A stretch of DNA of 64,000 bases from Candidatus Thiodiazotropha sp. (GCA_040507225.1 JBEVVG010000001.1:337054-401053); one strand, 5' to 3'; counted from the first letter of the stretch, positions 1-64,000 are shown. Notes: a model not told the origin generated them from the letters alone. Numbers and translations are program-made.

Positions 1-349
1 TTGCGCAGTTGGTCGTGATCAATGGCAGAAAGATACCCAGGGAGCGGAACAGTCCCGGGCTGAACTTCTTCAGGGTCATCTCCACCAACTGCACGGCGCT
101 GGCAATCACCGCGATATACGCGATAAGGCGCAGGAACTCGATCTCGAAGGCCACCAGAACCAGGTTGATCAGGTAGGCGCAAACCGAACTGACCAGCATC
201 ACGAACATGGTGGCCAGACCCATGGGCACGGCGGTGTTGAGTTTTCCGGATACACCGAGGAAAGGGCACAGACCTAAAAAAAGGGCCAAGACAAAGTTGT
301 TCGCCAGGACCGCGTTTAAAAATATGAAGCTGAGTGATTCTGTTGCCAT
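1..349 (-). CDS. rnfA: Rnf complex subunit A, N-terminal 116 codons only (3' end lies beyond the window edge)
   Basis: Absent from the ORF track because it runs off the edge. Reverse-complement translation from the ATG at 349-347 gives [52 protein letters not shown]...[11 protein letters not shown], a typical RnfA/RsxA N-terminus. It lies 100 nt downstream of rnfE on the same strand. Confidence 0.85.
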
Positions 350-359
350 GGCATTTACA

Positions 360-444
360 AGTTTTGAGTTATCGTGTGCGCTGCACGCACGCCTGGACTT
401 AGAAAAAAGTTTTGTTCGCTGAGCGAGTTCCTCAACTCAAAACT
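360..444. repeat. 11-bp inverted repeat in the rnfE-rnfA spacer
   Basis: agttttgagtt (360-370) is the exact reverse complement of aactcaaaact (434-444). The 63-nt loop contains a nested gtgcg...cgcac hairpin. Confidence 0.65.
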
Positions 445-449
445 CGAAG

Positions 450-1097
450 TCATCGTGTTTCCTCCACCGTCTGCAGCGCCGTCCGCTCTTTGCGCTGTTT
501 CATCCATTCAAATAGCAGCAACCACACCCCCAGCACAATGAAGCCTCCCGCCGGGAGTACCATCACCACCCAGGGTTCGAAACGGGGCCCGAACAGGTCG
601 ACACCGAACAGGCTTCCAGCGCCGAGCACTTCACGGACCATGCCCAGGCAGAGCAGGGCGAAGGTGAAACCAATGCCCATACCCAGGGCGTTGGTCAATG
701 CCTTGACCGGGGGGTTACGCGAGGCGTAGGCCTCGGCACGACCCAGGATCATGCAATTGACCACGATCAACTGGATAAAAGCGCCCAGTGCGTTGTAGAG
801 ATCCAGGGAGATCGCCTGAATGGTGTAGTCGACGATGGTGACAAATGTGGCGATGATCACGATGTAGGTGGCGATCCGCACCTGCTTGGGGATACTGCGA
901 CGCAACAGAGAGATCAGCGCGCCGGATGCGAGTAGTACGAAGGTGGTGGCCAGGCCCATCGCCAGGGCATTGATGGCGGAGTTCGTTACCGCCAGTACCG
1001 GGCACATTCCGAGGAGCATGACGAACACGGGGTTCTCCCGCCAGAGACCTTCGCTGAAGGTCTCCCAGGTAATGCTGTCATTGGTGTTCTTGGCCAT
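450..1097 (-). CDS. rnfE: Rnf complex subunit E
   Basis: 215-aa polytopic membrane ORF. ...WRENPVFVMLLGMCPVLAVT... matches the RnfE/RsxE family. Operon context. Confidence 0.9.
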   Translation of the reverse strand: MAKNTNDSITWETFSEGLWRENPVFVMLLGMCPVLAVTNSAINALAMGLATTFVLLASGALISLLRRSIPKQVRIATYIVIIATFVTIVDYTIQAISLDLYNALGAFIQLIVVNCMILGRAEAYASRNPPVKALTNALGMGIGFTFALLCLGMVREVLGAGSLFGVDLFGPRFEPWVVMVLPAGGFIVLGVWLLLFEWMKQRKERTALQTVEETR

Positions 1098-1206
1098 ATT
1101 GCAATCGTCCGCCTGGAAACGAAATTAATAACAATGTTGTGTCGAAGATGCCTTGCTGCGGGTCAACCGATCGGTCATGAGTCCATCTTCGCTCGGCTCT
1201 CTGTGA

Positions 1207-1905
1207 TCAGGGATTGGCATCGGCAGCACCTGTCTGGAGTTTCTGGATCTGTGGAAACAACATCGGCAAAACATGCTTGGCCGACTGGTTCAGGGCCTTA
1301 CCGACGGCTTTCGAGGAGATCGTGGCGCCTGATATGGCGTCGATCTCCCAGGGGTTGCGCTTGGTCCCGTGTTTGACCGTGACGATGTCGTGGGCCAGGT
1401 CGCTGCCGTCATCATTGAGTCGGGCATCGAGTTGCTCGAAATTGGCGACGAAGTCGGCATCATGAATGATCTTGTCGCCCAGGCCCGGGGTTTCGGCCAG
1501 TTTCAACACCTTGATGCCACGCACGCACTGGCACTCGGGATCATATCCGTACAGCAGGTGTACCAGGTCTGCATAACCCTGTGCAGCGGCATTGGTGGCG
1601 ATGCCGAGGAGTTGTCCATCGGCGTCGTAACCGGCATACACCGGAATGCCATCGCTGGGTGCATCACTGTCCGCTTCGCTCAGTCCCTGTTCGGAAATCA
1701 TGAAATTTCGCTTGCTCACCGCACCGGGTATCACCTGGAATACCGCCGCCTCGATGGCGCGGCGCTGGTTGTCTGCGATGATCGGCTTGGTCAGTTGATA
1801 GGTCAGCACCACGAGAAAGCCTGAGAGCATTGCGATACCCACCAGGGTACGGATCATCGGCCCGGCCGGGGTGGTCGGTTGCCGGGTGGCTTCGGTACTG
1901 CTCAT
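1207..1905 (-). CDS. rnfG: Rnf complex subunit G (FMN-binding)
   Basis: 232 aa with an N-terminal TM helix and the SGATISS flavinylation motif near the C-terminus. 4-nt ATGA overlap with the rnfD stop. Confidence 0.85.
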   Translation of the reverse strand: MSSTEATRQPTTPAGPMIRTLVGIAMLSGFLVVLTYQLTKPIIADNQRRAIEAAVFQVIPGAVSKRNFMISEQGLSEADSDAPSDGIPVYAGYDADGQLLGIATNAAAQGYADLVHLLYGYDPECQCVRGIKVLKLAETPGLGDKIIHDADFVANFEQLDARLNDDGSDLAHDIVTVKHGTKRNPWEIDAISGATISSKAVGKALNQSAKHVLPMLFPQIQKLQTGAADANP

Positions 1906-2951
1906 TTGCCCGCCCTCTGTGCGCCAAATACCCGTGGTTGGGTGAGTTGATCAATCAGCGGGGTGGCCGCGTTACCCAGCAGGATGGCATACATCACGCC
2001 TTCGGTGAGACCGCCGAACAGGCGTATGACCACGGTGAGAACTCCGATCAGCAATGCATAGATGATCACACCCAGCGGGGTGACCGGGGAGCCCACCATG
2101 TCGCTGGCCATGAACCAGGCGCCGAGCATCAGACCTCCGGAACAGAGGACGAAGAGGGGGTCGGGATACTGCGCCGGGTCGATCAGGTAGAAGATACCCG
2201 AGGTTCCGGCCGCGCCGACCATTACCATCACCGGGATACGCCAGTCGAGCATGCGGCGAAATGCCAGGTAGAGCCCACACAGCAGGATCAACAGGGCGGA
2301 AGTCTCCCCGGCGGATCCGGCCGTGGTGCCCAGCAACAGATCCATCAGATCAGCCTGGATGCCTTCGAATTTCTGCATGGCCAGGGGCGTGGCCCCGCTG
2401 AAGGCATCCACCTTTACCGTGGAGACCCAGTCGGCGATCGCAGGGGGCTGAAGGAATGGTGGTGTCAGGGTTGTGGGGACGAACTGGGTAAAGCGTCCCT
2501 CGAACAAGGCGGGGGTCCAGGTAGTGATTGCGACCGGAAAAGCGGCCTGGACGAAAGCCCGGCCGATCAATGCCGGGTTCATGGCGTTCATGCCCAGGCC
2601 GCCGAACAGAGCCTTGCCCATGGCAATGCCTACGAAACCAGCCACCATACCCATCCAAAGCGGGAATCCGGGGGGCAGGGTCAGGGCCAGCAACAGACCG
2701 GTGATCACCGCCGACCAGTCGCCAATGGAACTGGGTTGTCCGCTGAGGCGGTTGAACAGCCGTTCACTCCCCAGACAGGTTGCTGTCACCACCAGTATCA
2801 GGGCCAGGGCGCTGAGGCCAAACTGCCACACGGTAAAGGCGCAAATCGGTGCCAGGGCATAGACCACGTTGCGCATGATCCGCACCACATCGTCCCCGGC
2901 ATGGGCGTGGGGTGAGGTGCGCAGCTCGATGGTGGGTTTCTTTCGTATCAT
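1902..2951 (-). CDS. rnfD: Rnf complex subunit D
   Basis: 349-aa multi-TM ORF with the FSGATPL flavin-attachment motif, typical of RnfD/NqrB-like proteins. Confidence 0.9.
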   Translation of the reverse strand: MIRKKPTIELRTSPHAHAGDDVVRIMRNVVYALAPICAFTVWQFGLSALALILVVTATCLGSERLFNRLSGQPSSIGDWSAVITGLLLALTLPPGFPLWMGMVAGFVGIAMGKALFGGLGMNAMNPALIGRAFVQAAFPVAITTWTPALFEGRFTQFVPTTLTPPFLQPPAIADWVSTVKVDAFSGATPLAMQKFEGIQADLMDLLLGTTAGSAGETSALLILLCGLYLAFRRMLDWRIPVMVMVGAAGTSGIFYLIDPAQYPDPLFVLCSGGLMLGAWFMASDMVGSPVTPLGVIIYALLIGVLTVVIRLFGGLTEGVMYAILLGNAATPLIDQLTQPRVFGAQRAGK

Positions 2952-2995
2952 CAGTAATCGTTGCCTAGTTCAACGCGGCATGTTTTTCATTGCAT

Positions 2996-3160
2996 AAAGC
3001 TGTGAGCAAAGCGAACACAACCCATTCAAAACACATAACTTAAAATTTTCTGGTTCTCACGCAGAGCGTGGGATCGAGTCGGTAGTTGGCCGGAGTTCAT
3101 TCGTTCCGACGCAGAGTGTGGGAATAAGGCAAAAAGCCGTGAGCAAAGCGAACACATCCA
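2996..3160. repeat. Short intergenic repeats in the rnfC-rnfD spacer
   Basis: aaagc(t/c)gtgagcaaagcgaacaca occurs at 2996-3019 and 3133-3156. cgcagag(c/t)gtggga occurs at 3060-3073 and 3110-3123. The 10-mer aactcaaaac at 3174-3183 recurs at 434-443. Confidence 0.7.
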
Positions 3161-3192
3161 ATTAAAAACTAAGAACTCAAAACCAAAAACTC

Positions 3193-4533
3193 TCATGTCT
3201 TCTGCTCCCGATTGATCGCCTTGGCAATCCGAAAATACTGCACCAATGGAATGTTGGAGGGGCAGACATAAGAGCAGCAACCGCACTCGAAGCAGTTGTT
3301 GAGGCTGTAATCGTCCGCCATCTGCTCGTAGCGTCGTTTGGCTGCGAGCTGTCCCAGCATCGACGGGTTGAGATGCATCGGGCAGGCCTGCACGCAGCGG
3401 GAACAGCGAATGCAAGGCCAGATCCTGTGACTCTCCTCTTCGATGGACGGCTCGCTGAGAACCAGCAGCCCGGAGGTCCCTTTGCTGACCGGAGTCTCCA
3501 TGGCGGAGACCGCGGAACCCATCATCGGACCGCCGAGAATGAACTCGGTGCGGGTGCCTTCGTAGCCTACCTGATCCAGGATGTGGCGGATCGGCGTGCC
3601 CAGGGGTACCAGATAGTTGCCCGGTTTGAGGATTCCGGGTCCGGCTACAGTGATGACCCGTTCGATCAGGCCCTGACCCGCGGGCAGCAGATCACCCAAT
3701 GCCGCGAGGGTGCCGACATTGTTGACCACCACACCCACATCGGCGGGCAGTCCGCCGGTGGGTACCTCGCGGTCCAGCACCGACTTGATCAGCATCTTCT
3801 CCGAACCCTGGGGATATTTGGTCTCGACCACCTCGACGCGTATCGAACTTCCCGGGCTGAGCTCGCCGCGCAGCACCTCCACGGCGTTCATCTTGTTGTC
3901 TTCGATGCCGATGATCGCCTGCTGGGTGCCGGTGGCACGCATGGCATAGCGGATACCCCGAATCAGCGCCTTGGGATATTCGAGCATCATGCGATGATCG
4001 CAGGTCAGATAGGGTTCGCACTCACAACCATTGATCACCAGGGTATCGACCGGTTTGTCGGGAGGCAGGGTGAGCTTCATATGGGATGGGAAGGCGGCGC
4101 CGCCCAGACCCACCATACCGGACTCCTGGATTGCCTGGATGATCTGCTCCGGGGTATGTTCACTCATATCCCGGGGATTGGACCAGAGAATCTCCTGGGT
4201 GGAGCCTTCATAGACGTCGATGACGATCGCCCGGGTCTTGGGTCCTTTAGCGGAGGGCATCAATTCTATATCCCTTACACGCCCGGTGGCCGGGGCGTGC
4301 AAAGGTACCGAAAAATTCCCGTCGGCCCGTGCTATGGGCTCGCCGCGGACCACTTCCTGGCCTTTCTGGACCAGTGGTATCGCAGGTTTGCCGATGTGCT
4401 GGTCCAGCGGCAGTACCAGCTGCGCGGGGAAGGGCAAACGTCGGATCGGTTTATCCGCCGTATCCTTGTGATAGGGCGGATGGATACCGTGGGTGAAGCC
4501 TTTTTGCCCAAACAGCAGATTGAACAATCCCAT
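3193..4533 (-). CDS. rnfC: Rnf complex subunit C (short form)
   Basis: 446 aa. Has the GMVGLGGAAFPS nucleotide-binding motif and two 4Fe-4S motifs, CIRCSRCVQACP and CFECGCCSYVCP. Confidence 0.9.
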   Translation of the reverse strand: MGLFNLLFGQKGFTHGIHPPYHKDTADKPIRRLPFPAQLVLPLDQHIGKPAIPLVQKGQEVVRGEPIARADGNFSVPLHAPATGRVRDIELMPSAKGPKTRAIVIDVYEGSTQEILWSNPRDMSEHTPEQIIQAIQESGMVGLGGAAFPSHMKLTLPPDKPVDTLVINGCECEPYLTCDHRMMLEYPKALIRGIRYAMRATGTQQAIIGIEDNKMNAVEVLRGELSPGSSIRVEVVETKYPQGSEKMLIKSVLDREVPTGGLPADVGVVVNNVGTLAALGDLLPAGQGLIERVITVAGPGILKPGNYLVPLGTPIRHILDQVGYEGTRTEFILGGPMMGSAVSAMETPVSKGTSGLLVLSEPSIEEESHRIWPCIRCSRCVQACPMHLNPSMLGQLAAKRRYEQMADDYSLNNCFECGCCSYVCPSNIPLVQYFRIAKAINREQKT

Positions 4534-4550
4534 AGTTTCAGATCCGGATC

Positions 4551-4576
4551 TCAGGCGGAGCCAGAACTCCGCCTGA
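4551..4576 (-). other. Perfect 10-bp stem hairpin between the PFOR gene and rnfC (no U-tract)
   Basis: tcaggcggag-ccagaa-ctccgcctga. It lies 42 nt after the PFOR stop codon and is not followed by a T-run on the transcribed strand. Confidence 0.5.
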
Positions 4577-4617
4577 TGCAGACAGGTTATCGGTACGACA
4601 AACGACAGGTGCAGGCA

Positions 4618-7600
4618 TTACTGGAACTTCGCCGCCCGCTTGACCAGTTTGTCCAGATCCTTTTCCGAGGGGTTCCAGGGTGTACCGGGATGAATGCAGC
4701 CGGCGGTGCACTTCTCGGCCGCTTTGACGATATCCTTGTAAGCGCCGCCCTTGGGATCGAGGATCTCGGCCTTCTTATCGCCGTTGTAGGCAAAAATCTT
4801 GGGATTGATCTCGATGCACTCGTCGCAGGCGGTACACTCCGGAGTCTCGATCCAGACCGGCTCGTAGTCACCCATGTCGGCGCCATTGCCGCCACCCGCC
4901 GCGGAGGCGGCGCCTGCACCATTACCGTTGGCCGACAGGGAGCCGGCGAGGGCGTTGGCGTTACCACTGGCGGCCAGCGAAAGCAGGGTGGAACTCAGGC
5001 GGTTGGCCATGTCGATCTTGGCTTGGTCGACCAGGGCGTTCACGTCCAGCTTGTTCAGCTCACCCGCGATGCCCTTGAGTTGATGCCAGAACTGACGACG
5101 CTCGATGCAGGAGTTGGCGATCTCCTGTGCGCAGATGACCCGCATCAGGCGGTTTTTGCCGTCGGTGGCCCAGATGTACGGGAACTTGCCTTCCCGGTCG
5201 TCCTCGTCCAGTTCGATGAACTCATGCATCGGCACCATGTCGTCGTTCCAGGTCTCCGGCGGCGCTTTGCGGAACTGCTTGCGGAAGCGACCCTCGGTAA
5301 GGGCGAAATCGGCGAAGGTCATGGGCACCTCCAGTTTCTCCTCCTCGCCCTTTTCGTTCTGGTAGCTGAGCGAATAGACCGGCCAATCGGTCTCCAGTGA
5401 GGGGTTGCCTTCCAGGTCGATGCACTCCTCGATTGATTCCCCAGCATCCGGGTCATACTTGATCAGGGGATAAGCGCGACTCTCCACCGCCATTTTCGAC
5501 TGTTCGTAGGCCCGATCGTCGCCCACGCCGTGTTCCGGCGGACACACCGCATAGATGTTGAACAGGGCCGGACGGCGGCTGTTGAGTCCGTCGATATAGC
5601 CCTCGATCAGGTGAGTGGCATTGCTGATCGCACTCTGCAGCACGTAGGTGGTGCGGTGGGCGATACCGATCAGGGAAACCTCCTTGCGGATTTCCTCTTT
5701 ACCTTTCCAGGCCTTGCCATAGGGGCTCATGTCCGCCACCTGGCCGATGTAGCCCGAGGTGCAGGCCTGGCCGCCGGTGTTGGAGTAGACCTGGGTGTCA
5801 AGCACCAGAACCTTGATCGGGTGGCCGGAAGCCAGGGCTCGGGAAAGGTTCTGGAAACCGATGTCGTACATGGCGCCGTCACCGCCGATGGAGACCACCG
5901 GAGGGCACAGTAACCATTCATCATCGGTGAACTGTTTCCAGTTGAACTGTTTGAAGAACGCATCATGCTCGGCCGGGTTGTACTTGCCGGCCAGTTCCAG
6001 TTCCGCCTTGCGGATGGCAGAGAAGCCATCGGCCATCTTGTGCATGTGCCCTTCGAACAGACCCATCGCCATGGAGGGACTGTCCTGGAACAGGTGGCTG
6101 GCCCAGGGGAAGGGGTAGGGGTTGTAGGGGAAGGTGGAGCCCCACACGGAGGTACAACCGGTGGAGTTGACGATGCCCATCTCGGCGCGGCCGTTATTGG
6201 TCACGCCTTCCAGGTAGCGCCACTTCAGGTCTCTCAGCTGATCCAGCAGACGGGTGACCCACTGCAGCCATTCGCGGTCGATGACGGTCTTTTCGTGACC
6301 GGCATCCAGGCTGTCGCTGAGACCGGACAGGGTCAGGTCGCCATCGCTGTCGGTAGCCTGGGCGATCGCGCTGGCGCTGCTCAGGTCGACCCCGGAGGCC
6401 AGTTTCAGACGCACGTGCTGTTCGAGTTGTTCGATCAGCTTCTCGATTCGCGCCACCTCGGTCTTCACCCGGGGCTGCATCAGCGCGGTCACGGTGCTGG
6501 TAAAGAGATGGATGATGGTCTTCTCGCCACAGCCCAGACAGGCGCCGTCACCGCAGACCATGGCGCTGTAGTTGTCCTTGTCCAGCAGCAGGGTATGCAG
6601 CGCGCCGATTTTCTCGTCCAGGTCGTCGATGCGGTTGAAGCTGGCATCTGTGGTGGGCAGGTCGAGCCACAGGGACCAGTCACTGCGCATCTTCTCGATC
6701 GCCGCTTCGTCCTGATGGGTGGCGAGCAGCGCCTCATCTTCACAGACGTCCACGCATTCCATACAGCCTTTACAGGTGTAGGGATTGACGGTGATCGAGA
6801 ACAGCCCGCCACTGCCCTTGTTCTTCTTCTCCAGGTTGTTCCAGTAGGGTTTGGTGATGGAGAAATCGAAGTCCACCAGCGCCTGCAGGAAGAGGCCGAA
6901 CTCCTCTTCGAGCACCGGGCGTTGTGCATCCTCCAGTTCAGCGGCTGAGAGGGTCTCGAGTACCGCCTGGTCAAGCAGGACCCGTACATCCGCCGCTTCA
7001 CCGGCCTCGTTGAGCAATTCACGCAGACGTTTTTCGACGTTGCGGCTCTCGCGACGCAGGTGTTGGGTTGGACGGCCGCCGGTTTCAATGCGGTTGATCG
7101 CGGTGTTGAAAACATCGCTGACTTTGTTGACCAGACCCGGGATGGCGCTGTCGGGACAGATGGAGTAGCAGTCACCGCAGGCGGTGCAGTTCTCCGCCAC
7201 CCACTTCGGATAGTCGAAGCGGATCTGGGTCATGTCGCGGAACACACCGGTGGAGGCCGGCATCAGAGAGAGGGCCTGGTAGGGGTCCGCCAGGTTGTCG
7301 GAGCCTTTACCGGTGGCGTAGAAGCTGCCGGTCTGTTCCCAGAAACGGTGTACGTCTGAGATACCGCCGTCGGACTGGGGCAGCTGCTTGAGCATGATCG
7401 GCAGGGCCGGGGCCTTCTTCTCAGGCTGAGCGGCGACCGCGCCGACCACCTTCTCGGCGATCTCATGGATTTCGTCGAAACCGCGACGTACCACCCGCAG
7501 GTTGTCCTCGACCACCCGGCGGCCCTTGCTGCCGAACTTGTGCTCCAGCTGGTCCTCGATGGCGGCGAACAGTTTCTTCTCGTCCAGGCCGGCCATCTGC

Positions 7601-9555
7601 ATCAGCGGTGAGCCGGCAAAGAAGGCGCCCTGGAAGGCGTTGCCCTGCATACGCAGCTGCAGTTCCGGGTTGGAGGCCTCTTCGCGGGCGATCTTGAAAC
7701 CGTCCACGTAGAACACATGGATTTCGTTGTCGACCACCTGTTGCTGCATCCAGCGGGGAAAGCTTTGCCATACCTCATCCGCGCTGCCCAGGTTGGACTG
7801 AATGATCAGGGTGCCGCCTTTCTTCAGACCACTCAGGGGGTTGGAGTGGCCGAACACATTCGGGTCGGGGCTCAGCACCACGTCCACATAGTGGTATTCG
7901 CAGTTGAGCGGGATCGGGGTGGGCGCGGCCGCCAGGTAGTAGGTGGTCGGCTGGCCCTTCTTCTCGGAACCGTACTTCGGGTTGGCCTTGATCTCGTAAC
8001 CCAACAGATCGTAGAGGGTCATGACCAGGTTCTTACCGGTGGTGATAGCGCCCCAGCCACCCACCGAGTGCATGCGCACGGTGATCGAGCCTTCCGGCAT
8101 CAGATTGGGATTCTCGGAGCCGCGCACCGCCATCTCGCCGATCTTGGGATAGGCCTCCAGCAGCTTCTGGATGTGAATCTCCTGCTTGGGAGTCGCGGCG
8201 TCGCGTACGAAGTCGATACCCAGATAGAAGAACTTACGGTGCGGACCCTCGGGCAGCATATTCTCCACCGCACCGATCAGCGCCTCGGGCTGCAGATCAC
8301 GGGAACCCAGTCCATACGCGCCCGAGTACAGATTGGGCACTTCGCTGAGACGCTCGTAGGTGTCGTACTGCGGATACGGCAGGTCCTGCTTGTTGGCGAC
8401 CGCCTGACCGTTCTCGATGCACTTGGTGACCGCGGCCCGGGCCTCGCGCATCAGCGGCAGGTCTTCCGCCAACGGCTGGTCGGTACGTTCCAGCACCACC
8501 ACGCCTTTCTTGCCTTTGAGTATTTTGCCCAGCAGGTCGCCGGGGAAGGGGCGGAACATGGTCAGGTCGATGACACCCACCTTGAGTTTGCGGGTCTTTT
8601 CCAGATAGTCCGCAACGCCGTGGGCCTGGACCACCATCGAGCCCATGCCGACGATCAGGTAGTCGGCCTTTTCCGCCTTGTAGGCGCCGATTCGGTTGTA
8701 ACGGCGCCCGGTCAACTCATAGAACTCGTCCATCACCTGGTCGGTGATCTCCGCGATGTGCTGGAAAAAATAGGGACGTTGCGCTGCGGTGGTCTGCATG
8801 TACGCGTCCTGGTTCTGCACCGAGCCGGAGAGCATGGGGTTGTCCACATCCCAGATCGCAGGCACCCGGCGGCGGGTTTCGCCGAACAGCAGTTTCTGGG
8901 AAGGGGTGGGGCATTCGATCTCGTCATCGGGACGGCCGAGGAACTCGGTGATCATCTCCCGCTCGGGTACCTGCAGGGGCTCGATCAGATGGGTGGTGAG
9001 AAAACCGTCCTGGGCTACCGCGGCGGGCGTCAGGGAGAGTTCAGCGATCTTGCGGCCGATCAGGTTGAGGTCCGCCGCGCCTTGGGCGTTGTTGGCGAAG
9101 ACCTGGAAAAAACCGGTGTCGTCGATACAGTGGAAATCGTCATGCCCGCAGTGCACGTTGAGCGACGCCTTGGTGATGGCGCGGCAGCCGATATTCAACA
9201 CATAGGGCAGACGCTTGCCCACCGCCGCGTAGAGCGACTCGTGCATGAAGGCCACGCCCTGGGCGGAGGAGAAGTTGGTGGCGCGCAGTCCTGTCATGGA
9301 CATGCCTGCGGTCACCGCGGCGGCGGCGTGTTCGGACTCCGGTTCGATGAAGATCAGCGAACGATCGGAGATGTTGACGTGACCCTTGGCGGTCTCCTCG
9401 GCCCAGTACTCACCCATTTGGGTCGATGGTGTGATCGGGTATGCACCGGCGGCGTCAGAGGCCTCGCGCTCGCACATGATGACCGCGCCGTTGCCGTCCA
9501 TCGCCATGCGGATACCGGGATACTTGAAGGTCTTTTCGTCTTTCTTACCGAACAT
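4618..9555 (-). CDS. nifJ: Pyruvate:ferredoxin (flavodoxin) oxidoreductase, unusually long form (about 1645 aa) with a C-terminal ferredoxin-like module
   Basis: N-terminus ...MDGNGAVIMCEREASDAAGAYPITPSTQMGEYW is PFOR domain I. Also present: GGWGAITTGKNL (domain III), CTACGDCYSICP and CKGCMECVDVCE (ferredoxin domain), CGDGACLGCGEK, NSTGCTSVWG and GGDGAMYDIGFQ (TPP domain). The tail is CTACDECIEINP...CTAGCIHPG. The ORF-track start at 9594 is TTG. I prefer the ATG at 9555 (MFGKKDEK...), but this is not certain. Confidence 0.9.
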   Translation of the reverse strand: MFGKKDEKTFKYPGIRMAMDGNGAVIMCEREASDAAGAYPITPSTQMGEYWAEETAKGHVNISDRSLIFIEPESEHAAAAVTAGMSMTGLRATNFSSAQGVAFMHESLYAAVGKRLPYVLNIGCRAITKASLNVHCGHDDFHCIDDTGFFQVFANNAQGAADLNLIGRKIAELSLTPAAVAQDGFLTTHLIEPLQVPEREMITEFLGRPDDEIECPTPSQKLLFGETRRRVPAIWDVDNPMLSGSVQNQDAYMQTTAAQRPYFFQHIAEITDQVMDEFYELTGRRYNRIGAYKAEKADYLIVGMGSMVVQAHGVADYLEKTRKLKVGVIDLTMFRPFPGDLLGKILKGKKGVVVLERTDQPLAEDLPLMREARAAVTKCIENGQAVANKQDLPYPQYDTYERLSEVPNLYSGAYGLGSRDLQPEALIGAVENMLPEGPHRKFFYLGIDFVRDAATPKQEIHIQKLLEAYPKIGEMAVRGSENPNLMPEGSITVRMHSVGGWGAITTGKNLVMTLYDLLGYEIKANPKYGSEKKGQPTTYYLAAAPTPIPLNCEYHYVDVVLSPDPNVFGHSNPLSGLKKGGTLIIQSNLGSADEVWQSFPRWMQQQVVDNEIHVFYVDGFKIAREEASNPELQLRMQGNAFQGAFFAGSPLMQMAGLDEKKLFAAIEDQLEHKFGSKGRRVVEDNLRVVRRGFDEIHEIAEKVVGAVAAQPEKKAPALPIMLKQLPQSDGGISDVHRFWEQTGSFYATGKGSDNLADPYQALSLMPASTGVFRDMTQIRFDYPKWVAENCTACGDCYSICPDSAIPGLVNKVSDVFNTAINRIETGGRPTQHLRRESRNVEKRLRELLNEAGEAADVRVLLDQAVLETLSAAELEDAQRPVLEEEFGLFLQALVDFDFSITKPYWNNLEKKNKGSGGLFSITVNPYTCKGCMECVDVCEDEALLATHQDEAAIEKMRSDWSLWLDLPTTDASFNRIDDLDEKIGALHTLLLDKDNYSAMVCGDGACLGCGEKTIIHLFTSTVTALMQPRVKTEVARIEKLIEQLEQHVRLKLASGVDLSSASAIAQATDSDGDLTLSGLSDSLDAGHEKTVIDREWLQWVTRLLDQLRDLKWRYLEGVTNNGRAEMGIVNSTGCTSVWGSTFPYNPYPFPWASHLFQDSPSMAMGLFEGHMHKMADGFSAIRKAELELAGKYNPAEHDAFFKQFNWKQFTDDEWLLCPPVVSIGGDGAMYDIGFQNLSRALASGHPIKVLVLDTQVYSNTGGQACTSGYIGQVADMSPYGKAWKGKEEIRKEVSLIGIAHRTTYVLQSAISNATHLIEGYIDGLNSRRPALFNIYAVCPPEHGVGDDRAYEQSKMAVESRAYPLIKYDPDAGESIEECIDLEGNPSLETDWPVYSLSYQNEKGEEEKLEVPMTFADFALTEGRFRKQFRKAPPETWNDDMVPMHEFIELDEDDREGKFPYIWATDGKNRLMRVICAQEIANSCIERRQFWHQLKGIAGELNKLDVNALVDQAKIDMANRLSSTLLSLAASGNANALAGSLSANGNGAGAASAAGGGNGADMGDYEPVWIETPECTACDECIEINPKIFAYNGDKKAEILDPKGGAYKDIVKAAEKCTAGCIHPGTPWNPSEKDLDKLVKRAAKFQ

Positions 9556-9637
9556 GGAACACTTCTCTTGTTTTGCTAGGGTGTAAACAGTCAAAAGGGG
9601 CTCGGCTGACTGACATCTGACAGCGCGAACCCCTCAA

Positions 9638-9658
9638 GGTTGATCTCGGGGATCAACC
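9638..9658 (-). other. 8-bp stem hairpin between rnfB and the PFOR gene
   Basis: ggttgatc-tcggg-gatcaacc, with no U-tract. Confidence 0.4.
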
Positions 9659-9659
9659 C

Positions 9660-10538
9660 TTACATGGGTAGGGCTTCACTGCGAATAATCCGTTTGGCCT
9701 GGGATCCTTTGAGCACGCCCTGTACATCGTCGAGCCACACGATGGCTCCGGTCGGACAACGTTCGGTGGCGACCCGTGAGGCCAATCCATTCTTACTGTA
9801 GTCGATAACCGCCAGGTTGTTTTGGATTGTGATCAGGCCCTCGGGAGAGTCCTTCGCGCATCGCTCGCAGGCGGTGCAGGCGACCTCGCAATCATTCTCC
9901 GCGGTATCGCCATGCTCCAGGTTTTTGCAGGCCACCCACAAGCGGTGGTCGGCGGGTTGAATGGAGAACAATCCTTTCGGGCAGACGTCCACACAATCCT
10001 CGCAGGCGGTACATTTGCTGGCATCCACGACCGGCAGGCCATGACGGTCCATGCTGATGGCATCGAACTCACAGACTTCCGCGCAGTCGGCCAGGCCGAT
10101 ACAGCCCCAGGTGCAGCCTTTCGGCCCTCCAGAGACCACCGCGGCAGCCCGGCAGGAGGCGAGACCGTCGTAGTGGGCCTTCATGCGCGCCACGTGACTG
10201 CCGCCGGCACAGGCCAGGCGGGCCACCCGCTTGATCACGCTGCCGCTGTCGACGCCCAGGTAGTCGGCGATTTCAGTGATGGCATCGGAACTGCTGACGG
10301 TGCATTGGGCGGGAGTCACCTTGCCGGCAATCAGCGCCTCGGCGAAGGGTCGGCAACCGGCGTTGCCGCAGGCGCCGCAGTTGGTGGCGGGCAACATACT
10401 CTCGATGGCGTCGATGCGCGGGTCCTCGAATACCCAGAGCTTCTTGTTGGCGAACGCCAACAGGGAGGAGAGCAACAAACCGAGCACGCCCATGAATAGG
10501 ATGGCGCTTGATACATTGAGAGCAATATCTATATCCAT
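9660..10538 (-). CDS. rnfB: Rnf complex subunit B (long poly-ferredoxin form)
   Basis: 292 aa with an N-terminal membrane anchor, the CGACGNAGC motif and several further Cys clusters (CTWGCIGLADCAEVC, CTACEDCVDVCP, CEVACTACERC, CPTG). Confidence 0.85.
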   Translation of the reverse strand: MDIDIALNVSSAILFMGVLGLLLSSLLAFANKKLWVFEDPRIDAIESMLPATNCGACGNAGCRPFAEALIAGKVTPAQCTVSSSDAITEIADYLGVDSGSVIKRVARLACAGGSHVARMKAHYDGLASCRAAAVVSGGPKGCTWGCIGLADCAEVCEFDAISMDRHGLPVVDASKCTACEDCVDVCPKGLFSIQPADHRLWVACKNLEHGDTAENDCEVACTACERCAKDSPEGLITIQNNLAVIDYSKNGLASRVATERCPTGAIVWLDDVQGVLKGSQAKRIIRSEALPM

Positions 10539-11008
10539 TCCGTCACCTGCGATTCATGAACACTTCACGAAAGTGAAACCTCACTAAGTGTAATGTTGAC
10601 GCTAGTATTGATCTACGGAATGGAGTCAATAGAAAGTATTGAATTTTGTAAGTAAAAGGAATCCGCTTCACATGCCTTCGGTCGTTGCGCGAAATGTCCT
10701 GCGGAGATGGAGCGGCCAAGCCGCACTCCGCATATTAATACAGGTATAGACGGTGATTGCCAAGCTACAAGTCTCCCGAATGGGGGATAGGGTTTAGAAA
10801 AGCGCATGTCCGGTCTTTTCTCCTGAGGCAGAATTTGTCCCCGCCAGCCGACAAGGCATCTGAGCGGCCGGCGGTTGCCGATTTCGAACCAGCCTCTTAC
10901 GAGTTGTTACAAGCTGTTTCTGTTCATCCCGGGGGACTCCGCCCGGCGCGTATAATGTTCAATAGCATCCGCGATTCGTGCTGGATGAGACAAGGGAGAT
11001 GATCCGTC

Positions 11009-12274
11009 ATGAAACCGAAATTGCGTCCACTGTCCCATGCCCTGTCCCTGATCACCCTGACAGGCCTGGCGCTGGCACCTGCTCTTGTGACGGCTGGGGA
11101 ATCATCGGCAAGCACCTTCAAAAAGCCGGGTTTTTATTCGCAGGACTTCCGATTGCTGCCGGAAATCGCCGTAATGGGTTACTACGATGACAACATCTAT
11201 GCGACCAATCGGGCACGGGAGTCCGATTTCATCACCCAGGTTACTCCCAGCCTGAGTGTCGACTCATTGTGGGACAGACACAGACTGGCGGTCGACGCCG
11301 GGGCGCGGTTGGGACGTTATGCGGATGCCACATCAGAAGACTATGACGATTTCTGGTTGAGCGGTGACGGAGACTATGAGATCGACGGGATCGACAAACT
11401 CTACGTCAGCGGCGGCTACAGCCGCAATCATGAGGGCCGGGACTCCAAGGAATCCGGCAGTCTGCAGATCGACGAGCCCACTACCTACGATGTGCTCGAG
11501 GGCCAATTGGGTTGGCATCGGCAGGCGGACCGTTCCTCGGTTAAGTTGGGGCTCACCTTTGAACAACTCGATTACGACAATGTGGGAAGTCTTTACAATG
11601 ATGACCGCGATCGGGATGTGAGCGGTTTGGGACTGCGTTTGAGCCACGACTATTCCGCGGATTTCCAACTCTACGCTCAGGGCGTGATCAACCGGCGGGA
11701 CTACGTGGATGAACTTGATCAGTACGGATATGCCAAGGATTCCCAGGGTTTCAACGGGCTGATCGGCCTGACGCGCCGTTTCTCGAAGGCGAATCGTATC
11801 GATGCCTACATCGGACGTTTCTACCAGGACTACGAGGATTCACGATTCGATGAGGTCAATGATTGGAACTATGGCGTGGATCTGCGATGGTATCCGGTCG
11901 CCAGCACCCAATTTAAAGCGCAACTCGAACGTACCCAGAACGAAACCACGGAAATCGGTTCCTCCAGCTATCTCTACACTGCCTGGGATTTTCAGCTTGA
12001 CCAGAAACTGGCCAGCAACACGGTCGGATATGTGGGTTTCAATTACGCGATCGCCGAATTCCAGGACGTCGGACGGGAGGACAAGACCCAGTCCCTGAGT
12101 CTGGGGATGAAATATTATGCCAATCCCTGGGTCATGCTGAGCGGCGGCTTCCGCAGAGTCGATAATGATTCCAATGACGTGAACAAGGTTTCGCCGATCC
12201 GGGACAGCTATGACTTCAAGCAGAACATGGTGTTTCTGAATCTGCAGGCGCGCCTGGCGCCCAAAGCGCCCTGA
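11009..12274 (+). CDS. Outer-membrane beta-barrel protein (PF10082 / putative beta-barrel porin-2-like)
   Basis: 421 aa with a signal peptide (...LTGLALAPALVTAGES). The GYYDDNIYATN motif and the alternating D/Y/G-rich strand pattern resemble that family. The family assignment is from memory. Confidence 0.6.
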   Translation: MKPKLRPLSHALSLITLTGLALAPALVTAGESSASTFKKPGFYSQDFRLLPEIAVMGYYDDNIYATNRARESDFITQVTPSLSVDSLWDRHRLAVDAGARLGRYADATSEDYDDFWLSGDGDYEIDGIDKLYVSGGYSRNHEGRDSKESGSLQIDEPTTYDVLEGQLGWHRQADRSSVKLGLTFEQLDYDNVGSLYNDDRDRDVSGLGLRLSHDYSADFQLYAQGVINRRDYVDELDQYGYAKDSQGFNGLIGLTRRFSKANRIDAYIGRFYQDYEDSRFDEVNDWNYGVDLRWYPVASTQFKAQLERTQNETTEIGSSSYLYTAWDFQLDQKLASNTVGYVGFNYAIAEFQDVGREDKTQSLSLGMKYYANPWVMLSGGFRRVDNDSNDVNKVSPIRDSYDFKQNMVFLNLQARLAPKAP

Positions 12275-12370
12275 GCACCTGGCAAATCCATGCCCGGGTA
12301 GTTTCGTTCCAGGGCCTAGGGTTGGATGGGTGGATGCGGCGCCAACAAGATAACACCCGATGGTGTTGGG

Positions 12371-12398
12371 CGGCCGGGTTACTAACGGCCGGGTTACT
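12371..12398. repeat. 13-nt tandem direct repeat (period 15) between convergent genes
   Basis: cggccgggttact occurs at 12371-12383 and 12386-12398. Confidence 0.7.
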
Positions 12399-12439
12399 CA
12401 CCAGACACCAAGTCGATGAACCGGTACCGGGTGGGCTCC

Positions 12440-12769
12440 TCAGCGATTGCGACCGCCGGGACCGTTACCGCCGCCTCCAGGGCCGTTGCCCCCGCCTGGT
12501 CCCTGAGCGGCGCCTCCGTTGGCCGAACTGGAGCCCCGGTTCTGGGAAGCACGATGACGAGACTCGTAGCCCATCCCGAACCAGGTCCAATCCCCATTTC
12601 TGTCCTCATCCTGCTGCTGCCAGTCCTCCTGCCAGCTTTGCATGTTGTCCTGAGTGTCGGACGGGGGAGTCTGCAGGGCCGGGTTTTCGGGTTCGTCGGC
12701 AGCCCGCAGGCCGCCGACATGCAGCAACATGGTTCCTATCAGAATGATTTGAATGACCCGGCTGTACAT
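12440..12769 (-). CDS. Secreted low-complexity protein (acidic/Gln/Trp-rich, Gly-Asn-Pro tail), paralogue of the upstream gene
   Basis: 109 aa with a signal-peptide-like N-terminus (MYSRVIQIILIGTMLLHVGGLRAA). Contains WQEDWQQQDEDRNGDWTWFGMGYESR and ends in GGGNGPGGGGNGPGGRNR. It shares its architecture with 12825-13448. The SD is weak, so confidence is moderate. Confidence 0.55.
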   Translation of the reverse strand: MYSRVIQIILIGTMLLHVGGLRAADEPENPALQTPPSDTQDNMQSWQEDWQQQDEDRNGDWTWFGMGYESRHRASQNRGSSSANGGAAQGPGGGNGPGGGGNGPGGRNR

Positions 12770-12824
12770 ACCCGTTTGGTTCCGAAATGCTCTACTGCAG
12801 TTCAGGACACGACATCAAAGGCGG

Positions 12825-13448
12825 TTAACGCCGACCGTTGCCACTGCCGCCGCCGTGTCCACCGCTCTGGGCGCCACCCTGGCTCATACCGGCGCTGGCT
12901 GATCCGCCACTGCCGCGACTGTTGGCTCCCATGCTGCGATACATTGAACCACTGGTGCTGAAACCCTGTCCAGCCGAGCGGTTGCCAAACTGGTAAGGAT
13001 CCTCGAATCCGCTCTCATCGCGGTCATCGACACTCAGACGATCCCGGTCGCGTTGGCGAATCTGCTCATAGTCGGGACTCTGATCCTGTTGCTGATCCTG
13101 GTCCCGGGTCCGGTCCCGATTCTGGCTGGGCGTGTGATCCGTGGCCAGGGCCGGGTCTCCGACCGCCGAAGTCCCGTCATCGCCGCTGGAGACATCCCCT
13201 GCAGATTCCAGACGGGTGCGCTGTGCCTGGGCGTCTTCATTTTCTCCCACCCGGTGTCTCAGGCGCTGAGATTCCCCGGCATTGCGAAACATCTGCTGAG
13301 TCCCGCTGGCGGGTTCGGGTGATTCGACCACTGTTTCATCGGGGGTTTCCGGTACACTGGTCTCCTCCGGCCAGGCCTGTCCACTGACCAGGGGGAGGGT
13401 CATGGCGAGTGCCATGGAAAGGTGCAATACTTTGCGTGATGTTTTCAT
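12825..13448 (-). CDS. Secreted intrinsically disordered D/Q/R/S/G-rich protein
   Basis: 207 aa. An AGGAG SD lies 8 nt upstream of the ATG. Clear signal peptide (MKTSRKVLHLSMALAMTLPLVSGQA). No recognisable enzymatic domain. C-terminal tail is ...GGAQSGGHGGGSGNGRR. Confidence 0.65.
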   Translation of the reverse strand: MKTSRKVLHLSMALAMTLPLVSGQAWPEETSVPETPDETVVESPEPASGTQQMFRNAGESQRLRHRVGENEDAQAQRTRLESAGDVSSGDDGTSAVGDPALATDHTPSQNRDRTRDQDQQQDQSPDYEQIRQRDRDRLSVDDRDESGFEDPYQFGNRSAGQGFSTSGSMYRSMGANSRGSGGSASAGMSQGGAQSGGHGGGSGNGRR

Positions 13449-13537
13449 CTTGGTGCTCCTGTTCGAGTCTTTCTGTTTGCCTCACTTACAGCCTAGAAGC
13501 CGGCTATTTCCGGGAGATTTCCGTGAGGGGGCCAAGT

Positions 13538-13553
13538 GTTACAGGTTGTTTCA
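13538..13553. promoter_or_regulatory. Candidate OmpR-family operator: GTTACA-n4-GTTTCA direct half-sites 10 bp apart
   Basis: gtGTTACAggttGTTTCAcc sits in the 180-bp divergent region between the 207-aa gene and the response regulator. The half-sites resemble the GTTACA/GAAACA elements in E. coli OmpR sites. Confidence 0.35.
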
Positions 13554-13628
13554 CCTGTCTTGTGGAGAAACTGCCAGGGCGCTTAACCTGAAGCCTGACT
13601 TCACATGCGTGCAAACCCATGAGCCGAA

Positions 13629-14354
13629 ATGGATAAACACAAGATTCTGGTGGTGGACGATGATCCCAAGCTGCTGGATCTGGTCATCAAGTTCCTGACC
13701 CGGGAGGGGTTTCAGGTGGCGGGTGTCGGCAGCGGCCAGGCGATGGATCAGTATCTGGTGCAGCATCCGGTCCACCTCATCGTTCTGGATCTGATGTTGC
13801 CGGGGGAGGATGGCCTGTCCATTGCCCGGCGCCTGCGGGCCAACGGGAGTATTCCGATCCTCATGCTCTCCGCCCGGGGCGAGGATATCGACCGTATCAT
13901 CGGTCTCGAGGTTGGGGCGGATGACTATCTTGCCAAACCGTTCAATCCCCGGGAACTCTCGGCCCGGGTCAGGGCAATACTCCGGCGCACCGAGGAGCTG
14001 AATCAGAATCCCGTCAACAGTGGTGCCGGTGGGACCTCGGGTCAGTACCGGTTTGGTGACTACCTGGTCAATCTGACCACCCAATCGATTTCACGCGACG
14101 GGGAGGCGGTGGGTTTGACCGCCGGGGAGTTTTCCCTCCTGGAGGCTTTCGTCAAGCATCCCAACCGGGTCCTGAGTCGTGACCATTTGATCGAGTTGAT
14201 AAAGGGTTACGAGCGTTCCCCCTTCGATCGGAGCATCGATGTCAGGGTCACCCGATTACGCAGAAAACTGGAAAGCAACCCGGATCAGCCCCAGTTTATC
14301 CGCACGGTCTGGGGACGTGGATACATCTTCACTCCCCAGGGTAGCCAGGTGTGA
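13629..14354 (+). CDS. ompR: OmpR-family (OmpR-like) response regulator
   Basis: 241 aa. KILVVDDD...LDLMLPGEDGLSI.RRLR...GADDYL.KPFNPRELSARVRAILRR and the C-terminal ...SIDV.V.RLRRKLE..P..P.FI.TVWG.GY.F are collinear with E. coli OmpR along the whole length. Confidence 0.85.
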   Translation: MDKHKILVVDDDPKLLDLVIKFLTREGFQVAGVGSGQAMDQYLVQHPVHLIVLDLMLPGEDGLSIARRLRANGSIPILMLSARGEDIDRIIGLEVGADDYLAKPFNPRELSARVRAILRRTEELNQNPVNSGAGGTSGQYRFGDYLVNLTTQSISRDGEAVGLTAGEFSLLEAFVKHPNRVLSRDHLIELIKGYERSPFDRSIDVRVTRLRRKLESNPDQPQFIRTVWGRGYIFTPQGSQV

Positions 14355-15661
14355 CCGGCAGGCAGTCCGGGAGCACGCTTTTCGGTCGTACTGCGACCGC
14401 CTTCAGCCTCGCGTTTCTACTCTTCTCGGTATTTTCCCTGGCACTGGTGGTGGCCTTCGTTACACTGCCGTTGACCCAGAGGGTCGCCAACGATCTCTCG
14501 GCCCTGGCAGTGCTGACCGCGCAGATCTGGGTGGAGCTGCCCCCGGGTACACGTCCCGATTTCGAACGCGAGATGCGCACCCATCACGATATGAGCATCG
14601 GCCTGACTCAGGGCGGACTCACCCAGGAAACGGATCCCGCCTTCTACCTGAGCGATTTCCTGCAGGCGTTACAGGAGCGAACCGGCGAGCCTCATCAGCT
14701 GTATGTCGATCCGGGCAGGCCCGAGTGGCGCTGGGTGGACATCCGCATGGGTGGCCGGTCACTCAAGGTCGGTTTTGACAAACGGCGCTTTATGTCGCGG
14801 ATACCCCTGACTCTGATCCTGATGGTTGTGGCGGGCACCTTGATTGCGGTGCTGACCTCCCTGTTGATCGTCAAGCGAATCACCCAACCCATCGCCGCAT
14901 TGGCGCAGGCCTCCGCGCGTATCGGGGAGGGACGGCGTGGACCGCCCCTGATTGAGCAGGGAGCCCGGGAACTGCGTGATCTGACCCGGGCCTTCAACCA
15001 GATGGAGCAACGTCTCCACGTCTTGATGGAAAACCGCACCGTGCTGCTGGCCGGCATTTCCCATGACCTTCGGACACCCATCGCACGCATGCAACTGGAA
15101 CTGGAACTGCTCAGCGGAGATGACGATGAAGAGCTGAGAAAGGGCCTGCAGGAAGACCTGAGGGAAATGAACCAGATCATCTCCGCCACTCTCCAGCTTT
15201 CCGAGGGGATATCCGATGAAGTGACCGAACAGGTTGAACTCTGTGAGTTGCTGAATGCGATCCTGTCGGAGTATCAGCGTCAGGGCGATGCGGTGGTTCT
15301 GAGGCCCTGCCTGCCGGTGCACCGGGATCTTCCGGTAATGGCGTTTCGCCGGGTGCTGCACAACCTGATCGACAACGCAATTCGCTATAGTGGGTCTCAA
15401 CCGGTCTGGTTGACCTGTATATCCGGCGCGGATGGCCGCTTGAGCCTGACCATTGTCGACCGGGGACCGGGGATACCCGTCGAGCAGCGGGAGACCATCC
15501 TGCAACCCTTCAAGAGACTCGAGGAGTCGCGAAGCCGGACCTCCGGAGGGAGCGGTTTGGGACTGGCGATCGTCGACCAACTCTGCCGCATGAATGGCTG
15601 GCGACTCAGTTTTACAGACGCCGAGGGCGGTGGGACAGAGGCCCGTCTGGACCTGACCTGA
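14351..15661 (+). CDS. envZ: EnvZ-like sensor histidine kinase
   Basis: 436 aa with two TM segments, a HAMP domain, the H-box LLAGISHDLRTPIARMQL and N/G boxes (NLIDNAIRY, GSGLGLAIV). GTGA start/stop overlap with the regulator gene. ...PPLIEQGARELRDLTRAFNQM parallels EnvZ ...PPLREYGASEVRSVTRAFNHM. Confidence 0.8.
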   Translation: MTGRQSGSTLFGRTATAFSLAFLLFSVFSLALVVAFVTLPLTQRVANDLSALAVLTAQIWVELPPGTRPDFEREMRTHHDMSIGLTQGGLTQETDPAFYLSDFLQALQERTGEPHQLYVDPGRPEWRWVDIRMGGRSLKVGFDKRRFMSRIPLTLILMVVAGTLIAVLTSLLIVKRITQPIAALAQASARIGEGRRGPPLIEQGARELRDLTRAFNQMEQRLHVLMENRTVLLAGISHDLRTPIARMQLELELLSGDDDEELRKGLQEDLREMNQIISATLQLSEGISDEVTEQVELCELLNAILSEYQRQGDAVVLRPCLPVHRDLPVMAFRRVLHNLIDNAIRYSGSQPVWLTCISGADGRLSLTIVDRGPGIPVEQRETILQPFKRLEESRSRTSGGSGLGLAIVDQLCRMNGWRLSFTDAEGGGTEARLDLT

Positions 15662-15788
15662 AGCCCGGCAGGCCTGAATGCGTGATTATGTGAATTCCGT
15701 TCATTATTTTCGGACTTGATATAATATTAGAGGGATAACAATGGGTTAACTGCGCTGATGGGCCTGCCGTCAACCCCTCTCATGCACG

Positions 15789-15847
15789 GTTTTCAGTCGT
15801 TTGTTTCAATTGTTTCAGATCGACGTTTCAGGGAAACCCCTTGAAAC
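15789..15847 (+). promoter_or_regulatory. Cluster of GTTTCA hexamers upstream of the DUF2202 gene
   Basis: GTTTTCA at 15789-95. GTTTCA at 15803-08, 15812-17 and 15825-30. Inverted TGAAAC at 15842-47. The cluster lies 110-170 bp upstream of the ATG at 15958. Confidence 0.35.
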
Positions 15848-15957
15848 AGTATCTCGCCAGCCACTGAGTATCATTTTCAGTATTGGGCAACCTGTCCTGC
15901 CACTCCGCCTGGAATACCGGGTGGAACCTCAACCCTGAATCAACTGGAGCACACCTC

Positions 15958-16668
15958 ATGAACTGGCGCTTTACTGCCACCCTGGCATTGATCTTCATCA
16001 CTTTCGTCCTGTTGGCACAGGAGGCCGCAGCTGGCCAGGGATCGTCTCAACATCATCGCCAGGAGGCCGACAGCCGTGTACGGGCCGGTGAGGCGCTCGA
16101 TTTCAACGAGGAAACCCATCTGGTGTTCATGCGCGAGGAGGAGAAGCTCGCACGGGATGTCTATACGACCCTGGGCATGATGTATCCCGATTCCAGCGTG
16201 TTTGGACGTATCGATGACTCAGAACAGCGCCACACCGATGCAGTCCGGGAGATGCTGGCGAATTACGGTGTGGCCGATCCCAGCACCAACGACAACACCG
16301 GAGTGTTCACCGGGGAGGAATACGGTGCCTATTTCCAGGACAAATACGATGCCCTGATCAACCAGGCCGCTTCCGGGGAACTCAGCGCGCTGTATGTCGG
16401 GGCCTTGATTGAAGAACTCGACATGCTGGATATCCGACGCTGTCCCGAGGTGATCCTGTCCCAGGACAACGACATAGATCGTGAGGACCAATGCGGCCTG
16501 GATTACACCGACGAGCCGGACATTCAGCGACTGTATGAATCCCTGCTCGAGGGGTCGGAGAACCATCTTCGGGGATACGTGGCGGCCATTGAGACGATCA
16601 TCGGTGAAGGGGCCTACGTCCCGCAACTCCTGGACGCGGTCACCTTTGAGGTCATCGTCCGTCAATAA
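15958..16668 (+). CDS. Periplasmic ferritin-like DUF2202 protein
   Basis: Start moved to the ATG at 15958 (GGAG 8 nt upstream). Signal peptide MNWRFTATLALIFITFVLLAQEAAAG. MREEEKLARDVY is the DUF2202 signature. ExxH motifs are SEQRH and SENH. Confidence 0.75.
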   Translation: MNWRFTATLALIFITFVLLAQEAAAGQGSSQHHRQEADSRVRAGEALDFNEETHLVFMREEEKLARDVYTTLGMMYPDSSVFGRIDDSEQRHTDAVREMLANYGVADPSTNDNTGVFTGEEYGAYFQDKYDALINQAASGELSALYVGALIEELDMLDIRRCPEVILSQDNDIDREDQCGLDYTDEPDIQRLYESLLEGSENHLRGYVAAIETIIGEGAYVPQLLDAVTFEVIVRQ

Positions 16669-16679
16669 TGCCTGATCGG

Positions 16680-16701
16680 GGCGGGTCCTGTGTGACCCGC
16701 C
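16680..16701. terminator. Hairpin between convergent genes (possible bidirectional terminator)
   Basis: ggcgggtc-ctgtgt-gacccgcc, with no clear T-tract. Confidence 0.4.
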
Positions 16702-16704
16702 ACG

Positions 16705-17331
16705 TCAGAAGGGCCAGAGACTCCAGCCCTGCTCCAGTTTGTCGCGGCATTCGGCGATCTGCGCCCGGTATCGTTTGGCGTTCTGGTCCACCTTGCGCGC
16801 CACCTTCACCAGCCAGGTCTTGTTCTTGTAACTGCCCCGTTTGTAGCCTCCCTGACCTTCGTGGTAGGCCAGATACTGGTTGTAGGCGTCCCACTTGGAG
16901 ATGCCCAGCTTGCGATGGGACTGGAACACGTACCAGCCGATGAAATCCACGGCATCCTCGAAATCGTCCCGGTCTGCCCAGCGGTTACCGGTATCACTCC
17001 GGTACCAGTCCCAGGTGGAGTCCTTGACCTGGGCATAGCCGTAGGCGGAGGACTTTCGAAACCAGGGGATGAACCAGAAGAGTTTTTCCCGTGGCGGTTT
17101 CGCATCATGCTTGAAACGGGATTCCTGGTGAATGATCGCCAGTTGAACGTGGATCGGCACGCCCCATTTCTCGAAGCTGTCCTGTGCCGCCTCATACCAG
17201 TCGTCCTTCTCCTCAAGGATCGAACAGGCGTCAGCGGTATTTTTGGGCGGAGAGCTGCTACAGGCCGTAATGACCAACAATATACATGAGAAGAGTAAGC
17301 TAACTCGCCAGTTTACAGTCAATTTCGCCAT
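16705..17331 (-). CDS. Lipoprotein with a transglycosylase SLT domain
   Basis: 208 aa with a lipobox (LLVITAC). AIIHQESRFK (catalytic Glu-Ser) and AYGYAQV motifs. Confidence 0.75.
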   Translation of the reverse strand: MAKLTVNWRVSLLFSCILLVITACSSSPPKNTADACSILEEKDDWYEAAQDSFEKWGVPIHVQLAIIHQESRFKHDAKPPREKLFWFIPWFRKSSAYGYAQVKDSTWDWYRSDTGNRWADRDDFEDAVDFIGWYVFQSHRKLGISKWDAYNQYLAYHEGQGGYKRGSYKNKTWLVKVARKVDQNAKRYRAQIAECRDKLEQGWSLWPF

Positions 17332-17651
17332 GACAAGAGTTTACATCAGGTGGCGGTGGGTACAATCTTCTGCGACGCTTTTGATCCCGATCGGATTGAG
17401 CTCAGCCGGGTATCCGGGCTTGCGGCTGCGGGTAAGGAATAGATCAGGGACGACTTATGACGGCTTTTCAGTATAATAGCGCCGGTTTTGACCGAGGACC
17501 GGGCCCTCTGACGCGGGTGACGGGAACCCCTGATGCCCATCCGACCCGGATGCGATTCCAGGAATCCTGAGATCCGCACGTTCGGCGCGACTCGAAACAC
17601 TGAACAATACGACGAGAAAAAACAACTCTTTCTAATTATTAGGAGCGATCA

Positions 17652-18293
17652 ATGAAGCTGATTCTGTTGGGTGCCCCCGGTGCGGGCAAGGGTACTGTGG
17701 CCAAGCAACTGACCAAACTGGATGGATCGGTACAGATCTCCACCGGTGATATTCTGCGTGGCGCGGTGCAGGCCGGTACGGAACTGGGTAAGCAGGCCGA
17801 GGCCTTCATGAAAGCCGGAGATCTGGTGCCTGACGACCTGATCATGGGCATCATGGAACAGCGCCTGCAGGAGCCGGATTGCGCGAGCGGCTTTCTGCTC
17901 GATGGTTTCCCCCGCACCATTCCCCAGGCTGAGGCGCTGGATGTGCTGTTGAACAAGATCGATGTGGAACTCGATTTCGCGGTCGAGATCGATGTGCCCC
18001 GAGATGTCATTCTGGATCGTCTGACCACCCGTCGCACCTGTGTTGACTGTGGCGCCATCTATAACGTCAAGAGCATGCCTACCAAGGTTGAGGGCGTGTG
18101 TGACAAGTGTGGCGGCAAGGTGGTTCAGCGTGACGACGAGACTGAAGAGGCAATCTCCAACCGTCTCGATGTCTATCAGGAGAAGACCGCGCCGCTGGTG
18201 GACTTCTACAAGAACAAGAATATGCTGCTGACTGTCAGCGCCACCTCCAGCGAGGCCGTTGTGAGCGCTATTCAGGAGCGTCTTAACGGCTGA
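17652..18293 (+). CDS. adk: Adenylate kinase (Cys4 zinc-lid type)
   Basis: MKLILLGAPGAGKGT P-loop, GFLLDGFPRT, and lid motif CVDCG...CDKCGG. AGGAG SD upstream. Confidence 0.95.
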   Translation: MKLILLGAPGAGKGTVAKQLTKLDGSVQISTGDILRGAVQAGTELGKQAEAFMKAGDLVPDDLIMGIMEQRLQEPDCASGFLLDGFPRTIPQAEALDVLLNKIDVELDFAVEIDVPRDVILDRLTTRRTCVDCGAIYNVKSMPTKVEGVCDKCGGKVVQRDDETEEAISNRLDVYQEKTAPLVDFYKNKNMLLTVSATSSEAVVSAIQERLNG

Positions 18294-18327
18294 TCCTGCA
18301 GGATATTCTGTCTTCTGCAGAAGCATG

Positions 18328-18357
18328 ACCCGTTCGCATCGCGAGCGGGTTTTTTTG
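18328..18357 (+). terminator. Rho-independent terminator of adk
   Basis: acccgttcgc-atc-gcgagcgggt (one G-U pair) followed by tttttt. Confidence 0.75.
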
Positions 18358-18572
18358 TCTGTCTTGTTCAATGCCATGTGGTCTGCCGACGATCAGGATG
18401 ATCCTCTTTCGAGGATCGTGCATAGCGTGAACCATGCAGCAAACAGCGGTGATTTTTCAGCCACTCCTGCGACGAAAAACCCTAAAATTTAAGTTAGAAT
18501 TTAATGGGTAATAACCCTGAGGCCGGTCGAGCAGCCGACAGGCCCTGGTCCTGATGTTCAGAGAGAGAGGCA

Positions 18573-18974
18573 ATGAAACCCGAACTTGGCGATCCCTACG
18601 TTTTGGAAGAGTACACCCTGGATGACCTCAAGCAGCACCCGATTCTGGTGTGGGCGGTACATGATCACATCGATCCGGGCATGCAGTATCTGACTCCGGT
18701 TCTCAACAGCCGCAATCTGTCACCCGAATACAATCACGCCAAGATATTGCTGAGCGTGAAAGATACCGATGTCTATGCCGAAGCGAGTTACAACGCCGAG
18801 GACCATTGTGTCTATTCGATCCTGATCTGGGAGGGGGACTCCACCCTGGAGGTTGAAGACAGCAACCTCGATGCTCCGGTGGTGTTGAAGGCCATCCCAG
18901 AGATCGACGGGGTGGCGGGTATGGAGTTTCGGCTCGCAACCAAAGAGGATTACTACGCCTATCCCACCACCTGA
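18573..18974 (+). CDS. Hypothetical protein
   Basis: 133-aa acidic ORF with a GAGAGG SD-like sequence upstream. I recognise no motif. Confidence 0.5.
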   Translation: MKPELGDPYVLEEYTLDDLKQHPILVWAVHDHIDPGMQYLTPVLNSRNLSPEYNHAKILLSVKDTDVYAEASYNAEDHCVYSILIWEGDSTLEVEDSNLDAPVVLKAIPEIDGVAGMEFRLATKEDYYAYPTT

Positions 18975-19230
18975 GTCCAGCAGGGTCTATCGGATTAGTG
19001 TTAACAGGCCCTGGCCCGGACATCGCGGAAACGAGGAAAAACAGCCACTCATAAAGAGGTCCACAGCCGCCCCCAATGGGTTAAACTATGCTATGCGTAG
19101 TCGCTTGCCGTGTCACAAAATTGTAACATGGCCTATACAGGGTATGCTCCGCATCAATGGAACCGGGGACCTGGGCCGGTTCCAGAGGTTCCGTGTTCAG
19201 TATTGGCTGTGAGACCGCACTAGGGCATTT

Positions 19231-20631
19231 ATGATCAAGCTTTTCGGTATCTATATCTCTAAAGCGGTGGTGTTACTGGGGGTGATCGAAGTCCTGATCT
19301 TTTTCACCGCCATGCATGGTGCGATTCTCGCTGCCGGGCATCTGGATGCGTCTGCGCCGGTGTCTGAGGAGTTGCTGGGGGGTAATTTCGCGGTCATCTA
19401 TTCGGTTGTGATGTTTTCCGCGATGACCGCCCTGGGGCTGTATCAAAAAGGCTCGATGGCCACCTCATCCGGATTCCTGCTGCGTATCATCCTCGCCTTC
19501 CTGGTGGGCGGCGTGGCCATGGAACTGATCAATCTGCTGCTCCCTGGGTTGACGCCCGACGGTAATTCCATCCTCACCCTGAGTCTTATCATTTCCCTGC
19601 TGGGGATACTCTTGGCCCGAACGGTGTTCGTCCGGGTGACCTCTGACAAGACCCTGAAACGGCGCGTGTTGGTGCTGGGTGTGGGTATCAACGCGGATCG
19701 TATCGAGGAGTCCACCAAAGGCAAGGACACCGTCGGCATCGTGGTGGTCGGATACGTTAACCTGGGCGACCGAATCGAACTGGTGGATGCGGAGCGCCAG
19801 ATCCAGAAGGATCAGACTCTGCTGGAAATTGCCAACCGACTGGCGGTGGACGAGATCGTTGTTGCGGTGGATGACCGGAGAAAGAAACTGCCCAATCATG
19901 AACTCCTCGAGTGCAAGATCAAGGGGATCAAGATCCTTGATCTGCTGACCTTTTTCGAAAAGGAACTCTCGATCATCAACATCGATCTGCTGTATCCGAG
20001 CTGGATGCTCTATGCGGATGGCTACAACCAACGTCCGCTCAACCGGGCGATCAAGAAGTCGTTCGACATGACCGTTGGGATCATCATTTTCCTGTTTGCC
20101 GCGCCCCTGATGGTGTTGGTGACCCTGGCGAGCGTCATCGAATCCCGGGGGCGGGACCCGATCCTCTACAGTCAGGTGCGGGTGGGAAAGAACGGTAAGC
20201 TTTTCAAGGTGTACAAATTTCGCAGCATGCGAACCGATGCCGAGGCAGACGGGGTGGCGCGATGGGCGACGAAAAACGACGCCCGAATCACCCGTCTGGG
20301 GGGATTCCTGAGGAAAACCCGGCTGGACGAATTGCCACAGATCTACAACATCCTCAACGGGGACATGAGTCTGGTGGGACCCCGCCCGGAGCGACCGGAA
20401 TTCGTCATGCAGCTATCCAATGACATTCCTTACTACCCGCAACGCCACTGGGTCAAACCGGGACTGACCGGCTGGGCGCAGATGCTCTATCCCTACGGGG
20501 CGTCCGAAGAGGATGCCAAACGCAAGCTGGAATACGACCTCTACTATGTCAAGAACGCCAGTACCATGCTGGATTTCGTGATACTTCTGCAGACCATCGA
20601 GGTGGTGCTGTTGGGTAAAGGCGCCCACTGA
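19231..20631 (+). CDS. Undecaprenyl-phosphate sugar phosphotransferase (bacterial sugar transferase, TIGR03013/EpsB-like)
   Basis: 466 aa with N-terminal TM helices. C-terminal catalytic domain is ...PILYSQVRVGKNGKLFKVYKFRSM...RLDELPQIYNILNGDMSLVGPRPERPEF. Confidence 0.85.
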   Translation: MIKLFGIYISKAVVLLGVIEVLIFFTAMHGAILAAGHLDASAPVSEELLGGNFAVIYSVVMFSAMTALGLYQKGSMATSSGFLLRIILAFLVGGVAMELINLLLPGLTPDGNSILTLSLIISLLGILLARTVFVRVTSDKTLKRRVLVLGVGINADRIEESTKGKDTVGIVVVGYVNLGDRIELVDAERQIQKDQTLLEIANRLAVDEIVVAVDDRRKKLPNHELLECKIKGIKILDLLTFFEKELSIINIDLLYPSWMLYADGYNQRPLNRAIKKSFDMTVGIIIFLFAAPLMVLVTLASVIESRGRDPILYSQVRVGKNGKLFKVYKFRSMRTDAEADGVARWATKNDARITRLGGFLRKTRLDELPQIYNILNGDMSLVGPRPERPEFVMQLSNDIPYYPQRHWVKPGLTGWAQMLYPYGASEEDAKRKLEYDLYYVKNASTMLDFVILLQTIEVVLLGKGAH

Positions 20632-20781
20632 AGGCTAAGCAACTTCGCGCCCTCGCTTGAGAGGGAAATGGCCACAACCGCGGAGGCCGCGGAAGTCCTG
20701 TTTATTATCTCGCGAACTCCCCTGGCCGGGTATCAGCCCTTCGGCATTTCACGGATTCTTGCTGCGACCCGGAGTGCGTGA

Positions 20782-22566
20782 CTACTCGTGAGCGTAGCGT
20801 ACTGTGGCATCCGTCAGTGGTGTTCGCCACTCCAGGGCGGCTTCACCGGGATACGAGAATCGCAGTTTTTCCGGGTAAGGGAAGACATCTGTCTGGATGC
20901 CGTGGGTCAATTTCTCCTGAGCCTGTTTCCAAGCCGTGTCTTCGAACAGATCCGGATGGAGCTCGCAAAGAATCTTGCGCAGTTTCGGGTCGGTTGTGAC
21001 AAAGGTGATGAACTCCTCCGGGAAGATGTCCCGGGGACCGATGCTGTACCAGGGCTCGTCACGAAACAGGTCCAGGGAACTGCGTGGCGGCGGTATGCGG
21101 CGAAAATTACACTCGGTCAGATAGCAGATCTCATCATAGTCATAAAACACCACCTTGTGCTGACAATTCACGCCGAAATTCTTGAACAGCAGGTCGCCGG
21201 GAAAGATGTTGACCCCCATCAATTGCTTCAGCGCCAGTCCCCAATCATCGAGAATCTCCCAGGTTTCCGCCTCGTTGCACTCCTGCAGATAGATGTTCAA
21301 CGGGGTCATGCGGCGCTCGATGTAGAGATGACGAATTACCAAATGGTCGCCGTCGAACTCCAGTTGATCGGGGATGCTGCGCTGGAGAGATGCCAGCAGG
21401 GTGGGCTCGATGCGTTCCAATGGGAGGGCTACATCCGCAAATTCCAGGGTATCGGCCATGCGCCCGATACGGTCATGTTTCTTGACCTGTTGATAACGTT
21501 CCTTGATCTGTTCATGGGTGACCTCCTTCTGCGGTGGAAAATGGTCACGTATCACTTTGAACACATAGGGGAATGAGGGCAGGGTGAACACCTCCATGAC
21601 CAGTCCCGGAGTACCCGGAGCGGTGACAAAGAGGTCCTCACTCTCCCGCAGGTGATGCAGCAGGTCCCGGTAGAACTCATTTTTAGCCTGCTTGTGCAGA
21701 CCAATGCTCATGTAGAGTTCGGAGAGGGTTTTGTAGGGCATGATGCTCTGCAAGAACGCCACTGTGGCAGCCGGTACCGGTGTCTTGGCCATGAAATAGG
21801 CGCGGGCGAAACTGAATACCGCCTCCACTTCCCGACCCCGTACCAGAAGGGTATCCACATACAGGGCTCCCTGTTCACTGTTGATCAGCGGAATGATGAA
21901 CGGCCGCACCTGGTCGCCGTAGACCATACGGCCAATGAGATAGGCCGCCTTGTTACGGTAGAACGGGGACTCTAGAAGGTCGAATCTCAAGTCTCCCGGC
22001 AATGTGTCGAACGGGCACTGTCGCATCAGGGATTCGGCAATGCGCTGGCAATCCCTTTGGATGTCCTCGTAGGGGATGGAAAAGTAAAACGCCGAGAGCA
22101 TGTCCCAGACACAACCTTCCAGTCCGCTGTCCGCCACATGGAATGACATGTACACCCGGTAGCGCCTGGCCATCTCCTGACGGTCGACCTGGGATTCGAT
22201 GAAAATCTTGTCGTTGTCGTAATAACGACGGTCGAACAGCCGGCAGAACACCGAGTTGTAGAAGGTCTCGGCGAGTTCCGGACGGCTGTGGGTCTTCAGC
22301 AGCCCCGAATAGATCTGCTTGACCCGTTGCCAGAGGGCTTCGTCCAGGGTCGCGATGTCGAAATTTGTCTTGAGCTTCTGAATCGCCTCCTTGACCCGCA
22401 GGTCATAAAAACTGATGCGTTTCGCCGATGCTTCGCGCACCGCCCGCCAGTCCGCCAGTTCGTAACGTTGTCGCGCGGAACTGCTGATCTCCTGGAAGAA
22501 CGAAAAATGCCGCTCGAAACCGGTGAGGATCGATTGCGCGATCTGGCGCGCTTTCTCAATCTGCAT
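20782..22566 (-). CDS. aceK: Isocitrate dehydrogenase kinase/phosphatase
   Basis: 594 aa. The N-terminus ...IAQSILTGFERHFSFFQEIS and the overall length are typical of AceK. Confidence 0.9.
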   Translation of the reverse strand: MQIEKARQIAQSILTGFERHFSFFQEISSSARQRYELADWRAVREASAKRISFYDLRVKEAIQKLKTNFDIATLDEALWQRVKQIYSGLLKTHSRPELAETFYNSVFCRLFDRRYYDNDKIFIESQVDRQEMARRYRVYMSFHVADSGLEGCVWDMLSAFYFSIPYEDIQRDCQRIAESLMRQCPFDTLPGDLRFDLLESPFYRNKAAYLIGRMVYGDQVRPFIIPLINSEQGALYVDTLLVRGREVEAVFSFARAYFMAKTPVPAATVAFLQSIMPYKTLSELYMSIGLHKQAKNEFYRDLLHHLRESEDLFVTAPGTPGLVMEVFTLPSFPYVFKVIRDHFPPQKEVTHEQIKERYQQVKKHDRIGRMADTLEFADVALPLERIEPTLLASLQRSIPDQLEFDGDHLVIRHLYIERRMTPLNIYLQECNEAETWEILDDWGLALKQLMGVNIFPGDLLFKNFGVNCQHKVVFYDYDEICYLTECNFRRIPPPRSSLDLFRDEPWYSIGPRDIFPEEFITFVTTDPKLRKILCELHPDLFEDTAWKQAQEKLTHGIQTDVFPYPEKLRFSYPGEAALEWRTPLTDATVRYAHE

Positions 22567-22904
22567 GGCGCGACTCCTGTCGAGGGAACGGGAGACGGTT
22601 CGATAGGGGCCATAGGTGACCTATTAATATGGAGCTCTGCATCATTTTGGGGCGTCGTGGTCTCAGGTGGTAAGTAATGCCTTATCTGTTTACTAAGGTT
22701 TAGCTGATTTTTCCGCACTGCACTATTTTTTTTATCAAACCTATCTATTGATATTTTTTAGAAAAAATTCTTGATCTTTTCACTATGCTTTAACGCAGTG
22801 CACAATAAAACAACCTGCCTCAATGCAAGGCAGATATACGCAAAGCCCTCTGGGGATGCACTCCAGAGGTGCGGACAGACCGAAGATCGAGGAGATACAC
22901 GACC

Positions 22905-24518
22905 ATGTCCAGACCATCATCGAGCCTGCGGCGACCGACCCAGGAGATTCGAATTACCGGCCCCATGCAACCGGAATTCCATTCGATCCTCAGTGAGGAC
23001 GCGCTGCATTTCGTGGCGGAAATGGAACGCCAGTTTGGTGATATCCGGCGTGATCTGCTGGATCGAAGAGTACAGCGCCAGAAACGCTTCAATGCCGGAG
23101 AAAGACCCCATTTTCTCGAAGAGACCACCGGAATTCGCCAGTCTGAGTGGCGGGTCAGGCCCGCACCGGCTGATCTGCAGGACCGCCGGGTGGAGATCAC
23201 CGGTCCGGTGGACAGGAAAATGCTCATCAACGCACTGAACTCCGGGGCCCGCTGCTTCATGGCAGACCTGGAGGACGCCCATTCACCGGACTGGGTAGCC
23301 ACCGTCGAGGGCCAGATCAACCTGCGCGAGGCCGTCAACCGCACGCTCTCCTTTACTTCGCCGGATGGTAAGGAATATCGCCTCAACGACAATCTCGCGA
23401 CCCTCATCGTCCGGCCCCGGGGGTGGCATCTGGATGAGAAACACATGCTGGTCGACGGGCAACGGGTATCCGCATCCTTCTTCGACTTCGGCCTGTACCT
23501 GTACCACAACGCCGAGACGCTCATGGCGCTTGGCAGCGGCCCCTATTTCTATCTACCGAAGATGGAGAGTTATCACGAAGCCCGGTTGTGGCGGGATGTC
23601 TTCCTGTGGGCGGAGGAACAACTGGGATTGGATCAGGGCACGATTCGCTGCACAGTGCTGATCGAGACCATCACCGCCGCCTTCGAAATGGACGAGATTC
23701 TGTATGAACTGCGTAATTCGATCTGCGGACTGAACTGCGGCCGATGGGACTACATCTTCAGCTTCATCAAGTGCTTTCACAGCGACCCAGAATACGTGTT
23801 GCCGGATCGCAGCCAGGTCACGATGAACGTGCCTTTTCTGCATGCCTATTCAAAGCTGCTGATCAACACCTGCCACCGGCGTGGCGCCCACGCAATGGGT
23901 GGCATGGCGGCACAGATTCCGATTCGTGATGATCCCCAGGCGGATGCCGAGGCCAAGGAGAAGGTTCGCCTGGACAAGGAGCGGGAGGCGAAGGATGGCC
24001 ATGACGGCACCTGGGTGGCGCACCCCGGTTTGGTGCCGGTGGCGCTCTCGGTATTCGATCGTTACATGCCAAACCCCCATCAGCAGCATCGTTACGATCC
24101 CGACCTGAAGATTCAGGCCACGGACCTGTTACAGGTCCCTACGGGTGAAATCACCGAAGCCGGATTGCACAACAACATCAGCGCCGCGGTGCGATATATG
24201 GCCGCCTGGCTGGAGGGGCGTGGCGCGGTGCCGATCCACCACCTGATGGAGGATGCGGCGACCGCGGAGATCGCCCGCTCCCAGATATGGCAATGGATCC
24301 GCTATCCGAAAGGTGTCCTCAACACGGGCATCAAAGTCAATTACCGGCTGTTCGATCAGTTTCTGCAGGACGAACTGTCCCTGATTCGCAAACAGGTCGG
24401 TGAACTTGCCTATGAATCGGGCAGCTATGAGCAGGCGGCTGAACTTCTGAGGCGGATCGTCGCCAACGACGAATTCGAGGTCTTTCTGACCCTGCCTGCA
24501 TACGAAGCACTCAATTGA
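22905..24518 (+). CDS. aceB: Malate synthase A
   Basis: ADLEDAHSP, RPRGWHL and the length (537 aa from the ATG at 22905, GGAG 10 nt upstream) fit malate synthase A. The ORF-track start at 22869 is GTG. Confidence 0.9.
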   Translation: MSRPSSSLRRPTQEIRITGPMQPEFHSILSEDALHFVAEMERQFGDIRRDLLDRRVQRQKRFNAGERPHFLEETTGIRQSEWRVRPAPADLQDRRVEITGPVDRKMLINALNSGARCFMADLEDAHSPDWVATVEGQINLREAVNRTLSFTSPDGKEYRLNDNLATLIVRPRGWHLDEKHMLVDGQRVSASFFDFGLYLYHNAETLMALGSGPYFYLPKMESYHEARLWRDVFLWAEEQLGLDQGTIRCTVLIETITAAFEMDEILYELRNSICGLNCGRWDYIFSFIKCFHSDPEYVLPDRSQVTMNVPFLHAYSKLLINTCHRRGAHAMGGMAAQIPIRDDPQADAEAKEKVRLDKEREAKDGHDGTWVAHPGLVPVALSVFDRYMPNPHQQHRYDPDLKIQATDLLQVPTGEITEAGLHNNISAAVRYMAAWLEGRGAVPIHHLMEDAATAEIARSQIWQWIRYPKGVLNTGIKVNYRLFDQFLQDELSLIRKQVGELAYESGSYEQAAELLRRIVANDEFEVFLTLPAYEALN

Positions 24519-24548
24519 GTCATACCACACAAAGAGATGGAGAAGATA

Positions 24549-25871
24549 ATGACGAGACAACAACAGATTGAAGCCCTGAAACGGGATTGGGCAGAGAACC
24601 CCCGCTGGAATGATGTTCAACGTGGTTACAGCGCGGAGGACGTGGTGCGGTTGCGCGGCTCGGTACAGCCCGAATACACCTACGCAAAACGTGGTGCGGA
24701 AAAGCTGTGGAAGCTGGTTCACGGAGATGCGAAGAAGGGTTACGTGAACTGCATGGGGGCCATTACCGGCGGCCAGGCCATGCAGCAGGCGAAGGCGGGT
24801 ATCGAGGCGATCTATCTGTCCGGCTGGCAGGTGGCGGCTGATGGCAATACCTCGGAGACCATGTACCCGGACCAGTCGCTTTATGCATACGACTCGGTGC
24901 CCACCATGGTGCGGCGGATCAACAACTCCTTCAAGCGTGCGGATGAGATCCAGTGGTCGCGTGGCCTGGAACCCGGTGATGAAGGCTATACGGACTACTT
25001 CCTGCCCATCGTGGCCGATGCCGAAGCCGGTTTCGGGGGTGTACTCAACGCCTTCGAACTGATGAAAAACATGATCGCCGCCGGTGCGGCCGGGGTGCAC
25101 TACGAAGATCAGCTGGCGGCTGTTAAGAAATGCGGTCACATGGGTGGCAAGGTGCTGGTTCCCACTCAGGAAGCGGTGCAGAAGCTGATCGCCGCCAGAC
25201 TCGCTGCTGACGTCATGGGTGTGCCTACCCTGGTTCTGGCGCGTACCGATTCCGAAGCCGCGAATCTGCTCACATCCGACGTGGATGACAATGACCGTCC
25301 CTTCCTTACCGGGGAACGTACCAGCGAAGGTTTCTATCGGGTCAACAATGGTCTGGAACAGGCAATATCCCGGGGTGTTGCCTACGCGCCTTACGCAGAC
25401 CTGGTGTGGTGTGAGACAGGCACCCCCGATCTGGGATTTGCCCGGGAGTTCGCCCAGGCGGTTCTGGCGAAGAATCCCAACAAGCTGCTCGCGTACAATT
25501 GCTCTCCGTCATTCAACTGGAAGAAGAACCTGGACGACAAGACCATTGCCCGCTTCCAGGACGAGCTTTCGGACATGGGTTACAAATACCAGTTCATCAC
25601 CCTGGCGGGTATCCACAACATGTGGTTCAACATGTTCGACCTGGCCTACGACTATGCCCGCGGCGAGGGTATGAAGCATTATGTGGAAAAGGTCCAGCAA
25701 CCCGAGTTTGCTGCCCGGGATCGGGGCTACACCTTCGTCTCCCATCAGCAGGAAGTCGGTGCCGGTTACTTCGACGATGTGACCACCGTGATTCAGGGTG
25801 GCGCCTCTTCAGTCACCGCCCTGACGGGCTCCACCGAAGAGGCCCAGTTCGACAGCGCAGCTGGCATGTGA
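24549..25871 (+). CDS. aceA: Isocitrate lyase
   Basis: [20 protein letters not shown]... parallels the E. coli AceA N-terminus. [13 protein letters not shown] active-site motif. GGAG lies upstream of the ATG at 24549. Confidence 0.95.
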
Positions 25872-25901
25872 ACTGATTGCGAATAGCGGTTTCTGCCCTT
25901 T

Positions 25902-25928
25902 GGCCGTGCTTCGGCACGGCCTTTTTTG
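25902..25928 (+). terminator. Rho-independent terminator after aceA
   Basis: ggccgtgc-ttcg-gcacggcc followed by ttttttg. Confidence 0.8.
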
Positions 25929-26042
25929 TTTTCTGCTATATGTCCAGTATGGCCTGTCGGCCGTTGTGCAGAAAACGACACCAGGCGCAGGGCTTGCCTG
26001 TATCTGCCAAGTTGCCTGAGTGACCGCCAGAGGAGTGAATCG

Positions 26043-26537
26043 ATGAGTTTGAGTAACGATCAACTGAAAACGGCTGATCTGTATGACGTTCACGAGGAGG
26101 CGTTGCAGATCTGCGTACCGGGTATGCGTCACTTTGGCGGAAAGCAGGCCTTCCATGGGCCGGTGGCCACCCTGAAATGTTTTGAAGACAACTCATTGGT
26201 CAGGGAACAACTGGAACAGGCCGGATCGGGTCGCGTGCTGGTGGTGGATGGAGGCGCGTCCCTGCGTTGTGCACTGCTGGGTGATCTGCTGGCACAGATG
26301 GCGGTTGACAACGGTTGGGCCGGAGTGGTCGTGAATGGCTGCATCCGGGACTCCCGGGAGATTGCACAAATGCCACTTGGAGTGATGGCACTGGCAACCA
26401 ATCCGCGCAAAAGCGTCAAACGTGGAGCCGGTGAAGTGGGCGGCAGTCTGACTTTCCAGGGCGTCGATTTTCACCCGGGAGAATGGCTGTATGCGGATGA
26501 AGACGGCATTGTCGTCATGGATAATCCCGCGACCTGA
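26043..26537 (+). CDS. rraA: RraA-family protein (RNase E regulator / 4-hydroxy-4-methyl-2-oxoglutarate aldolase-oxaloacetate decarboxylase family)
   Basis: 164 aa from the ATG at 26043 (GAGGAG SD). ...LKCFEDNSLVREQLEQAGSGRVLVVDGGASLRCALLGDLLA...GVVVNGCIRD is typical of RraA. Confidence 0.85.
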   Translation: MSLSNDQLKTADLYDVHEEALQICVPGMRHFGGKQAFHGPVATLKCFEDNSLVREQLEQAGSGRVLVVDGGASLRCALLGDLLAQMAVDNGWAGVVVNGCIRDSREIAQMPLGVMALATNPRKSVKRGAGEVGGSLTFQGVDFHPGEWLYADEDGIVVMDNPAT

Positions 26538-26733
26538 CAGAGTTTCCGCTGATCGCGAATGATTTGCGATGAAACTCTGACCAACAGGGAGTTTTCCGTT
26601 GCTGGCTGCACCGGTTTGTACTGTCACCACGGTAGGCAGGCGAAACCGACCTGGCGGGCAGAGATGGGGTAGAGGGGTATTCAAATCATTACGATGGAGT
26701 TGATTCTGAGCACACCGTCATTAACTGATCCGC

Positions 26734-27021
26734 TCAGCAGAGGATCATTTCCACTATCTCCGTACAGGCAGTCGTTTCCCGTACGCCGGCACTGAAATCA
26801 TCGCCTTTGCCACCGCCAAGCCTGTCGTTTGCGTACATCCCGAAGATCCGCTCGTCTTGCTGGTCTCCCTGAATAATCCGGTTCTTGGTTTCTTCAGCAG
26901 TAATAATCCATGCCTCATTACCATTGAACGTGAGTTTGACCGAGCCATCACAATTTAAATGAAGCTGGATAGGAACGTTGCTGCGGCGGGCATCCAACAG
27001 GGTTTTGTCACCCAGGGGCAA
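26734..27021 (-). pseudogene. Possible remnant of an RTX-type (GGxGxD repeat) secreted protein gene
   Basis: The 95-aa ORF starts with TTG immediately after a terminator. It contains a single NDRLGGGKGDDF nonapeptide-like unit and then stops. GC content is locally lower. Confidence 0.25.
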
Positions 27022-27023
27022 GG

Positions 27024-27059
27024 TAAAAAATATTCCACCCCGTTCAATCTGGGGTGGAA
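27024..27059 (-). terminator. Rho-independent terminator of the hydrolase gene
   Basis: On the minus strand: ttccacccc-agattgaac-ggggtggaa followed by tatttttta. Confidence 0.7.
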
Positions 27060-27103
27060 TTGCAGTTAATGGATCAGTGTGGATTGATTCGGCTCAGGCG
27101 GCG

Positions 27104-28495
27104 CTACAGACTGGTCCCGGGGGACACGATCTTCATGCCGTGGATTACGAGTTCAGGGTACAGCGGTGAGTCGATGCGCCCCAGGGAGAATATCAGGGTC
27201 GAATCCACGGGGGCTTCCACGGCGGCTTCCTGACCGACCAACTGGGTGCCCGCGATGTCCAGGCGGCTGTTGTAGGCTTCGATGGCGACCCGTCCTTCGA
27301 TATGGCCGGCGGTGATGGTGATGGTGGAATTGTGTGAGGTCAGGGCGGTGTCCAGTGATATGAGTCGGCTGTTACGCAGGCTGGCACTTGAGTCGATGAT
27401 CACCGCGCTGTTGATCTCCGCATCCTGGATCATGATGTTCTGACAGTCCTCGATCAGTAAACTGCCGATGCGTCCGGAAAACACCCGGTCGGACTGGCCT
27501 CGACACTCCGCGGTTGCCCGGTACGCCGCTTGCGCCGGTTTGGCGGGTGTTTCCGCCGGTTTCCAGGTCTGTTCCAGGTGGGGCTTGAGCAGATCGTAGA
27601 ATCTCTGGGGCAGCTCAATAAAGGCGATGTGGCCACCGGGTATAAGCTCCAGGCGGGCGTTCGGGATCAGGGATTCCAGCGTATATCCGGTGCGCACCGG
27701 TGCGATCTTGTCCTGTTCCCCCCAGACAATCAGGGTCGGCTGGTGGATGGTTTCGGGTATTCGGCTGAAATCGTTCTGCACCAGGGCCAAACCGGCGATA
27801 GCACTGGGTTCTCCACGCAGCACCTTGGTTCGAAAGGGTTTCAGATTGATCAGCAGATCCATGTCGACCGGGGCGCGCTTTTCCAGCGCACTCATCAGGG
27901 CGCCGGCCAGGTTGGTGACCTTTCGGTCATCGAACAGGTTGTACTGGTTGAGCACCCGGTCGATGCCAAGCGGTGCCAGGTACTTGGTATAGGCCTGGCG
28001 ATGCAGGATTCCGGCGGCATCGATAAGGGTCAGGGTTTTCACCGTTTCCGGGTAATCGTGGGTGTATTGCAGGCTGATCGCGCCCCCCATGGAATGGCCC
28101 ACCAGGTGAAAAGGTCTGCCCACGTGTTTGCGCGTCAGTTGACGGATCAGACGTGAATAATTGGCCGGAGAATAGACCTGGTTCGCCTTGCTGGAACGAC
28201 CGAACCCGGGCAGATCGAACGAAAATACAAAATAGTCTGGCGACAGGCGTTCGAACAGGTCGTCCCAACAGGTCGAAGCCTCATCGCCCAGGCCATGGAC
28301 CAGAACCACCGCAGGATTCTTCACATTGCCGGCGCTTTTCACATAGACCTGACCACCAAACACCGCTTCAGCTTCAAACCAATCCTGCGACTCCGCGCCG
28401 CTGACCATGCTGGGCAGCAGGCTGGCGATGATGAGCAGTGGCAGTAAACCGAAGATCTTCATGGGTTGTTTAATGATCATGCGTGTGTTCATCAT
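27104..28495 (-). CDS. Secreted alpha/beta hydrolase with a C-terminal repeat (beta-solenoid-like) domain
   Basis: 463 aa with a signal peptide, VVLVHGLGD, the GHSMGG nucleophile elbow, and a C-terminal region of about 140 aa with a periodic I/V-x-I/L-x-D/S/N pattern. Confidence 0.8.
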   Translation of the reverse strand: MMNTRMIIKQPMKIFGLLPLLIIASLLPSMVSGAESQDWFEAEAVFGGQVYVKSAGNVKNPAVVLVHGLGDEASTCWDDLFERLSPDYFVFSFDLPGFGRSSKANQVYSPANYSRLIRQLTRKHVGRPFHLVGHSMGGAISLQYTHDYPETVKTLTLIDAAGILHRQAYTKYLAPLGIDRVLNQYNLFDDRKVTNLAGALMSALEKRAPVDMDLLINLKPFRTKVLRGEPSAIAGLALVQNDFSRIPETIHQPTLIVWGEQDKIAPVRTGYTLESLIPNARLELIPGGHIAFIELPQRFYDLLKPHLEQTWKPAETPAKPAQAAYRATAECRGQSDRVFSGRIGSLLIEDCQNIMIQDAEINSAVIIDSSASLRNSRLISLDTALTSHNSTITITAGHIEGRVAIEAYNSRLDIAGTQLVGQEAAVEAPVDSTLIFSLGRIDSPLYPELVIHGMKIVSPGTSL

Positions 28496-28524
28496 TCATT
28501 CACTGGAATTGAGGCGGGCATTAC

Positions 28525-29898
28525 TCAGAGCTCGAGTTGATAACAGGGTATATAGTCACCTTGCAGCTTCATGCGATTCTGTTCTGCGAAAGCCATCAGC
28601 ATACGATCCATGGCATGCATCACTTCCGCTTCACCCTTCAGTTGGAAGGGACCGTGGCGTTCCACGGCCCTGATACCCTCGTCTTTGACATTGCCCGCAA
28701 CGATGCCGGAGAAGGCACAACGCAGACTGGCGGCCATCCTGTGGCCCTGTTGCTGACGGTTGAGGTTCAGTGCGGCCATCGCCTTGTGGGTGGGTTTGAA
28801 CGGTTGCTGCAGATCCTGGTCGATATGCAGGCGCCAGTTGAAGTAGAACGCGTCGTTATGCTCATAGCGAAAGGCGCGTACCTTTTCCATGGCCTCCTTC
28901 AGCTGTCTTGCCACCGCCGCGGGATCGTTGATGATCACCTGGTAGTGTTGCTGCGCCGCTGCTCCCAGGGTGTCGCCGATGAACCGGTCGATTTCCTCGA
29001 AGTAGCCGGCACTCTCGGCAGGACCGGTGAGGAGCAGGGGAAAGGCGTGATCCTGATTATCCGGATGCATGAGTATGCCCAGCAGGTAGAGCAGTTCCTC
29101 CATGGTGCCCGCACCGCCAGGAAATATCACCACCCCGTGACCGGTACGCACGAACGCCTCCAGACGCTTTTCGATGTCTGGCATGATCACCAGTTGATTG
29201 ACGATGGGGTTGGGAGGTTCCGAAGCAATGATGCCAGGCTCGGTGATACCGAGATAGCGCCCGTGCCCGATGCGTTGCTTGGCATGGCCGATGGTGGCGC
29301 CTTTCATGGGCCCTTTCATCGCCCCGGGACCACAGCCGGTACACACATTCATGCCCCTGAGTCCCAGTTCGTATCCCACCTCTTTGGAATAGTCGTATTC
29401 ACAGCGTCCGATCGAGTGACCGCCCCAGCATACGATCAGGTTGGGGTGACGTCCGGTGGGCAGCACCCGAGCGTTTCTCAGGATGTCGAACACCGCCGAA
29501 GTGATATGGGATGACTGCTTGAGGTTATAGTGTGGATTGCGCTCGATTTCGTTATGGACGTAGACGATGTCACGCAGCACGGCGAACAGGTGTTCCTGAA
29601 TGCCGAGAATCATGCGGCCATCCACGAATGCACTGGCGGGTGCGTTTTCCAGGCGTAGCTCGATGCCCCGGTTGGTCTGGGTCAGATGCACCCCGAAATC
29701 CCGGTAGGTCTCGAAGATGACCCTGGCATCGTCGGTCTCGCTGCCGCAGTTGAGCACCGCCAGAGCACAGCGTCGGAACAGGCTGTACAGGCCCCGCGCG
29801 CTGGTGTCGAGCAGGGCATTGACCTCGAGTTGGGAAAGTATTTCGAGACTGCCTTCAGGACGCACCGAGGCGCTGAGTTTGTGTGTGGTCTGTTTCAA
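28525..29898 (-). CDS. ppnN: Nucleotide 5'-monophosphate nucleosidase PpnN (YgdH, LOG family)
   Basis: 457 aa, collinear with E. coli YgdH: LSQLEV..L..., VCWGGHSI, CTGCGPGAMKGPMKGA, IMPDIEKRLEAFVR, FPGG.GT.EELLYLLGILM, FSGIVAGNVK. Confidence 0.85.
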   Translation of the reverse strand: MKQTTHKLSASVRPEGSLEILSQLEVNALLDTSARGLYSLFRRCALAVLNCGSETDDARVIFETYRDFGVHLTQTNRGIELRLENAPASAFVDGRMILGIQEHLFAVLRDIVYVHNEIERNPHYNLKQSSHITSAVFDILRNARVLPTGRHPNLIVCWGGHSIGRCEYDYSKEVGYELGLRGMNVCTGCGPGAMKGPMKGATIGHAKQRIGHGRYLGITEPGIIASEPPNPIVNQLVIMPDIEKRLEAFVRTGHGVVIFPGGAGTMEELLYLLGILMHPDNQDHAFPLLLTGPAESAGYFEEIDRFIGDTLGAAAQQHYQVIINDPAAVARQLKEAMEKVRAFRYEHNDAFYFNWRLHIDQDLQQPFKPTHKAMAALNLNRQQQGHRMAASLRCAFSGIVAGNVKDEGIRAVERHGPFQLKGEAEVMHAMDRMLMAFAEQNRMKLQGDYIPCYQLEL

Positions 29899-30020
29899 AA
29901 CGGCCCTTGGTCAAACGGGCATCAGAGGGGTTTGCCCGGCCCCCGGGCCAAGCTGACGGGCCCAGGGGGTTCAATGTTGTTGTAGCGCAACCTCCTGCTG
30001 TCACGGCAATCCTTCAGGGA

Positions 30021-31007
30021 TCATCGTTTCGGCAGCAGTTCCTCGATGATGTTGCGTTCTTCGCGTAATTCCTTTTCCGAAGCCTTAAGGCGCGAGAGGC
30101 TGAATTCATCCAGTTCGAGTCCCTGAACGATCTCATAGTTCCCGCCGCTGCAAGTGACCGGGTAGGAAAACACCACGCCTTCCTCGATACCGTAACTGCC
30201 GTCTGAATGGACCGCCATGCTCACCCAGTCACCCTCCCGGGTGCCGAGCGCCCAGTCGTGCACATGATCAACCACCGCGTCCGCCGCTGAGGCCGCCGAG
30301 GAGAGGCCGCGGGCCTCGATGATCTCCGCACCCCGGCGTTGAATGCGGGGTATGAAGTGATCGATGGCCCAGTCCCGGGTGACCAGGTCGAATACCGGCT
30401 TGCCGTCGACCATGCAGTTGTCGATGTGCGGGTACTGGGTCATTGAATGGTTGCCCCAGATGGTCATACGCATGATGTCGGCGACCCGGGTGTTGGTACG
30501 GTTGGCCAACTGACCCAGGGCACGGTTGTGGTCCAGACGGGTCATGGCGGAGAACTGGTTCGGACTGAGGTCGGGGGCATTGGCCGCCGCGATCAGGGCG
30601 TTGGTGTTGGCCGGGTTGCCGACCACTAGGACGCGTACGTTTTCTGATGCGAAATCATTGATGGTGCGGCCCTGGTTGGAAAAGATCAGCGCATTTTCCG
30701 TAATCAGATCCTTGCGCTCCATGCCTTTTCCACGGGGTTTGGCGCCGATGAGTATCGCGTAGTCGGCACCCCGAAAACCAATTTTCGGATCATCGGTCAG
30801 CACGATGTCGTGCAGCAGGGGAAAGGCGCAATCCTCCAGTTCCATGCCGACACCATGGAGTGAAGACAGGGCCTGGGGTATCTCGAGCAATCTCAGAATA
30901 ACCGGTTGCTCCTGGCCGAACATGGCGCCGGAAGCGATGCGGAATGCCAGCGCGTATCCGATGTGACCGGCGGCGCCGGTAAGGGTGACTTTGATTGCAG
31001 GCTTCAT
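30021..31007 (-). CDS. mdh: Malate dehydrogenase (328-aa type)
   Basis: [22 protein letters not shown]..., GNPANTNA and MTRLDHNRA motifs. Confidence 0.95.
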
Positions 31008-31246
31008 CTCGGTTGGATCCTCCCGTGAGGTTAAGGGTTACCCGTAACTTCTGGGCATCATTGGAAAGCTACCTGAACCCTAACAATACAGGGTTGCGAG
31101 GATGCTGAACAGGTTTGAGCGACAGCGAATCGGCGTCGTTCGCGAAGCGCGAGGTGGATGCGGCATCAGCCAGACTGGGAAGCGCTGAATCTCATCCTTA
31201 TTATTCGATTCTGCATGCTGCGGGGCTGTTGTCTGGCCTCGCAGGA

Positions 31247-32875
31247 TCAGGACTCGAGATGCTGATAAGGCGGGTGTGTCTCGAGACGGTCATCCTGTTT
31301 TGCCTGGCCCAGGGTGAAATGGTAAAGGCTTTGAAACTGACGGTCCTTCAGGCCGAGAATCTCATGCACCCCATCGTCGAAGAAACAGCCGATACCCGTG
31401 CCCCGCATTCCCAAGAGTTCGGCCTGTAAATAGAGCGTCTGTCCGATCAAGCCGGCTTCCCAGAACAGTTCCGGGTAACCTTGAAAGCCCCGTTCTTGCA
31501 ACACCGGTTCGAATGCCGAGAGCATCCCGAGGCTGAAGTAGCTGCTCGCGGCGATATCCTGATGACAGGAGAGGGTCCGGGCAGCGCGTTTCGCGTCACT
31601 GCGGAGCAGCTGAAACAGGGGCAGATGCGCCGGGGCGGAGTCCAGGGGTGACCAGTCGAACTGGGGATCCACGGCTTTCTTGAGTGCCTCCAGGTGGGAG
31701 GGATTGCGGCACAATAGATAGACACCGGGTTCCAGGTCCCGTACCCGGTGAACGAAGATCAGCAGATTGATATTGGGTTCGAAGGGCCAGCAGTCCCAGG
31801 GGACTCTGTCATGACGTGGCAGGGTCTGATCCAGGAGGTGGAAGAATTCCTCTGCCTCGCAATAGGCCTTGCCGTTGAAGGCCTGGGCGCTGCGGCGTTG
31901 CAGAATGATGTTGCGCGCGGAACCGGATCCGCGAAACTCAGGATCGGGCCAGTCGTGAACGGGTGCTGGGGGCGGACTGTACGAGGGAGAAGACAGCAGG
32001 CACTTTTCCACCGCGTCGATGACCGGCCATTGATGGCGCGGATGAGTGCTGAGACGGTTGGGATGGCCGTGCCAGTTTTGCGTCTTCGGAATGAGCAGCG
32101 TTTCTCGCGGGTCGGAGTCCAGGTTCGAAGCTCCCTGGGGGGTCAGCTTGAGCAGGAGATCGGGCATCTCCGGCTCCACCGAATCGAAATCCTCAGTCCT
32201 GTCCACACCGATCAGGCCTGCCAGCTTCGAACGCTCCACCGGCATGCGATCAAGACGATAGCCCTGGATCGCGGCGGAGTAGGCGAGTGCGCCCAAAGCG
32301 TGTCCCAGGTCGAGCTGCACATAGCGAAAGGCACGTTCCCCGTATTTCCAGGCCTCGCGCCAGGCGATGCTGCTCAGCGCCAACCACACCTCGGCGGGTC
32401 GGGTGACGGGAGAAGCAGCGGATGCGAACTCGCAGCGCAATTCCAGTGCGTGGTGAAAAGGGTTGTAGTGGTAGACACCGTCGCGGAGATCCGAAAATTG
32501 TTGCAGAACCAGGTAGCACTCCGTGGGATGCAGGTTGCCGCTGGAGGGATTACATCGCAGGGACCAGCGATCCGGGCCGAAGGATTTCCAGGCCGACAGC
32601 CCGAGGCTGTGGCGTAACAGGTCGGCGAGTTCTTCGGCTCCCCACTCAGACAAGGGTCTGAGTGGCCTAATGCCATCCAGATCCGATATCTGGGGGTCGG
32701 GCAAGCGGGTGAAAGCTCGTGTCAGGGCGATGCGAGGGGCACCTTCGTAGGTTCGAAACGGGTCGGGTTGCTGATCCCAGTCGAGAAAATCCGGTCCTGC
32801 CGCGTATCCTTCGAAGCGGTGCTTGGTCCGTTCGTGATAATCAAGAATCTGCTCAAGCGGGTCACGGCATGACAT
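31247..32875 (-). CDS. SagB/ThcOx-type nitroreductase-family protein (two tandem domains)
   Basis: 542 aa. YHERTKH at the N-terminus is the SagB-type dehydrogenase signature. There is a second nitroreductase-like half (...ILQRRSAQAF...). Confidence 0.7.
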   Translation of the reverse strand: MSCRDPLEQILDYHERTKHRFEGYAAGPDFLDWDQQPDPFRTYEGAPRIALTRAFTRLPDPQISDLDGIRPLRPLSEWGAEELADLLRHSLGLSAWKSFGPDRWSLRCNPSSGNLHPTECYLVLQQFSDLRDGVYHYNPFHHALELRCEFASAASPVTRPAEVWLALSSIAWREAWKYGERAFRYVQLDLGHALGALAYSAAIQGYRLDRMPVERSKLAGLIGVDRTEDFDSVEPEMPDLLLKLTPQGASNLDSDPRETLLIPKTQNWHGHPNRLSTHPRHQWPVIDAVEKCLLSSPSYSPPPAPVHDWPDPEFRGSGSARNIILQRRSAQAFNGKAYCEAEEFFHLLDQTLPRHDRVPWDCWPFEPNINLLIFVHRVRDLEPGVYLLCRNPSHLEALKKAVDPQFDWSPLDSAPAHLPLFQLLRSDAKRAARTLSCHQDIAASSYFSLGMLSAFEPVLQERGFQGYPELFWEAGLIGQTLYLQAELLGMRGTGIGCFFDDGVHEILGLKDRQFQSLYHFTLGQAKQDDRLETHPPYQHLES

Positions 32876-32915
32876 GAAAGCGGTCTTCGGGTCGTGTGAG
32901 AGGCGATTAGATCGA

Positions 32916-33152
32916 TCAGGAAGTCCTAAGCTCTTCGGGGGTTTTGGCCCGCACGGTCAGCGCATGCAGTTCACCCGAGGTGATTTCATCATGGAACAGA
33001 CTCAGAATCGAACGCTGACGTTGCAGAAGTTTCATTTCCGCGAAGGCGGGAGTGGTTACATTCACCTCGAAACTGCAACTTTCCCCGGCGACCTGAATAT
33101 CCGCATCGGGATAGATGTCTTGTATGCGTTTGATCAGTTCTTGTTCGTTCAT
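32916..33152 (-). CDS. BolA/IbaG-family protein
   Basis: 78 aa. ...FEVNVTTPAFAEMKLLQRQRSILSLFHDEITSGELHALTVRAKTPEE fits the BolA fold signature. Confidence 0.75.
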   Translation of the reverse strand: MNEQELIKRIQDIYPDADIQVAGESCSFEVNVTTPAFAEMKLLQRQRSILSLFHDEITSGELHALTVRAKTPEELRTS

Positions 33153-33325
33153 GGCTATACCCTGTCCTCAATATTAAGCGATTCGCATCGTCTTCACTCT
33201 CATTCCTATCATCGCATGTCCGGGCCGGCTGTGGCGACTCATATAGGGCAGTATTCGTAGGGTATTCGGATACGGGTTGAGTGTTGACAGGTCGGGGAGG
33301 ACTGTGATGCAAGATCATCTGTTTA

Positions 33326-33339
33326 TTGATAATTCTCAA
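33326..33339. promoter_or_regulatory. FNR/CRP-family-like palindrome TTGAT-aatt-CTCAA upstream of the MCP gene
   Basis: One mismatch to TTGAT-N4-ATCAA. It lies about 120 bp upstream of the ATG at 33457. Confidence 0.25.
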
Positions 33340-33456
33340 TCACACTCTGTGAGGTTGATTGCTCTGCAAGGGTCAAGGATATCCATCCATGGTCGTTAGT
33401 TTTGGAGATATAAATCATACGGAACCACACACAGCAGTATTTGGGAGAAACGTACC

Positions 33457-35085
33457 ATGTTCGGCTCAGGATTTTCGATCAAGATGAGATTGCTGTTGAT
33501 CGCCGCAGCCACCTCGTTGTTGTTCATGACCGCGATATTGTTCACTTTGCGCGGTACCGATGAGGTCAGCCAGCAATTTACCGATTTCATCAATCAGGAC
33601 CAGAAGCGGCTCGGTACTTTGCAGGTGATGCAGGCGGACGGATCCCAGGCGATCATCGCGGCGGCGAAGAAGATCATGGTGCCGGATCTCAAGCCACCTG
33701 CGGAGGTGGCGGCTAAGTCCGCCAAGAAATTTGATGAGGCCCTGAAGCAGGCCGAGACGCTTTACAGCGAAGACCCGCAGGGGCAGCAGGGGATCAAGCG
33801 TATCTCGACACTGTGGTCCGAATGTCGTCCGGATACCCTAGCGGTGATCCGTTTGATCGACGAGGCCAGGCATGACGAAGCCCAGACGCTGTTCATCAAG
33901 AAGGTGCAAAAAAACTGGGGCAGTATCCGCAAGGAACTGCAGCCTTTGATTGCGCGGGAAGCGGAGCGCGTAGCCGAGACCCAGGCGAGTGTCAGCCAGC
34001 AGGTGACCAAGACCTTCCAGGCGGGTGTGGGCCTCGGGGTGATCGCTCTGCTCAGCGCCCTGGCCATGAATCTGCTGGGCAGTCGCAGCATCGTGCGCAG
34101 CATCAACAATGTCGCAGGGGCTTTGGAGAAGATCGGTTCTGAAGGCGGGGATCTGACCTGTCGTCTACCGGCTGAGGGCGGTATCGAGTTGGAGCGTCTG
34201 GCGAGAGGCTTCAATCAATTCGTCGAGAAAACCCAGAATCTCATGACCCAGGTCACCGCGTCGACCCAACAGATGAACGTATGTTCCTCGGAACTTACCC
34301 AGGTTGCGAAAACTTCCCGCGCCACCGCGGACCAGCAGGATGAAGCGATGCAGCAGGTGGCAACCGCAATGACGCAGATGGCGGTGGCGGTTAAAAGTGT
34401 TGCGGAAAGCGCCGCTCACGCGGCATCTCTGGCTGAAACCGCGGATACCCAGGCAAAAGACGGGAACCTGGTGGTCAGTCGCACCATCCAGGCGATCCAG
34501 ACCCTGTCGGGGGATGTGGAAAAGGCATCGGATGACATGCGTGCCCTGGAGCAGGAAACCAACCAGGTGGAAATGGTTGTCTCAGTGATCAAGGGCATCG
34601 CTGAGCAGACCAATCTACTGGCCTTGAACGCAGCCATCGAAGCCGCCAGGGCCGGTGAAATGGGGCGGGGTTTCGCGGTGGTTGCCGACGAGGTACGTAC
34701 CCTGGCCAGTCGTACCCAGAGTTCGACCCGGGAAATCATCGAGATCATCGAACGCCTGCAGGACGGCGCACATCGCACTGCAACGATGATGGAGGAGAGC
34801 CGTAACAGTGTTCTGCAAACCCTGGATCAGGCCTCTCAGGCTGGGAATGCCCTCACCACGATCACCCAGGCAGTGGCTGAGATTCGGGATGTGAACGTCA
34901 ATATCGCCAGTGCGGCCGAGGAGCAGCAGGCCGTGTCTGATGAAATACATCGCAATACCCTGAGTGTGGGCGAGTTGTCACAGCTGAGTAAGGAATCAAC
35001 GGTTTTGACTGAGGGCGCGGGCCAGGAACTACGTAATATCACGGCGCAGATCAGCGGACTCGTTGGACGTTTCAAAGTCGCCTAG
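33457..35085 (+). CDS. Methyl-accepting chemotaxis protein
   Basis: 542 aa with an N-terminal TM helix, a helical sensor, a second TM helix, a HAMP domain and the conserved signalling hairpin ...[35 protein letters not shown]. Confidence 0.9.
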
Positions 35086-35291
35086 GACGCCGTTCCCGGT
35101 GAATGGCATGCGCTTGCCTGGCAGTGCCAGTCAGAATTGGCCCGGCAACGGGATTTCTTAGGCCAAACCACAGGCCGGGTCAATAGTGCAGGAACGTCGG
35201 CTGATCCTTGACTCGCGTCACGGGTCCGCTGCTCGTGATTCGGTTGTGTATCACTGAATCGAGAGGAGGACTCACTCAAGCCGGGTGACTT

Positions 35292-35798
35292 TCAGTTGAG
35301 TGAGTGGTTGATCAGCTGCAGTACATCCGGAATATGCGAAATCAGCACCCCGATCACCATCAAGGCCACGACCAGGGTTACACCGCCAACGAAATTGACC
35401 AGAATATTTTTTGCCGGGTTATGATCAGCCAGGGCGTGGGCCACGTCCGAGATGTTGACCAAACCCCTCAGTTCGTCCTTGCGATAAACCAGCAGACGCC
35501 GGCATTTGTGGGTGCGCATCAGGCGAATCGCATTTTTGCAGGAACTGTTGTGAGCCACTGATATCAGGTTCCTCGTACAGACATCGCCCAGTTTTAGTGC
35601 GTCCGGATCCTTGCCGGCACCAACAACGCGCACCAGCAGGTCTCTTTCAGTGAACAGTCCACTGACTGCGCCATGCTCCGTGACGACCAGGGAACCGAGA
35701 TTATGTTTTGCCATGTACTGTGTCGCAGACTGCACATCAGTTGCGCTATCCATGGAAGCGACCGCTTCCGATACGAGTTTGCCGACGTTGCATGCCAT
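35292..35798 (-). CDS. CBS-pair domain protein with a C-terminal TM anchor
   Basis: CBS motifs (...HNLGSLVVTEHGAVSGLFTERDLL..., ...CRRLLVYRKDELRGLVNISDV...) and a hydrophobic tail. The start is uncertain: ATG at 35798, or upstream at 35888/35903. Confidence 0.7.
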   Translation of the reverse strand: MACNVGKLVSEAVASMDSATDVQSATQYMAKHNLGSLVVTEHGAVSGLFTERDLLVRVVGAGKDPDALKLGDVCTRNLISVAHNSSCKNAIRLMRTHKCRRLLVYRKDELRGLVNISDVAHALADHNPAKNILVNFVGGVTLVVALMVIGVLISHIPDVLQLINHSLN

Positions 35799-36095
35799 GG
35801 GTTTCTTCCCAGTAAATTGTAAAAATTCAGAATCCTGACCGGCCGATATACTCCTGCTGTCAAATTCAACTAGCAAAGTATAGGCCATATTCAGTCCGGG
35901 CATCGAGAGTAAATTACTAAATTAATTAAGTGCTTATGTATTGTCCCAGTTTCATCGTTGCGGGCCTCCGGTACCAGGCCGGGCGAACATTTACACCTGT
36001 ATAAGGTCGAATGTCAGCAACTGCTCCACACGGCCACCCGCTGCCTAAAATACCGGATCGATCAGACAGGCCGATGAACAAAAGGAAACATTAAA

Positions 36096-36761
36096 ATGAA
36101 ACGTTGGATGATTCAGACTTTGCAGGCGAACCGGGCCTTTTTGCTGTTCGTTATCTGCATGCTGGTATTTCGCAGCAGCATCGCCGATTGGAACACGGTT
36201 CCCACCGGTTCGATGAAACCCACCATACTGGAAGGTGACCGGGTATGGGTGAACAAGATGGCCTACGATCTCAGGCTGCCCTTCACCCATCTTTCACTCT
36301 ACCGGTTTGCCGATCCCGGACGCGGCGAAGTCGTGATCTTCGACTCGGCGGCGGCGGATAAAAAACTGGTCAAGCGGGTGATCGGCCTGCCAGGGGATGA
36401 GGTGGCCATGCGGGATAATCAAATCTCGATCAATGGCAGGCTGTTGGATTACACATCAGACCCTGTACCGTCCGGCCTGCTTGAACCGGGTTTTTCAGAG
36501 CGGATCGAAACCATTGGAGCGGTGACTCACCGGGTCCGCGTATTGCGGGGTGGGGGGCGGATGTCCAGTTTCCTGCCGGTGGTGGTTCCCGAAGGGCACT
36601 ATCTGGTGTTGGGAGACAATCGGGACAACAGTGCGGATTCCCGGGTCATAGGCTTCGTGCCGAGAGCGGAAATCGTGGGTAGAACCGACACGGTGGTCAT
36701 GTCGCTGAACTATGACAACCACTATCTTCCCAGGCCAGAGCGGTTTTTTCAGGCCCTCTGA
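36096..36761 (+). CDS. lepB: Signal peptidase I (S26 family, short form)
   Basis: TGSMKPTILEGD (Ser box), RVIGLPGD and GDNRDNSADSR boxes. Confidence 0.8.
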   Translation: MKRWMIQTLQANRAFLLFVICMLVFRSSIADWNTVPTGSMKPTILEGDRVWVNKMAYDLRLPFTHLSLYRFADPGRGEVVIFDSAAADKKLVKRVIGLPGDEVAMRDNQISINGRLLDYTSDPVPSGLLEPGFSERIETIGAVTHRVRVLRGGGRMSSFLPVVVPEGHYLVLGDNRDNSADSRVIGFVPRAEIVGRTDTVVMSLNYDNHYLPRPERFFQAL

Positions 36762-39001
36762 GCTTTGACCCGTTTCGACAATTCCTGGTATCCGGTGGCG
36801 TAGACCGAATCGAACAGCCGGCGATAGGCCTGAGCCGACTGCCTGGCGCTGGCGTTGGGGCTGGCACTGGCGGTTGCGTAGTTCGTTGCGTTGAAGTCGC
36901 TCACGAGCGTTTTGCTATCCAGTCTGAATCCCAGATCGGCAAATCGTTGCAGATATCGCTCAATGGTTGCTCCCTCCGCAATCTGCATGCCGGCATTTCT
37001 CAATAGCCGGTCGATGCCTTCGAACCAGTCATTGATTGTGAACTCATGCGACTGAGCGGCCTTTCGGTAGACCTCATCGCGAATGCGTCGCGCACGCCAC
37101 CGGGGCGCCAGCCATGGCCAACTGAGTCGGATCAGCACTGCGGTCATTGCCAGACCTGTCAGCCAGGGCCAGAGGTCGGCAAGTATCAGTTTCAGATGTG
37201 CCAATATCCAGAGCGTTGACAGGTAGAGGATCTGCCATACGGATCCAATCATGGAATCCAGGCTCAAGGTGTTGGAATCAACAGTCTGATCCAAGCGTAA
37301 CTGGCGTTCCACGTATTGGTTGATCTGCTCGGCAGAGAGAGTTTGGCGTAGCTGCGTGGGCATTTCGTAATAGGCGGTCGGTTCGAGTTCCAGCCAGCCG
37401 ATGTTTTCGATGTAGGCTTCAACCCAGGCATGGCCATCCAGGGCGTGAATCTCGTAGTAGCCGGTGAGTGGATTGAGATCGGTCGCGGAGAACCCGCTCA
37501 CCAGGCGGCTGGGTATATCGAGGGTACGCAACAGGATGGCCAGAGCGCTGGCAAAGTATTCGCAATGACCGCGTCGAGTCTCGAACAGAAAGCGGCTCAA
37601 TGGCGTTTGGTGCTGGGAGAGGAACACGGATTCGAAATCATAGTCGTAGTGGTTCCTGAGGTGGCTTTCAAGCGCCAATGCCTGTTCGAAGGGGGTGTCG
37701 ATTCCTTCGGTAATCTCCCGGGCCAAGGTTGCGATGCGGGGGTCGAGATCATCCGGCAACTGGGTATATCCAGGCAGATCGGAGTAACTGCGTTCCGCAA
37801 TGTCTCTCCCATGGTGTTGCAACCGCAATGACTCCACCGAATAAGCGGTGCCTTTGCGCAACACTCCCGGCGCCTGGAGTTGATGAAATGCGTCGATACC
37901 GATCACTGTTCCCGGGAAGCGGAGTCTTACCGGTACCGCGGCAGCCACGATATTGCTCACCAGGTCCTGATCGAGAATGATCTCGTATTGTTCAATGAAG
38001 GGTTCAAGTCCGGGAGGAAGATTCAAAAGATCGATTTCACCCTGCTTGAGTTCCATTTTGGCAAGGGTTTTGGCCGAACTGTGCCAGCGTACGCCGTCGA
38101 AAATATCGAAGCTCCTCGCACGCAGATAGAGTGGTACATCGGCACGCATCCGCGCAAGGATGGTATTGCTGAAGCGGTCTCCGCTCGCATCCGGGTTCTG
38201 CATGTCCAGGGTCTCGTTGAATCCCTGATAGCGAAAGCCCTGTTGACGACTCTCCGCAAGTGCCTCGGACTCCTGTTGGAGGGGATCTGAGGAAGCTTCC
38301 GCCAGAGATTCGAGCAAGGTTCGGGTACGTGCTTCCGGGTCTTTAAACACGGGAGTCTGTCGGGCTTCCTGTTCCCAGGCGGAATTTTGATAGTAATGAT
38401 CCGATCCTGGGCGTGAACCCAGGTTGCCGGCAGGAAAGCGGGGCAGTAGGAGGTAGATCAGCAGGGCGATTGAGATCAACCAAGCGGCGGAACGCAATTG
38501 ATCTCGAACCCGCCAGGGATGCCTGGGCTGCCCCATCGGTTCGAGATGGATGTGACCCAGGGTAATGCTGATGGCGACTGCGTAAGCCGTCAGGAACACC
38601 AGGTAGTAGCCTGTCCTGGCGACGACGGCTCCGGCCATGAGTGCGGTAAAACCCACCCCGAGACCCAGGTAGAGTCTGCGGTTGTCATGGGTTTGCAGCA
38701 ATAGACTGAGGTAGCCGAATCCAAGAAATACCAGCAGTGCGGTGAGCAGATCGCTGAGAAATATGAGGGGCAGAAACAGTATCAGACCGACCGCGGCAGT
38801 CTGTTCCGAATATCCTGAATAGGGGCTGGATGACTCATCGGTGCCACGCACACGGAGTAAAATCCGATCACTCAGCGGGAATACCAGCAACATGCCAATC
38901 GCGGCTGCCGGCAAACCCAGATGGGCGTAGAGCAGGGCGCTTGCCGCGATCCCGGAAACCAGACTGTACCAGTGGATCAACGGGTTATTCGCCGGCTTCA
39001 C
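36749..39001 (-). CDS. Transglutaminase-like membrane protein (TgpA/DUF3488-type)
   Basis: 750 aa with N-terminal multi-TM segments. Core motif RRGHCEYFASALAILLRTLDIPSRLVSGF...GHAWVEAY. Confidence 0.85.
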   Translation of the reverse strand: MKPANNPLIHWYSLVSGIAASALLYAHLGLPAAAIGMLLVFPLSDRILLRVRGTDESSSPYSGYSEQTAAVGLILFLPLIFLSDLLTALLVFLGFGYLSLLLQTHDNRRLYLGLGVGFTALMAGAVVARTGYYLVFLTAYAVAISITLGHIHLEPMGQPRHPWRVRDQLRSAAWLISIALLIYLLLPRFPAGNLGSRPGSDHYYQNSAWEQEARQTPVFKDPEARTRTLLESLAEASSDPLQQESEALAESRQQGFRYQGFNETLDMQNPDASGDRFSNTILARMRADVPLYLRARSFDIFDGVRWHSSAKTLAKMELKQGEIDLLNLPPGLEPFIEQYEIILDQDLVSNIVAAAVPVRLRFPGTVIGIDAFHQLQAPGVLRKGTAYSVESLRLQHHGRDIAERSYSDLPGYTQLPDDLDPRIATLAREITEGIDTPFEQALALESHLRNHYDYDFESVFLSQHQTPLSRFLFETRRGHCEYFASALAILLRTLDIPSRLVSGFSATDLNPLTGYYEIHALDGHAWVEAYIENIGWLELEPTAYYEMPTQLRQTLSAEQINQYVERQLRLDQTVDSNTLSLDSMIGSVWQILYLSTLWILAHLKLILADLWPWLTGLAMTAVLIRLSWPWLAPRWRARRIRDEVYRKAAQSHEFTINDWFEGIDRLLRNAGMQIAEGATIERYLQRFADLGFRLDSKTLVSDFNATNYATASASPNASARQSAQAYRRLFDSVYATGYQELSKRVKAQRA

Positions 39002-40227
39002 CGGAACAGCCCTTCCAATGAGTGACCGGGGTTGACCGGGTAGCTGAGGCGGTTGGTGAATCGGCTCATCTGCGGGGCTTTGCGATGGCGTAAAGGGTAA
39101 CGGAAGCCTTCACCATCCATTTCAAAGTCGAGATGCGTCACCTGGGGCGGCAGTGCGGGGAGCTGCGGGTCGTCACGCAGCCGGAATCCGGCGACCAGGT
39201 TGGCCTGGGGGTAGCGGTGGATGGCTTCTTCGATCAGTTCCCGGCTGCTCAGCGTTCCGCGATCCCGAAGTTCCGCAAGTGGGGAGATGGCCTCATAAAG
39301 GTCTGTCTGAAAGGCGGGAATCTGAATTTCGATGTGCTCTACGTGCTCTGCGATGAGCACACTGGCGATGCCTTCCCGGGTTGCCTGGCGGATTATCGAG
39401 GCTGCCAGGGAGATGGCGAATTCTAGGGTGGTGCGGGTGTCTTCACCCTGGTTGAAGTCAGCCCGGCAGTCCAGGGCCAACAGCAGCAGTGGTCGGTCAC
39501 TGCGTTCGTAATCCTTCACCACGAGCCGTTGCTGACGTGCCGAGGCACGCCAGTGTATGTGACGCAGGCTGTCTCCGTGGACGTATTCGCGAATCGAAAG
39601 AAACTGATCCTGTCCCCCCCGCTGCGCAACAGGCAGATCCCCATCGCTGTTCTGGTCCGCCTGGAGAGGCGTTGGCAGTTCGCCGAGTTCATACAGCTGC
39701 GGCAGCACCCGGACCGGATCGCTCCTGCTGCTCAGGTGAATCTCTTGACGGCGGATGCCGAATGGATAGGCCGATGACAGCAGAAGCCGGTCCAGGGTGA
39801 ATAACCCGCGGCGTCTGCAGAGGATCCGTCCGGCTAGCCGATGGGTGTGTGCCCAGTGCGGTACAAAGCCGGTCAGGGGTTGTTCGGCAAATGGGATCTG
39901 GTCAATGATCCGTGTGTGATAACGGTGGCCGGCGCCGCTGAGGCGGTAAACCACTTCGACCTCATCGCCAACGCTCAGGTCCCGGGGGAATTGCCGTTCC
40001 ACCCGAATGCCCCTGAGTTGCCATCTGGGCATGACCTGGGAGATCAGCAGCAGTGCCAGGCTGAGTGAAAAGACCCCGTAGAGCAGGGCCAGCCCCCGGT
40101 TCCAGGCAATGAAAAAACACACCAGGGCGAGCAACCAGAGAATCCGGTGAATATTGACCCGGCGCTGAAGCCATTCCAGGGTTTGAGGCTTGAAGATGCT
40201 GGACGATTCGCTGTGTGCCGGCATCAC
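38998..40227 (-). CDS. DUF58 domain protein
   Basis: 409 aa. IREYVHGDSLRHIHWRASARQQRLVVKDYE is the DUF58 signature. 4-nt overlap with the downstream gene. Confidence 0.85.
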   Translation of the reverse strand: MMPAHSESSSIFKPQTLEWLQRRVNIHRILWLLALVCFFIAWNRGLALLYGVFSLSLALLLISQVMPRWQLRGIRVERQFPRDLSVGDEVEVVYRLSGAGHRYHTRIIDQIPFAEQPLTGFVPHWAHTHRLAGRILCRRRGLFTLDRLLLSSAYPFGIRRQEIHLSSRSDPVRVLPQLYELGELPTPLQADQNSDGDLPVAQRGGQDQFLSIREYVHGDSLRHIHWRASARQQRLVVKDYERSDRPLLLLALDCRADFNQGEDTRTTLEFAISLAASIIRQATREGIASVLIAEHVEHIEIQIPAFQTDLYEAISPLAELRDRGTLSSRELIEEAIHRYPQANLVAGFRLRDDPQLPALPPQVTHLDFEMDGEGFRYPLRHRKAPQMSRFTNRLSYPVNPGHSLEGLFR

Positions 40228-40230
40228 CGC

Positions 40231-41214
40231 TCATTCATCCTCGGTTCTACCGGCCTCGCGCCTCACGGGGTTGGGCATTGCCGGTACCGGAACCTGTTCC
40301 AGAATCTTCCGAAGGATGCCATGGTCGGAGTCACTCTGACTGCTCAACAGCATCCGGTGGGCCATCACAGGTATTGCCATCTGTTGCACCCGCAGTGGTG
40401 AGACGTATGCCTCGCCATGCAACAGTGCGTTGGCCTGGGCGGCTTTCATCAGGGCGATTGCGCCTCTTGGGCTGACCCCGAGCCGTATTCTTTTGTGAAC
40501 CCGGGTGGCATGCACCAGTGCGGTAATATAGTCCACCACTTTCTGCTCAAGATGAATACGCGTGACCTGCTGTTGAAGGCGCAGGAGTTGCGATTCGTCG
40601 ATCACCGGGGTTACCGGTGCAATGGGGTCTTCCTGCTGATGCATCCTGAGAATGCGTGACTCCTCCTCGGCTGCGGGATAGCCCAGGGACAGGCGCATGA
40701 AGAAACGGTCCAGCTGAGCTTCGGGGAGGGGGAAGGTGCCGCTGAACTCGATCGGGTTCTGGGTGGCGATCACCAGAAAGGTGGCGGGCAGCTTACGGGT
40801 TTTTCGGTCCACGCTGACAGTACGTTCGGCCATCGCTTCCAGCAGCGCGGACTGGGTTCTGGGTGAGGTGCGGTTGATTTCGTCCGCCAGCAGGATGTTA
40901 GTGAAGATAGGCCCCGGGATAAAACGAAACGCCTGTGCCTTCTGGTCGAACAGGGAGACCCCGGTAATATCCGCAGGCAACAGGTCCGGGGTGCACTGGA
41001 TTCGTTTGAAGCCCAGGTCCAGGCTCTTGGCGAGGGTTTTCGCCAGCGTCGTTTTGCCGAGTCCGGGCAGATCCTCCAGCAGAATGTGGCCGCGGCACAA
41101 CAGGCTGATCAGGACTGTTTCGAGGGTCTCGGGTTTACCAATGATCACCTGTTGCCAGGTCTCGAGTAGGGATTCCAGTAAAGCGTTGTCAGTCCGGTTG
41201 TCCAATGTCGTCAT
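40231..41214 (-). CDS. MoxR-family AAA+ ATPase
   Basis: 327 aa with Walker A (GLPGLGKTTLAK), Walker B (LLADEINR) and ...ATQNPIE...PEAQLDRF. Confidence 0.9.
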   Translation of the reverse strand: MTTLDNRTDNALLESLLETWQQVIIGKPETLETVLISLLCRGHILLEDLPGLGKTTLAKTLAKSLDLGFKRIQCTPDLLPADITGVSLFDQKAQAFRFIPGPIFTNILLADEINRTSPRTQSALLEAMAERTVSVDRKTRKLPATFLVIATQNPIEFSGTFPLPEAQLDRFFMRLSLGYPAAEEESRILRMHQQEDPIAPVTPVIDESQLLRLQQQVTRIHLEQKVVDYITALVHATRVHKRIRLGVSPRGAIALMKAAQANALLHGEAYVSPLRVQQMAIPVMAHRMLLSSQSDSDHGILRKILEQVPVPAMPNPVRREAGRTEDE

Positions 41215-41448
41215 CCTGTCTTCCTGTCAGGTCCGGAGCCATTGCTGTCAAAGGGACCTCTGACTAGGCCGAATCCTGCATACGGGTTAAATTCACCCGG
41301 CCTGAGGTTGCGCGGTTCACCTGGGTTCACATCTCCCACGGCGGGATCGCACTAATGTCACTCGCAGGTCATTCAGCCTGAGAGCCGTGGCGATTCCGCC
41401 CGGCGAGTATCGAATATCCGTAATTTTAGCGTTCGTATCATACGATTC

Positions 41449-41478
41449 TTGACCCACGCTTGCCTCGGTGGGTCTAAT
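41449..41478 (+). promoter_or_regulatory. Candidate sigma70 promoter for icd
   Basis: TTGACC, an 18-nt spacer, then TCTAAT. About 150 nt upstream of the icd ATG. Confidence 0.3.
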
Positions 41479-41630
41479 GTCCTACAAAAGCACCTCAAAA
41501 CACCGCTACAATTGCCCTCTGGCTCTCCGACCGGACGACTGCAGACCCTGCACCGGTTTATCCTGAGCCGGGGTCGGGTTGGAGTGGTTTCGGTGAACCG
41601 CCTTACATTATCGCTACATAGGATACATCC

Positions 41631-42887
41631 ATGGCATATGACAAGATTGAGATCCCTTCCGAGGGTGAAAAGATACGCGTAGACGCCAACGGGGCACTGC
41701 AGGTGCCCAACAATCCCATCATTCCCTACATCGAGGGGGACGGGATCGGTGTGGATATCACCCCGGTCATGCGGAAAGTCATCGATGCCGCTGTGGAGAA
41801 GGCCTACGGGGGCGACCGCAAGATCGCCTGGATGGAGGTTTTTGCCGGAGAGAAGGCCACCCGGGTGTATGATGGGGATACCTGGTTGCCCGCTGAAACC
41901 CTGGAAGCGGTCAAGGATTTCGTGGTTTCCATCAAAGGCCCATTGACCACCCCGGTGGGCGGCGGTATCCGTTCACTCAACGTGGCATTGCGTCAACAAC
42001 TCGACCTGTATGTGTGTCTGCGTCCAGTGCGCTATTTCGACGGTACCCCGAGTCCTCTGAAAGAGCCGGAGAAAACCAATATGGTGATCTTTCGTGAAAA
42101 CTCGGAAGACATCTATGCCGGCATCGAGTGGGAATCCGGCACTGCGGAGGTCAAGAAACTCATCGATTTCCTGCAGAACGAGATGGGGGTGACCAAGATT
42201 CGCTTCCCGGCCACTTCCGGTATCGGCGTCAAGCCGGTCTCCAGCGAGGGTACCCAGCGTCTGGTGCGCAAGGCGATCCAGTATGCGATCGACAATGACC
42301 GTGATTCAGTGACTCTGGTGCACAAGGGGAACATCATGAAGTTCACCGAAGGCGCCTTCAAAAGCTGGGGTTATGAACTGGCCAAGGAGGAATTCGGCGC
42401 CGAGGAACTCGACGGAGGTCCGTGGTGTACCATGAAAAACCCCAAAACCGGCAATCAGATCATCATCAAGGATGTGATCGCCGATGCCTTCCTGCAGCAG
42501 ATCCTGTTGCGTCCCGCCGAGTACAGCGTGATTGCCACCCTGAACCTGAACGGTGACTACATTTCCGATGCCCTGGCAGCCCAGGTGGGCGGTATCGGGA
42601 TCGCTCCGGGCGCCAACCTTTCCGATACGGTCGCCATGTTCGAGGCCACCCACGGTACGGCTCCCAAATATGCCGGCCTGGACAAGGTCAATCCGGGGTC
42701 ACTCATCCTCTCCGCTGAGATGATGTTGCGTCACATGGGTTGGTTTGAGGCGGCGGACATGATCATTGCGAGCCTGGGCACCACCATCTCGTCCAAAACA
42801 GTCACCTATGATCTGGCCAGACTGATGGACGGTCCCACGGAACTCAGCTGTTCCGCGTTCGGCGATGCGATGATCGGCAACATGTGA
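41631..42887 (+). CDS. icd: NADP-dependent isocitrate dehydrogenase (AceK-regulatable type)
   Basis: 418 aa. ...[15 protein letters not shown]... and [16 protein letters not shown], which contains the Ser phosphorylated by AceK in E. coli. Confidence 0.95.
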
Positions 42888-42962
42888 CATCGCGGATGCG
42901 CATCGGTGGGCTCCACCGGTGCCGCGCCTCTTCATACCCCGGGTGAGGCCACTGGCTCCGAT

Positions 42963-43412
42963 TCAGTCGTGGGTCGGTATGACCAGTACCGGTATTTGCG
43001 AAAGCCGCACGAGAATATTGCTGGTGCTGCCCAGTAGCAGCTGTTTGATGACCCCTTTGCCGTGGGAACCCACCACGATCAGGTCAGCGTGGAGCTTTTC
43101 GGCCTCCTCCAGGATCTTGTCCGCAAACACGCCTTGTATCTGCAACGCGGTGCAATCGGCGCCTGTCTCACGCAATCGTTCAGCCAGACTTTGCAGGGTC
43201 TGGTGTTGCTGATGCAGATCGGAGGCCTGGCCGTCGCGTACAGCCTGAGGACCGGGTTCGTAACCGACAAAATCCGGTTCGGGATTGGCGATGTGCAGGA
43301 GCCAGGTATGAAATTCCTGCGCAGGCGTAAACAGCCTATGGGCCTGCTCGATGATCTCCCAGGAATTCGGGGAAAGATCGAGCGCTACAACCAGGTTCTT
43401 CATGGATCCCAT
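42963..43412 (-). CDS. Universal stress protein (UspA family)
   Basis: 149 aa. ...ADLIVVGSHGKGVIKQLLLGSTSNILVRLSQIPVLVI. Confidence 0.85.
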   Translation of the reverse strand: MGSMKNLVVALDLSPNSWEIIEQAHRLFTPAQEFHTWLLHIANPEPDFVGYEPGPQAVRDGQASDLHQQHQTLQSLAERLRETGADCTALQIQGVFADKILEEAEKLHADLIVVGSHGKGVIKQLLLGSTSNILVRLSQIPVLVIPTHD

Positions 43413-43534
43413 GGATCAGCGCACCTCGTGTCGATGATGTTGCGGAGTCGATTATACGCACCCGGGGAGGCTTGGCACCAATCCTGGCCGATCGGATGTC
43501 GAGTCAATGATCCGGGATCCGAACCCTTGCTGTC

Positions 43535-44617
43535 TCAAGCGGATTGGGGCGCCTTGACGTGGGCGAAAAAGCGACCGATCGCCAGGCTCAATGCCTCACT
43601 CCGCTCGGCTTGACGCAGACTCGATTGCAGCAAGGGACGTGTATCCGGCAGATACAGCAGATCACTCAGAACGGCATTGAAAAACGCCTCTCCCGCCTCA
43701 TTCACGGCCATTCGCTCAAGGAACAGGTTGCGCAGAACGGGATCTCTGAGGGCCTCCCAGGCGCGCCCGGCAATACTTACCAGGAGGTCAGAACGGATCG
43801 ATATATCATCAGATAATATCTCTATTATCAGTTTATTACGGATAATATCTGAAGTGGATTGTGCGATTCCTCTGATGCCCGCGCTCAGTACCTGGGGGTC
43901 GGGTGTGTCGCGTTCCAGTTCTGCCTTGATGCGTGCCAGCAGCGCTGCTGAGATTTCCTCGGGGACCGCGCTGTTTTCCAGGCAATGGCAGAGTGCCTCC
44001 AAGGGCGCGGGCGGCAGCGCTTCGATGGCGTCTGCAATCTGCTGCAATTGCGGGTCCGACGCCAGTCTGGCGGCCACATCCGCGATTCCCTGGTAGCCAA
44101 TGAACGCCCACTGATCCCAACTCAGTGCTCCGCCAAGGTAAGCCCGGGCGTGTTCGTAATACCGGGAGGGGGGATTGCCGAGCCGCTGGGTCAAGCGGGC
44201 ATGCAGGATCGCGAGTCGTTCCTTGCGGGGCTGAAACAGGTAGGGGTTGTCCTGCAGGGCGGTGTCGAGTCCGGAATCACGAGTCGATTCCAGGCGTTGA
44301 TCTGCCAGGTTGTCCATCAGGCGATGCAGAAAATCATCCCGGGCGGATTGCAGCAGTTTGGCCTGTTCATCCAGCGGGAAGTGGAGAAACCAGATGATCG
44401 GGTCCATTTCCGGATGGACGGGGTCGTGCAGGCAGAGTGCGAACCAGGCCTGCTGCTGAAGCGGATAGGGGTAACAGGTGAGTGTGCGTTCGAACGACAC
44501 AAAGGTCTCGTGGGGTATGACGCAGACACGCCGTCCCATGTCCAGGATGCTGAGTTTCAAGCCACCGGATTCCAGCAGTTGTGCGAGTGTGTCGAAGGGA
44601 CGAGATTCGGTGCTCAT
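43535..44617 (-). CDS. Conserved hypothetical protein (possibly DUF3549 family)
   Basis: 360-aa helical ORF. The family assignment is from memory only. Confidence 0.5.
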   Translation of the reverse strand: MSTESRPFDTLAQLLESGGLKLSILDMGRRVCVIPHETFVSFERTLTCYPYPLQQQAWFALCLHDPVHPEMDPIIWFLHFPLDEQAKLLQSARDDFLHRLMDNLADQRLESTRDSGLDTALQDNPYLFQPRKERLAILHARLTQRLGNPPSRYYEHARAYLGGALSWDQWAFIGYQGIADVAARLASDPQLQQIADAIEALPPAPLEALCHCLENSAVPEEISAALLARIKAELERDTPDPQVLSAGIRGIAQSTSDIIRNKLIIEILSDDISIRSDLLVSIAGRAWEALRDPVLRNLFLERMAVNEAGEAFFNAVLSDLLYLPDTRPLLQSSLRQAERSEALSLAIGRFFAHVKAPQSA

Positions 44618-44690
44618 GGGAAATTATGATAATAAGATATCGTTTCTGGAAAAAATACAAAACAAACTGAAATATATAGTTATTTTGTGA

Positions 44691-45134
44691 TTATACCCAG
44701 TCAATCAAATGGTGCTCCCAGTCGCCGGCATCGGCTTCGCGAATTGCTCGGCCGCGAATCGTGTGGCCTCCCAGGATCATGGGTGCCGTGTCGCCCTGAT
44801 GATTCAGCGGGTGCCAGTCGGGCAGGTCGCGGTGCTCCGCCAGAAGTCGATAGGCGCAGGTAGGCGGGAGCCAGTAGGGATCACGTAAATCGGCAGGGGT
44901 CAGGGTGACGCAATTCGGAACCCGTATCGAGCGATCCCTGTAGTGGGAGCAGCGGCAGGATTCCAGGTCCAACAGGTCGCACACGATATTGGTGAAATAG
45001 ATCTCGCAGGTGTCTTCGTCTTCGAGTTTCTGCAGACAGCACTTGGCGCACCCGTCACACAGTGATTCCCACTGATCGCGGTTCATTTTCTCCAGGGGGA
45101 GTTGTTTCCAGAATGGGGCTGTTTGCTGGACCAT
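44691..45134 (-). CDS. ycgN: YcgN-family cysteine-cluster protein (UPF0260)
   Basis: WESLCDGCAKCCLQKLEDEDT.EIYFTN..C..L....C.C..Y...P.C..L and TCAYRLLAE..DLP.WHPL are collinear with E. coli YcgN. Confidence 0.85.
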   Translation of the reverse strand: MVQQTAPFWKQLPLEKMNRDQWESLCDGCAKCCLQKLEDEDTCEIYFTNIVCDLLDLESCRCSHYRDRSIRVPNCVTLTPADLRDPYWLPPTCAYRLLAEHRDLPDWHPLNHQGDTAPMILGGHTIRGRAIREADAGDWEHHLIDWV

Positions 45135-45325
45135 GTCGATGTTGTCTGACTCCGGGGTGACTGATGCACATTATAAGACGTCGAACGGTTGATTGGGTAC
45201 AGATCAGTAAACCCGGTGTGTCACTGGGGTGGAGACCCCATTTTAGGTGAGCAATGTTCAGTAGGTGCGGTGCGGCCGATAGAAGGTGTTCAGCAAACAT
45301 GCTGACCAGGTGCTGTCAATACCTC

Positions 45326-45571
45326 TTATGCACATTTCCTGCGTACACAGGACATGAATGATGATTTAATGAAGAGAATTGAACCAAATTCTTATAAAAA
45401 TAATAAAACTACCTGAAATATAACAAAATAATGTAATTGTACAGAAATTGCACAATCTGAATCAGGTGCAGATTCCATAGGGTCTGAGAACCAATATCAG
45501 GTCTTTACCCACAAAGTTATCCACAGGATCTGTGGAAAGTTTTTTCCAGTTGGGGGATTGATTGTGGTCAT
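45326..45571. promoter_or_regulatory. DnaA-box cluster flanking an AT-rich tract in a 555-bp gene-free gap
   Basis: TTATGCACA (45326-34). TTATCCACA (45517-25, perfect consensus). TGTGGAAAG, i.e. CTTTCCACA on the other strand (45531-39). Degenerate aattgcaca (45446-54) and tgtggtcat (45563-71). By my count, 45361-45440 contains only 15 G/C in 80 nt. Confidence 0.4.
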
Positions 45572-45732
45572 ATTTTCCTATTATCTAGGACAAACAGTCC
45601 CGGTGCTGTTTTGAGTCCGGGGTGCCTGCAGTGGATACTCCCGCTCTCCCGGGTTCGAGGTGCATAACGCCCCTCGTATAAAACCGGGAGATGGCACGTC
45701 GACGAATCACTCGGTATCACGTTGCGGGTAAT

Positions 45733-46629
45733 ATGCAGACAGACGGGGAGTTGATCGAAACATTTGCGGATGCGCTCTGGATGGAGCGAGGGTTAAGCCG
45801 CAATACGCTGGCGGCCTATCAGTCGGATCTGCGCAAGCTGGTCAGCTGGCTGGAATCCTCTGGCAGACCCGGATTGCTGGGTGTCAGGCGCCAGGATCTC
45901 CAATCCTACCTGGCGCACCTGTACGGGCTGGGCGTAAAACCCCGTTCAAGTGCCCGTTTTCTCTCCTGTGTGCGTCAATTTTATCAGTTTGGGCTGCGCG
46001 AAAAATGGCTGGACTCCGATCCCAGCATCCGTATCGATACACCCAAATTGGGACGTCCGCTGCCGAAGTCCCTGTCGGAACTCGAGGTGGAGGCTTTGCT
46101 CGATGCCCCTGATCTGGACGACCCGGAAGGTATGCGTGACCGAACCATGCTTGAGGTGCTCTATGCCACTGGGTTACGGGTCTCGGAACTGGTTGATCTG
46201 CGCCCCGAACAGGTCAGTCTCGGGCAGGGGGTGATCCGGGTGGTGGGGAAGGGGGGCAAGGAGCGGCTGGTACCTCTGGGCGATGAAGCTCAGAGTTGGC
46301 TGGTGCGTTTTCTGTCCGGATCCAGAGAGTCCCTGCTTGGCGCCCGGGTGTGCAATCACCTGTTCCCGACCCGGCGTGGCAGCGGCATGACCCGCCAGGC
46401 GTTCTGGTATCGGATCAAGAAACATGCCGCCACGGCCGGGATCAGTCACCCGGTATCGCCGCATACCCTCAGGCATGCCTTTGCGACCCACCTGCTGAAT
46501 CATGGCGCGGATCTCAGGGTAGTGCAGCTGCTGCTCGGTCACAGCGACCTGTCGACCACTCAGATCTATACCCATGTGGCCCGGGAAAGGCTTAAAACCC
46601 TGCACGGCAAGCACCATCCCCGCGGATGA
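45733..46629 (+). CDS. xerD: Site-specific tyrosine recombinase XerD
   Basis: From the ATG at 45733 the product is 298 aa and collinear with E. coli XerD (...[15 protein letters not shown].L..., GKG.[49 protein letters not shown].ERL). The ORF-track start at 45691 is also possible. Confidence 0.9.
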   Translation: [298 protein letters not shown]

Positions 46630-46771
46630 TGCGAGTCTGCGCAAGTTCGGGATGGCAGACTGGGAAGTTACATCCGCATGTTCCTTTGTAAACTCATGTA
46701 TAATCTCCGCCCTTCACCGGTCGGTTGTGGGAATGCAGCTACCAACCACATGAATAAATGGGGGTTTTCTG

Positions 46772-47254
46772 ATGCCGTCTTTCGATATTGTGTCCGAAGT
46801 CGATCTGCAGGAAGTGCGAAACGCAGTCGACCAGGCCAATCGTGAGATTGGGACCCGATTTGATTTCAAAGGCGTCGACGCGCTCTTCGAACAGTCGCAG
46901 AATGAAATCACCTTGCGTGCCGAACAGGAGTTCCAACTTAATCAGATGATGGATATATTGCGCCAGAAGCTGGTCAAACGCAGTGTCGATACTGCAGCCA
47001 TGGATATTCGCGACGTTCAGACCAGTCTCAATGCAGCGCGTCAAATCGTCATCATCAAGCAGGGGATCGAGACCGATACCGCGAAAAAGATGATCAAGGA
47101 TATCAAGGCCAGCAAGATCAAGGTCCAATCGCAGATCCAGGGCGACCAGGTACGCGTGACGGGCAAAAAACGGGATGATCTGCAGCAGGTCATTGCTCTC
47201 CTGCGTCAGTCCGACTACGGGCTGCCGCTCCAATATCAGAATTTTCGGGACTGA
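46772..47254 (+). CDS. yajQ: YajQ-family nucleotide/cyclic-di-GMP-binding protein
   Basis: [33 protein letters not shown]... ...[17 protein letters not shown]...FRD is nearly collinear with E. coli YajQ. Confidence 0.9.
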
Positions 47255-47258
47255 TTTC

Positions 47259-48035
47259 ATGAAACCAGTTTTTTTACAGAGCCTGATCGGCGCTGCCCTC
47301 TCAGTGCTCATCATGCCCCCGGTTATTGCGGATGATGGCGTGCCTAATGAAGTGCAGCAGAAGATACGCCTGGGGGTCGAGGGGATCGTCAAGGACGCGC
47401 AGATCACCAGCATTCAGCAATCCGCTGTCGATGGCCTGTATGAGGTGATGCTGGGAACCCAGATGGTCTATGTCACCGGAGACGGCCGCTACCTTCTCAG
47501 TGGCCTGCTGTACGATCTCGCCAAGCGGGAGGACCTGACTTCTCCCAAGGTCGCCCTGGCCAAAGCGCAGGCCATCGAGGCGGTCGGCGAGGACAAAATG
47601 GTGGTGTTTGCGCCGGAGAAAACCCTGCACACGATCACCGTGTTCACTGATATCGATTGTGGATATTGTCGTAAACTGCACGCTGAGATTCAGGACTACA
47701 ACGACCTGGGCATTCGGGTGCGTTACATGATGTATCCAAGGGCAGGTGTCGGCAGCGCGTCCTATGACAAAGCCGTCTCGGTACTCTGTGCCGACGACCC
47801 CAAAGCCGCCATGACCCTGGCCAAGGCGGGCGATGAGATCGAGAAGAAGCAATGCGACAACCCGGTCAAGCAGCACTATGAACTGGGTAAGGACCTGGGT
47901 GTCACCGGCACCCCCGCCATCTTCCTTGAAAGCGGAGACATGCTGCCCGGTTACATGCCGGCGCAGAAGATGAATCAGATCCTGACGAAACTGGATCTCG
48001 AAAAAGCCAAGCAGGCCAACAACAAGACGCAATAG
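47259..48035 (+). CDS. dsbC: Thiol:disulfide interchange protein DsbC
   Basis: Signal peptide from the ATG at 47259 and the CGYC active site (FTDIDCGYCRKLH). The xerD-dsbC neighbourhood matches E. coli. Confidence 0.85.
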   Translation: MKPVFLQSLIGAALSVLIMPPVIADDGVPNEVQQKIRLGVEGIVKDAQITSIQQSAVDGLYEVMLGTQMVYVTGDGRYLLSGLLYDLAKREDLTSPKVALAKAQAIEAVGEDKMVVFAPEKTLHTITVFTDIDCGYCRKLHAEIQDYNDLGIRVRYMMYPRAGVGSASYDKAVSVLCADDPKAAMTLAKAGDEIEKKQCDNPVKQHYELGKDLGVTGTPAIFLESGDMLPGYMPAQKMNQILTKLDLEKAKQANNKTQ

Positions 48036-48081
48036 GCTGCAGCACCCTGCCAGACCGGGGGCGCGGTAACGGGGAATCCGC

Positions 48082-48831
48082 TTGATTTTAGAAGTCGCCA
48101 TGCGTACCGACAGGGGCCGGGTACGGGAACACAATGAAGACGCGGTCGGTGGAGATCCGGAATCGGGTCTGGTGCTGCTGGCCGACGGCATGGGAGGCGC
48201 CAATGCAGGCGAGGTGGCCAGTGGTCTGGCTGTCGACCTGCTGGTGAGTCAGTTGACCAGCCTCCTGTGGGACGGTTTGGAAGTCGGCCAGACGCAGATC
48301 CGGGATGCGGTCGGCTCGGTCAATCAGGCGATTCTCGAGTTGGCTGACCAGGTGTCGGACTATCAGGGCATGGGCACGACGCTGGTGCTGGGGCTGTTTC
48401 TGGAGCAACGGCTGATCTACGCCCATGTGGGGGATTCCCGTCTCTACCGTTGGCGGAAGGGGGCATTGCAGCAGCTGACTCTGGATCATTCGATGATTCA
48501 GGAAATGGTCAATCTTGGGGACTTTTCCTGTATCGAGGAGGCGCTGCTGGCCGGCGTTCCCACCAATGTGCTCTCGCGCGCCCTGGGATCGGATTACCAG
48601 GTGCTGGTCGATGTGGAAGAGATTCGATGGGAGACCGGTGATGTGTATCTGCTGTGCACCGACGGTCTGACCGGCATGGTGACGGATGACGAAATGCAAA
48701 GTATTCTTGAAAACCAGGAATTGAGCCTGTTTGAGCAGGCTGATGCGCTGGTCGACTATGCCTGTCGGATGGGGGGCGTCGATAACATTTCGGTGATACT
48801 GGCCCGTCCACAAGCAGTCTGCGAAGATTGA
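48082..48831 (+). CDS. PP2C-family Ser/Thr protein phosphatase
   Basis: TDRGRVREHNEDA, LLADGMGGANAGEVAS, LCTDGL and DNISVIL motifs. The start is TTG at 48082 or ATG at 48100. Confidence 0.85.
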   Translation: MILEVAMRTDRGRVREHNEDAVGGDPESGLVLLADGMGGANAGEVASGLAVDLLVSQLTSLLWDGLEVGQTQIRDAVGSVNQAILELADQVSDYQGMGTTLVLGLFLEQRLIYAHVGDSRLYRWRKGALQQLTLDHSMIQEMVNLGDFSCIEEALLAGVPTNVLSRALGSDYQVLVDVEEIRWETGDVYLLCTDGLTGMVTDDEMQSILENQELSLFEQADALVDYACRMGGVDNISVILARPQAVCED

Positions 48832-48848
48832 GTAAATTGAATACCTAG

Positions 48849-49604
48849 GTGTATGACGGAATGGAAAAACTCGTTATTTTGGGTGATGATGGCACGCCGC
48901 AAGAGTTCGAGCTTTTACAAAGGCGCATGTCGATCGGGCGGGATGCCGCGTGTGATATCTGTCTGGGGGATCGCTCGGTCAGTCGTCACCATGCAAGCCT
49001 GCTGCGCGTCTACCAGGGATTTTCCATCGAGGATGAGCGCAGCACCAATGGCACCCGGGTCAACGGCTCGATTGTCACCAAGCGGTTTCTCAAGCATGGC
49101 GACCTGATCGAGATCGGCAAATACAGCCTGCGCTACATCGCCCAGGTCGCACCTCAGGATGAGGATCCGGATCGTACTGTGGTGCTCAAACCCCGATCCA
49201 TGGCCGCACCGCCGGCTGAATCCGCTCAATCCCCTCAGTCGGAAACCCCGGCAAACCCCTCTGGCGTTTCAGCGAGTGAGCGCAGGCCCGCTCCAGCAAG
49301 CCCCGCCGCCGCTCAAACCGAAGCGCAGCCGGATTCCCAACTGGCATCGAGCGCCCGGGTGAAATTCATGGCGGGTGATCAAAGCGGGGAAGAGCGGGTG
49401 ATTGACCGGGCTTTTTTCAGCGTGGGCAATCCTGGTGGCGACCTGGTATTGATCAATCAACGCCACAATGGCTACTACCTGCTGAAAGTCGGTGGTGAGA
49501 ACACCCCGATGATCAATGGCCAACCCATCAAGGCCGGCGGGGTCGCCTTGAAAGACGGCGACAACATCACCCTCGGCGAACTGTCACTGAAATTTCTCGA
49601 TTAG
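48849..49604 (+). CDS. FHA-domain protein (canonical N-terminal FHA, low-complexity linker, degenerate C-terminal FHA-like domain)
   Basis: MSIGRDAACDICLGDRSVSRHHASL...STNGTRVNG...L.HGDLIEIG is a canonical FHA domain. The C-terminus ...NGQPIKAGGVALKDGDNITLGELSLKF is FHA-like. The start is GTG at 48849 or ATG at 48861. Confidence 0.8.
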   Translation: MYDGMEKLVILGDDGTPQEFELLQRRMSIGRDAACDICLGDRSVSRHHASLLRVYQGFSIEDERSTNGTRVNGSIVTKRFLKHGDLIEIGKYSLRYIAQVAPQDEDPDRTVVLKPRSMAAPPAESAQSPQSETPANPSGVSASERRPAPASPAAAQTEAQPDSQLASSARVKFMAGDQSGEERVIDRAFFSVGNPGGDLVLINQRHNGYYLLKVGGENTPMINGQPIKAGGVALKDGDNITLGELSLKFLD

Positions 49605-49740
49605 CCGATTTTCCCTAATCCGCCGCGCCGGTTTATTTTTCCCGAAATCCCTGTGCAACTGCACCCCTGTCGTCGAGCGGGACTGGAGGGTGGATTCCGC
49701 CGTCCGGGACTCTGGATGATGCCGGCTACAGCGGATCCGT

Positions 49741-49950
49741 TCAGTCCTTGAGCCGGAAGCCAATGTTCAGGGTGACCTGCCAGTGAGAAACCTGGCCGTC
49801 CTCGATGTGGCCACGGGTTTCCACCACCTCGAACCAGTTCATGTTGCTGATGGTTTCATTGGCCCGGGCAATGGCGTTGCGAATGGCGTCGTCGGTGCTG
49901 GTGGTCGATGAACCCACCAGTTGTATCTTTTTGTAAACGTGATCGCTCAT
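49741..49950 (-). CDS. Dodecin-family flavin-binding protein
   Basis: 69 aa. [49 protein letters not shown]. Confidence 0.8.
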
Positions 49951-50014
49951 GATATCTCCTCAAGTGATGTGGACTGCGATATGACCGCTTTCATCCTGCA
50001 GGGGCCAACAAGGA

Positions 50015-52603
50015 TTACGACGGATCGGACCCTAACTGCTGTTTGAGTCGGTAGAGTGTTTCCAGCGCCTGTCGCGGAGTCAAATCGTCAGGATCGACCG
50101 CCTCGAGCATGCGTTCCACCGCCGATGGTTCCGAGGCGTCGGGAATGGCATCGAACAGGGGCAATTGACTCTGCTGCTGGTCCGCATGACGCTGAGCGCT
50201 GGCTTCCAGTTCTTGAAGTCTGCGGCGGGCCATATGTATCACCGTTTTGGGTACCCCGGCCAGGGTGGCGACCTGCAGGCCATAGCTCTGATTCGCCGGC
50301 CCCTCTCTCACCGCATGTAGAAATACGATGCTGTCGCCATGCTCGACCGCATCGAGGTGCAGGTTGGCGATTCCCGGGTGTTCATCCGGCAGTGTGGTGA
50401 GTTCGAAATAGTGGGTGGCGAACAGCGTGAAGGCGCGTAACCGGGTCGCCAGTTCAACCGCACAGGCCCAGGCCAGGGACAGACCATCGAAGGTTGAAGT
50501 GCCGCGACCGATCTCATCCATCAGCACCAGGCTCTGGTCCGTGGCGTTGTGCAGAATGTTCGCGGTTTCCTCCATCTCCACCATGAACGTGGAGCGTCCA
50601 CCGGCCAGGTCGTCGGATGCGCCGATGCGGGAAAAGATCCGGTCGATCGGGCCGAGTCTGGCGGCGCCGGCGGGTACAAAGCTCCCGGCATAGGCGAGCA
50701 GGGTGATGATCGCGGTTTGACGCATGAAGGTGGACTTGCCGCCCATATTCGGTCCGGTGACGATGAGCATGCGCAGGTTCGGATTCAGACTGACGCTGTT
50801 GGCGACAAACGGGTTCTGGCTGACCTGTTCAACCACCGGGTGGCGACCGTCGCGGATTTCCAGGCCCGGGTCATCCACCAGTTCGGGGCGCACCAGGGAG
50901 AGGGCGTCGGCGCGTTCCGCCAGGTTGCATAGTGCATCCAGGGTCGCCAGTCCCTCCGCACAGCGCTGCAAAGGCGCCAGTGCGCTGCCCAGGGTGTCGA
51001 GCAACTGTTCGTAGAGATGTTTTTCCCGCGCCAGAGAGCGCTCACGGGCACTCAAGACCTGGTCTTCGAACTTTTTCAGTTCCGGGGTGATGAATCGTTC
51101 CGCGCCCTTCAGGGTTTGACGACGGATGTAGTCATCCGGCGCCCTGTAGGATTGACTCCGGCTGATTTCGATGTAGTAACCATGCACCCGGTTATAGCTG
51201 ACCTTGAGATTCGACAGGCCGGTACGCTCACGTTCCCGCTGTTCCAGGTCGAGCAGGAACTGATCTGCGTTCTGTGACAGGGCGCGAAGTTCATCCAACT
51301 CCGGGTCATAGCCGGTTGCGACCACACCGCCGTCCCGGATCAGCATCGGGGGGTGTTCGATGATCGCCTGCTGCAGCAACCCCTGTTGTTGCGGATGCTC
51401 ACCGATTTCCAGGCACAGGGAGCGGGTCAGGGGGGCGTCGAGTTGGCACAGCAGGGCTTGCAGCCGGGGCAACATGGCCAGGGTATCGCGCAGGGTCGCC
51501 AGATCTCTGGGACGGGCGCTTTTCAGGGCGACGCGTGCGAGGATGCGTTCAATATCGCCAATACCCTTGAGTAGTTCCTGGATGGCTTGAAACAGGTCAC
51601 TCTCCAACAGGCTCTGAAGGGTGGCGTGACGCTGGGTCACCGAAGAGCGGTCACGCAGGGGCTGGCTGATCCAGCGGCGCAGCATGCGGCTGCCCATCGC
51701 GGTCACGGTGCGGTCCAGGATCCCTGCGAGGGTGTGCTGTGGCTGGTCGCTCAGGGAGTGCACCAGTTCCAGATTCCGCCGTGTGGCCGCATCGATGATG
51801 ATACTGTCATTGCGATGTTCAACCCGCAGTCCGCGGATATGCGGCAGGCCGCCGAACTGGGTCTCTTCCACATACTGTAACAGACAGCCGGCGGCGCCCA
51901 CCGCCCAGGGCAGGGGTTCGCAGCCGAATCCGCCCAGGTCCCGGGTGCCGAACTGGCGGCTCAGGAGGTGCACGGCCGAGTCGCTGTCAAAGTGCCAGGC
52001 CGGGCGCCGGGTGATGCCGCAACGGAGGCTGAGGGATTCCGCCAGCCGGGAATCCTCATCCAGCAGGAGTTCCGCCGGCGCCAGTCGTTCCAACTCGCTG
52101 CGCAGCGCCTCCTCACCCTGCACCTGCATTACCGAAAAACGACCGCTGGCCAGGTCGAGCACCGCGAGTCCCAGTTCGTCGCCCTGTTCGTTGACCGCCA
52201 TCAGCAGGTTTTCGCGTCGTTCCTCGAGCAGCGCCTCGTCCGTGAGGGTGCCCGGTGTGACGATGCGCACCACCTTGCGCTCAACCGGGCCCTTGCTGGT
52301 GGCGGGATCGCCAATCTGCTCGCAGATCGCCACCGACTCGCCCTGTCTGACCAGTCGGGCGAGATAGCCCTCGGCGGCATGATAGGGGACTCCCGCCATG
52401 GGGATGGGCTGGCCGGCGGATTGACCCCGCTTGGTCAGGGTGATGTCCAGCAGGCGGGCCGCCTTCTCGGCGTCGGCATAGAACAGTTCGTAGAAATCCC
52501 CCATCCGGTAAAACACCAGCATATCGGGGTGCTCCCGCTTGATGCTCAGATACTGCTGCATCATGGGGGTGTGCTGGGGTGTGTCTGGACGAGGCTGGGC
52601 CAT
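50015..52603 (-). CDS. mutS: DNA mismatch repair protein MutS
   Basis: 862 aa. [10 protein letters not shown]...[14 protein letters not shown], Walker [10 protein letters not shown] and DEIGRGTST. Confidence 0.95.
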
Positions 52604-52612
52604 GCGCCGGGC

Positions 52613-52894
52613 CTATTCGTAGGTGTAGTGTTTTTCCACTGGTTTGAGTACTTCCCAGGTGCATTGCAGACCTGCGGGGAAAGTCACCAAATCACCTCGC
52701 TGAAAGGTCTGGGGTTCACCTCCCGCGGGGGTGACGATGACCTTGCCGCGCACGAAGTAGCAGATTTCGGTGCGCTCGTAGGACCAGTCGAAGGTCGAGA
52801 CCTCCTTGCTCCAGACAGGCCAGTCGTAGACACCCTGAATCTCGAGTTTCATGGAGGAGGGGCGGTGTTCGCAGAGGATTTGTAGTTCGGTCAT
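52613..52894 (-). CDS. Small cupin (DUF861/cupin_3-like)
   Basis: 93 aa. ...WSKEVSTFDWSYERTEICYFVRGKVIVTP.GGEP..F.RGDLVTFPAGL.C.W.V...V.KHY. It lies 9 nt upstream of mutS on the same strand. Confidence 0.7.
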   Translation of the reverse strand: MTELQILCEHRPSSMKLEIQGVYDWPVWSKEVSTFDWSYERTEICYFVRGKVIVTPAGGEPQTFQRGDLVTFPAGLQCTWEVLKPVEKHYTYE

Positions 52895-53248
52895 GGCATC
52901 CTGCGGGCGGCTGGTTCACCCGGAATCAAGGCTTGTTGGAGTCGTAAAGGAAAGCGATCCCGGATCCGGAGCCGCAAAACTGACCGGGAAGTGTACCGCG
53001 AAAGTGCGCCGAGGTTAATCTCGAGGGCTGTCGATCCGTCGAGGTTCGGGTGTTGCGGGGTTCTCAGCGGGAGAATGCCTGGCTCCGTCCGTGTTTTCTT
53101 GCACGAAGAGGGAATGGGCCAATCCACACCGGATGAAGCGTGCCAGGTTCGGGACCCGGCAGGATCCCGATTCTAAATTCGCCGCGGCCAGCGATCCTTA
53201 TTTGAACAGGGCGTGATACTGCCGTCTCATCAGGGCATTGGCGTTCGT

Positions 53249-54283
53249 TTAGCCGGTTTTCACGGATGGTTCCGCGTCTCCCTCTGGACAATGCGCCTGC
53301 ACCAGATCGAGAAACTGTCGGGTGCAGGCCTCCCAGGAGAACTGTTCCGCATACGCCCGGCAACTGACCCGGTCCACGTCCAGGGCGCGTTCCACGGCGA
53401 TCTTCAGATCCTCATCGAGCCAGCCGTTGACCCCGTTCTGCACAACGTCCAGCGGGCCTTCCACCGGATAGGCGGCCACGGGCACCCCGCAGGCCATGGC
53501 CTCGAGCATGACCAGGCCGAAGGTGTCGGTGAGACTGGGGAACACCATTACGTCTGCGGAAGCCAGCAATCCGGCAAGATCGCCGTTCTCCCGGTAGCCG
53601 AGAAAGTGCGCGCCGGGATAGCGCTGCTTGAGTTCCGCGAGGGCCGGGCCGTGACCGATCACCACCTTCGAACCGGGAAAGTCGATATCCAGGAAGTCGC
53701 GGATGTTCTTCTCCACCGCCACCCGTCCGAGATACACCGCGATTGGTCCGGGGAGTTCCTTCAGTACACTCTCCCGGGGGATGAAGTGATCAATGTCGAC
53801 ACCCCTCGTCCAGTAGTCGAGGTTATTGAATCCATGCGCTTCCAGGGTCTCCTTCATCGAGCGTGTCGCCACCATGGTAACCGCCGCCTTGCTGTGAAAG
53901 GTTCTGACAAAGGCATAGGAGAGGGACAGGGGGATCGGCGCACGCAATCTCACATACTCGGGGAAGCGGGTGTGATAGGTGGTCGTGTAGGGGAAGTCGT
54001 TTCGCAGGCAGTAACGCCGTCCGGCCCAGCCGATGGGACCTTCGGTCGACAGGTGTATGGCATCGGGCTGGAACTCCTCCAGCAACCGTTTCACCCTGGC
54101 ATAGGGAAACAGTGACAGGGGAATGTCCGGATAGGTGGGAGTGGGCAGTGTGCGGAACAGGCCCGGGTTGATGCACAGAATTTCATGCCCCCAGCTTTCC
54201 AGCAGTGAAATGGTTTTGTTGAGCGTCCTTACGACGCCGTTAACTTGTGGGAACCACGCGTCCGTCAGTATCGCTATCCGCAT
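53249..54283 (-). CDS. Family-4 (GT-B) glycosyltransferase, candidate diacylglycerol glycosyltransferase (Agt-like)
   Basis: 344 aa. MRIAILTD.WFPQVNGVVRT and ...FPS.TDTFGLVMLEAMACG.PVAA. It sits immediately downstream of the metallophosphoesterase gene. Confidence 0.8.
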   Translation of the reverse strand: MRIAILTDAWFPQVNGVVRTLNKTISLLESWGHEILCINPGLFRTLPTPTYPDIPLSLFPYARVKRLLEEFQPDAIHLSTEGPIGWAGRRYCLRNDFPYTTTYHTRFPEYVRLRAPIPLSLSYAFVRTFHSKAAVTMVATRSMKETLEAHGFNNLDYWTRGVDIDHFIPRESVLKELPGPIAVYLGRVAVEKNIRDFLDIDFPGSKVVIGHGPALAELKQRYPGAHFLGYRENGDLAGLLASADVMVFPSLTDTFGLVMLEAMACGVPVAAYPVEGPLDVVQNGVNGWLDEDLKIAVERALDVDRVSCRAYAEQFSWEACTRQFLDLVQAHCPEGDAEPSVKTG

Positions 54284-55076
54284 AATCCGCTTCTTTCCTG
54301 TCCAGTAGTTGCATGGATTCGTCGACCCAGTGGATCAACTTGAGGCTGCCATCGGGTTCTTCAGCGAGGGCGGTGCAGCTCTCCACCCAGTCGCCGCAGT
54401 TGGCATAGGTCACGCCGTCCATCTCACTGATCACGGCATGGTGAATGTGGCCGCAGATCACACCATCGAGCTTTTGCTCCCGGGCGGCATGCACCACGGC
54501 CTTTTCGAAGTTACTGATGTATTTCACCGCCTCCTTGACCTGGGCCTTGAGATAGGCGGACAGAGACCAGTAACCAAACCCCAGGCGCCTGCGCGCCACG
54601 TTGAACCAGCGGTTCAGCCACAACAGCAGATCGTAAGCGTCGCTGCCGAGGTGGGCGAGCCACTTGTTGTTCATTACCACGCCATCGAATTCGTCTCCGT
54701 GAAGTACCAGGAAACGCCGCCCATCCGAAGTTTGGTGGACCACCTTGGGACGAATATCCACGCCGGAGAAATGAAAGTTGTGGTAGTCGCGCAGGGTTTC
54801 ATCGTGGTTGCCGGGGACATAGATGACCCGGGTGCCACGTTTCGCCTTGTTGATGATCTCGTGAATGATCTCGTTGTTGATTGATGGCCAGTACCAGCCG
54901 GAGCGCATTTTCCAGATATCCAGAATGTCACCGACCAGGTAAAGGTTGTCGCTTTCGGTGTGTTTGAGAAAGTCGAGCAGGTATTCGGTTCGGGCCGCTC
55001 GCAGACCCAGGTGGGTGTCGGAAATGAACAGGCTTTTGTATTTCAGTGTCGACATGAGGTTTCCCGGTTCGTTCAC
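54240..55076 (-). CDS. LpxH-like metallophosphoesterase, candidate phospholipase C PlcP
   Basis: SLFISDTHLG, YLVGDILD, VPGNHDE, VLHGDEFD and CGHIHH metallophosphoesterase motifs. The start is GTG at 55076 or ATG at 55055. It overlaps the GT start by 44 nt. Confidence 0.7.
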   Translation of the reverse strand: MNEPGNLMSTLKYKSLFISDTHLGLRAARTEYLLDFLKHTESDNLYLVGDILDIWKMRSGWYWPSINNEIIHEIINKAKRGTRVIYVPGNHDETLRDYHNFHFSGVDIRPKVVHQTSDGRRFLVLHGDEFDGVVMNNKWLAHLGSDAYDLLLWLNRWFNVARRRLGFGYWSLSAYLKAQVKEAVKYISNFEKAVVHAAREQKLDGVICGHIHHAVISEMDGVTYANCGDWVESCTALAEEPDGSLKLIHWVDESMQLLDRKEADYADSDTDGRVVPTS

Positions 55077-55112
55077 TGGCTGCGCACCTTAGTGGCTGGC
55101 GATTGCGGTTTT

Positions 55113-55141
55113 GTGAGAGGATGATTATTTATTTGTGACAG
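55113..55141 (-). promoter_or_regulatory. Pho-box-like repeats upstream of the metallophosphoesterase gene
   Basis: The minus strand reads CTGTCAC-aaat-AAATAAT-catc-CTCTCAC-aaaa, i.e. 7-mers with 11-bp periodicity. The outer two match the CTGTCAT-type PhoB half-site. Confidence 0.3.
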
Positions 55142-55194
55142 GCACGATCCATGTCTCGATTTATATCCCGCAAACTGGTAGAAGAAGCACCCGT

Positions 55195-55563
55195 ATGGTG
55201 ATGCAAAACGAAAGCAACGTCGGTTTCCGGCGCCTGGTCAACGCCTTGCGCTTTTCCATGAAGGGTTTCCGTTCGACCTACAAGAACGAGGAAGCTTTTC
55301 GCCAGGAAGTATTGCTGACGATTATTCTGTTTCCGCTTGGTCTGTGGCTGGGAAACGATGCGGTTGAACGCATACTGCTGGTCGGTCCCCTGTTAATCGT
55401 GCTGATCGTCGAACTGTTGAACAGCGCCATCGAGAGCGTGGTCGATCGCATCAGCACGGAAACGCACAAGCTGTCCGGGCGCGCCAAGGATCAGGGATCC
55501 GCCGCTGTCATGGTGTCCCTGATGCTGGTGGCGATAAGCTGGATTCTGGTGCTGTTTTTCTGA
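55195..55563 (+). CDS. dgkA: Diacylglycerol kinase
   Basis: 122 aa from the ATG at 55195. ...NEEAFRQE..., VELLNSAIE.VVDRIS.E.H.LSGRAKD.GSAAV is collinear with E. coli DgkA. Confidence 0.9.
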   Translation: MVMQNESNVGFRRLVNALRFSMKGFRSTYKNEEAFRQEVLLTIILFPLGLWLGNDAVERILLVGPLLIVLIVELLNSAIESVVDRISTETHKLSGRAKDQGSAAVMVSLMLVAISWILVLFF

Positions 55564-55680
55564 TTGCCCGAAAGTCCTCGAATAGCGTATTTTGCAGGGG
55601 ACTTTCGGATCGATGTTAATAGGCCCGATCACGGGTTCCAGGGTCAATGGGATGCGCGGTATTACACGAGTGAGGTGACA

Positions 55681-56670
55681 ATGCGAGAACTGATGCTGCT
55701 CAGACACGGAAAGTCGGACTGGGCCGAACAGGTGGAGGATTTCAAGCGGCCACTCAAGGACCGGGGTCGGCGTGGTGCACAATTGATCGGTGTCTGGCTG
55801 CTGCAGCAGCAATTGAAACCCGACTACGTCATCAGTTCACCTGCGGTGCGTGCGATCGATACCGCGGACAAGACCGTCAAGGTCATGGGCATGGACTTCG
55901 AATCCATCATCCAGGACCGGCGTATCTATGCGGCCCGTCTGGAAGACCTCCTGCAGGTGCTCTCGGGGATTCCAGAAACCGCGCAGAGGGTGCTTCTGGT
56001 CGGGCATAACCCGGGCTTGGAAATCCTTGCGGAGTATCTCGAAGGCGAGCGGATCGCCCTGCCCAAGGACGGTAAGCTGATCCCCACCGCGACCCTGGCG
56101 CGGCTCCGCATGCCCGACGACTGGAGTGAGTTGAAGTCCGGAGACGGTTCGCTGCGGGAAATCACCCGTGCCAGCAACCTGGGTAATCGATTCCCGTATC
56201 CGGACCACAACGGCAAGGAATTGCGAGAACGCCCCGCCTACTACTATCGCCAATCGGCGGTCATTCCCTATCGGATCCACGACGCTAAACCCGAAATCCT
56301 GGTGGTCGGCTCACACAAACAGAAACACTGGGTAATACCCAAAGGCATCATCGAGCCGGGTATGAGCCTGCAGGCATCGGCGGCCAAAGAGGCCCTGGAG
56401 GAGGCGGGTGTCACCGGCGAGGTGGGCGAGCAGGCGCTCGGTGAGTACGAGTACAAGAAATGGGGGGGTGTCTGCAGCGTCCAGGTCTACCCCATGCGGG
56501 TGGACGAGGTGCTCTCCGAAGATCTCTGGGAGGAGTCGCACCGGGGCCGGGAATGGGTCAGCGGGCAAAAGGCCATTCAACGTGTTGAGTCGTCAGCGCT
56601 GAAAAAGATGATCAAGCAACTGCTGAAAAAGCTGGAGCAGGAACAACCGGCCGAGGCCGGGATGGGGTAG
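55681..56670 (+). CDS. Fusion protein: SixA-type histidine phosphatase plus Nudix hydrolase
   Basis: Starts at the ATG at 55681 (GAGGTG SD). N-terminal half has LMLLRHGKSDW...RPLKDRGRR...VISSPAVRA...LLVGHNPG (RHG phosphatase). C-terminal half has the Nudix box GIIEPGMSLQASAAKEALEEAGVTG. Confidence 0.8.
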   Translation: MRELMLLRHGKSDWAEQVEDFKRPLKDRGRRGAQLIGVWLLQQQLKPDYVISSPAVRAIDTADKTVKVMGMDFESIIQDRRIYAARLEDLLQVLSGIPETAQRVLLVGHNPGLEILAEYLEGERIALPKDGKLIPTATLARLRMPDDWSELKSGDGSLREITRASNLGNRFPYPDHNGKELRERPAYYYRQSAVIPYRIHDAKPEILVVGSHKQKHWVIPKGIIEPGMSLQASAAKEALEEAGVTGEVGEQALGEYEYKKWGGVCSVQVYPMRVDEVLSEDLWEESHRGREWVSGQKAIQRVESSALKKMIKQLLKKLEQEQPAEAGMG

Positions 56671-56672
56671 AC

Positions 56673-57173
56673 GTGGCAGACAGCGATGTCCCTCTGCAGG
56701 CGCTTGCCCAGGGTTGCGCCGAACGACTGTTGTCCAGAGATCAGCGGCTGGTGGTCGCGGAATCCTGCACCGGTGGCTGGCTGGCAAAGGTGCTGACGGA
56801 TCTACCGGGCAGCAGCCAATGGTTCGAGCGGGGCTATGTCACCTACAGTGATTGCTCCAAGCAGGAGATGCTCGGCGTCTCCGCTGAAATCCTGGAACAG
56901 CGGGGCGCGGTTAGCGAGCAGACCGTCGAGGCGATGGTGAGGGGGGCCCTGGAGAAAAGTGGCGCGGATCTCGCCGTGGCTATCAGTGGTATCGCCGGTC
57001 CCGGCGGCGGTTCTGAGGAAAAGCCGGTGGGTACGGTGTGTTTTGCCTGGGAGATGCGCGGGCGAGCGCCGCAGAGTGAGAGACGGTATTTTCCGGGAGA
57101 CCGGGAAGCGGTGCGCCGGCAGGCTACCGGATACGCCATGCAACAGCTGATCGGGATCCTCGAAAGTGAGTGA
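56673..57173 (+). CDS. pncC: Nicotinamide-nucleotide amidohydrolase PncC (CinA C-terminal domain protein)
   Basis: AESCTGGWLAKVLTD.PGSS.WFERG.VTYS...GAVSE..V..M..GAL......AV.ISGIAGP.GG.EEKPVGTV.FA is collinear with E. coli PncC. The gap to the upstream gene is 2 nt. Confidence 0.85.
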   Translation: MADSDVPLQALAQGCAERLLSRDQRLVVAESCTGGWLAKVLTDLPGSSQWFERGYVTYSDCSKQEMLGVSAEILEQRGAVSEQTVEAMVRGALEKSGADLAVAISGIAGPGGGSEEKPVGTVCFAWEMRGRAPQSERRYFPGDREAVRRQATGYAMQQLIGILESE

Positions 57174-57708
57174 CTCGAGACTGTTCTTCGCGCTTTGGCC
57201 AAGTCCCCCGGTGCGCGATGAACTGACGCGTCTGATAGGGCGCTACTCCAGGCATCCGGGGCGTCCGCATCAAGCAGATGATCTGCATATGACACTGGTA
57301 TTCCTTGGATCGGTTGCCTCGTCCAGGCTGGCTTGCATCACCCAGGTGGCGGAGCGGATCCGCTCACCCGGATTCGATCTGAGCCTGCATCACCTGGGAT
57401 TCTGGACCCGTCCGAGAATCCTCTGGGCGGCACCGGAATCGACCCCCGAGCCCCTTGCGGCGCTGGTGCAGGGACTTCAGACGGGTCTGCAAGAGTGTGG
57501 TTTCAAGCCGGAGACCCGGAGCTATCGCCCGCATGTCACCCTGATGCGTAAGAGTTACCCGGTCGGCGCCGATCTGCTTGAACAGCCCATAGAATGGCCG
57601 GTGCAGGAGTTCGTACTGGCCGAATCGACCAACCCGCAGGCCGGTGGCCGGCGCTACCGGATCGTGCAGCGTTGGCATCTGGGCGAGGCGGCCGCGGATC
57701 CAGAGTAG
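57166..57708 (+). CDS. thpR: RNA 2',3'-cyclic phosphodiesterase (2H phosphoesterase, ThpR/LigT)
   Basis: 180 aa with two HxT motifs (HMTLVFLG, HVTLMRK). 8-nt overlap with pncC. Confidence 0.85.
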   Translation: MSDSRLFFALWPSPPVRDELTRLIGRYSRHPGRPHQADDLHMTLVFLGSVASSRLACITQVAERIRSPGFDLSLHHLGFWTRPRILWAAPESTPEPLAALVQGLQTGLQECGFKPETRSYRPHVTLMRKSYPVGADLLEQPIEWPVQEFVLAESTNPQAGGRRYRIVQRWHLGEAAADPE

Positions 57709-57776
57709 CTCTGCAATGCGTCCTGCTCGGTGCGTGAACTCCTCCGGTCCGGTTGCAAGCACAAAATTCTCACACC

Positions 57777-58655
57777 TCAGCCACTGTGGCTCAGCACATA
57801 GTCAACGAACGCCCGGTCCGCCCGGGACAGGTAGCCGTCTTTTTTCCACGCCAGGGAGAGTTCGAGAAACACCGGCTCGCTGAAGGGAACGGCCACCAGG
57901 TCCTGCTGTGTATCCTGTTCCAGCACCATCCGCAAAAAGGTGGTGATGGCAAAGCCCTGGCGCACGATCGCCTTGGTCAGGGGAATCAGGTTGGTCTCGA
58001 AGGCGATGATCGGATCCCGTTTCTGCTTCTGGCTGAAACGGTCGATGAACTCGCGTAGAAAGTAACCCTGCTTGAAAACCACCAGTTCCTGACTGAAAAA
58101 CGCTTCCATACTGACCTGGGACCTCTGCGCGAAGGGGTGATCGCGGGGCACGCAGGCGACCATCTCCTGGCGGGTCAGAAAACGGGTCTCCAAATCCTCT
58201 GGCGGGGCATCCGCCACCACCACGCCCAGGTCGAGTTCTCCCGCCCGGATCATCTCCTGAAGACGCCGGGTACCCTGTTCGTAGACGGAAAGCCGCAGCG
58301 CGGGATGGCGGTGCTTGAAACCCATGAGCAGGGGCGGGAAGTAGTAGGACCCGAGCATGCTCGGAATTCCGATACGCACCTCCCCCTTGGTCAACCCCTT
58401 GAGTTCCGACATCTCCAGTTCGGCCATGTTGGTGAGCGCCAGGATGCGTTGTGCATGCGCTAGCAGAACCTCTCCTTCGGCGGTTGCGGTGATGCGCCGG
58501 TCACCGCGCTGCAGCAGGGTCATGTCCAGGGAGGCCTCCAGCTTGCGGATGGCCACGCTGATCGCCGGCTGGGCCACGTGCAGAATCTGGGCGGCTGCGG
58601 TGAAGCCCCCCTGGTCGATGACAGTCTTGAAATATCGCAGTTGGCGTAGATCCAT
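57777..58655 (-). CDS. LysR-family transcriptional regulator
   Basis: 292 aa. MDLRQLRYFKTVIDQGGFTAAAQILHVAQPAISVAIRKLE is a LysR HTH motif. Confidence 0.9.
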   Translation of the reverse strand: MDLRQLRYFKTVIDQGGFTAAAQILHVAQPAISVAIRKLEASLDMTLLQRGDRRITATAEGEVLLAHAQRILALTNMAELEMSELKGLTKGEVRIGIPSMLGSYYFPPLLMGFKHRHPALRLSVYEQGTRRLQEMIRAGELDLGVVVADAPPEDLETRFLTRQEMVACVPRDHPFAQRSQVSMEAFFSQELVVFKQGYFLREFIDRFSQKQKRDPIIAFETNLIPLTKAIVRQGFAITTFLRMVLEQDTQQDLVAVPFSEPVFLELSLAWKKDGYLSRADRAFVDYVLSHSG

Positions 58656-58762
58656 AACTAATTAATATAAACATTATATAAACAATATATTTCAATTATA
58701 GATTTGCCGAGGCTAATCTCAATGCTTATCCACCCGAGGCAGCAACAGGAGTATCCACCAGC

Positions 58763-59977
58763 ATGATCCAGGCCCGCAGTCCCGATTTCTGGCGCGCGAC
58801 ACTTGCCCTGTGCATCGGCTCGATCATGGTGTTCAGCAATCTTTACATCACCCAGCCATTGCTGCCGCAGATCCGCGACTACTTTGCCGTCGACTCTCTG
58901 GCGGCAACCTGGAGCCTGTCGGTGACGACCCTGGCACTGGGCAGTTGCCTGTTGCTGTTCGGCCCGCTCTCGGATGCGATAGGACGGCGGGTGGTGATTC
59001 TCTGGTCGCTGGTGCTGCTGTGCCTGACCACCCTGCTTACCGCGTTTGCTACGGATTACGCCCTGCACCTGATGTTGCGCGCCCTGCAGGGTGTGTTCAT
59101 TGCCGGACTGCCTGCGGCGGCCCTGGCCTACCTGGGTGAGGAACTCGACCCAGAGGCCCTGTTGTTTGCCGTGGGGCTCTACATCGGCGCCAATTCCCTC
59201 GGTGGGGTGTCCGGGCGTCTGATCAGCGGTCTGGCGGCGGATGCCTGGGGATGGCAGAGCAGTTTCCTGGCGCTGGCCGGTTTCGATCTGGTCTGCCTGC
59301 TGGTGGTGTTCTGTCTGTTACCGCCGTCGCGCCGGTTTGTCGCCAAACCGCTGCGCATCGGCGCGGTCCTGAACAGCCTCGGCGGGCATCTCGGCAATCC
59401 TCTGATTCTGGTGGCCTGCCTGATCGGCGGACTCAACTTCTTCATCTTTGTGAATCAGTACAGTTACATCACCTTCCGCCTCTCCGCAGAGCCCTACGGG
59501 TTATCGAGTCATTGGCTGGGGATGCTGTTCCTGACCTACCTGACCGGGACACTCGCCGCCGGATTCTCCGGGCGGCTGGCAAAAAACCGCTCACAACCGG
59601 TGATGATGGGGGTGGGGATCCTGCTGTTCATGGTCGGAACCCTGTTTACCCTGAGTCATTCACTGACCCTGATCGTGGTTGGGCTGTTCATCAATGCCTG
59701 CGGATTCTTTTTCACCCACTCCCTGGCTTCGGGATGGGTCACCCGCCATGCGCTAAACGCCCGGGGCAGCGCCACCTCGCTCTACCTGGTGTTCTACTAT
59801 GCCGGCGCCACCCTGGGGGGATTCTATTTCGAACCTTTCTGGGACTGGAACGCCTGGTCGGGTGTGGTACTGGCCTCCTGGCTGGTGCTGAGCATCACCT
59901 TCAGCCTGAGTCTCTGGCTGGCTCTCCGTGAGCGGCGCATCCACGGCACCAGGCTGGCGACGGTCGAACCGCTGTAG
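58763..59977 (+). CDS. MFS transporter (YnfM-like), divergent from the LysR gene
   Basis: 404 aa with about 12 TM segments and the GPLSDAIGRR motif between TM2 and TM3. The YnfM-family resemblance is from memory. Confidence 0.85.
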   Translation: MIQARSPDFWRATLALCIGSIMVFSNLYITQPLLPQIRDYFAVDSLAATWSLSVTTLALGSCLLLFGPLSDAIGRRVVILWSLVLLCLTTLLTAFATDYALHLMLRALQGVFIAGLPAAALAYLGEELDPEALLFAVGLYIGANSLGGVSGRLISGLAADAWGWQSSFLALAGFDLVCLLVVFCLLPPSRRFVAKPLRIGAVLNSLGGHLGNPLILVACLIGGLNFFIFVNQYSYITFRLSAEPYGLSSHWLGMLFLTYLTGTLAAGFSGRLAKNRSQPVMMGVGILLFMVGTLFTLSHSLTLIVVGLFINACGFFFTHSLASGWVTRHALNARGSATSLYLVFYYAGATLGGFYFEPFWDWNAWSGVVLASWLVLSITFSLSLWLALRERRIHGTRLATVEPL

Positions 59978-60102
59978 TTGGGCAGGCCCGGCTGACAGAC
60001 GCGGGTGTGGTGGGGATGCGTGTGGAAAATCCCGCCCGGTATACCCCGGAGTTCTGCGCGGAATATCCCGCCTGATCAGGATAAAAATTCCTCTGCTGGC
60101 TC

Positions 60103-60131
60103 ATGACGTGAGCCTGTGGCTGTGTGATAAT
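60103..60131 (+). promoter_or_regulatory. Candidate sigma70 promoter for recA
   Basis: ATGACG, a 17-nt spacer, then GATAAT. About 70 nt upstream of the recA ATG. Confidence 0.3.
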
Positions 60132-60203
60132 TCCGTGCCACAAGCGGCCTGACCGCTTAACCGACCACGCATAGCAAAACAGAATTGATGAGGGTTCACC
60201 GAA

Positions 60204-61232
60204 ATGGATGAAAACCGTGCAAAGGCACTGAGCGCCGCTCTGGGGCAGATCGAAAAACAGTTCGGCAAGGGATCCGTCATGCGCATGGGGGACACCACGG
60301 CGATCAAGAACATCGAGGCGATCTCTACCGGATCCCTGACCCTGGACATTGCTCTGGGTATCGGCGGCCTGCCCCGCGGCCGGGTGGTCGAGATCTACGG
60401 TCCTGAATCCTCCGGTAAGACCACCCTGACCCTGCAGGTGATCGCCGAGACGCAGAAGATGGGCGGTACCGCGGCCTTCATCGACGCGGAACATGCCCTG
60501 GATCCGCAGTATGCGGAAAAGCTGGGCGTCAACGTGGACGAACTGCTGGTGTCTCAGCCGGATACCGGTGAACAGGCCCTGGAGATCACCGATATGCTGG
60601 TGCGCTCGGGCGCCGTGGACGTGGTGGTCATCGACTCGGTGGCGGCCCTGACCCCGAAGGCGGAAATCGAGGGAGACATGGGTGACTCCCACGTCGGACT
60701 GCAGGCGCGCCTGATGTCCCAGGCCCTGCGCAAACTCACCGCCAATATCAAGCGCACCAACTGCCTGGTCATCTTCATCAACCAGATCCGTATGAAGATC
60801 GGCGTGATGTTCGGCAGCCCGGAAACCACCACCGGCGGTAACGCACTCAAGTTCTACTCATCGGTACGCCTTGATATCCGCCGCATCGGTGCGATCAAGC
60901 GGGGTGACGAGGTGGTCGGCAGCGATACCCGGGTCAAGGTGGTCAAGAACAAGGTGGCGCCTCCATTCAAACAGGTGGAGTTCGAGATCCTCTACGGCGA
61001 GGGTATCTCCCACGAAGGCGAAATCATCGAACTGGGTGTCAAACAGAGCATCATCGACAAGTCCGGCGCCTGGTACAGCTACAACGGGGACCGCATCGGC
61101 CAGGGCAAGGAGAATGTGCGTAATTTTCTCAAGGAGAACCCGGATATCGCCGACGGTATCGAGGCGCGAATCCGCGCTGAACTGATGCCTTCCCTGGAGG
61201 CTGAAGAGGCCCTTGAAGAGGCGGAATCCTGA
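60204..61232 (+). CDS. recA: Recombinase RecA
   Basis: [30 protein letters not shown]..., Walker [10 protein letters not shown], and [28 protein letters not shown]. Confidence 0.97.
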
Positions 61233-61678
61233 GCGGCGAGAAGGATGCCTCGGAGATCGAGGCCAGCGCGGTTCGCCTGCTTGCCGCACGGGAGCACTCC
61301 CGCAGGGAACTGCGTAACAAGCTGTTGCAGCGGGGATACGAACCTGACCCCATCGACCAGGTCCTGGATGATCTGCAGACCGCCTCCCTGCAAAGCGATG
61401 AGCGCTATGCCCAGCAGTTCGTCGAGAGCCGGGTGAACCGGGGGCAGGGGCCGGTGCGCATCCGCATCGAGTTGCGGGAGCGGGGCGTCGACGATGCCCT
61501 GATCAGGCAGGCCATGGCGCCCTTTGAGGACGAATGGCCGGAACTCCTCAACGGGGTACACGACGCCAAGTACGGACAACAGCGCAGCGGAGACTTCAAG
61601 GAGGCGGCCCGGCGGGCCCGTTTTCTCGAATCCCGGGGCTTTCCCGGCGATCTGGTTCGCCGCTTTCTGTTTGACTGA
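61229..61678 (+). CDS. recX: Recombination regulator RecX (start codon non-canonical or unresolved)
   Basis: The frame is open from 61217. The in-frame peptide ...[20 protein letters not shown] is the conserved RecX N-terminal helix and lies upstream of the first canonical start (TTG at 61325). A CTG at 61229 overlaps the recA TGA and has GAGG 8 nt upstream. Confidence 0.75.
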
Positions 61679-61736
61679 TGCCCCGATCCTGATATCTTTC
61701 ACCGTTTGTCCTGAACCGGGAATTAGCTTTCTGACG

Positions 61737-64000
<2,264 letters not shown>

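What the first reader, a model, noticed from the sequence alone, without database searches (positions are those of the whole stretch)
1..10538. Giant PFOR gene embedded inside an anaerobe-type Rnf operon (rnfB-por-rnfC-D-G-E-A)
Seen: seven same-strand cistrons are visible. The spacers are 65-104, 84, 241, -4, 109 and 100 nt. The spacer hairpins lack U-tracts, so nothing looks like a Rho-independent terminator.

Established: Rnf couples NADH/ferredoxin electron transfer to an ion gradient. PFOR interconverts pyruvate and acetyl-CoA + CO2 using ferredoxin. The ...CDGEA order, the short RnfC (446 aa) and the long poly-ferredoxin RnfB (292 aa) resemble the rnfCDGEAB clusters of Acetobacterium and Methanosarcina. 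They do not resemble rsxABCDGE/rnfABCDGEH of enterics and Azotobacter.

Inference: placing the ferredoxin-dependent enzyme as a cistron between rnfB and rnfC suggests a co-expressed module. It could be an ion-gradient-driven pyruvate synthase (reductive carboxylation of acetyl-CoA) or, run in reverse, pyruvate-driven ion pumping. I do not know whether this arrangement has been described.
Basis: partly seen in the sequence, partly recalled or inferred. Interest (0 to 1): 0.75.

Follow-up and report, generated by a model that had tools for sequence, protein, structure and literature searches.

The report
Ferredoxin-tethered giant PFOR inside Rnf operon
A sulfur-oxidising gammaproteobacterium (close to the clam symbiont Candidatus Thiodiazotropha) carries a very large pyruvate:ferredoxin oxidoreductase with its own ferredoxin tethered to its end, encoded between two genes of the membrane ion pump Rnf; this layout is conserved across hundreds of genomes and points to a dedicated machine linking pyruvate/acetyl-CoA interconversion to NADH and the membrane potential.

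Summary
On the minus strand lie rnfB (292 aa), a 1645-aa PFOR-like gene, then rnfC, D, G, E and a cut rnfA.

The arrangement is not unique. In 80 related loci rnfB-POR is adjacent in 73 of 73 and POR-rnfC in 68 of 68. It recurs in six of eight distant (<50% identity) clusters. One sentence in the 2014 Solemya velum symbiont genome paper already notes it, so it is not undescribed; I found no functional study.

New here:
- The enzyme keeps every PFOR catalytic signature. It adds two helical inserts, a C-terminal extension, a disordered Ala/Gly/Ser/Asn linker and a Desulfovibrio-Fd-I-like [4Fe-4S] domain.
- Many distant homologues have lost the TPP and proximal-cluster motifs. They keep the ferredoxin clusters and the rnfB-X-rnfC slot, which suggests an Rnf-linked role beyond catalysis.
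- A conserved small Cys-rich membrane ORF follows rnfA. PEP synthase (ppsA-ppsR) follows in about 17 loci, including all Thiodiazotropha with enough flank.

Best reading: a reversible Rnf-PFOR module whose tethered ferredoxin shuttles electrons to RnfB. It most likely serves NADH- and ion-gradient-driven pyruvate synthesis from acetyl-CoA. Co-transcription, physical association, direction and substrate are untested.

The parts
10587..10640 (-). Conserved ~54-nt block upstream of rnfB (AATACTTTCTATTGACTCCATTCCGTAGATCAATACTAGCGTCAACATTACACT). Candidate operon promoter or regulator site.
   Evidence: Alignment A5 of six Thiodiazotropha-type loci: this block is nearly invariant while the rest of the intergenic region is not. 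Sequence read. Function is inferred.
9660..10538 (-). rnfB, long polyferredoxin type (292 aa): N-terminal membrane helix, FeS domain, several 4Fe-4S motifs.
   Evidence: PF04060 and Fer4 families; TIGR01944 87.8 bits against a cut-off of 68.7. Full-length match to A. woodii 9ERI_B (2e-54) and C. tetanomorphum 7ZC6_B (1e-48).
9556..9659 (-). rnfB-POR spacer: two stable hairpins, the second followed by a weak U-rich tail. Not conserved between species.
   Evidence: Fold -37.4 kcal/mol, z -3.85. Alignment A6.
4618..9555 (-). Giant fused 2-oxoacid:ferredoxin oxidoreductase (PFOR-like, 1645 aa) with all catalytic motifs intact.
   Evidence: POR_N, PFOR_II, POR, Fer4, TPP_enzyme_C and Fer4_13. TIGR02176 396 bits, below its 911 cut-off. 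Alignments to 6CIN and 1B0P. Motif table. Foldseek best match is PFOR 6CIQ, E 3e-20.
6820..7119 (-). Insert b (residues ~813-912): a helical bundle between the two [4Fe-4S] motifs of the internal ferredoxin domain.
   Evidence: About 128 aa separate C800 and C928; in the alignment to M. thermoacetica PFOR 6CIN, query 815-914 corresponds to chain 711-728. AF2 model gives a 4-helix bundle with pLDDT >90.
6202..6498 (-). Insert c (residues ~1020-1118): a long helical hairpin between proximal-cluster ligands C1009 and C1134.
   Evidence: No corresponding residues in 6CIN or 1B0P. AF2 gives a helix of about 46 residues plus a return helix, with a low-confidence tip.
4867..4983 (-). Low-complexity Ala/Gly/Ser/Asn linker (residues 1525-1563), predicted disordered.
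   Evidence: 32 of 39 residues are A/G/S/N. It is the least conserved region (0.51). pLDDT 31-49.
4666..4866 (-). C-terminal tethered single-cluster ferredoxin domain (residues 1564-1630; Cys 1574, 1577, 1580, 1616, 1620).
   Evidence: Fer4_13. phmmer to D. africanus Fd I 1DAX/1FXR, E 5.5e-7, with all Cys aligned. Foldseek 1FXR_A TMt 0.86, rmsd 0.7 A. Column conservation 0.82.
4551..4576 (-). Conserved GC-rich hairpin without a U-tract in the POR-rnfC spacer.
   Evidence: Alignment A7: present in the window, L001, L002 and L081, and with a compensatory change in L004. Spacer fold -27.9 kcal/mol, z -2.2.
3193..4533 (-). rnfC (446 aa): NADH/FMN-binding subunit with two 4Fe-4S motifs.
   Evidence: TIGR01945 507 bits against a cut-off of 246; RnfC_N, Complex1_51K, SLBB, Fer4. 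7ZC6_C 1.8e-111.
2952..3192 (-). rnfC-rnfD spacer holding a ~137-nt unit in two tandem copies. Lineage-specific, not part of the conserved design.
   Evidence: Repeat families D2 and D6. The core 18-mer occurs only here in the 64 kb. In 36 of 60 related loci this gap is 20 nt or less. No significant fold.
1902..2951 (-). rnfD (349 aa), with the SGAT flavinylation motif.
   Evidence: TIGR01946 286.5 bits against a cut-off of 207; PF03116. 'DAFSGATP' read in the translation.
1207..1905 (-). rnfG (232 aa), FMN_bind domain with the SGAT motif. Overlaps rnfD by 4 nt.
   Evidence: PF04205. TIGR01947 97.9 bits, just under its 102 cut-off. 'AISGATIS' in the translation.
450..1097 (-). rnfE (215 aa).
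   Evidence: TIGR01948 234 bits against a cut-off of 213; PF02508.
1..349 (-). rnfA, N-terminal 116 aa only (cut by the window edge).
   Evidence: Translation frame. TIGR01943 148 bits on the fragment; PF02508.

Best explanation
The region encodes one functional module. It combines an Rnf ferredoxin:NAD+ oxidoreductase ion pump, with a long clostridial-type RnfB, and a dedicated, catalytically intact pyruvate:ferredoxin oxidoreductase.

The enzyme carries its own electron carrier: a Desulfovibrio-Fd-I-like [4Fe-4S] ferredoxin domain on a flexible ~40-residue tether.

Proposed mechanism (inferred). The tethered ferredoxin swings between the distal cluster of the PFOR internal ferredoxin domain and the polyferredoxin arm of RnfB. 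Electrons then pass PFOR <-> tethered Fd <-> RnfB <-> RnfA/E, G, D <-> RnfC <-> NAD(H) without relying on a free ferredoxin pool. The overall reaction would be pyruvate + CoA + NAD+ <-> acetyl-CoA + CO2 + NADH, coupled to ion translocation.

Likely direction (inferred). These sulfur oxidisers and purple sulfur bacteria have no direct low-potential reductant. The favoured direction is therefore NADH- plus ion-gradient-driven reductive carboxylation of acetyl-CoA, from acetate or storage polyester, to pyruvate. PEP synthase encoded just downstream in many relatives would carry it on to PEP. Under anoxia the same module could run backwards and conserve energy from pyruvate oxidation.

Shown: gene content, motifs, fold, and conservation of the arrangement.
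Inferred: co-transcription, docking to RnfB, direction, substrate.
For: Gene identities.

Intact catalytic motifs:
- YPITP
- the TPP-N1' Glu in EPESEHAA
- R125
- GGDG...DTQVYSNTGGQ with N1259
- proximal-cluster Cys 1006, 1009, 1134 and 1338
- pocket residues V134 and V1137 in place of D. africanus I123 and I843

Tethered ferredoxin:
- Sequence match to 1DAX, E 5.5e-7.
- Model pLDDT 79-97 after a linker at pLDDT 31-49.
- 1FXR TMt 0.86.
- Linker least conserved, Fd domain well conserved.

Conservation of the arrangement:
- At least 571 related loci in a one-genome-per-species collection.
- rnfB-POR adjacent in 73 of 73 and POR-rnfC in 68 of 68.
- Gap of 20 nt or less in 19 loci.
- Overlapping or abutting genes in distant relatives L082, L083, L085, L086, L088 and L090.
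- Identity to the window correlates between POR and RnfB (r 0.96) and RnfC (r 0.91).

Rnf-linked role beyond catalysis: degenerate homologues that have lost the TPP and proximal-cluster motifs keep the domain-V clusters and still occupy the rnfB-X-rnfC slot.

Wiring to NAD(P)H seems general: the one relative found outside rnf (L084) is followed by an Nfn/GltD-like Fd:NAD(P) oxidoreductase fusion.

Anabolic direction:
- ppsA-ppsR lies directly downstream on the same strand in about 17 loci of diverse taxa, including all Thiodiazotropha loci with enough downstream flank.
- Glyoxylate-shunt genes aceK, aceB and aceA lie 10-15 kb away in the window.

Regulation: only the region upstream of rnfB carries a block conserved across species. 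The rnfB-POR spacer does not.
Against: - There are no transcript data.
- The rnfB-POR spacer in this window forms a very stable structure with a weak U-rich tail, which could attenuate read-through.
- Spacers of 84-241 nt here are longer than in many relatives. The 241-nt rnfC-rnfD spacer carries a repeated element that could hold a promoter.
- The protein scores well below the curated PFOR equivalog cut-off (396 against 911 bits), so the substrate is not certain.
- ppsA linkage is absent from Sedimenticola, Chromatiaceae and Rhodocyclaceae loci. Those carry an FNR-like gene instead.
- ppsA cannot be seen in this window because it ends inside rnfA.
- No evidence for a physical PFOR-RnfB contact was or could be obtained.
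- The loci were chosen by similarity to POR. The converse question, whether all Rnf clusters of this type carry POR, was not tested.
Confidence: 0.6

Rival explanations
1. Same module, but its main physiological direction is oxidative. During anoxic periods, stored glycogen is fermented, and PFOR oxidises pyruvate and reduces its tethered ferredoxin. Rnf then oxidises that ferredoxin with NAD+ and pumps ions, adding to ATP yield as in clostridia and Thermotoga. This is the reading of the Solemya velum genome paper.
For: - PFOR and Rnf are both reversible (established).
- RnfB is of the type found in fermenting and acetogenic anaerobes.
- PMC4287430 proposes pyruvate as an electron donor for this Rnf.
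- The carriers live in fluctuating oxic/anoxic habitats.
- The peroxiredoxin gene inserted between POR and rnfC in Sedimenticola suggests an oxygen-sensitive enzyme used at oxic/anoxic transitions.
Against: - The ppsA-ppsR linkage in about 17 loci points to gluconeogenic flow.
- Many carriers are autotrophs or photoassimilators of acetate, where pyruvate synthase activity is classically known (Chromatium; from my own knowledge, not checked here).
- The two directions are not mutually exclusive.
Confidence: 0.25
2. Co-regulation only. The PFOR is an ordinary soluble enzyme that exchanges electrons with a free ferredoxin or flavodoxin pool. Its position in the rnf operon merely keeps expression matched, and the C-terminal ferredoxin is an internal extension of the electron wire, not a shuttle to RnfB.
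For: - Spacers of 84-104 nt with stable hairpins flank the gene in this window.
- No interaction data exist.
- Canonical PFORs work with free ferredoxins (established).
Against: - Catalytically degenerate homologues are kept in the same slot with overlapping reading frames. That is hard to explain by metabolic co-regulation of an enzyme.
- The disordered linker plus the well-conserved Fd domain is the usual design of a mobile carrier.
- A stand-alone homologue of the C-terminal module accompanies KorAB enzymes in rnf clusters.
Confidence: 0.12
3. The enzyme is not a pyruvate enzyme. It acts on another 2-oxoacid (for example 2-oxobutyrate, 2-oxoglutarate or an aromatic or branched 2-oxoacid), or it chiefly supplies electrons for nitrogen fixation in the manner of NifJ.
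For: - TIGR02176 score is less than half its cut-off.
- NCBI names many members only '2-oxoacid:acceptor oxidoreductase family protein'.
- Pocket residues are Val where D. africanus has Ile, which gives slightly more room.
- Thiodiazotropha are diazotrophs (literature).
Against: - The residues that bind pyruvate in D. africanus PFOR (T31, R114, N996; assignment from my own knowledge of the 1B0P literature) are conserved as T42, R125 and N1259.
- The pocket stays small and hydrophobic.
- PEP synthase, a pyruvate-using enzyme, is the recurrent downstream neighbour.
- No nif genes occur among the ORFs I scanned in the window or in the related loci examined.
Confidence: 0.08

Closest known systems
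Homodimeric fused PFOR (NifJ/Por type; Desulfovibrio africanus 1B0P, Moorella thermoacetica 6CIN)
   Same: - Same domain order: I, II, III, (IV), V ferredoxin domain, VI TPP domain.
- All TPP, CoA-domain, substrate and three-cluster motifs are present.
- Best sequence and fold matches in the PDB.
   Different: - About 450 aa longer.
- Extra ~45 aa after domain II.
- An ~85-aa helical bundle inside domain V.
- A ~100-aa helical hairpin inside domain VI.
- A ~190-aa C-terminal extension, then a disordered linker and a fourth cluster domain (ferredoxin).
- Scores 396 bits against the 911 cut-off of TIGR02176.
- Encoded inside an rnf operon.
Rnf complexes of anaerobes (Acetobacterium woodii 9ERI, Clostridium tetanomorphum 7ZC6; rnfCDGEAB)
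   Same: - Six subunits.
- Long RnfB that aligns end to end (188 and 169 bits).
- Short RnfC.
- SGAT flavinylation motifs in RnfD and RnfG.
   Different: - rnfB is first rather than last.
- A 4.9-kb oxidoreductase gene sits between rnfB and rnfC.
- The host is a sulfur-oxidising gammaproteobacterium.
- In relatives a small Cys-rich membrane ORF follows rnfA.
rnf2 (rnfBCDGEA) cluster of the Solemya velum gill symbiont (Dmytrenko et al. 2014, PMC4287430)
   Same: The same arrangement and the same protein family. L055: POR 70% identical and rnfC-A in the same order.
   Different: - The paper gives one sentence and treats the gene as ordinary PFOR donating electrons to Rnf.
- It mentions neither the size, the inserts, the tethered ferredoxin nor the breadth of conservation.
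- In that draft genome rnfB and the POR 3' end appear split.
Desulfovibrio africanus ferredoxin I (1FXR/1DAX)
   Same: The C-terminal domain has the same Cys pattern and fold (33% identity, rmsd 0.7 A over 58 columns). From my own knowledge, not checked here, Fd I is a physiological acceptor of D. africanus PFOR.
   Different: Here it is covalently tethered to the enzyme instead of being a free protein.
Azotobacter/Rhodobacter-type Rnf (rnfABCDGEH) and enteric Rsx
   Same: Homologous core subunits.
   Different: The short RnfB of that type matches only residues 12-98. Gene order differs, and no oxidoreductase gene is embedded.

Membership tests
Rnf ferredoxin:NAD+ oxidoreductase complex (RnfABCDGE) | All six subunit genes present in one cluster. 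| tested here: met
   rnfB, C, D, G, E and A are identified by Pfam and TIGRFAM. rnfA is cut by the window edge. rnfG scores 97.9 bits against a 102 cut-off of TIGR01947 but has FMN_bind.
Rnf ferredoxin:NAD+ oxidoreductase complex (RnfABCDGE) | Covalent-FMN attachment motif (S/T-G-A-T) in RnfD and RnfG; NADH/FMN domain and 2x[4Fe-4S] in RnfC. | tested here: met
   'DAFSGATP' in RnfD and 'AISGATIS' in RnfG (translations). Complex1_51K and Fer4 dicluster in RnfC.
Rnf ferredoxin:NAD+ oxidoreductase complex (RnfABCDGE) | Ion-translocating Fd:NAD+ oxidoreductase activity; ion specificity. | not testable with these tools
   Needs membrane biochemistry.
Anaerobe-type Rnf with long polyferredoxin RnfB | RnfB of about 270-330 aa with several C-terminal 4Fe-4S domains. 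| tested here: met
   Residues 14-266 align to A. woodii RnfB 10-261, and 13-270 to C. tetanomorphum RnfB 8-264. Only residues 12-98 align to A. vinelandii RnfB.
Anaerobe-type Rnf with long polyferredoxin RnfB | Gene order rnfCDGEAB. | tested here: not met
   The order is rnfB-(por)-rnfCDGEA. It is a circular permutation with rnfB first.
Pyruvate:ferredoxin oxidoreductase, fused homodimeric type (TIGR02176) | Curated equivalog score. | tested here: not met
   395.8 bits against a cut-off of 911.35.
Pyruvate:ferredoxin oxidoreductase, fused homodimeric type (TIGR02176) | Domain order and cofactor motifs: YPITP, the Glu for TPP N1', GDG...N Mg-TPP motif, two domain-V clusters, proximal cluster Cys x4. 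| tested here: met
   Foldseek best hits are PFORs.
Pyruvate:ferredoxin oxidoreductase, fused homodimeric type (TIGR02176) | Pyruvate-binding residues (D. africanus T31, R114, N996; hydrophobic pocket I123, I843). | tested here: met
   T42, R125 and N1259 are conserved; V134 and V1137 stand in place of the two Ile (alignments). The assignment of these residues to pyruvate binding rests on my knowledge of the 1B0P literature.
Pyruvate:ferredoxin oxidoreductase, fused homodimeric type (TIGR02176) | Pyruvate/acetyl-CoA activity. | not testable with these tools
   Needs an enzyme assay.
Single-cluster [4Fe-4S] ferredoxin (Fer4_13, D. africanus Fd I type) | CxxCxxC ... C(x3)C pattern and the ferredoxin fold. 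| tested here: met
   Fer4_13 27.6 bits against a 24.5 cut-off. 1DAX E 5.5e-7 with Cys aligned. 1FXR TMt 0.86.
Single operon (co-transcription of rnfB-por-rnfCDGEA) | One transcript across both por junctions. | tested here: inconclusive
   For one transcript:
- Same strand, no consensus promoter, and no terminator-like site in a spacer.
- A block conserved across species lies only upstream of rnfB.
- Relatives have overlapping genes.

Against: the window's rnfB-por spacer has a strong hairpin with a weak U tail.

No RNA data are available.

The most novel reading that the evidence does not exclude
The giant PFOR-like protein is not just co-expressed with Rnf. It is a docked, seventh redox subunit of a distinct Rnf class. 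Together they would form a membrane supercomplex that acts as an ion-translocating pyruvate:NAD+ oxidoreductase, or as an NADH- and gradient-driven pyruvate synthase. The tethered ferredoxin would be the internal shuttle.

On this reading the many catalytically dead homologues kept in the same slot are the same docking and electron-wire subunit after loss of catalysis. In those clusters they would adapt separate KorAB-type enzymes, which have their own tethered-ferredoxin protein, to Rnf.

The small Cys-rich membrane ORF after rnfA would be a further, undescribed accessory or maturation factor of this Rnf class.
Probability: 0.3. Interest if true: 0.85.

Novelty: new variant of a known kind. 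Interest (0 to 1): 0.62.

Why it matters
Rnf and PFOR are both well known, but they are thought to communicate through a free ferredoxin pool.

A conserved operon in which the enzyme brings its own tethered ferredoxin and sits next to the ferredoxin-binding subunit RnfB suggests a hard-wired route. That route would join NADH, the membrane potential and the very low-potential acetyl-CoA/pyruvate couple.

This bears on an old question. Purple sulfur bacteria and sulfur-oxidising chemoautotrophs, including major animal symbionts, lack a direct low-potential reductant. How do they drive ferredoxin-dependent pyruvate synthesis, and so assimilate acetate or storage polyester anaerobically?

The hypothesis is directly testable, because culturable carriers exist: Thiocapsa roseopersicina, Marichromatium gracile, Allochromatium species, Sedimenticola, Sulfurisoma and Shewanella atlantica.

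Catalytically degenerate relatives retained in the same slot would, if confirmed, be an example of an enzyme turned into a respiratory-complex accessory subunit.

For annotation, it warns that '2-oxoacid:acceptor oxidoreductase family protein' covers both active and probably inactive proteins.

Tried and rejected
- **First structure prediction.** A model of POR 760-1645 from a shallow alignment (11 sequences, at least 67% identical) was poor (mean pLDDT 47) and was not used. A second run with 65 diverse sequences gave pLDDT 87.
- **Representative search.** The C-terminal half was used as a profile instead.
- **RNA families.** Rfam found nothing in the whole window at gathering thresholds, so there is no known riboswitch or leader.
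- **Promoter and terminator scan.** The consensus scan gave no promoter and only chance-level terminator-like sites. This is weak negative evidence, not proof of one transcript.
- **The 241-nt rnfC-rnfD spacer.** I checked it for structure (z +0.65) and for repeats. The tandem ~137-nt unit is local and not conserved, so I rejected it as part of the conserved design.
- **The small ORF after rnfA.** I tested it against Pfam and NCBIfam, singly and as 30 members. There was no family, and NqrM (PF04400) was not among the hits. The NqrM-like idea rests on architecture only.
- **Endoriftia supplement.** I looked for co-expression of rnf with 'PFOR-like' genes. Only a KorA/KorB/'PFOR-like ferredoxin' trio was listed and no rnf genes, so it gives no expression evidence for this operon.
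- **Literature.** Seven searches found only the Solemya velum sentence. The Biegel et al. 2011 Rnf review is not held.
- **Nitrogen-fixation role.** I considered it and gave it low weight: no nif genes among the ORFs scanned in the window or in neighbouring loci.


Full report
**1. What is in the sequence**

The minus strand of 1-10538 carries seven consecutive cistrons:
- rnfB, 10538..9660, 292 aa
- a giant oxidoreductase gene, 9555..4618, 1645 aa
- rnfC, 4533..3193, 446 aa
- rnfD, 2951..1902, 349 aa
- rnfG, 1905..1207, 232 aa
- rnfE, 1097..450, 215 aa
- rnfA, 349..<1, only 116 aa inside the window

For the giant gene, an in-frame TTG at 9594 would give 1658 aa. The ATG at 9555 has a GAGAAG ribosome-binding site, and homologues start with the same MFGKK.

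Pfam and NCBIfam recognise every Rnf subunit. RnfD and RnfG carry the SGAT flavinylation motif (read in the translations).

The window comes from a relative of Candidatus Thiodiazotropha, the lucinid clam symbionts. The best locus is a Thiodiazotropha MAG with 95% identity in POR.

**2. The big protein**

It has the PFOR domain order: POR_N, PFOR_II, POR (gamma), an internal ferredoxin domain and a TPP-binding domain. The best sequence and fold matches in the PDB are the PFORs of Moorella thermoacetica (6CIN, 6CIQ) and Desulfovibrio africanus (1B0P).

All catalytic signatures are present:
- YPITP (39-43)
- the Glu of EPESEHAA
- R125
- the CoA-domain glycine motif
- the two domain-V clusters (C790/793/796/800 and C928/931/934/938)
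- the proximal cluster (C1006, C1009, C1134, C1338)
- GGDGAMYDIG...DTQVYSNTGGQ with N1259

From my own knowledge of the 1B0P literature, T31, R114 and N996 bind pyruvate in D. africanus PFOR, and I123 and I843 line the methyl pocket. Here they correspond to T42, R125, N1259, V134 and V1137. The site therefore fits pyruvate or another small 2-oxoacid.

The protein is nevertheless not a canonical NifJ. It scores 396 bits against the 911-bit cut-off of TIGR02176 and is about 450 residues longer.

Where the extra sequence lies:
- about 45 aa after domain II
- about 85 aa between the two cluster motifs of domain V
- about 100 aa between proximal-cluster ligands C1009 and C1134
- a C-terminal extension that ends in a low-complexity linker (1525-1563; 32 of 39 residues are A, G, S or N)
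- a final domain that aligns with D. africanus ferredoxin I, with all cysteines in register (E 5.5e-7)

A first AlphaFold model from a shallow alignment was unusable (pLDDT 47). A second, from 65 diverse sequences, reached mean pLDDT 87 and pTM 0.80. It shows:
- the domain-V insert as a four-helix bundle
- the domain-VI insert as a long helical hairpin
- a beta-rich C-terminal domain
- a linker at pLDDT 31-49
- a confident ferredoxin domain that superposes on 1FXR at 0.7 A (TMt 0.86)

Among 116 close homologues the linker is the least conserved stretch (0.51), and the ferredoxin domain is well conserved (0.82). This is the usual design of a tethered mobile carrier.

**3. Is the arrangement conserved?**

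Yes, strongly.

In the 80 best loci:
- rnfB is directly upstream in 73 of 73 loci where the flank exists.
- rnfC is directly downstream in 68 of 68. One of these has a 5.4-kb insertion.
- rnfD, G, E and A follow.

The carriers include Thiodiazotropha, Sedimenticola, tubeworm and Solemya symbionts, Thiohalomonadaceae, Chromatiaceae (Marichromatium, Thiocapsa, Allochromatium), Ectothiorhodospira, Thiothrix and Shewanella atlantica. Betaproteobacteria are also represented (Sulfuritalea, Sulfurisoma, Gallionellales, a methylophilaceae MAG).

Identity to the window falls in parallel for POR and RnfB (r 0.96) and for POR and RnfC (r 0.91). The POR-rnfC gap is 20 nt or less in 19 loci.

A profile search of 1.84 billion cluster representatives showed a much larger family of 1400-1780-aa relatives. 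I looked at the genomic context of nine such clusters (<50% identity):
- Six are again rnfB-X-rnfC..., mostly with overlapping or abutting genes (L082, L083, L085, L086, L088, L090).
- One has rnfB-X followed by an IS1 insertion (L087).
- One contig was too short.
- One lies outside rnf but next to an Nfn/GltD-like ferredoxin:NAD(P) oxidoreductase fusion (L084).

**4. An unexpected twist**

In the alignment of distant representatives, about 50 of 59 have lost YPITP, the TPP Glu, the GDG...N motif and the four proximal-cluster cysteines. All but two still keep the eight cysteines of the two domain-V clusters, and several keep the C-terminal ferredoxin.

Pfam agrees. TPP_enzyme_C is found in the intact P0128 but not in P0122, P0130, P0157, P0147 or P0141.

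Degenerate forms still sit between rnfB and rnfC (L085, L086). The partly degenerate ones (L082, L083, L090) are followed, after rnfA, by a two-subunit KorAB-like enzyme and a ~600-aa protein. That protein is homologous to POR residues 1148-1629: a degenerate TPP domain, the C-terminal extension, a linker and a ferredoxin (29% identity, E 1e-62). A gene labelled 'PFOR-like ferredoxin' sits next to korAB in Endoriftia (PMC11636981 supplement); its homology to that protein was not tested.

My reading is an inference: the protein in the rnfB-rnfC slot has an Rnf-linked role, as an electron wire or docking unit, that survives loss of catalysis. That in turn makes physical coupling more likely for the intact enzyme of this window.

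Two caveats apply:
- Fast-evolving degenerate forms are over-represented among 50% clusters.
- Single motifs could be misaligned at 26-30% identity. Joint loss of all of them is unlikely to be an artefact.

**5. Other conserved neighbours, seen only in relatives because the window ends in rnfA**

- A 55-85-aa ORF overlaps or abuts the rnfA stop in 56 loci. It has one membrane helix, an RHPEFGP motif and a Cys-rich tail, and no Pfam or NCBIfam family. Its architecture recalls the Nqr maturation factor NqrM. That comparison is from memory, and no sequence similarity was detected.
- PEP synthase (ppsA, 1252 bits) and its regulator ppsR follow on the same strand in about 17 loci of diverse taxa. 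These include every Thiodiazotropha locus with enough flank.
- In 28 other loci an FNR-like NAD-binding flavoprotein follows instead. In 24 loci a divergent LysR regulator precedes rnfB.
- In Sedimenticola a peroxiredoxin gene is inserted between POR and rnfC.

In the window itself, aceK, malate synthase and isocitrate lyase lie 10-15 kb away.

**6. Transcription signals in the window**

- Only the region upstream of rnfB has a block conserved across Thiodiazotropha species (10587-10640).
- The rnfB-POR spacer is not conserved. It folds very stably, with a weak U-rich tail.
- The POR-rnfC spacer has a conserved GC hairpin without a U-tract, with one compensatory change in L004.
- The rnfC-rnfD spacer carries a lineage-specific tandem repeat.

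Co-transcription is therefore likely but not shown. Attenuation or differential mRNA stability at the hairpins cannot be excluded.

**7. How it most likely works**

Established: Rnf reversibly couples ferredoxin:NAD+ electron transfer to ion translocation, with RnfB as the ferredoxin side. PFOR reversibly interconverts pyruvate + CoA and acetyl-CoA + CO2 with ferredoxin.

Inferred: the tethered ferredoxin shuttles electrons between the PFOR cluster chain and the polyferredoxin arm of RnfB. The module then catalyses pyruvate + CoA + NAD+ <-> acetyl-CoA + CO2 + NADH, coupled to the ion gradient.

From textbook potentials (about -500 mV against -320 mV), the gap of roughly 35 kJ per two electrons is of the order that Rnf can bridge with the ion gradient.

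The carriers are sulfur oxidisers and purple sulfur bacteria without a direct low-potential reductant. PEP synthase is the recurrent neighbour. I therefore favour gradient-driven pyruvate synthesis for assimilating C2 units, with reversal under anoxia as the main rival.

**8. Comparison with what is known, and novelty**

[quoted passage not shown] The Allochromatium vinosum genome paper lists three rnf clusters of 'entirely unclear' role (PMC3368242).

I found no paper in the searchable library that describes any of the following:
- the size of the enzyme
- its inserts
- the tethered ferredoxin
- the breadth of the linkage
- the degenerate relatives
- the small ORF

Subscription journals are mostly not covered, so this absence is not proof.

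I rate it a new variant of known kinds, not a new kind. Interest is moderate to high because it makes a concrete, testable proposal for a hard-wired Rnf-PFOR machine.

Noticed in passing
L002 14438-14635, L081 19688-19885 and 54 other related loci (just beyond the window's left edge, after rnfA): A conserved 55-85-aa ORF overlaps or abuts the rnfA stop. It has one membrane helix, an RHPEFGP motif and a Cys-rich tail (e.g. GCGKSCLCSGNSC). It has no Pfam or NCBIfam family. It may be an undescribed accessory or maturation factor of this Rnf class; the architecture recalls NqrM, but no sequence similarity was detected.
   Followed up: partly
P0122, P0130, P0157/P0282, P0134, P0147, P0141 and about 45 other cluster representatives; loci L082, L083, L085, L086, L087, L090: Most distant 'long PFOR-like' proteins have lost the YPITP, TPP-binding and proximal-cluster motifs. 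They keep the two ferredoxin-domain clusters and still sit between rnfB and rnfC. They are probably pseudo-enzymes retained as electron-wire or docking subunits.
   Followed up: partly
L082 9920-14577, L083 18080-22785, L090 18238-22944, L088 1987-4871: In distant relatives the rnf-POR cluster also contains a two-subunit KorAB-like 2-oxoacid:ferredoxin oxidoreductase. In L082, L083 and L090 a ~600-aa protein follows it; in L083 this protein is homologous to POR residues 1148-1629 (a degenerate TPP domain plus a tethered ferredoxin). A gene labelled 'PFOR-like ferredoxin' sits next to korAB in Endoriftia; its homology was not tested.
   Followed up: partly
L081 19932-23180; also L002, L004, L005, L006, L013, L016, L035, L036, L038, L061, L069, L074, L076, L078, L080: PEP synthase (ppsA), usually with its regulator ppsR, lies directly downstream of the rnf-por cluster on the same strand. 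Together this gives an acetyl-CoA to pyruvate to PEP gene string.
   Followed up: yes
L011 14014-14601, L015 14098-14604 (also gaps of 600-800 nt in L006, L017, L019, L022): In L011 and L015 (Sedimenticola) a peroxiredoxin (Redoxin/AhpC-TSA) gene is inserted between POR and rnfC; the 600-800-nt gaps in the other four loci were not examined. It may protect an oxygen-sensitive enzyme.
   Followed up: partly
window 2952-3192: The rnfC-rnfD spacer holds a ~137-nt unit in two tandem copies (2992-3045 and 3129-3182 at 83% identity; 3060-3078 and 3110-3128). The core 18-mer occurs nowhere else in the 64 kb. The spacer is absent from most relatives.
   Followed up: partly
window 10587-10640 (minus strand): A ~54-nt block upstream of rnfB is nearly invariant across six Thiodiazotropha-type loci within otherwise unconserved intergenic DNA. 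It contains AATACT twice, about 33 nt apart. It is a candidate regulator-binding site or promoter that does not match the sigma-70 consensus.
   Followed up: partly
window 4551-4576 (minus strand): A GC-rich hairpin without a U-tract lies just after the POR stop codon. It is conserved in several species, with one compensatory change. It may be an mRNA-stability or processing element that sets the POR:Rnf ratio.
   Followed up: partly
window 20782-25871, 30021-31007, 41631-42887: Glyoxylate-shunt and TCA genes cluster near the rnf-por operon: aceK (-), malate synthase (+), isocitrate lyase (+), malate dehydrogenase (-) and isocitrate dehydrogenase (+). aceK is also near the cluster in Ca. T. 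endoloripes (L081 1-1762).
   Followed up: partly
L084 9001-17397: In a Leptospiraceae MAG a 1778-aa relative is not in an rnf cluster. It is followed by a 983-aa fusion of Fer4_20, Pyr_redox_2, NAD_binding_1 and DHODB_Fe-S_bind domains, a soluble Nfn/GltD-like ferredoxin:NAD(P) oxidoreductase. This looks like an alternative wiring to pyridine nucleotides.
   Followed up: no
L032 2208-7154: A Chromatiaceae MAG has a second, divergent rnfA-C-D-G-E cluster (29-47% identity) immediately upstream of the rnfB-POR cluster.
   Followed up: no
L055 8295-13671: In the Solemya velum symbiont draft genome, rnfB appears split into two ORFs and the POR ORF ends early (1556 aa). These are probably sequencing frameshifts.
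   Followed up: no
window 61596-63935 (minus strand): A 779-aa ORF has no Pfam family at E <= 1e-5.
   Followed up: no
window 11009-16668: About 6 kb is present in the window and in its closest relative L001 but absent from other Thiodiazotropha loci. It lies between rnfB and the SLT transglycosylase gene. It includes a BBP2_2 beta-barrel porin (divergent from rnfB), a histidine kinase and a DUF2202 protein.
   Followed up: no
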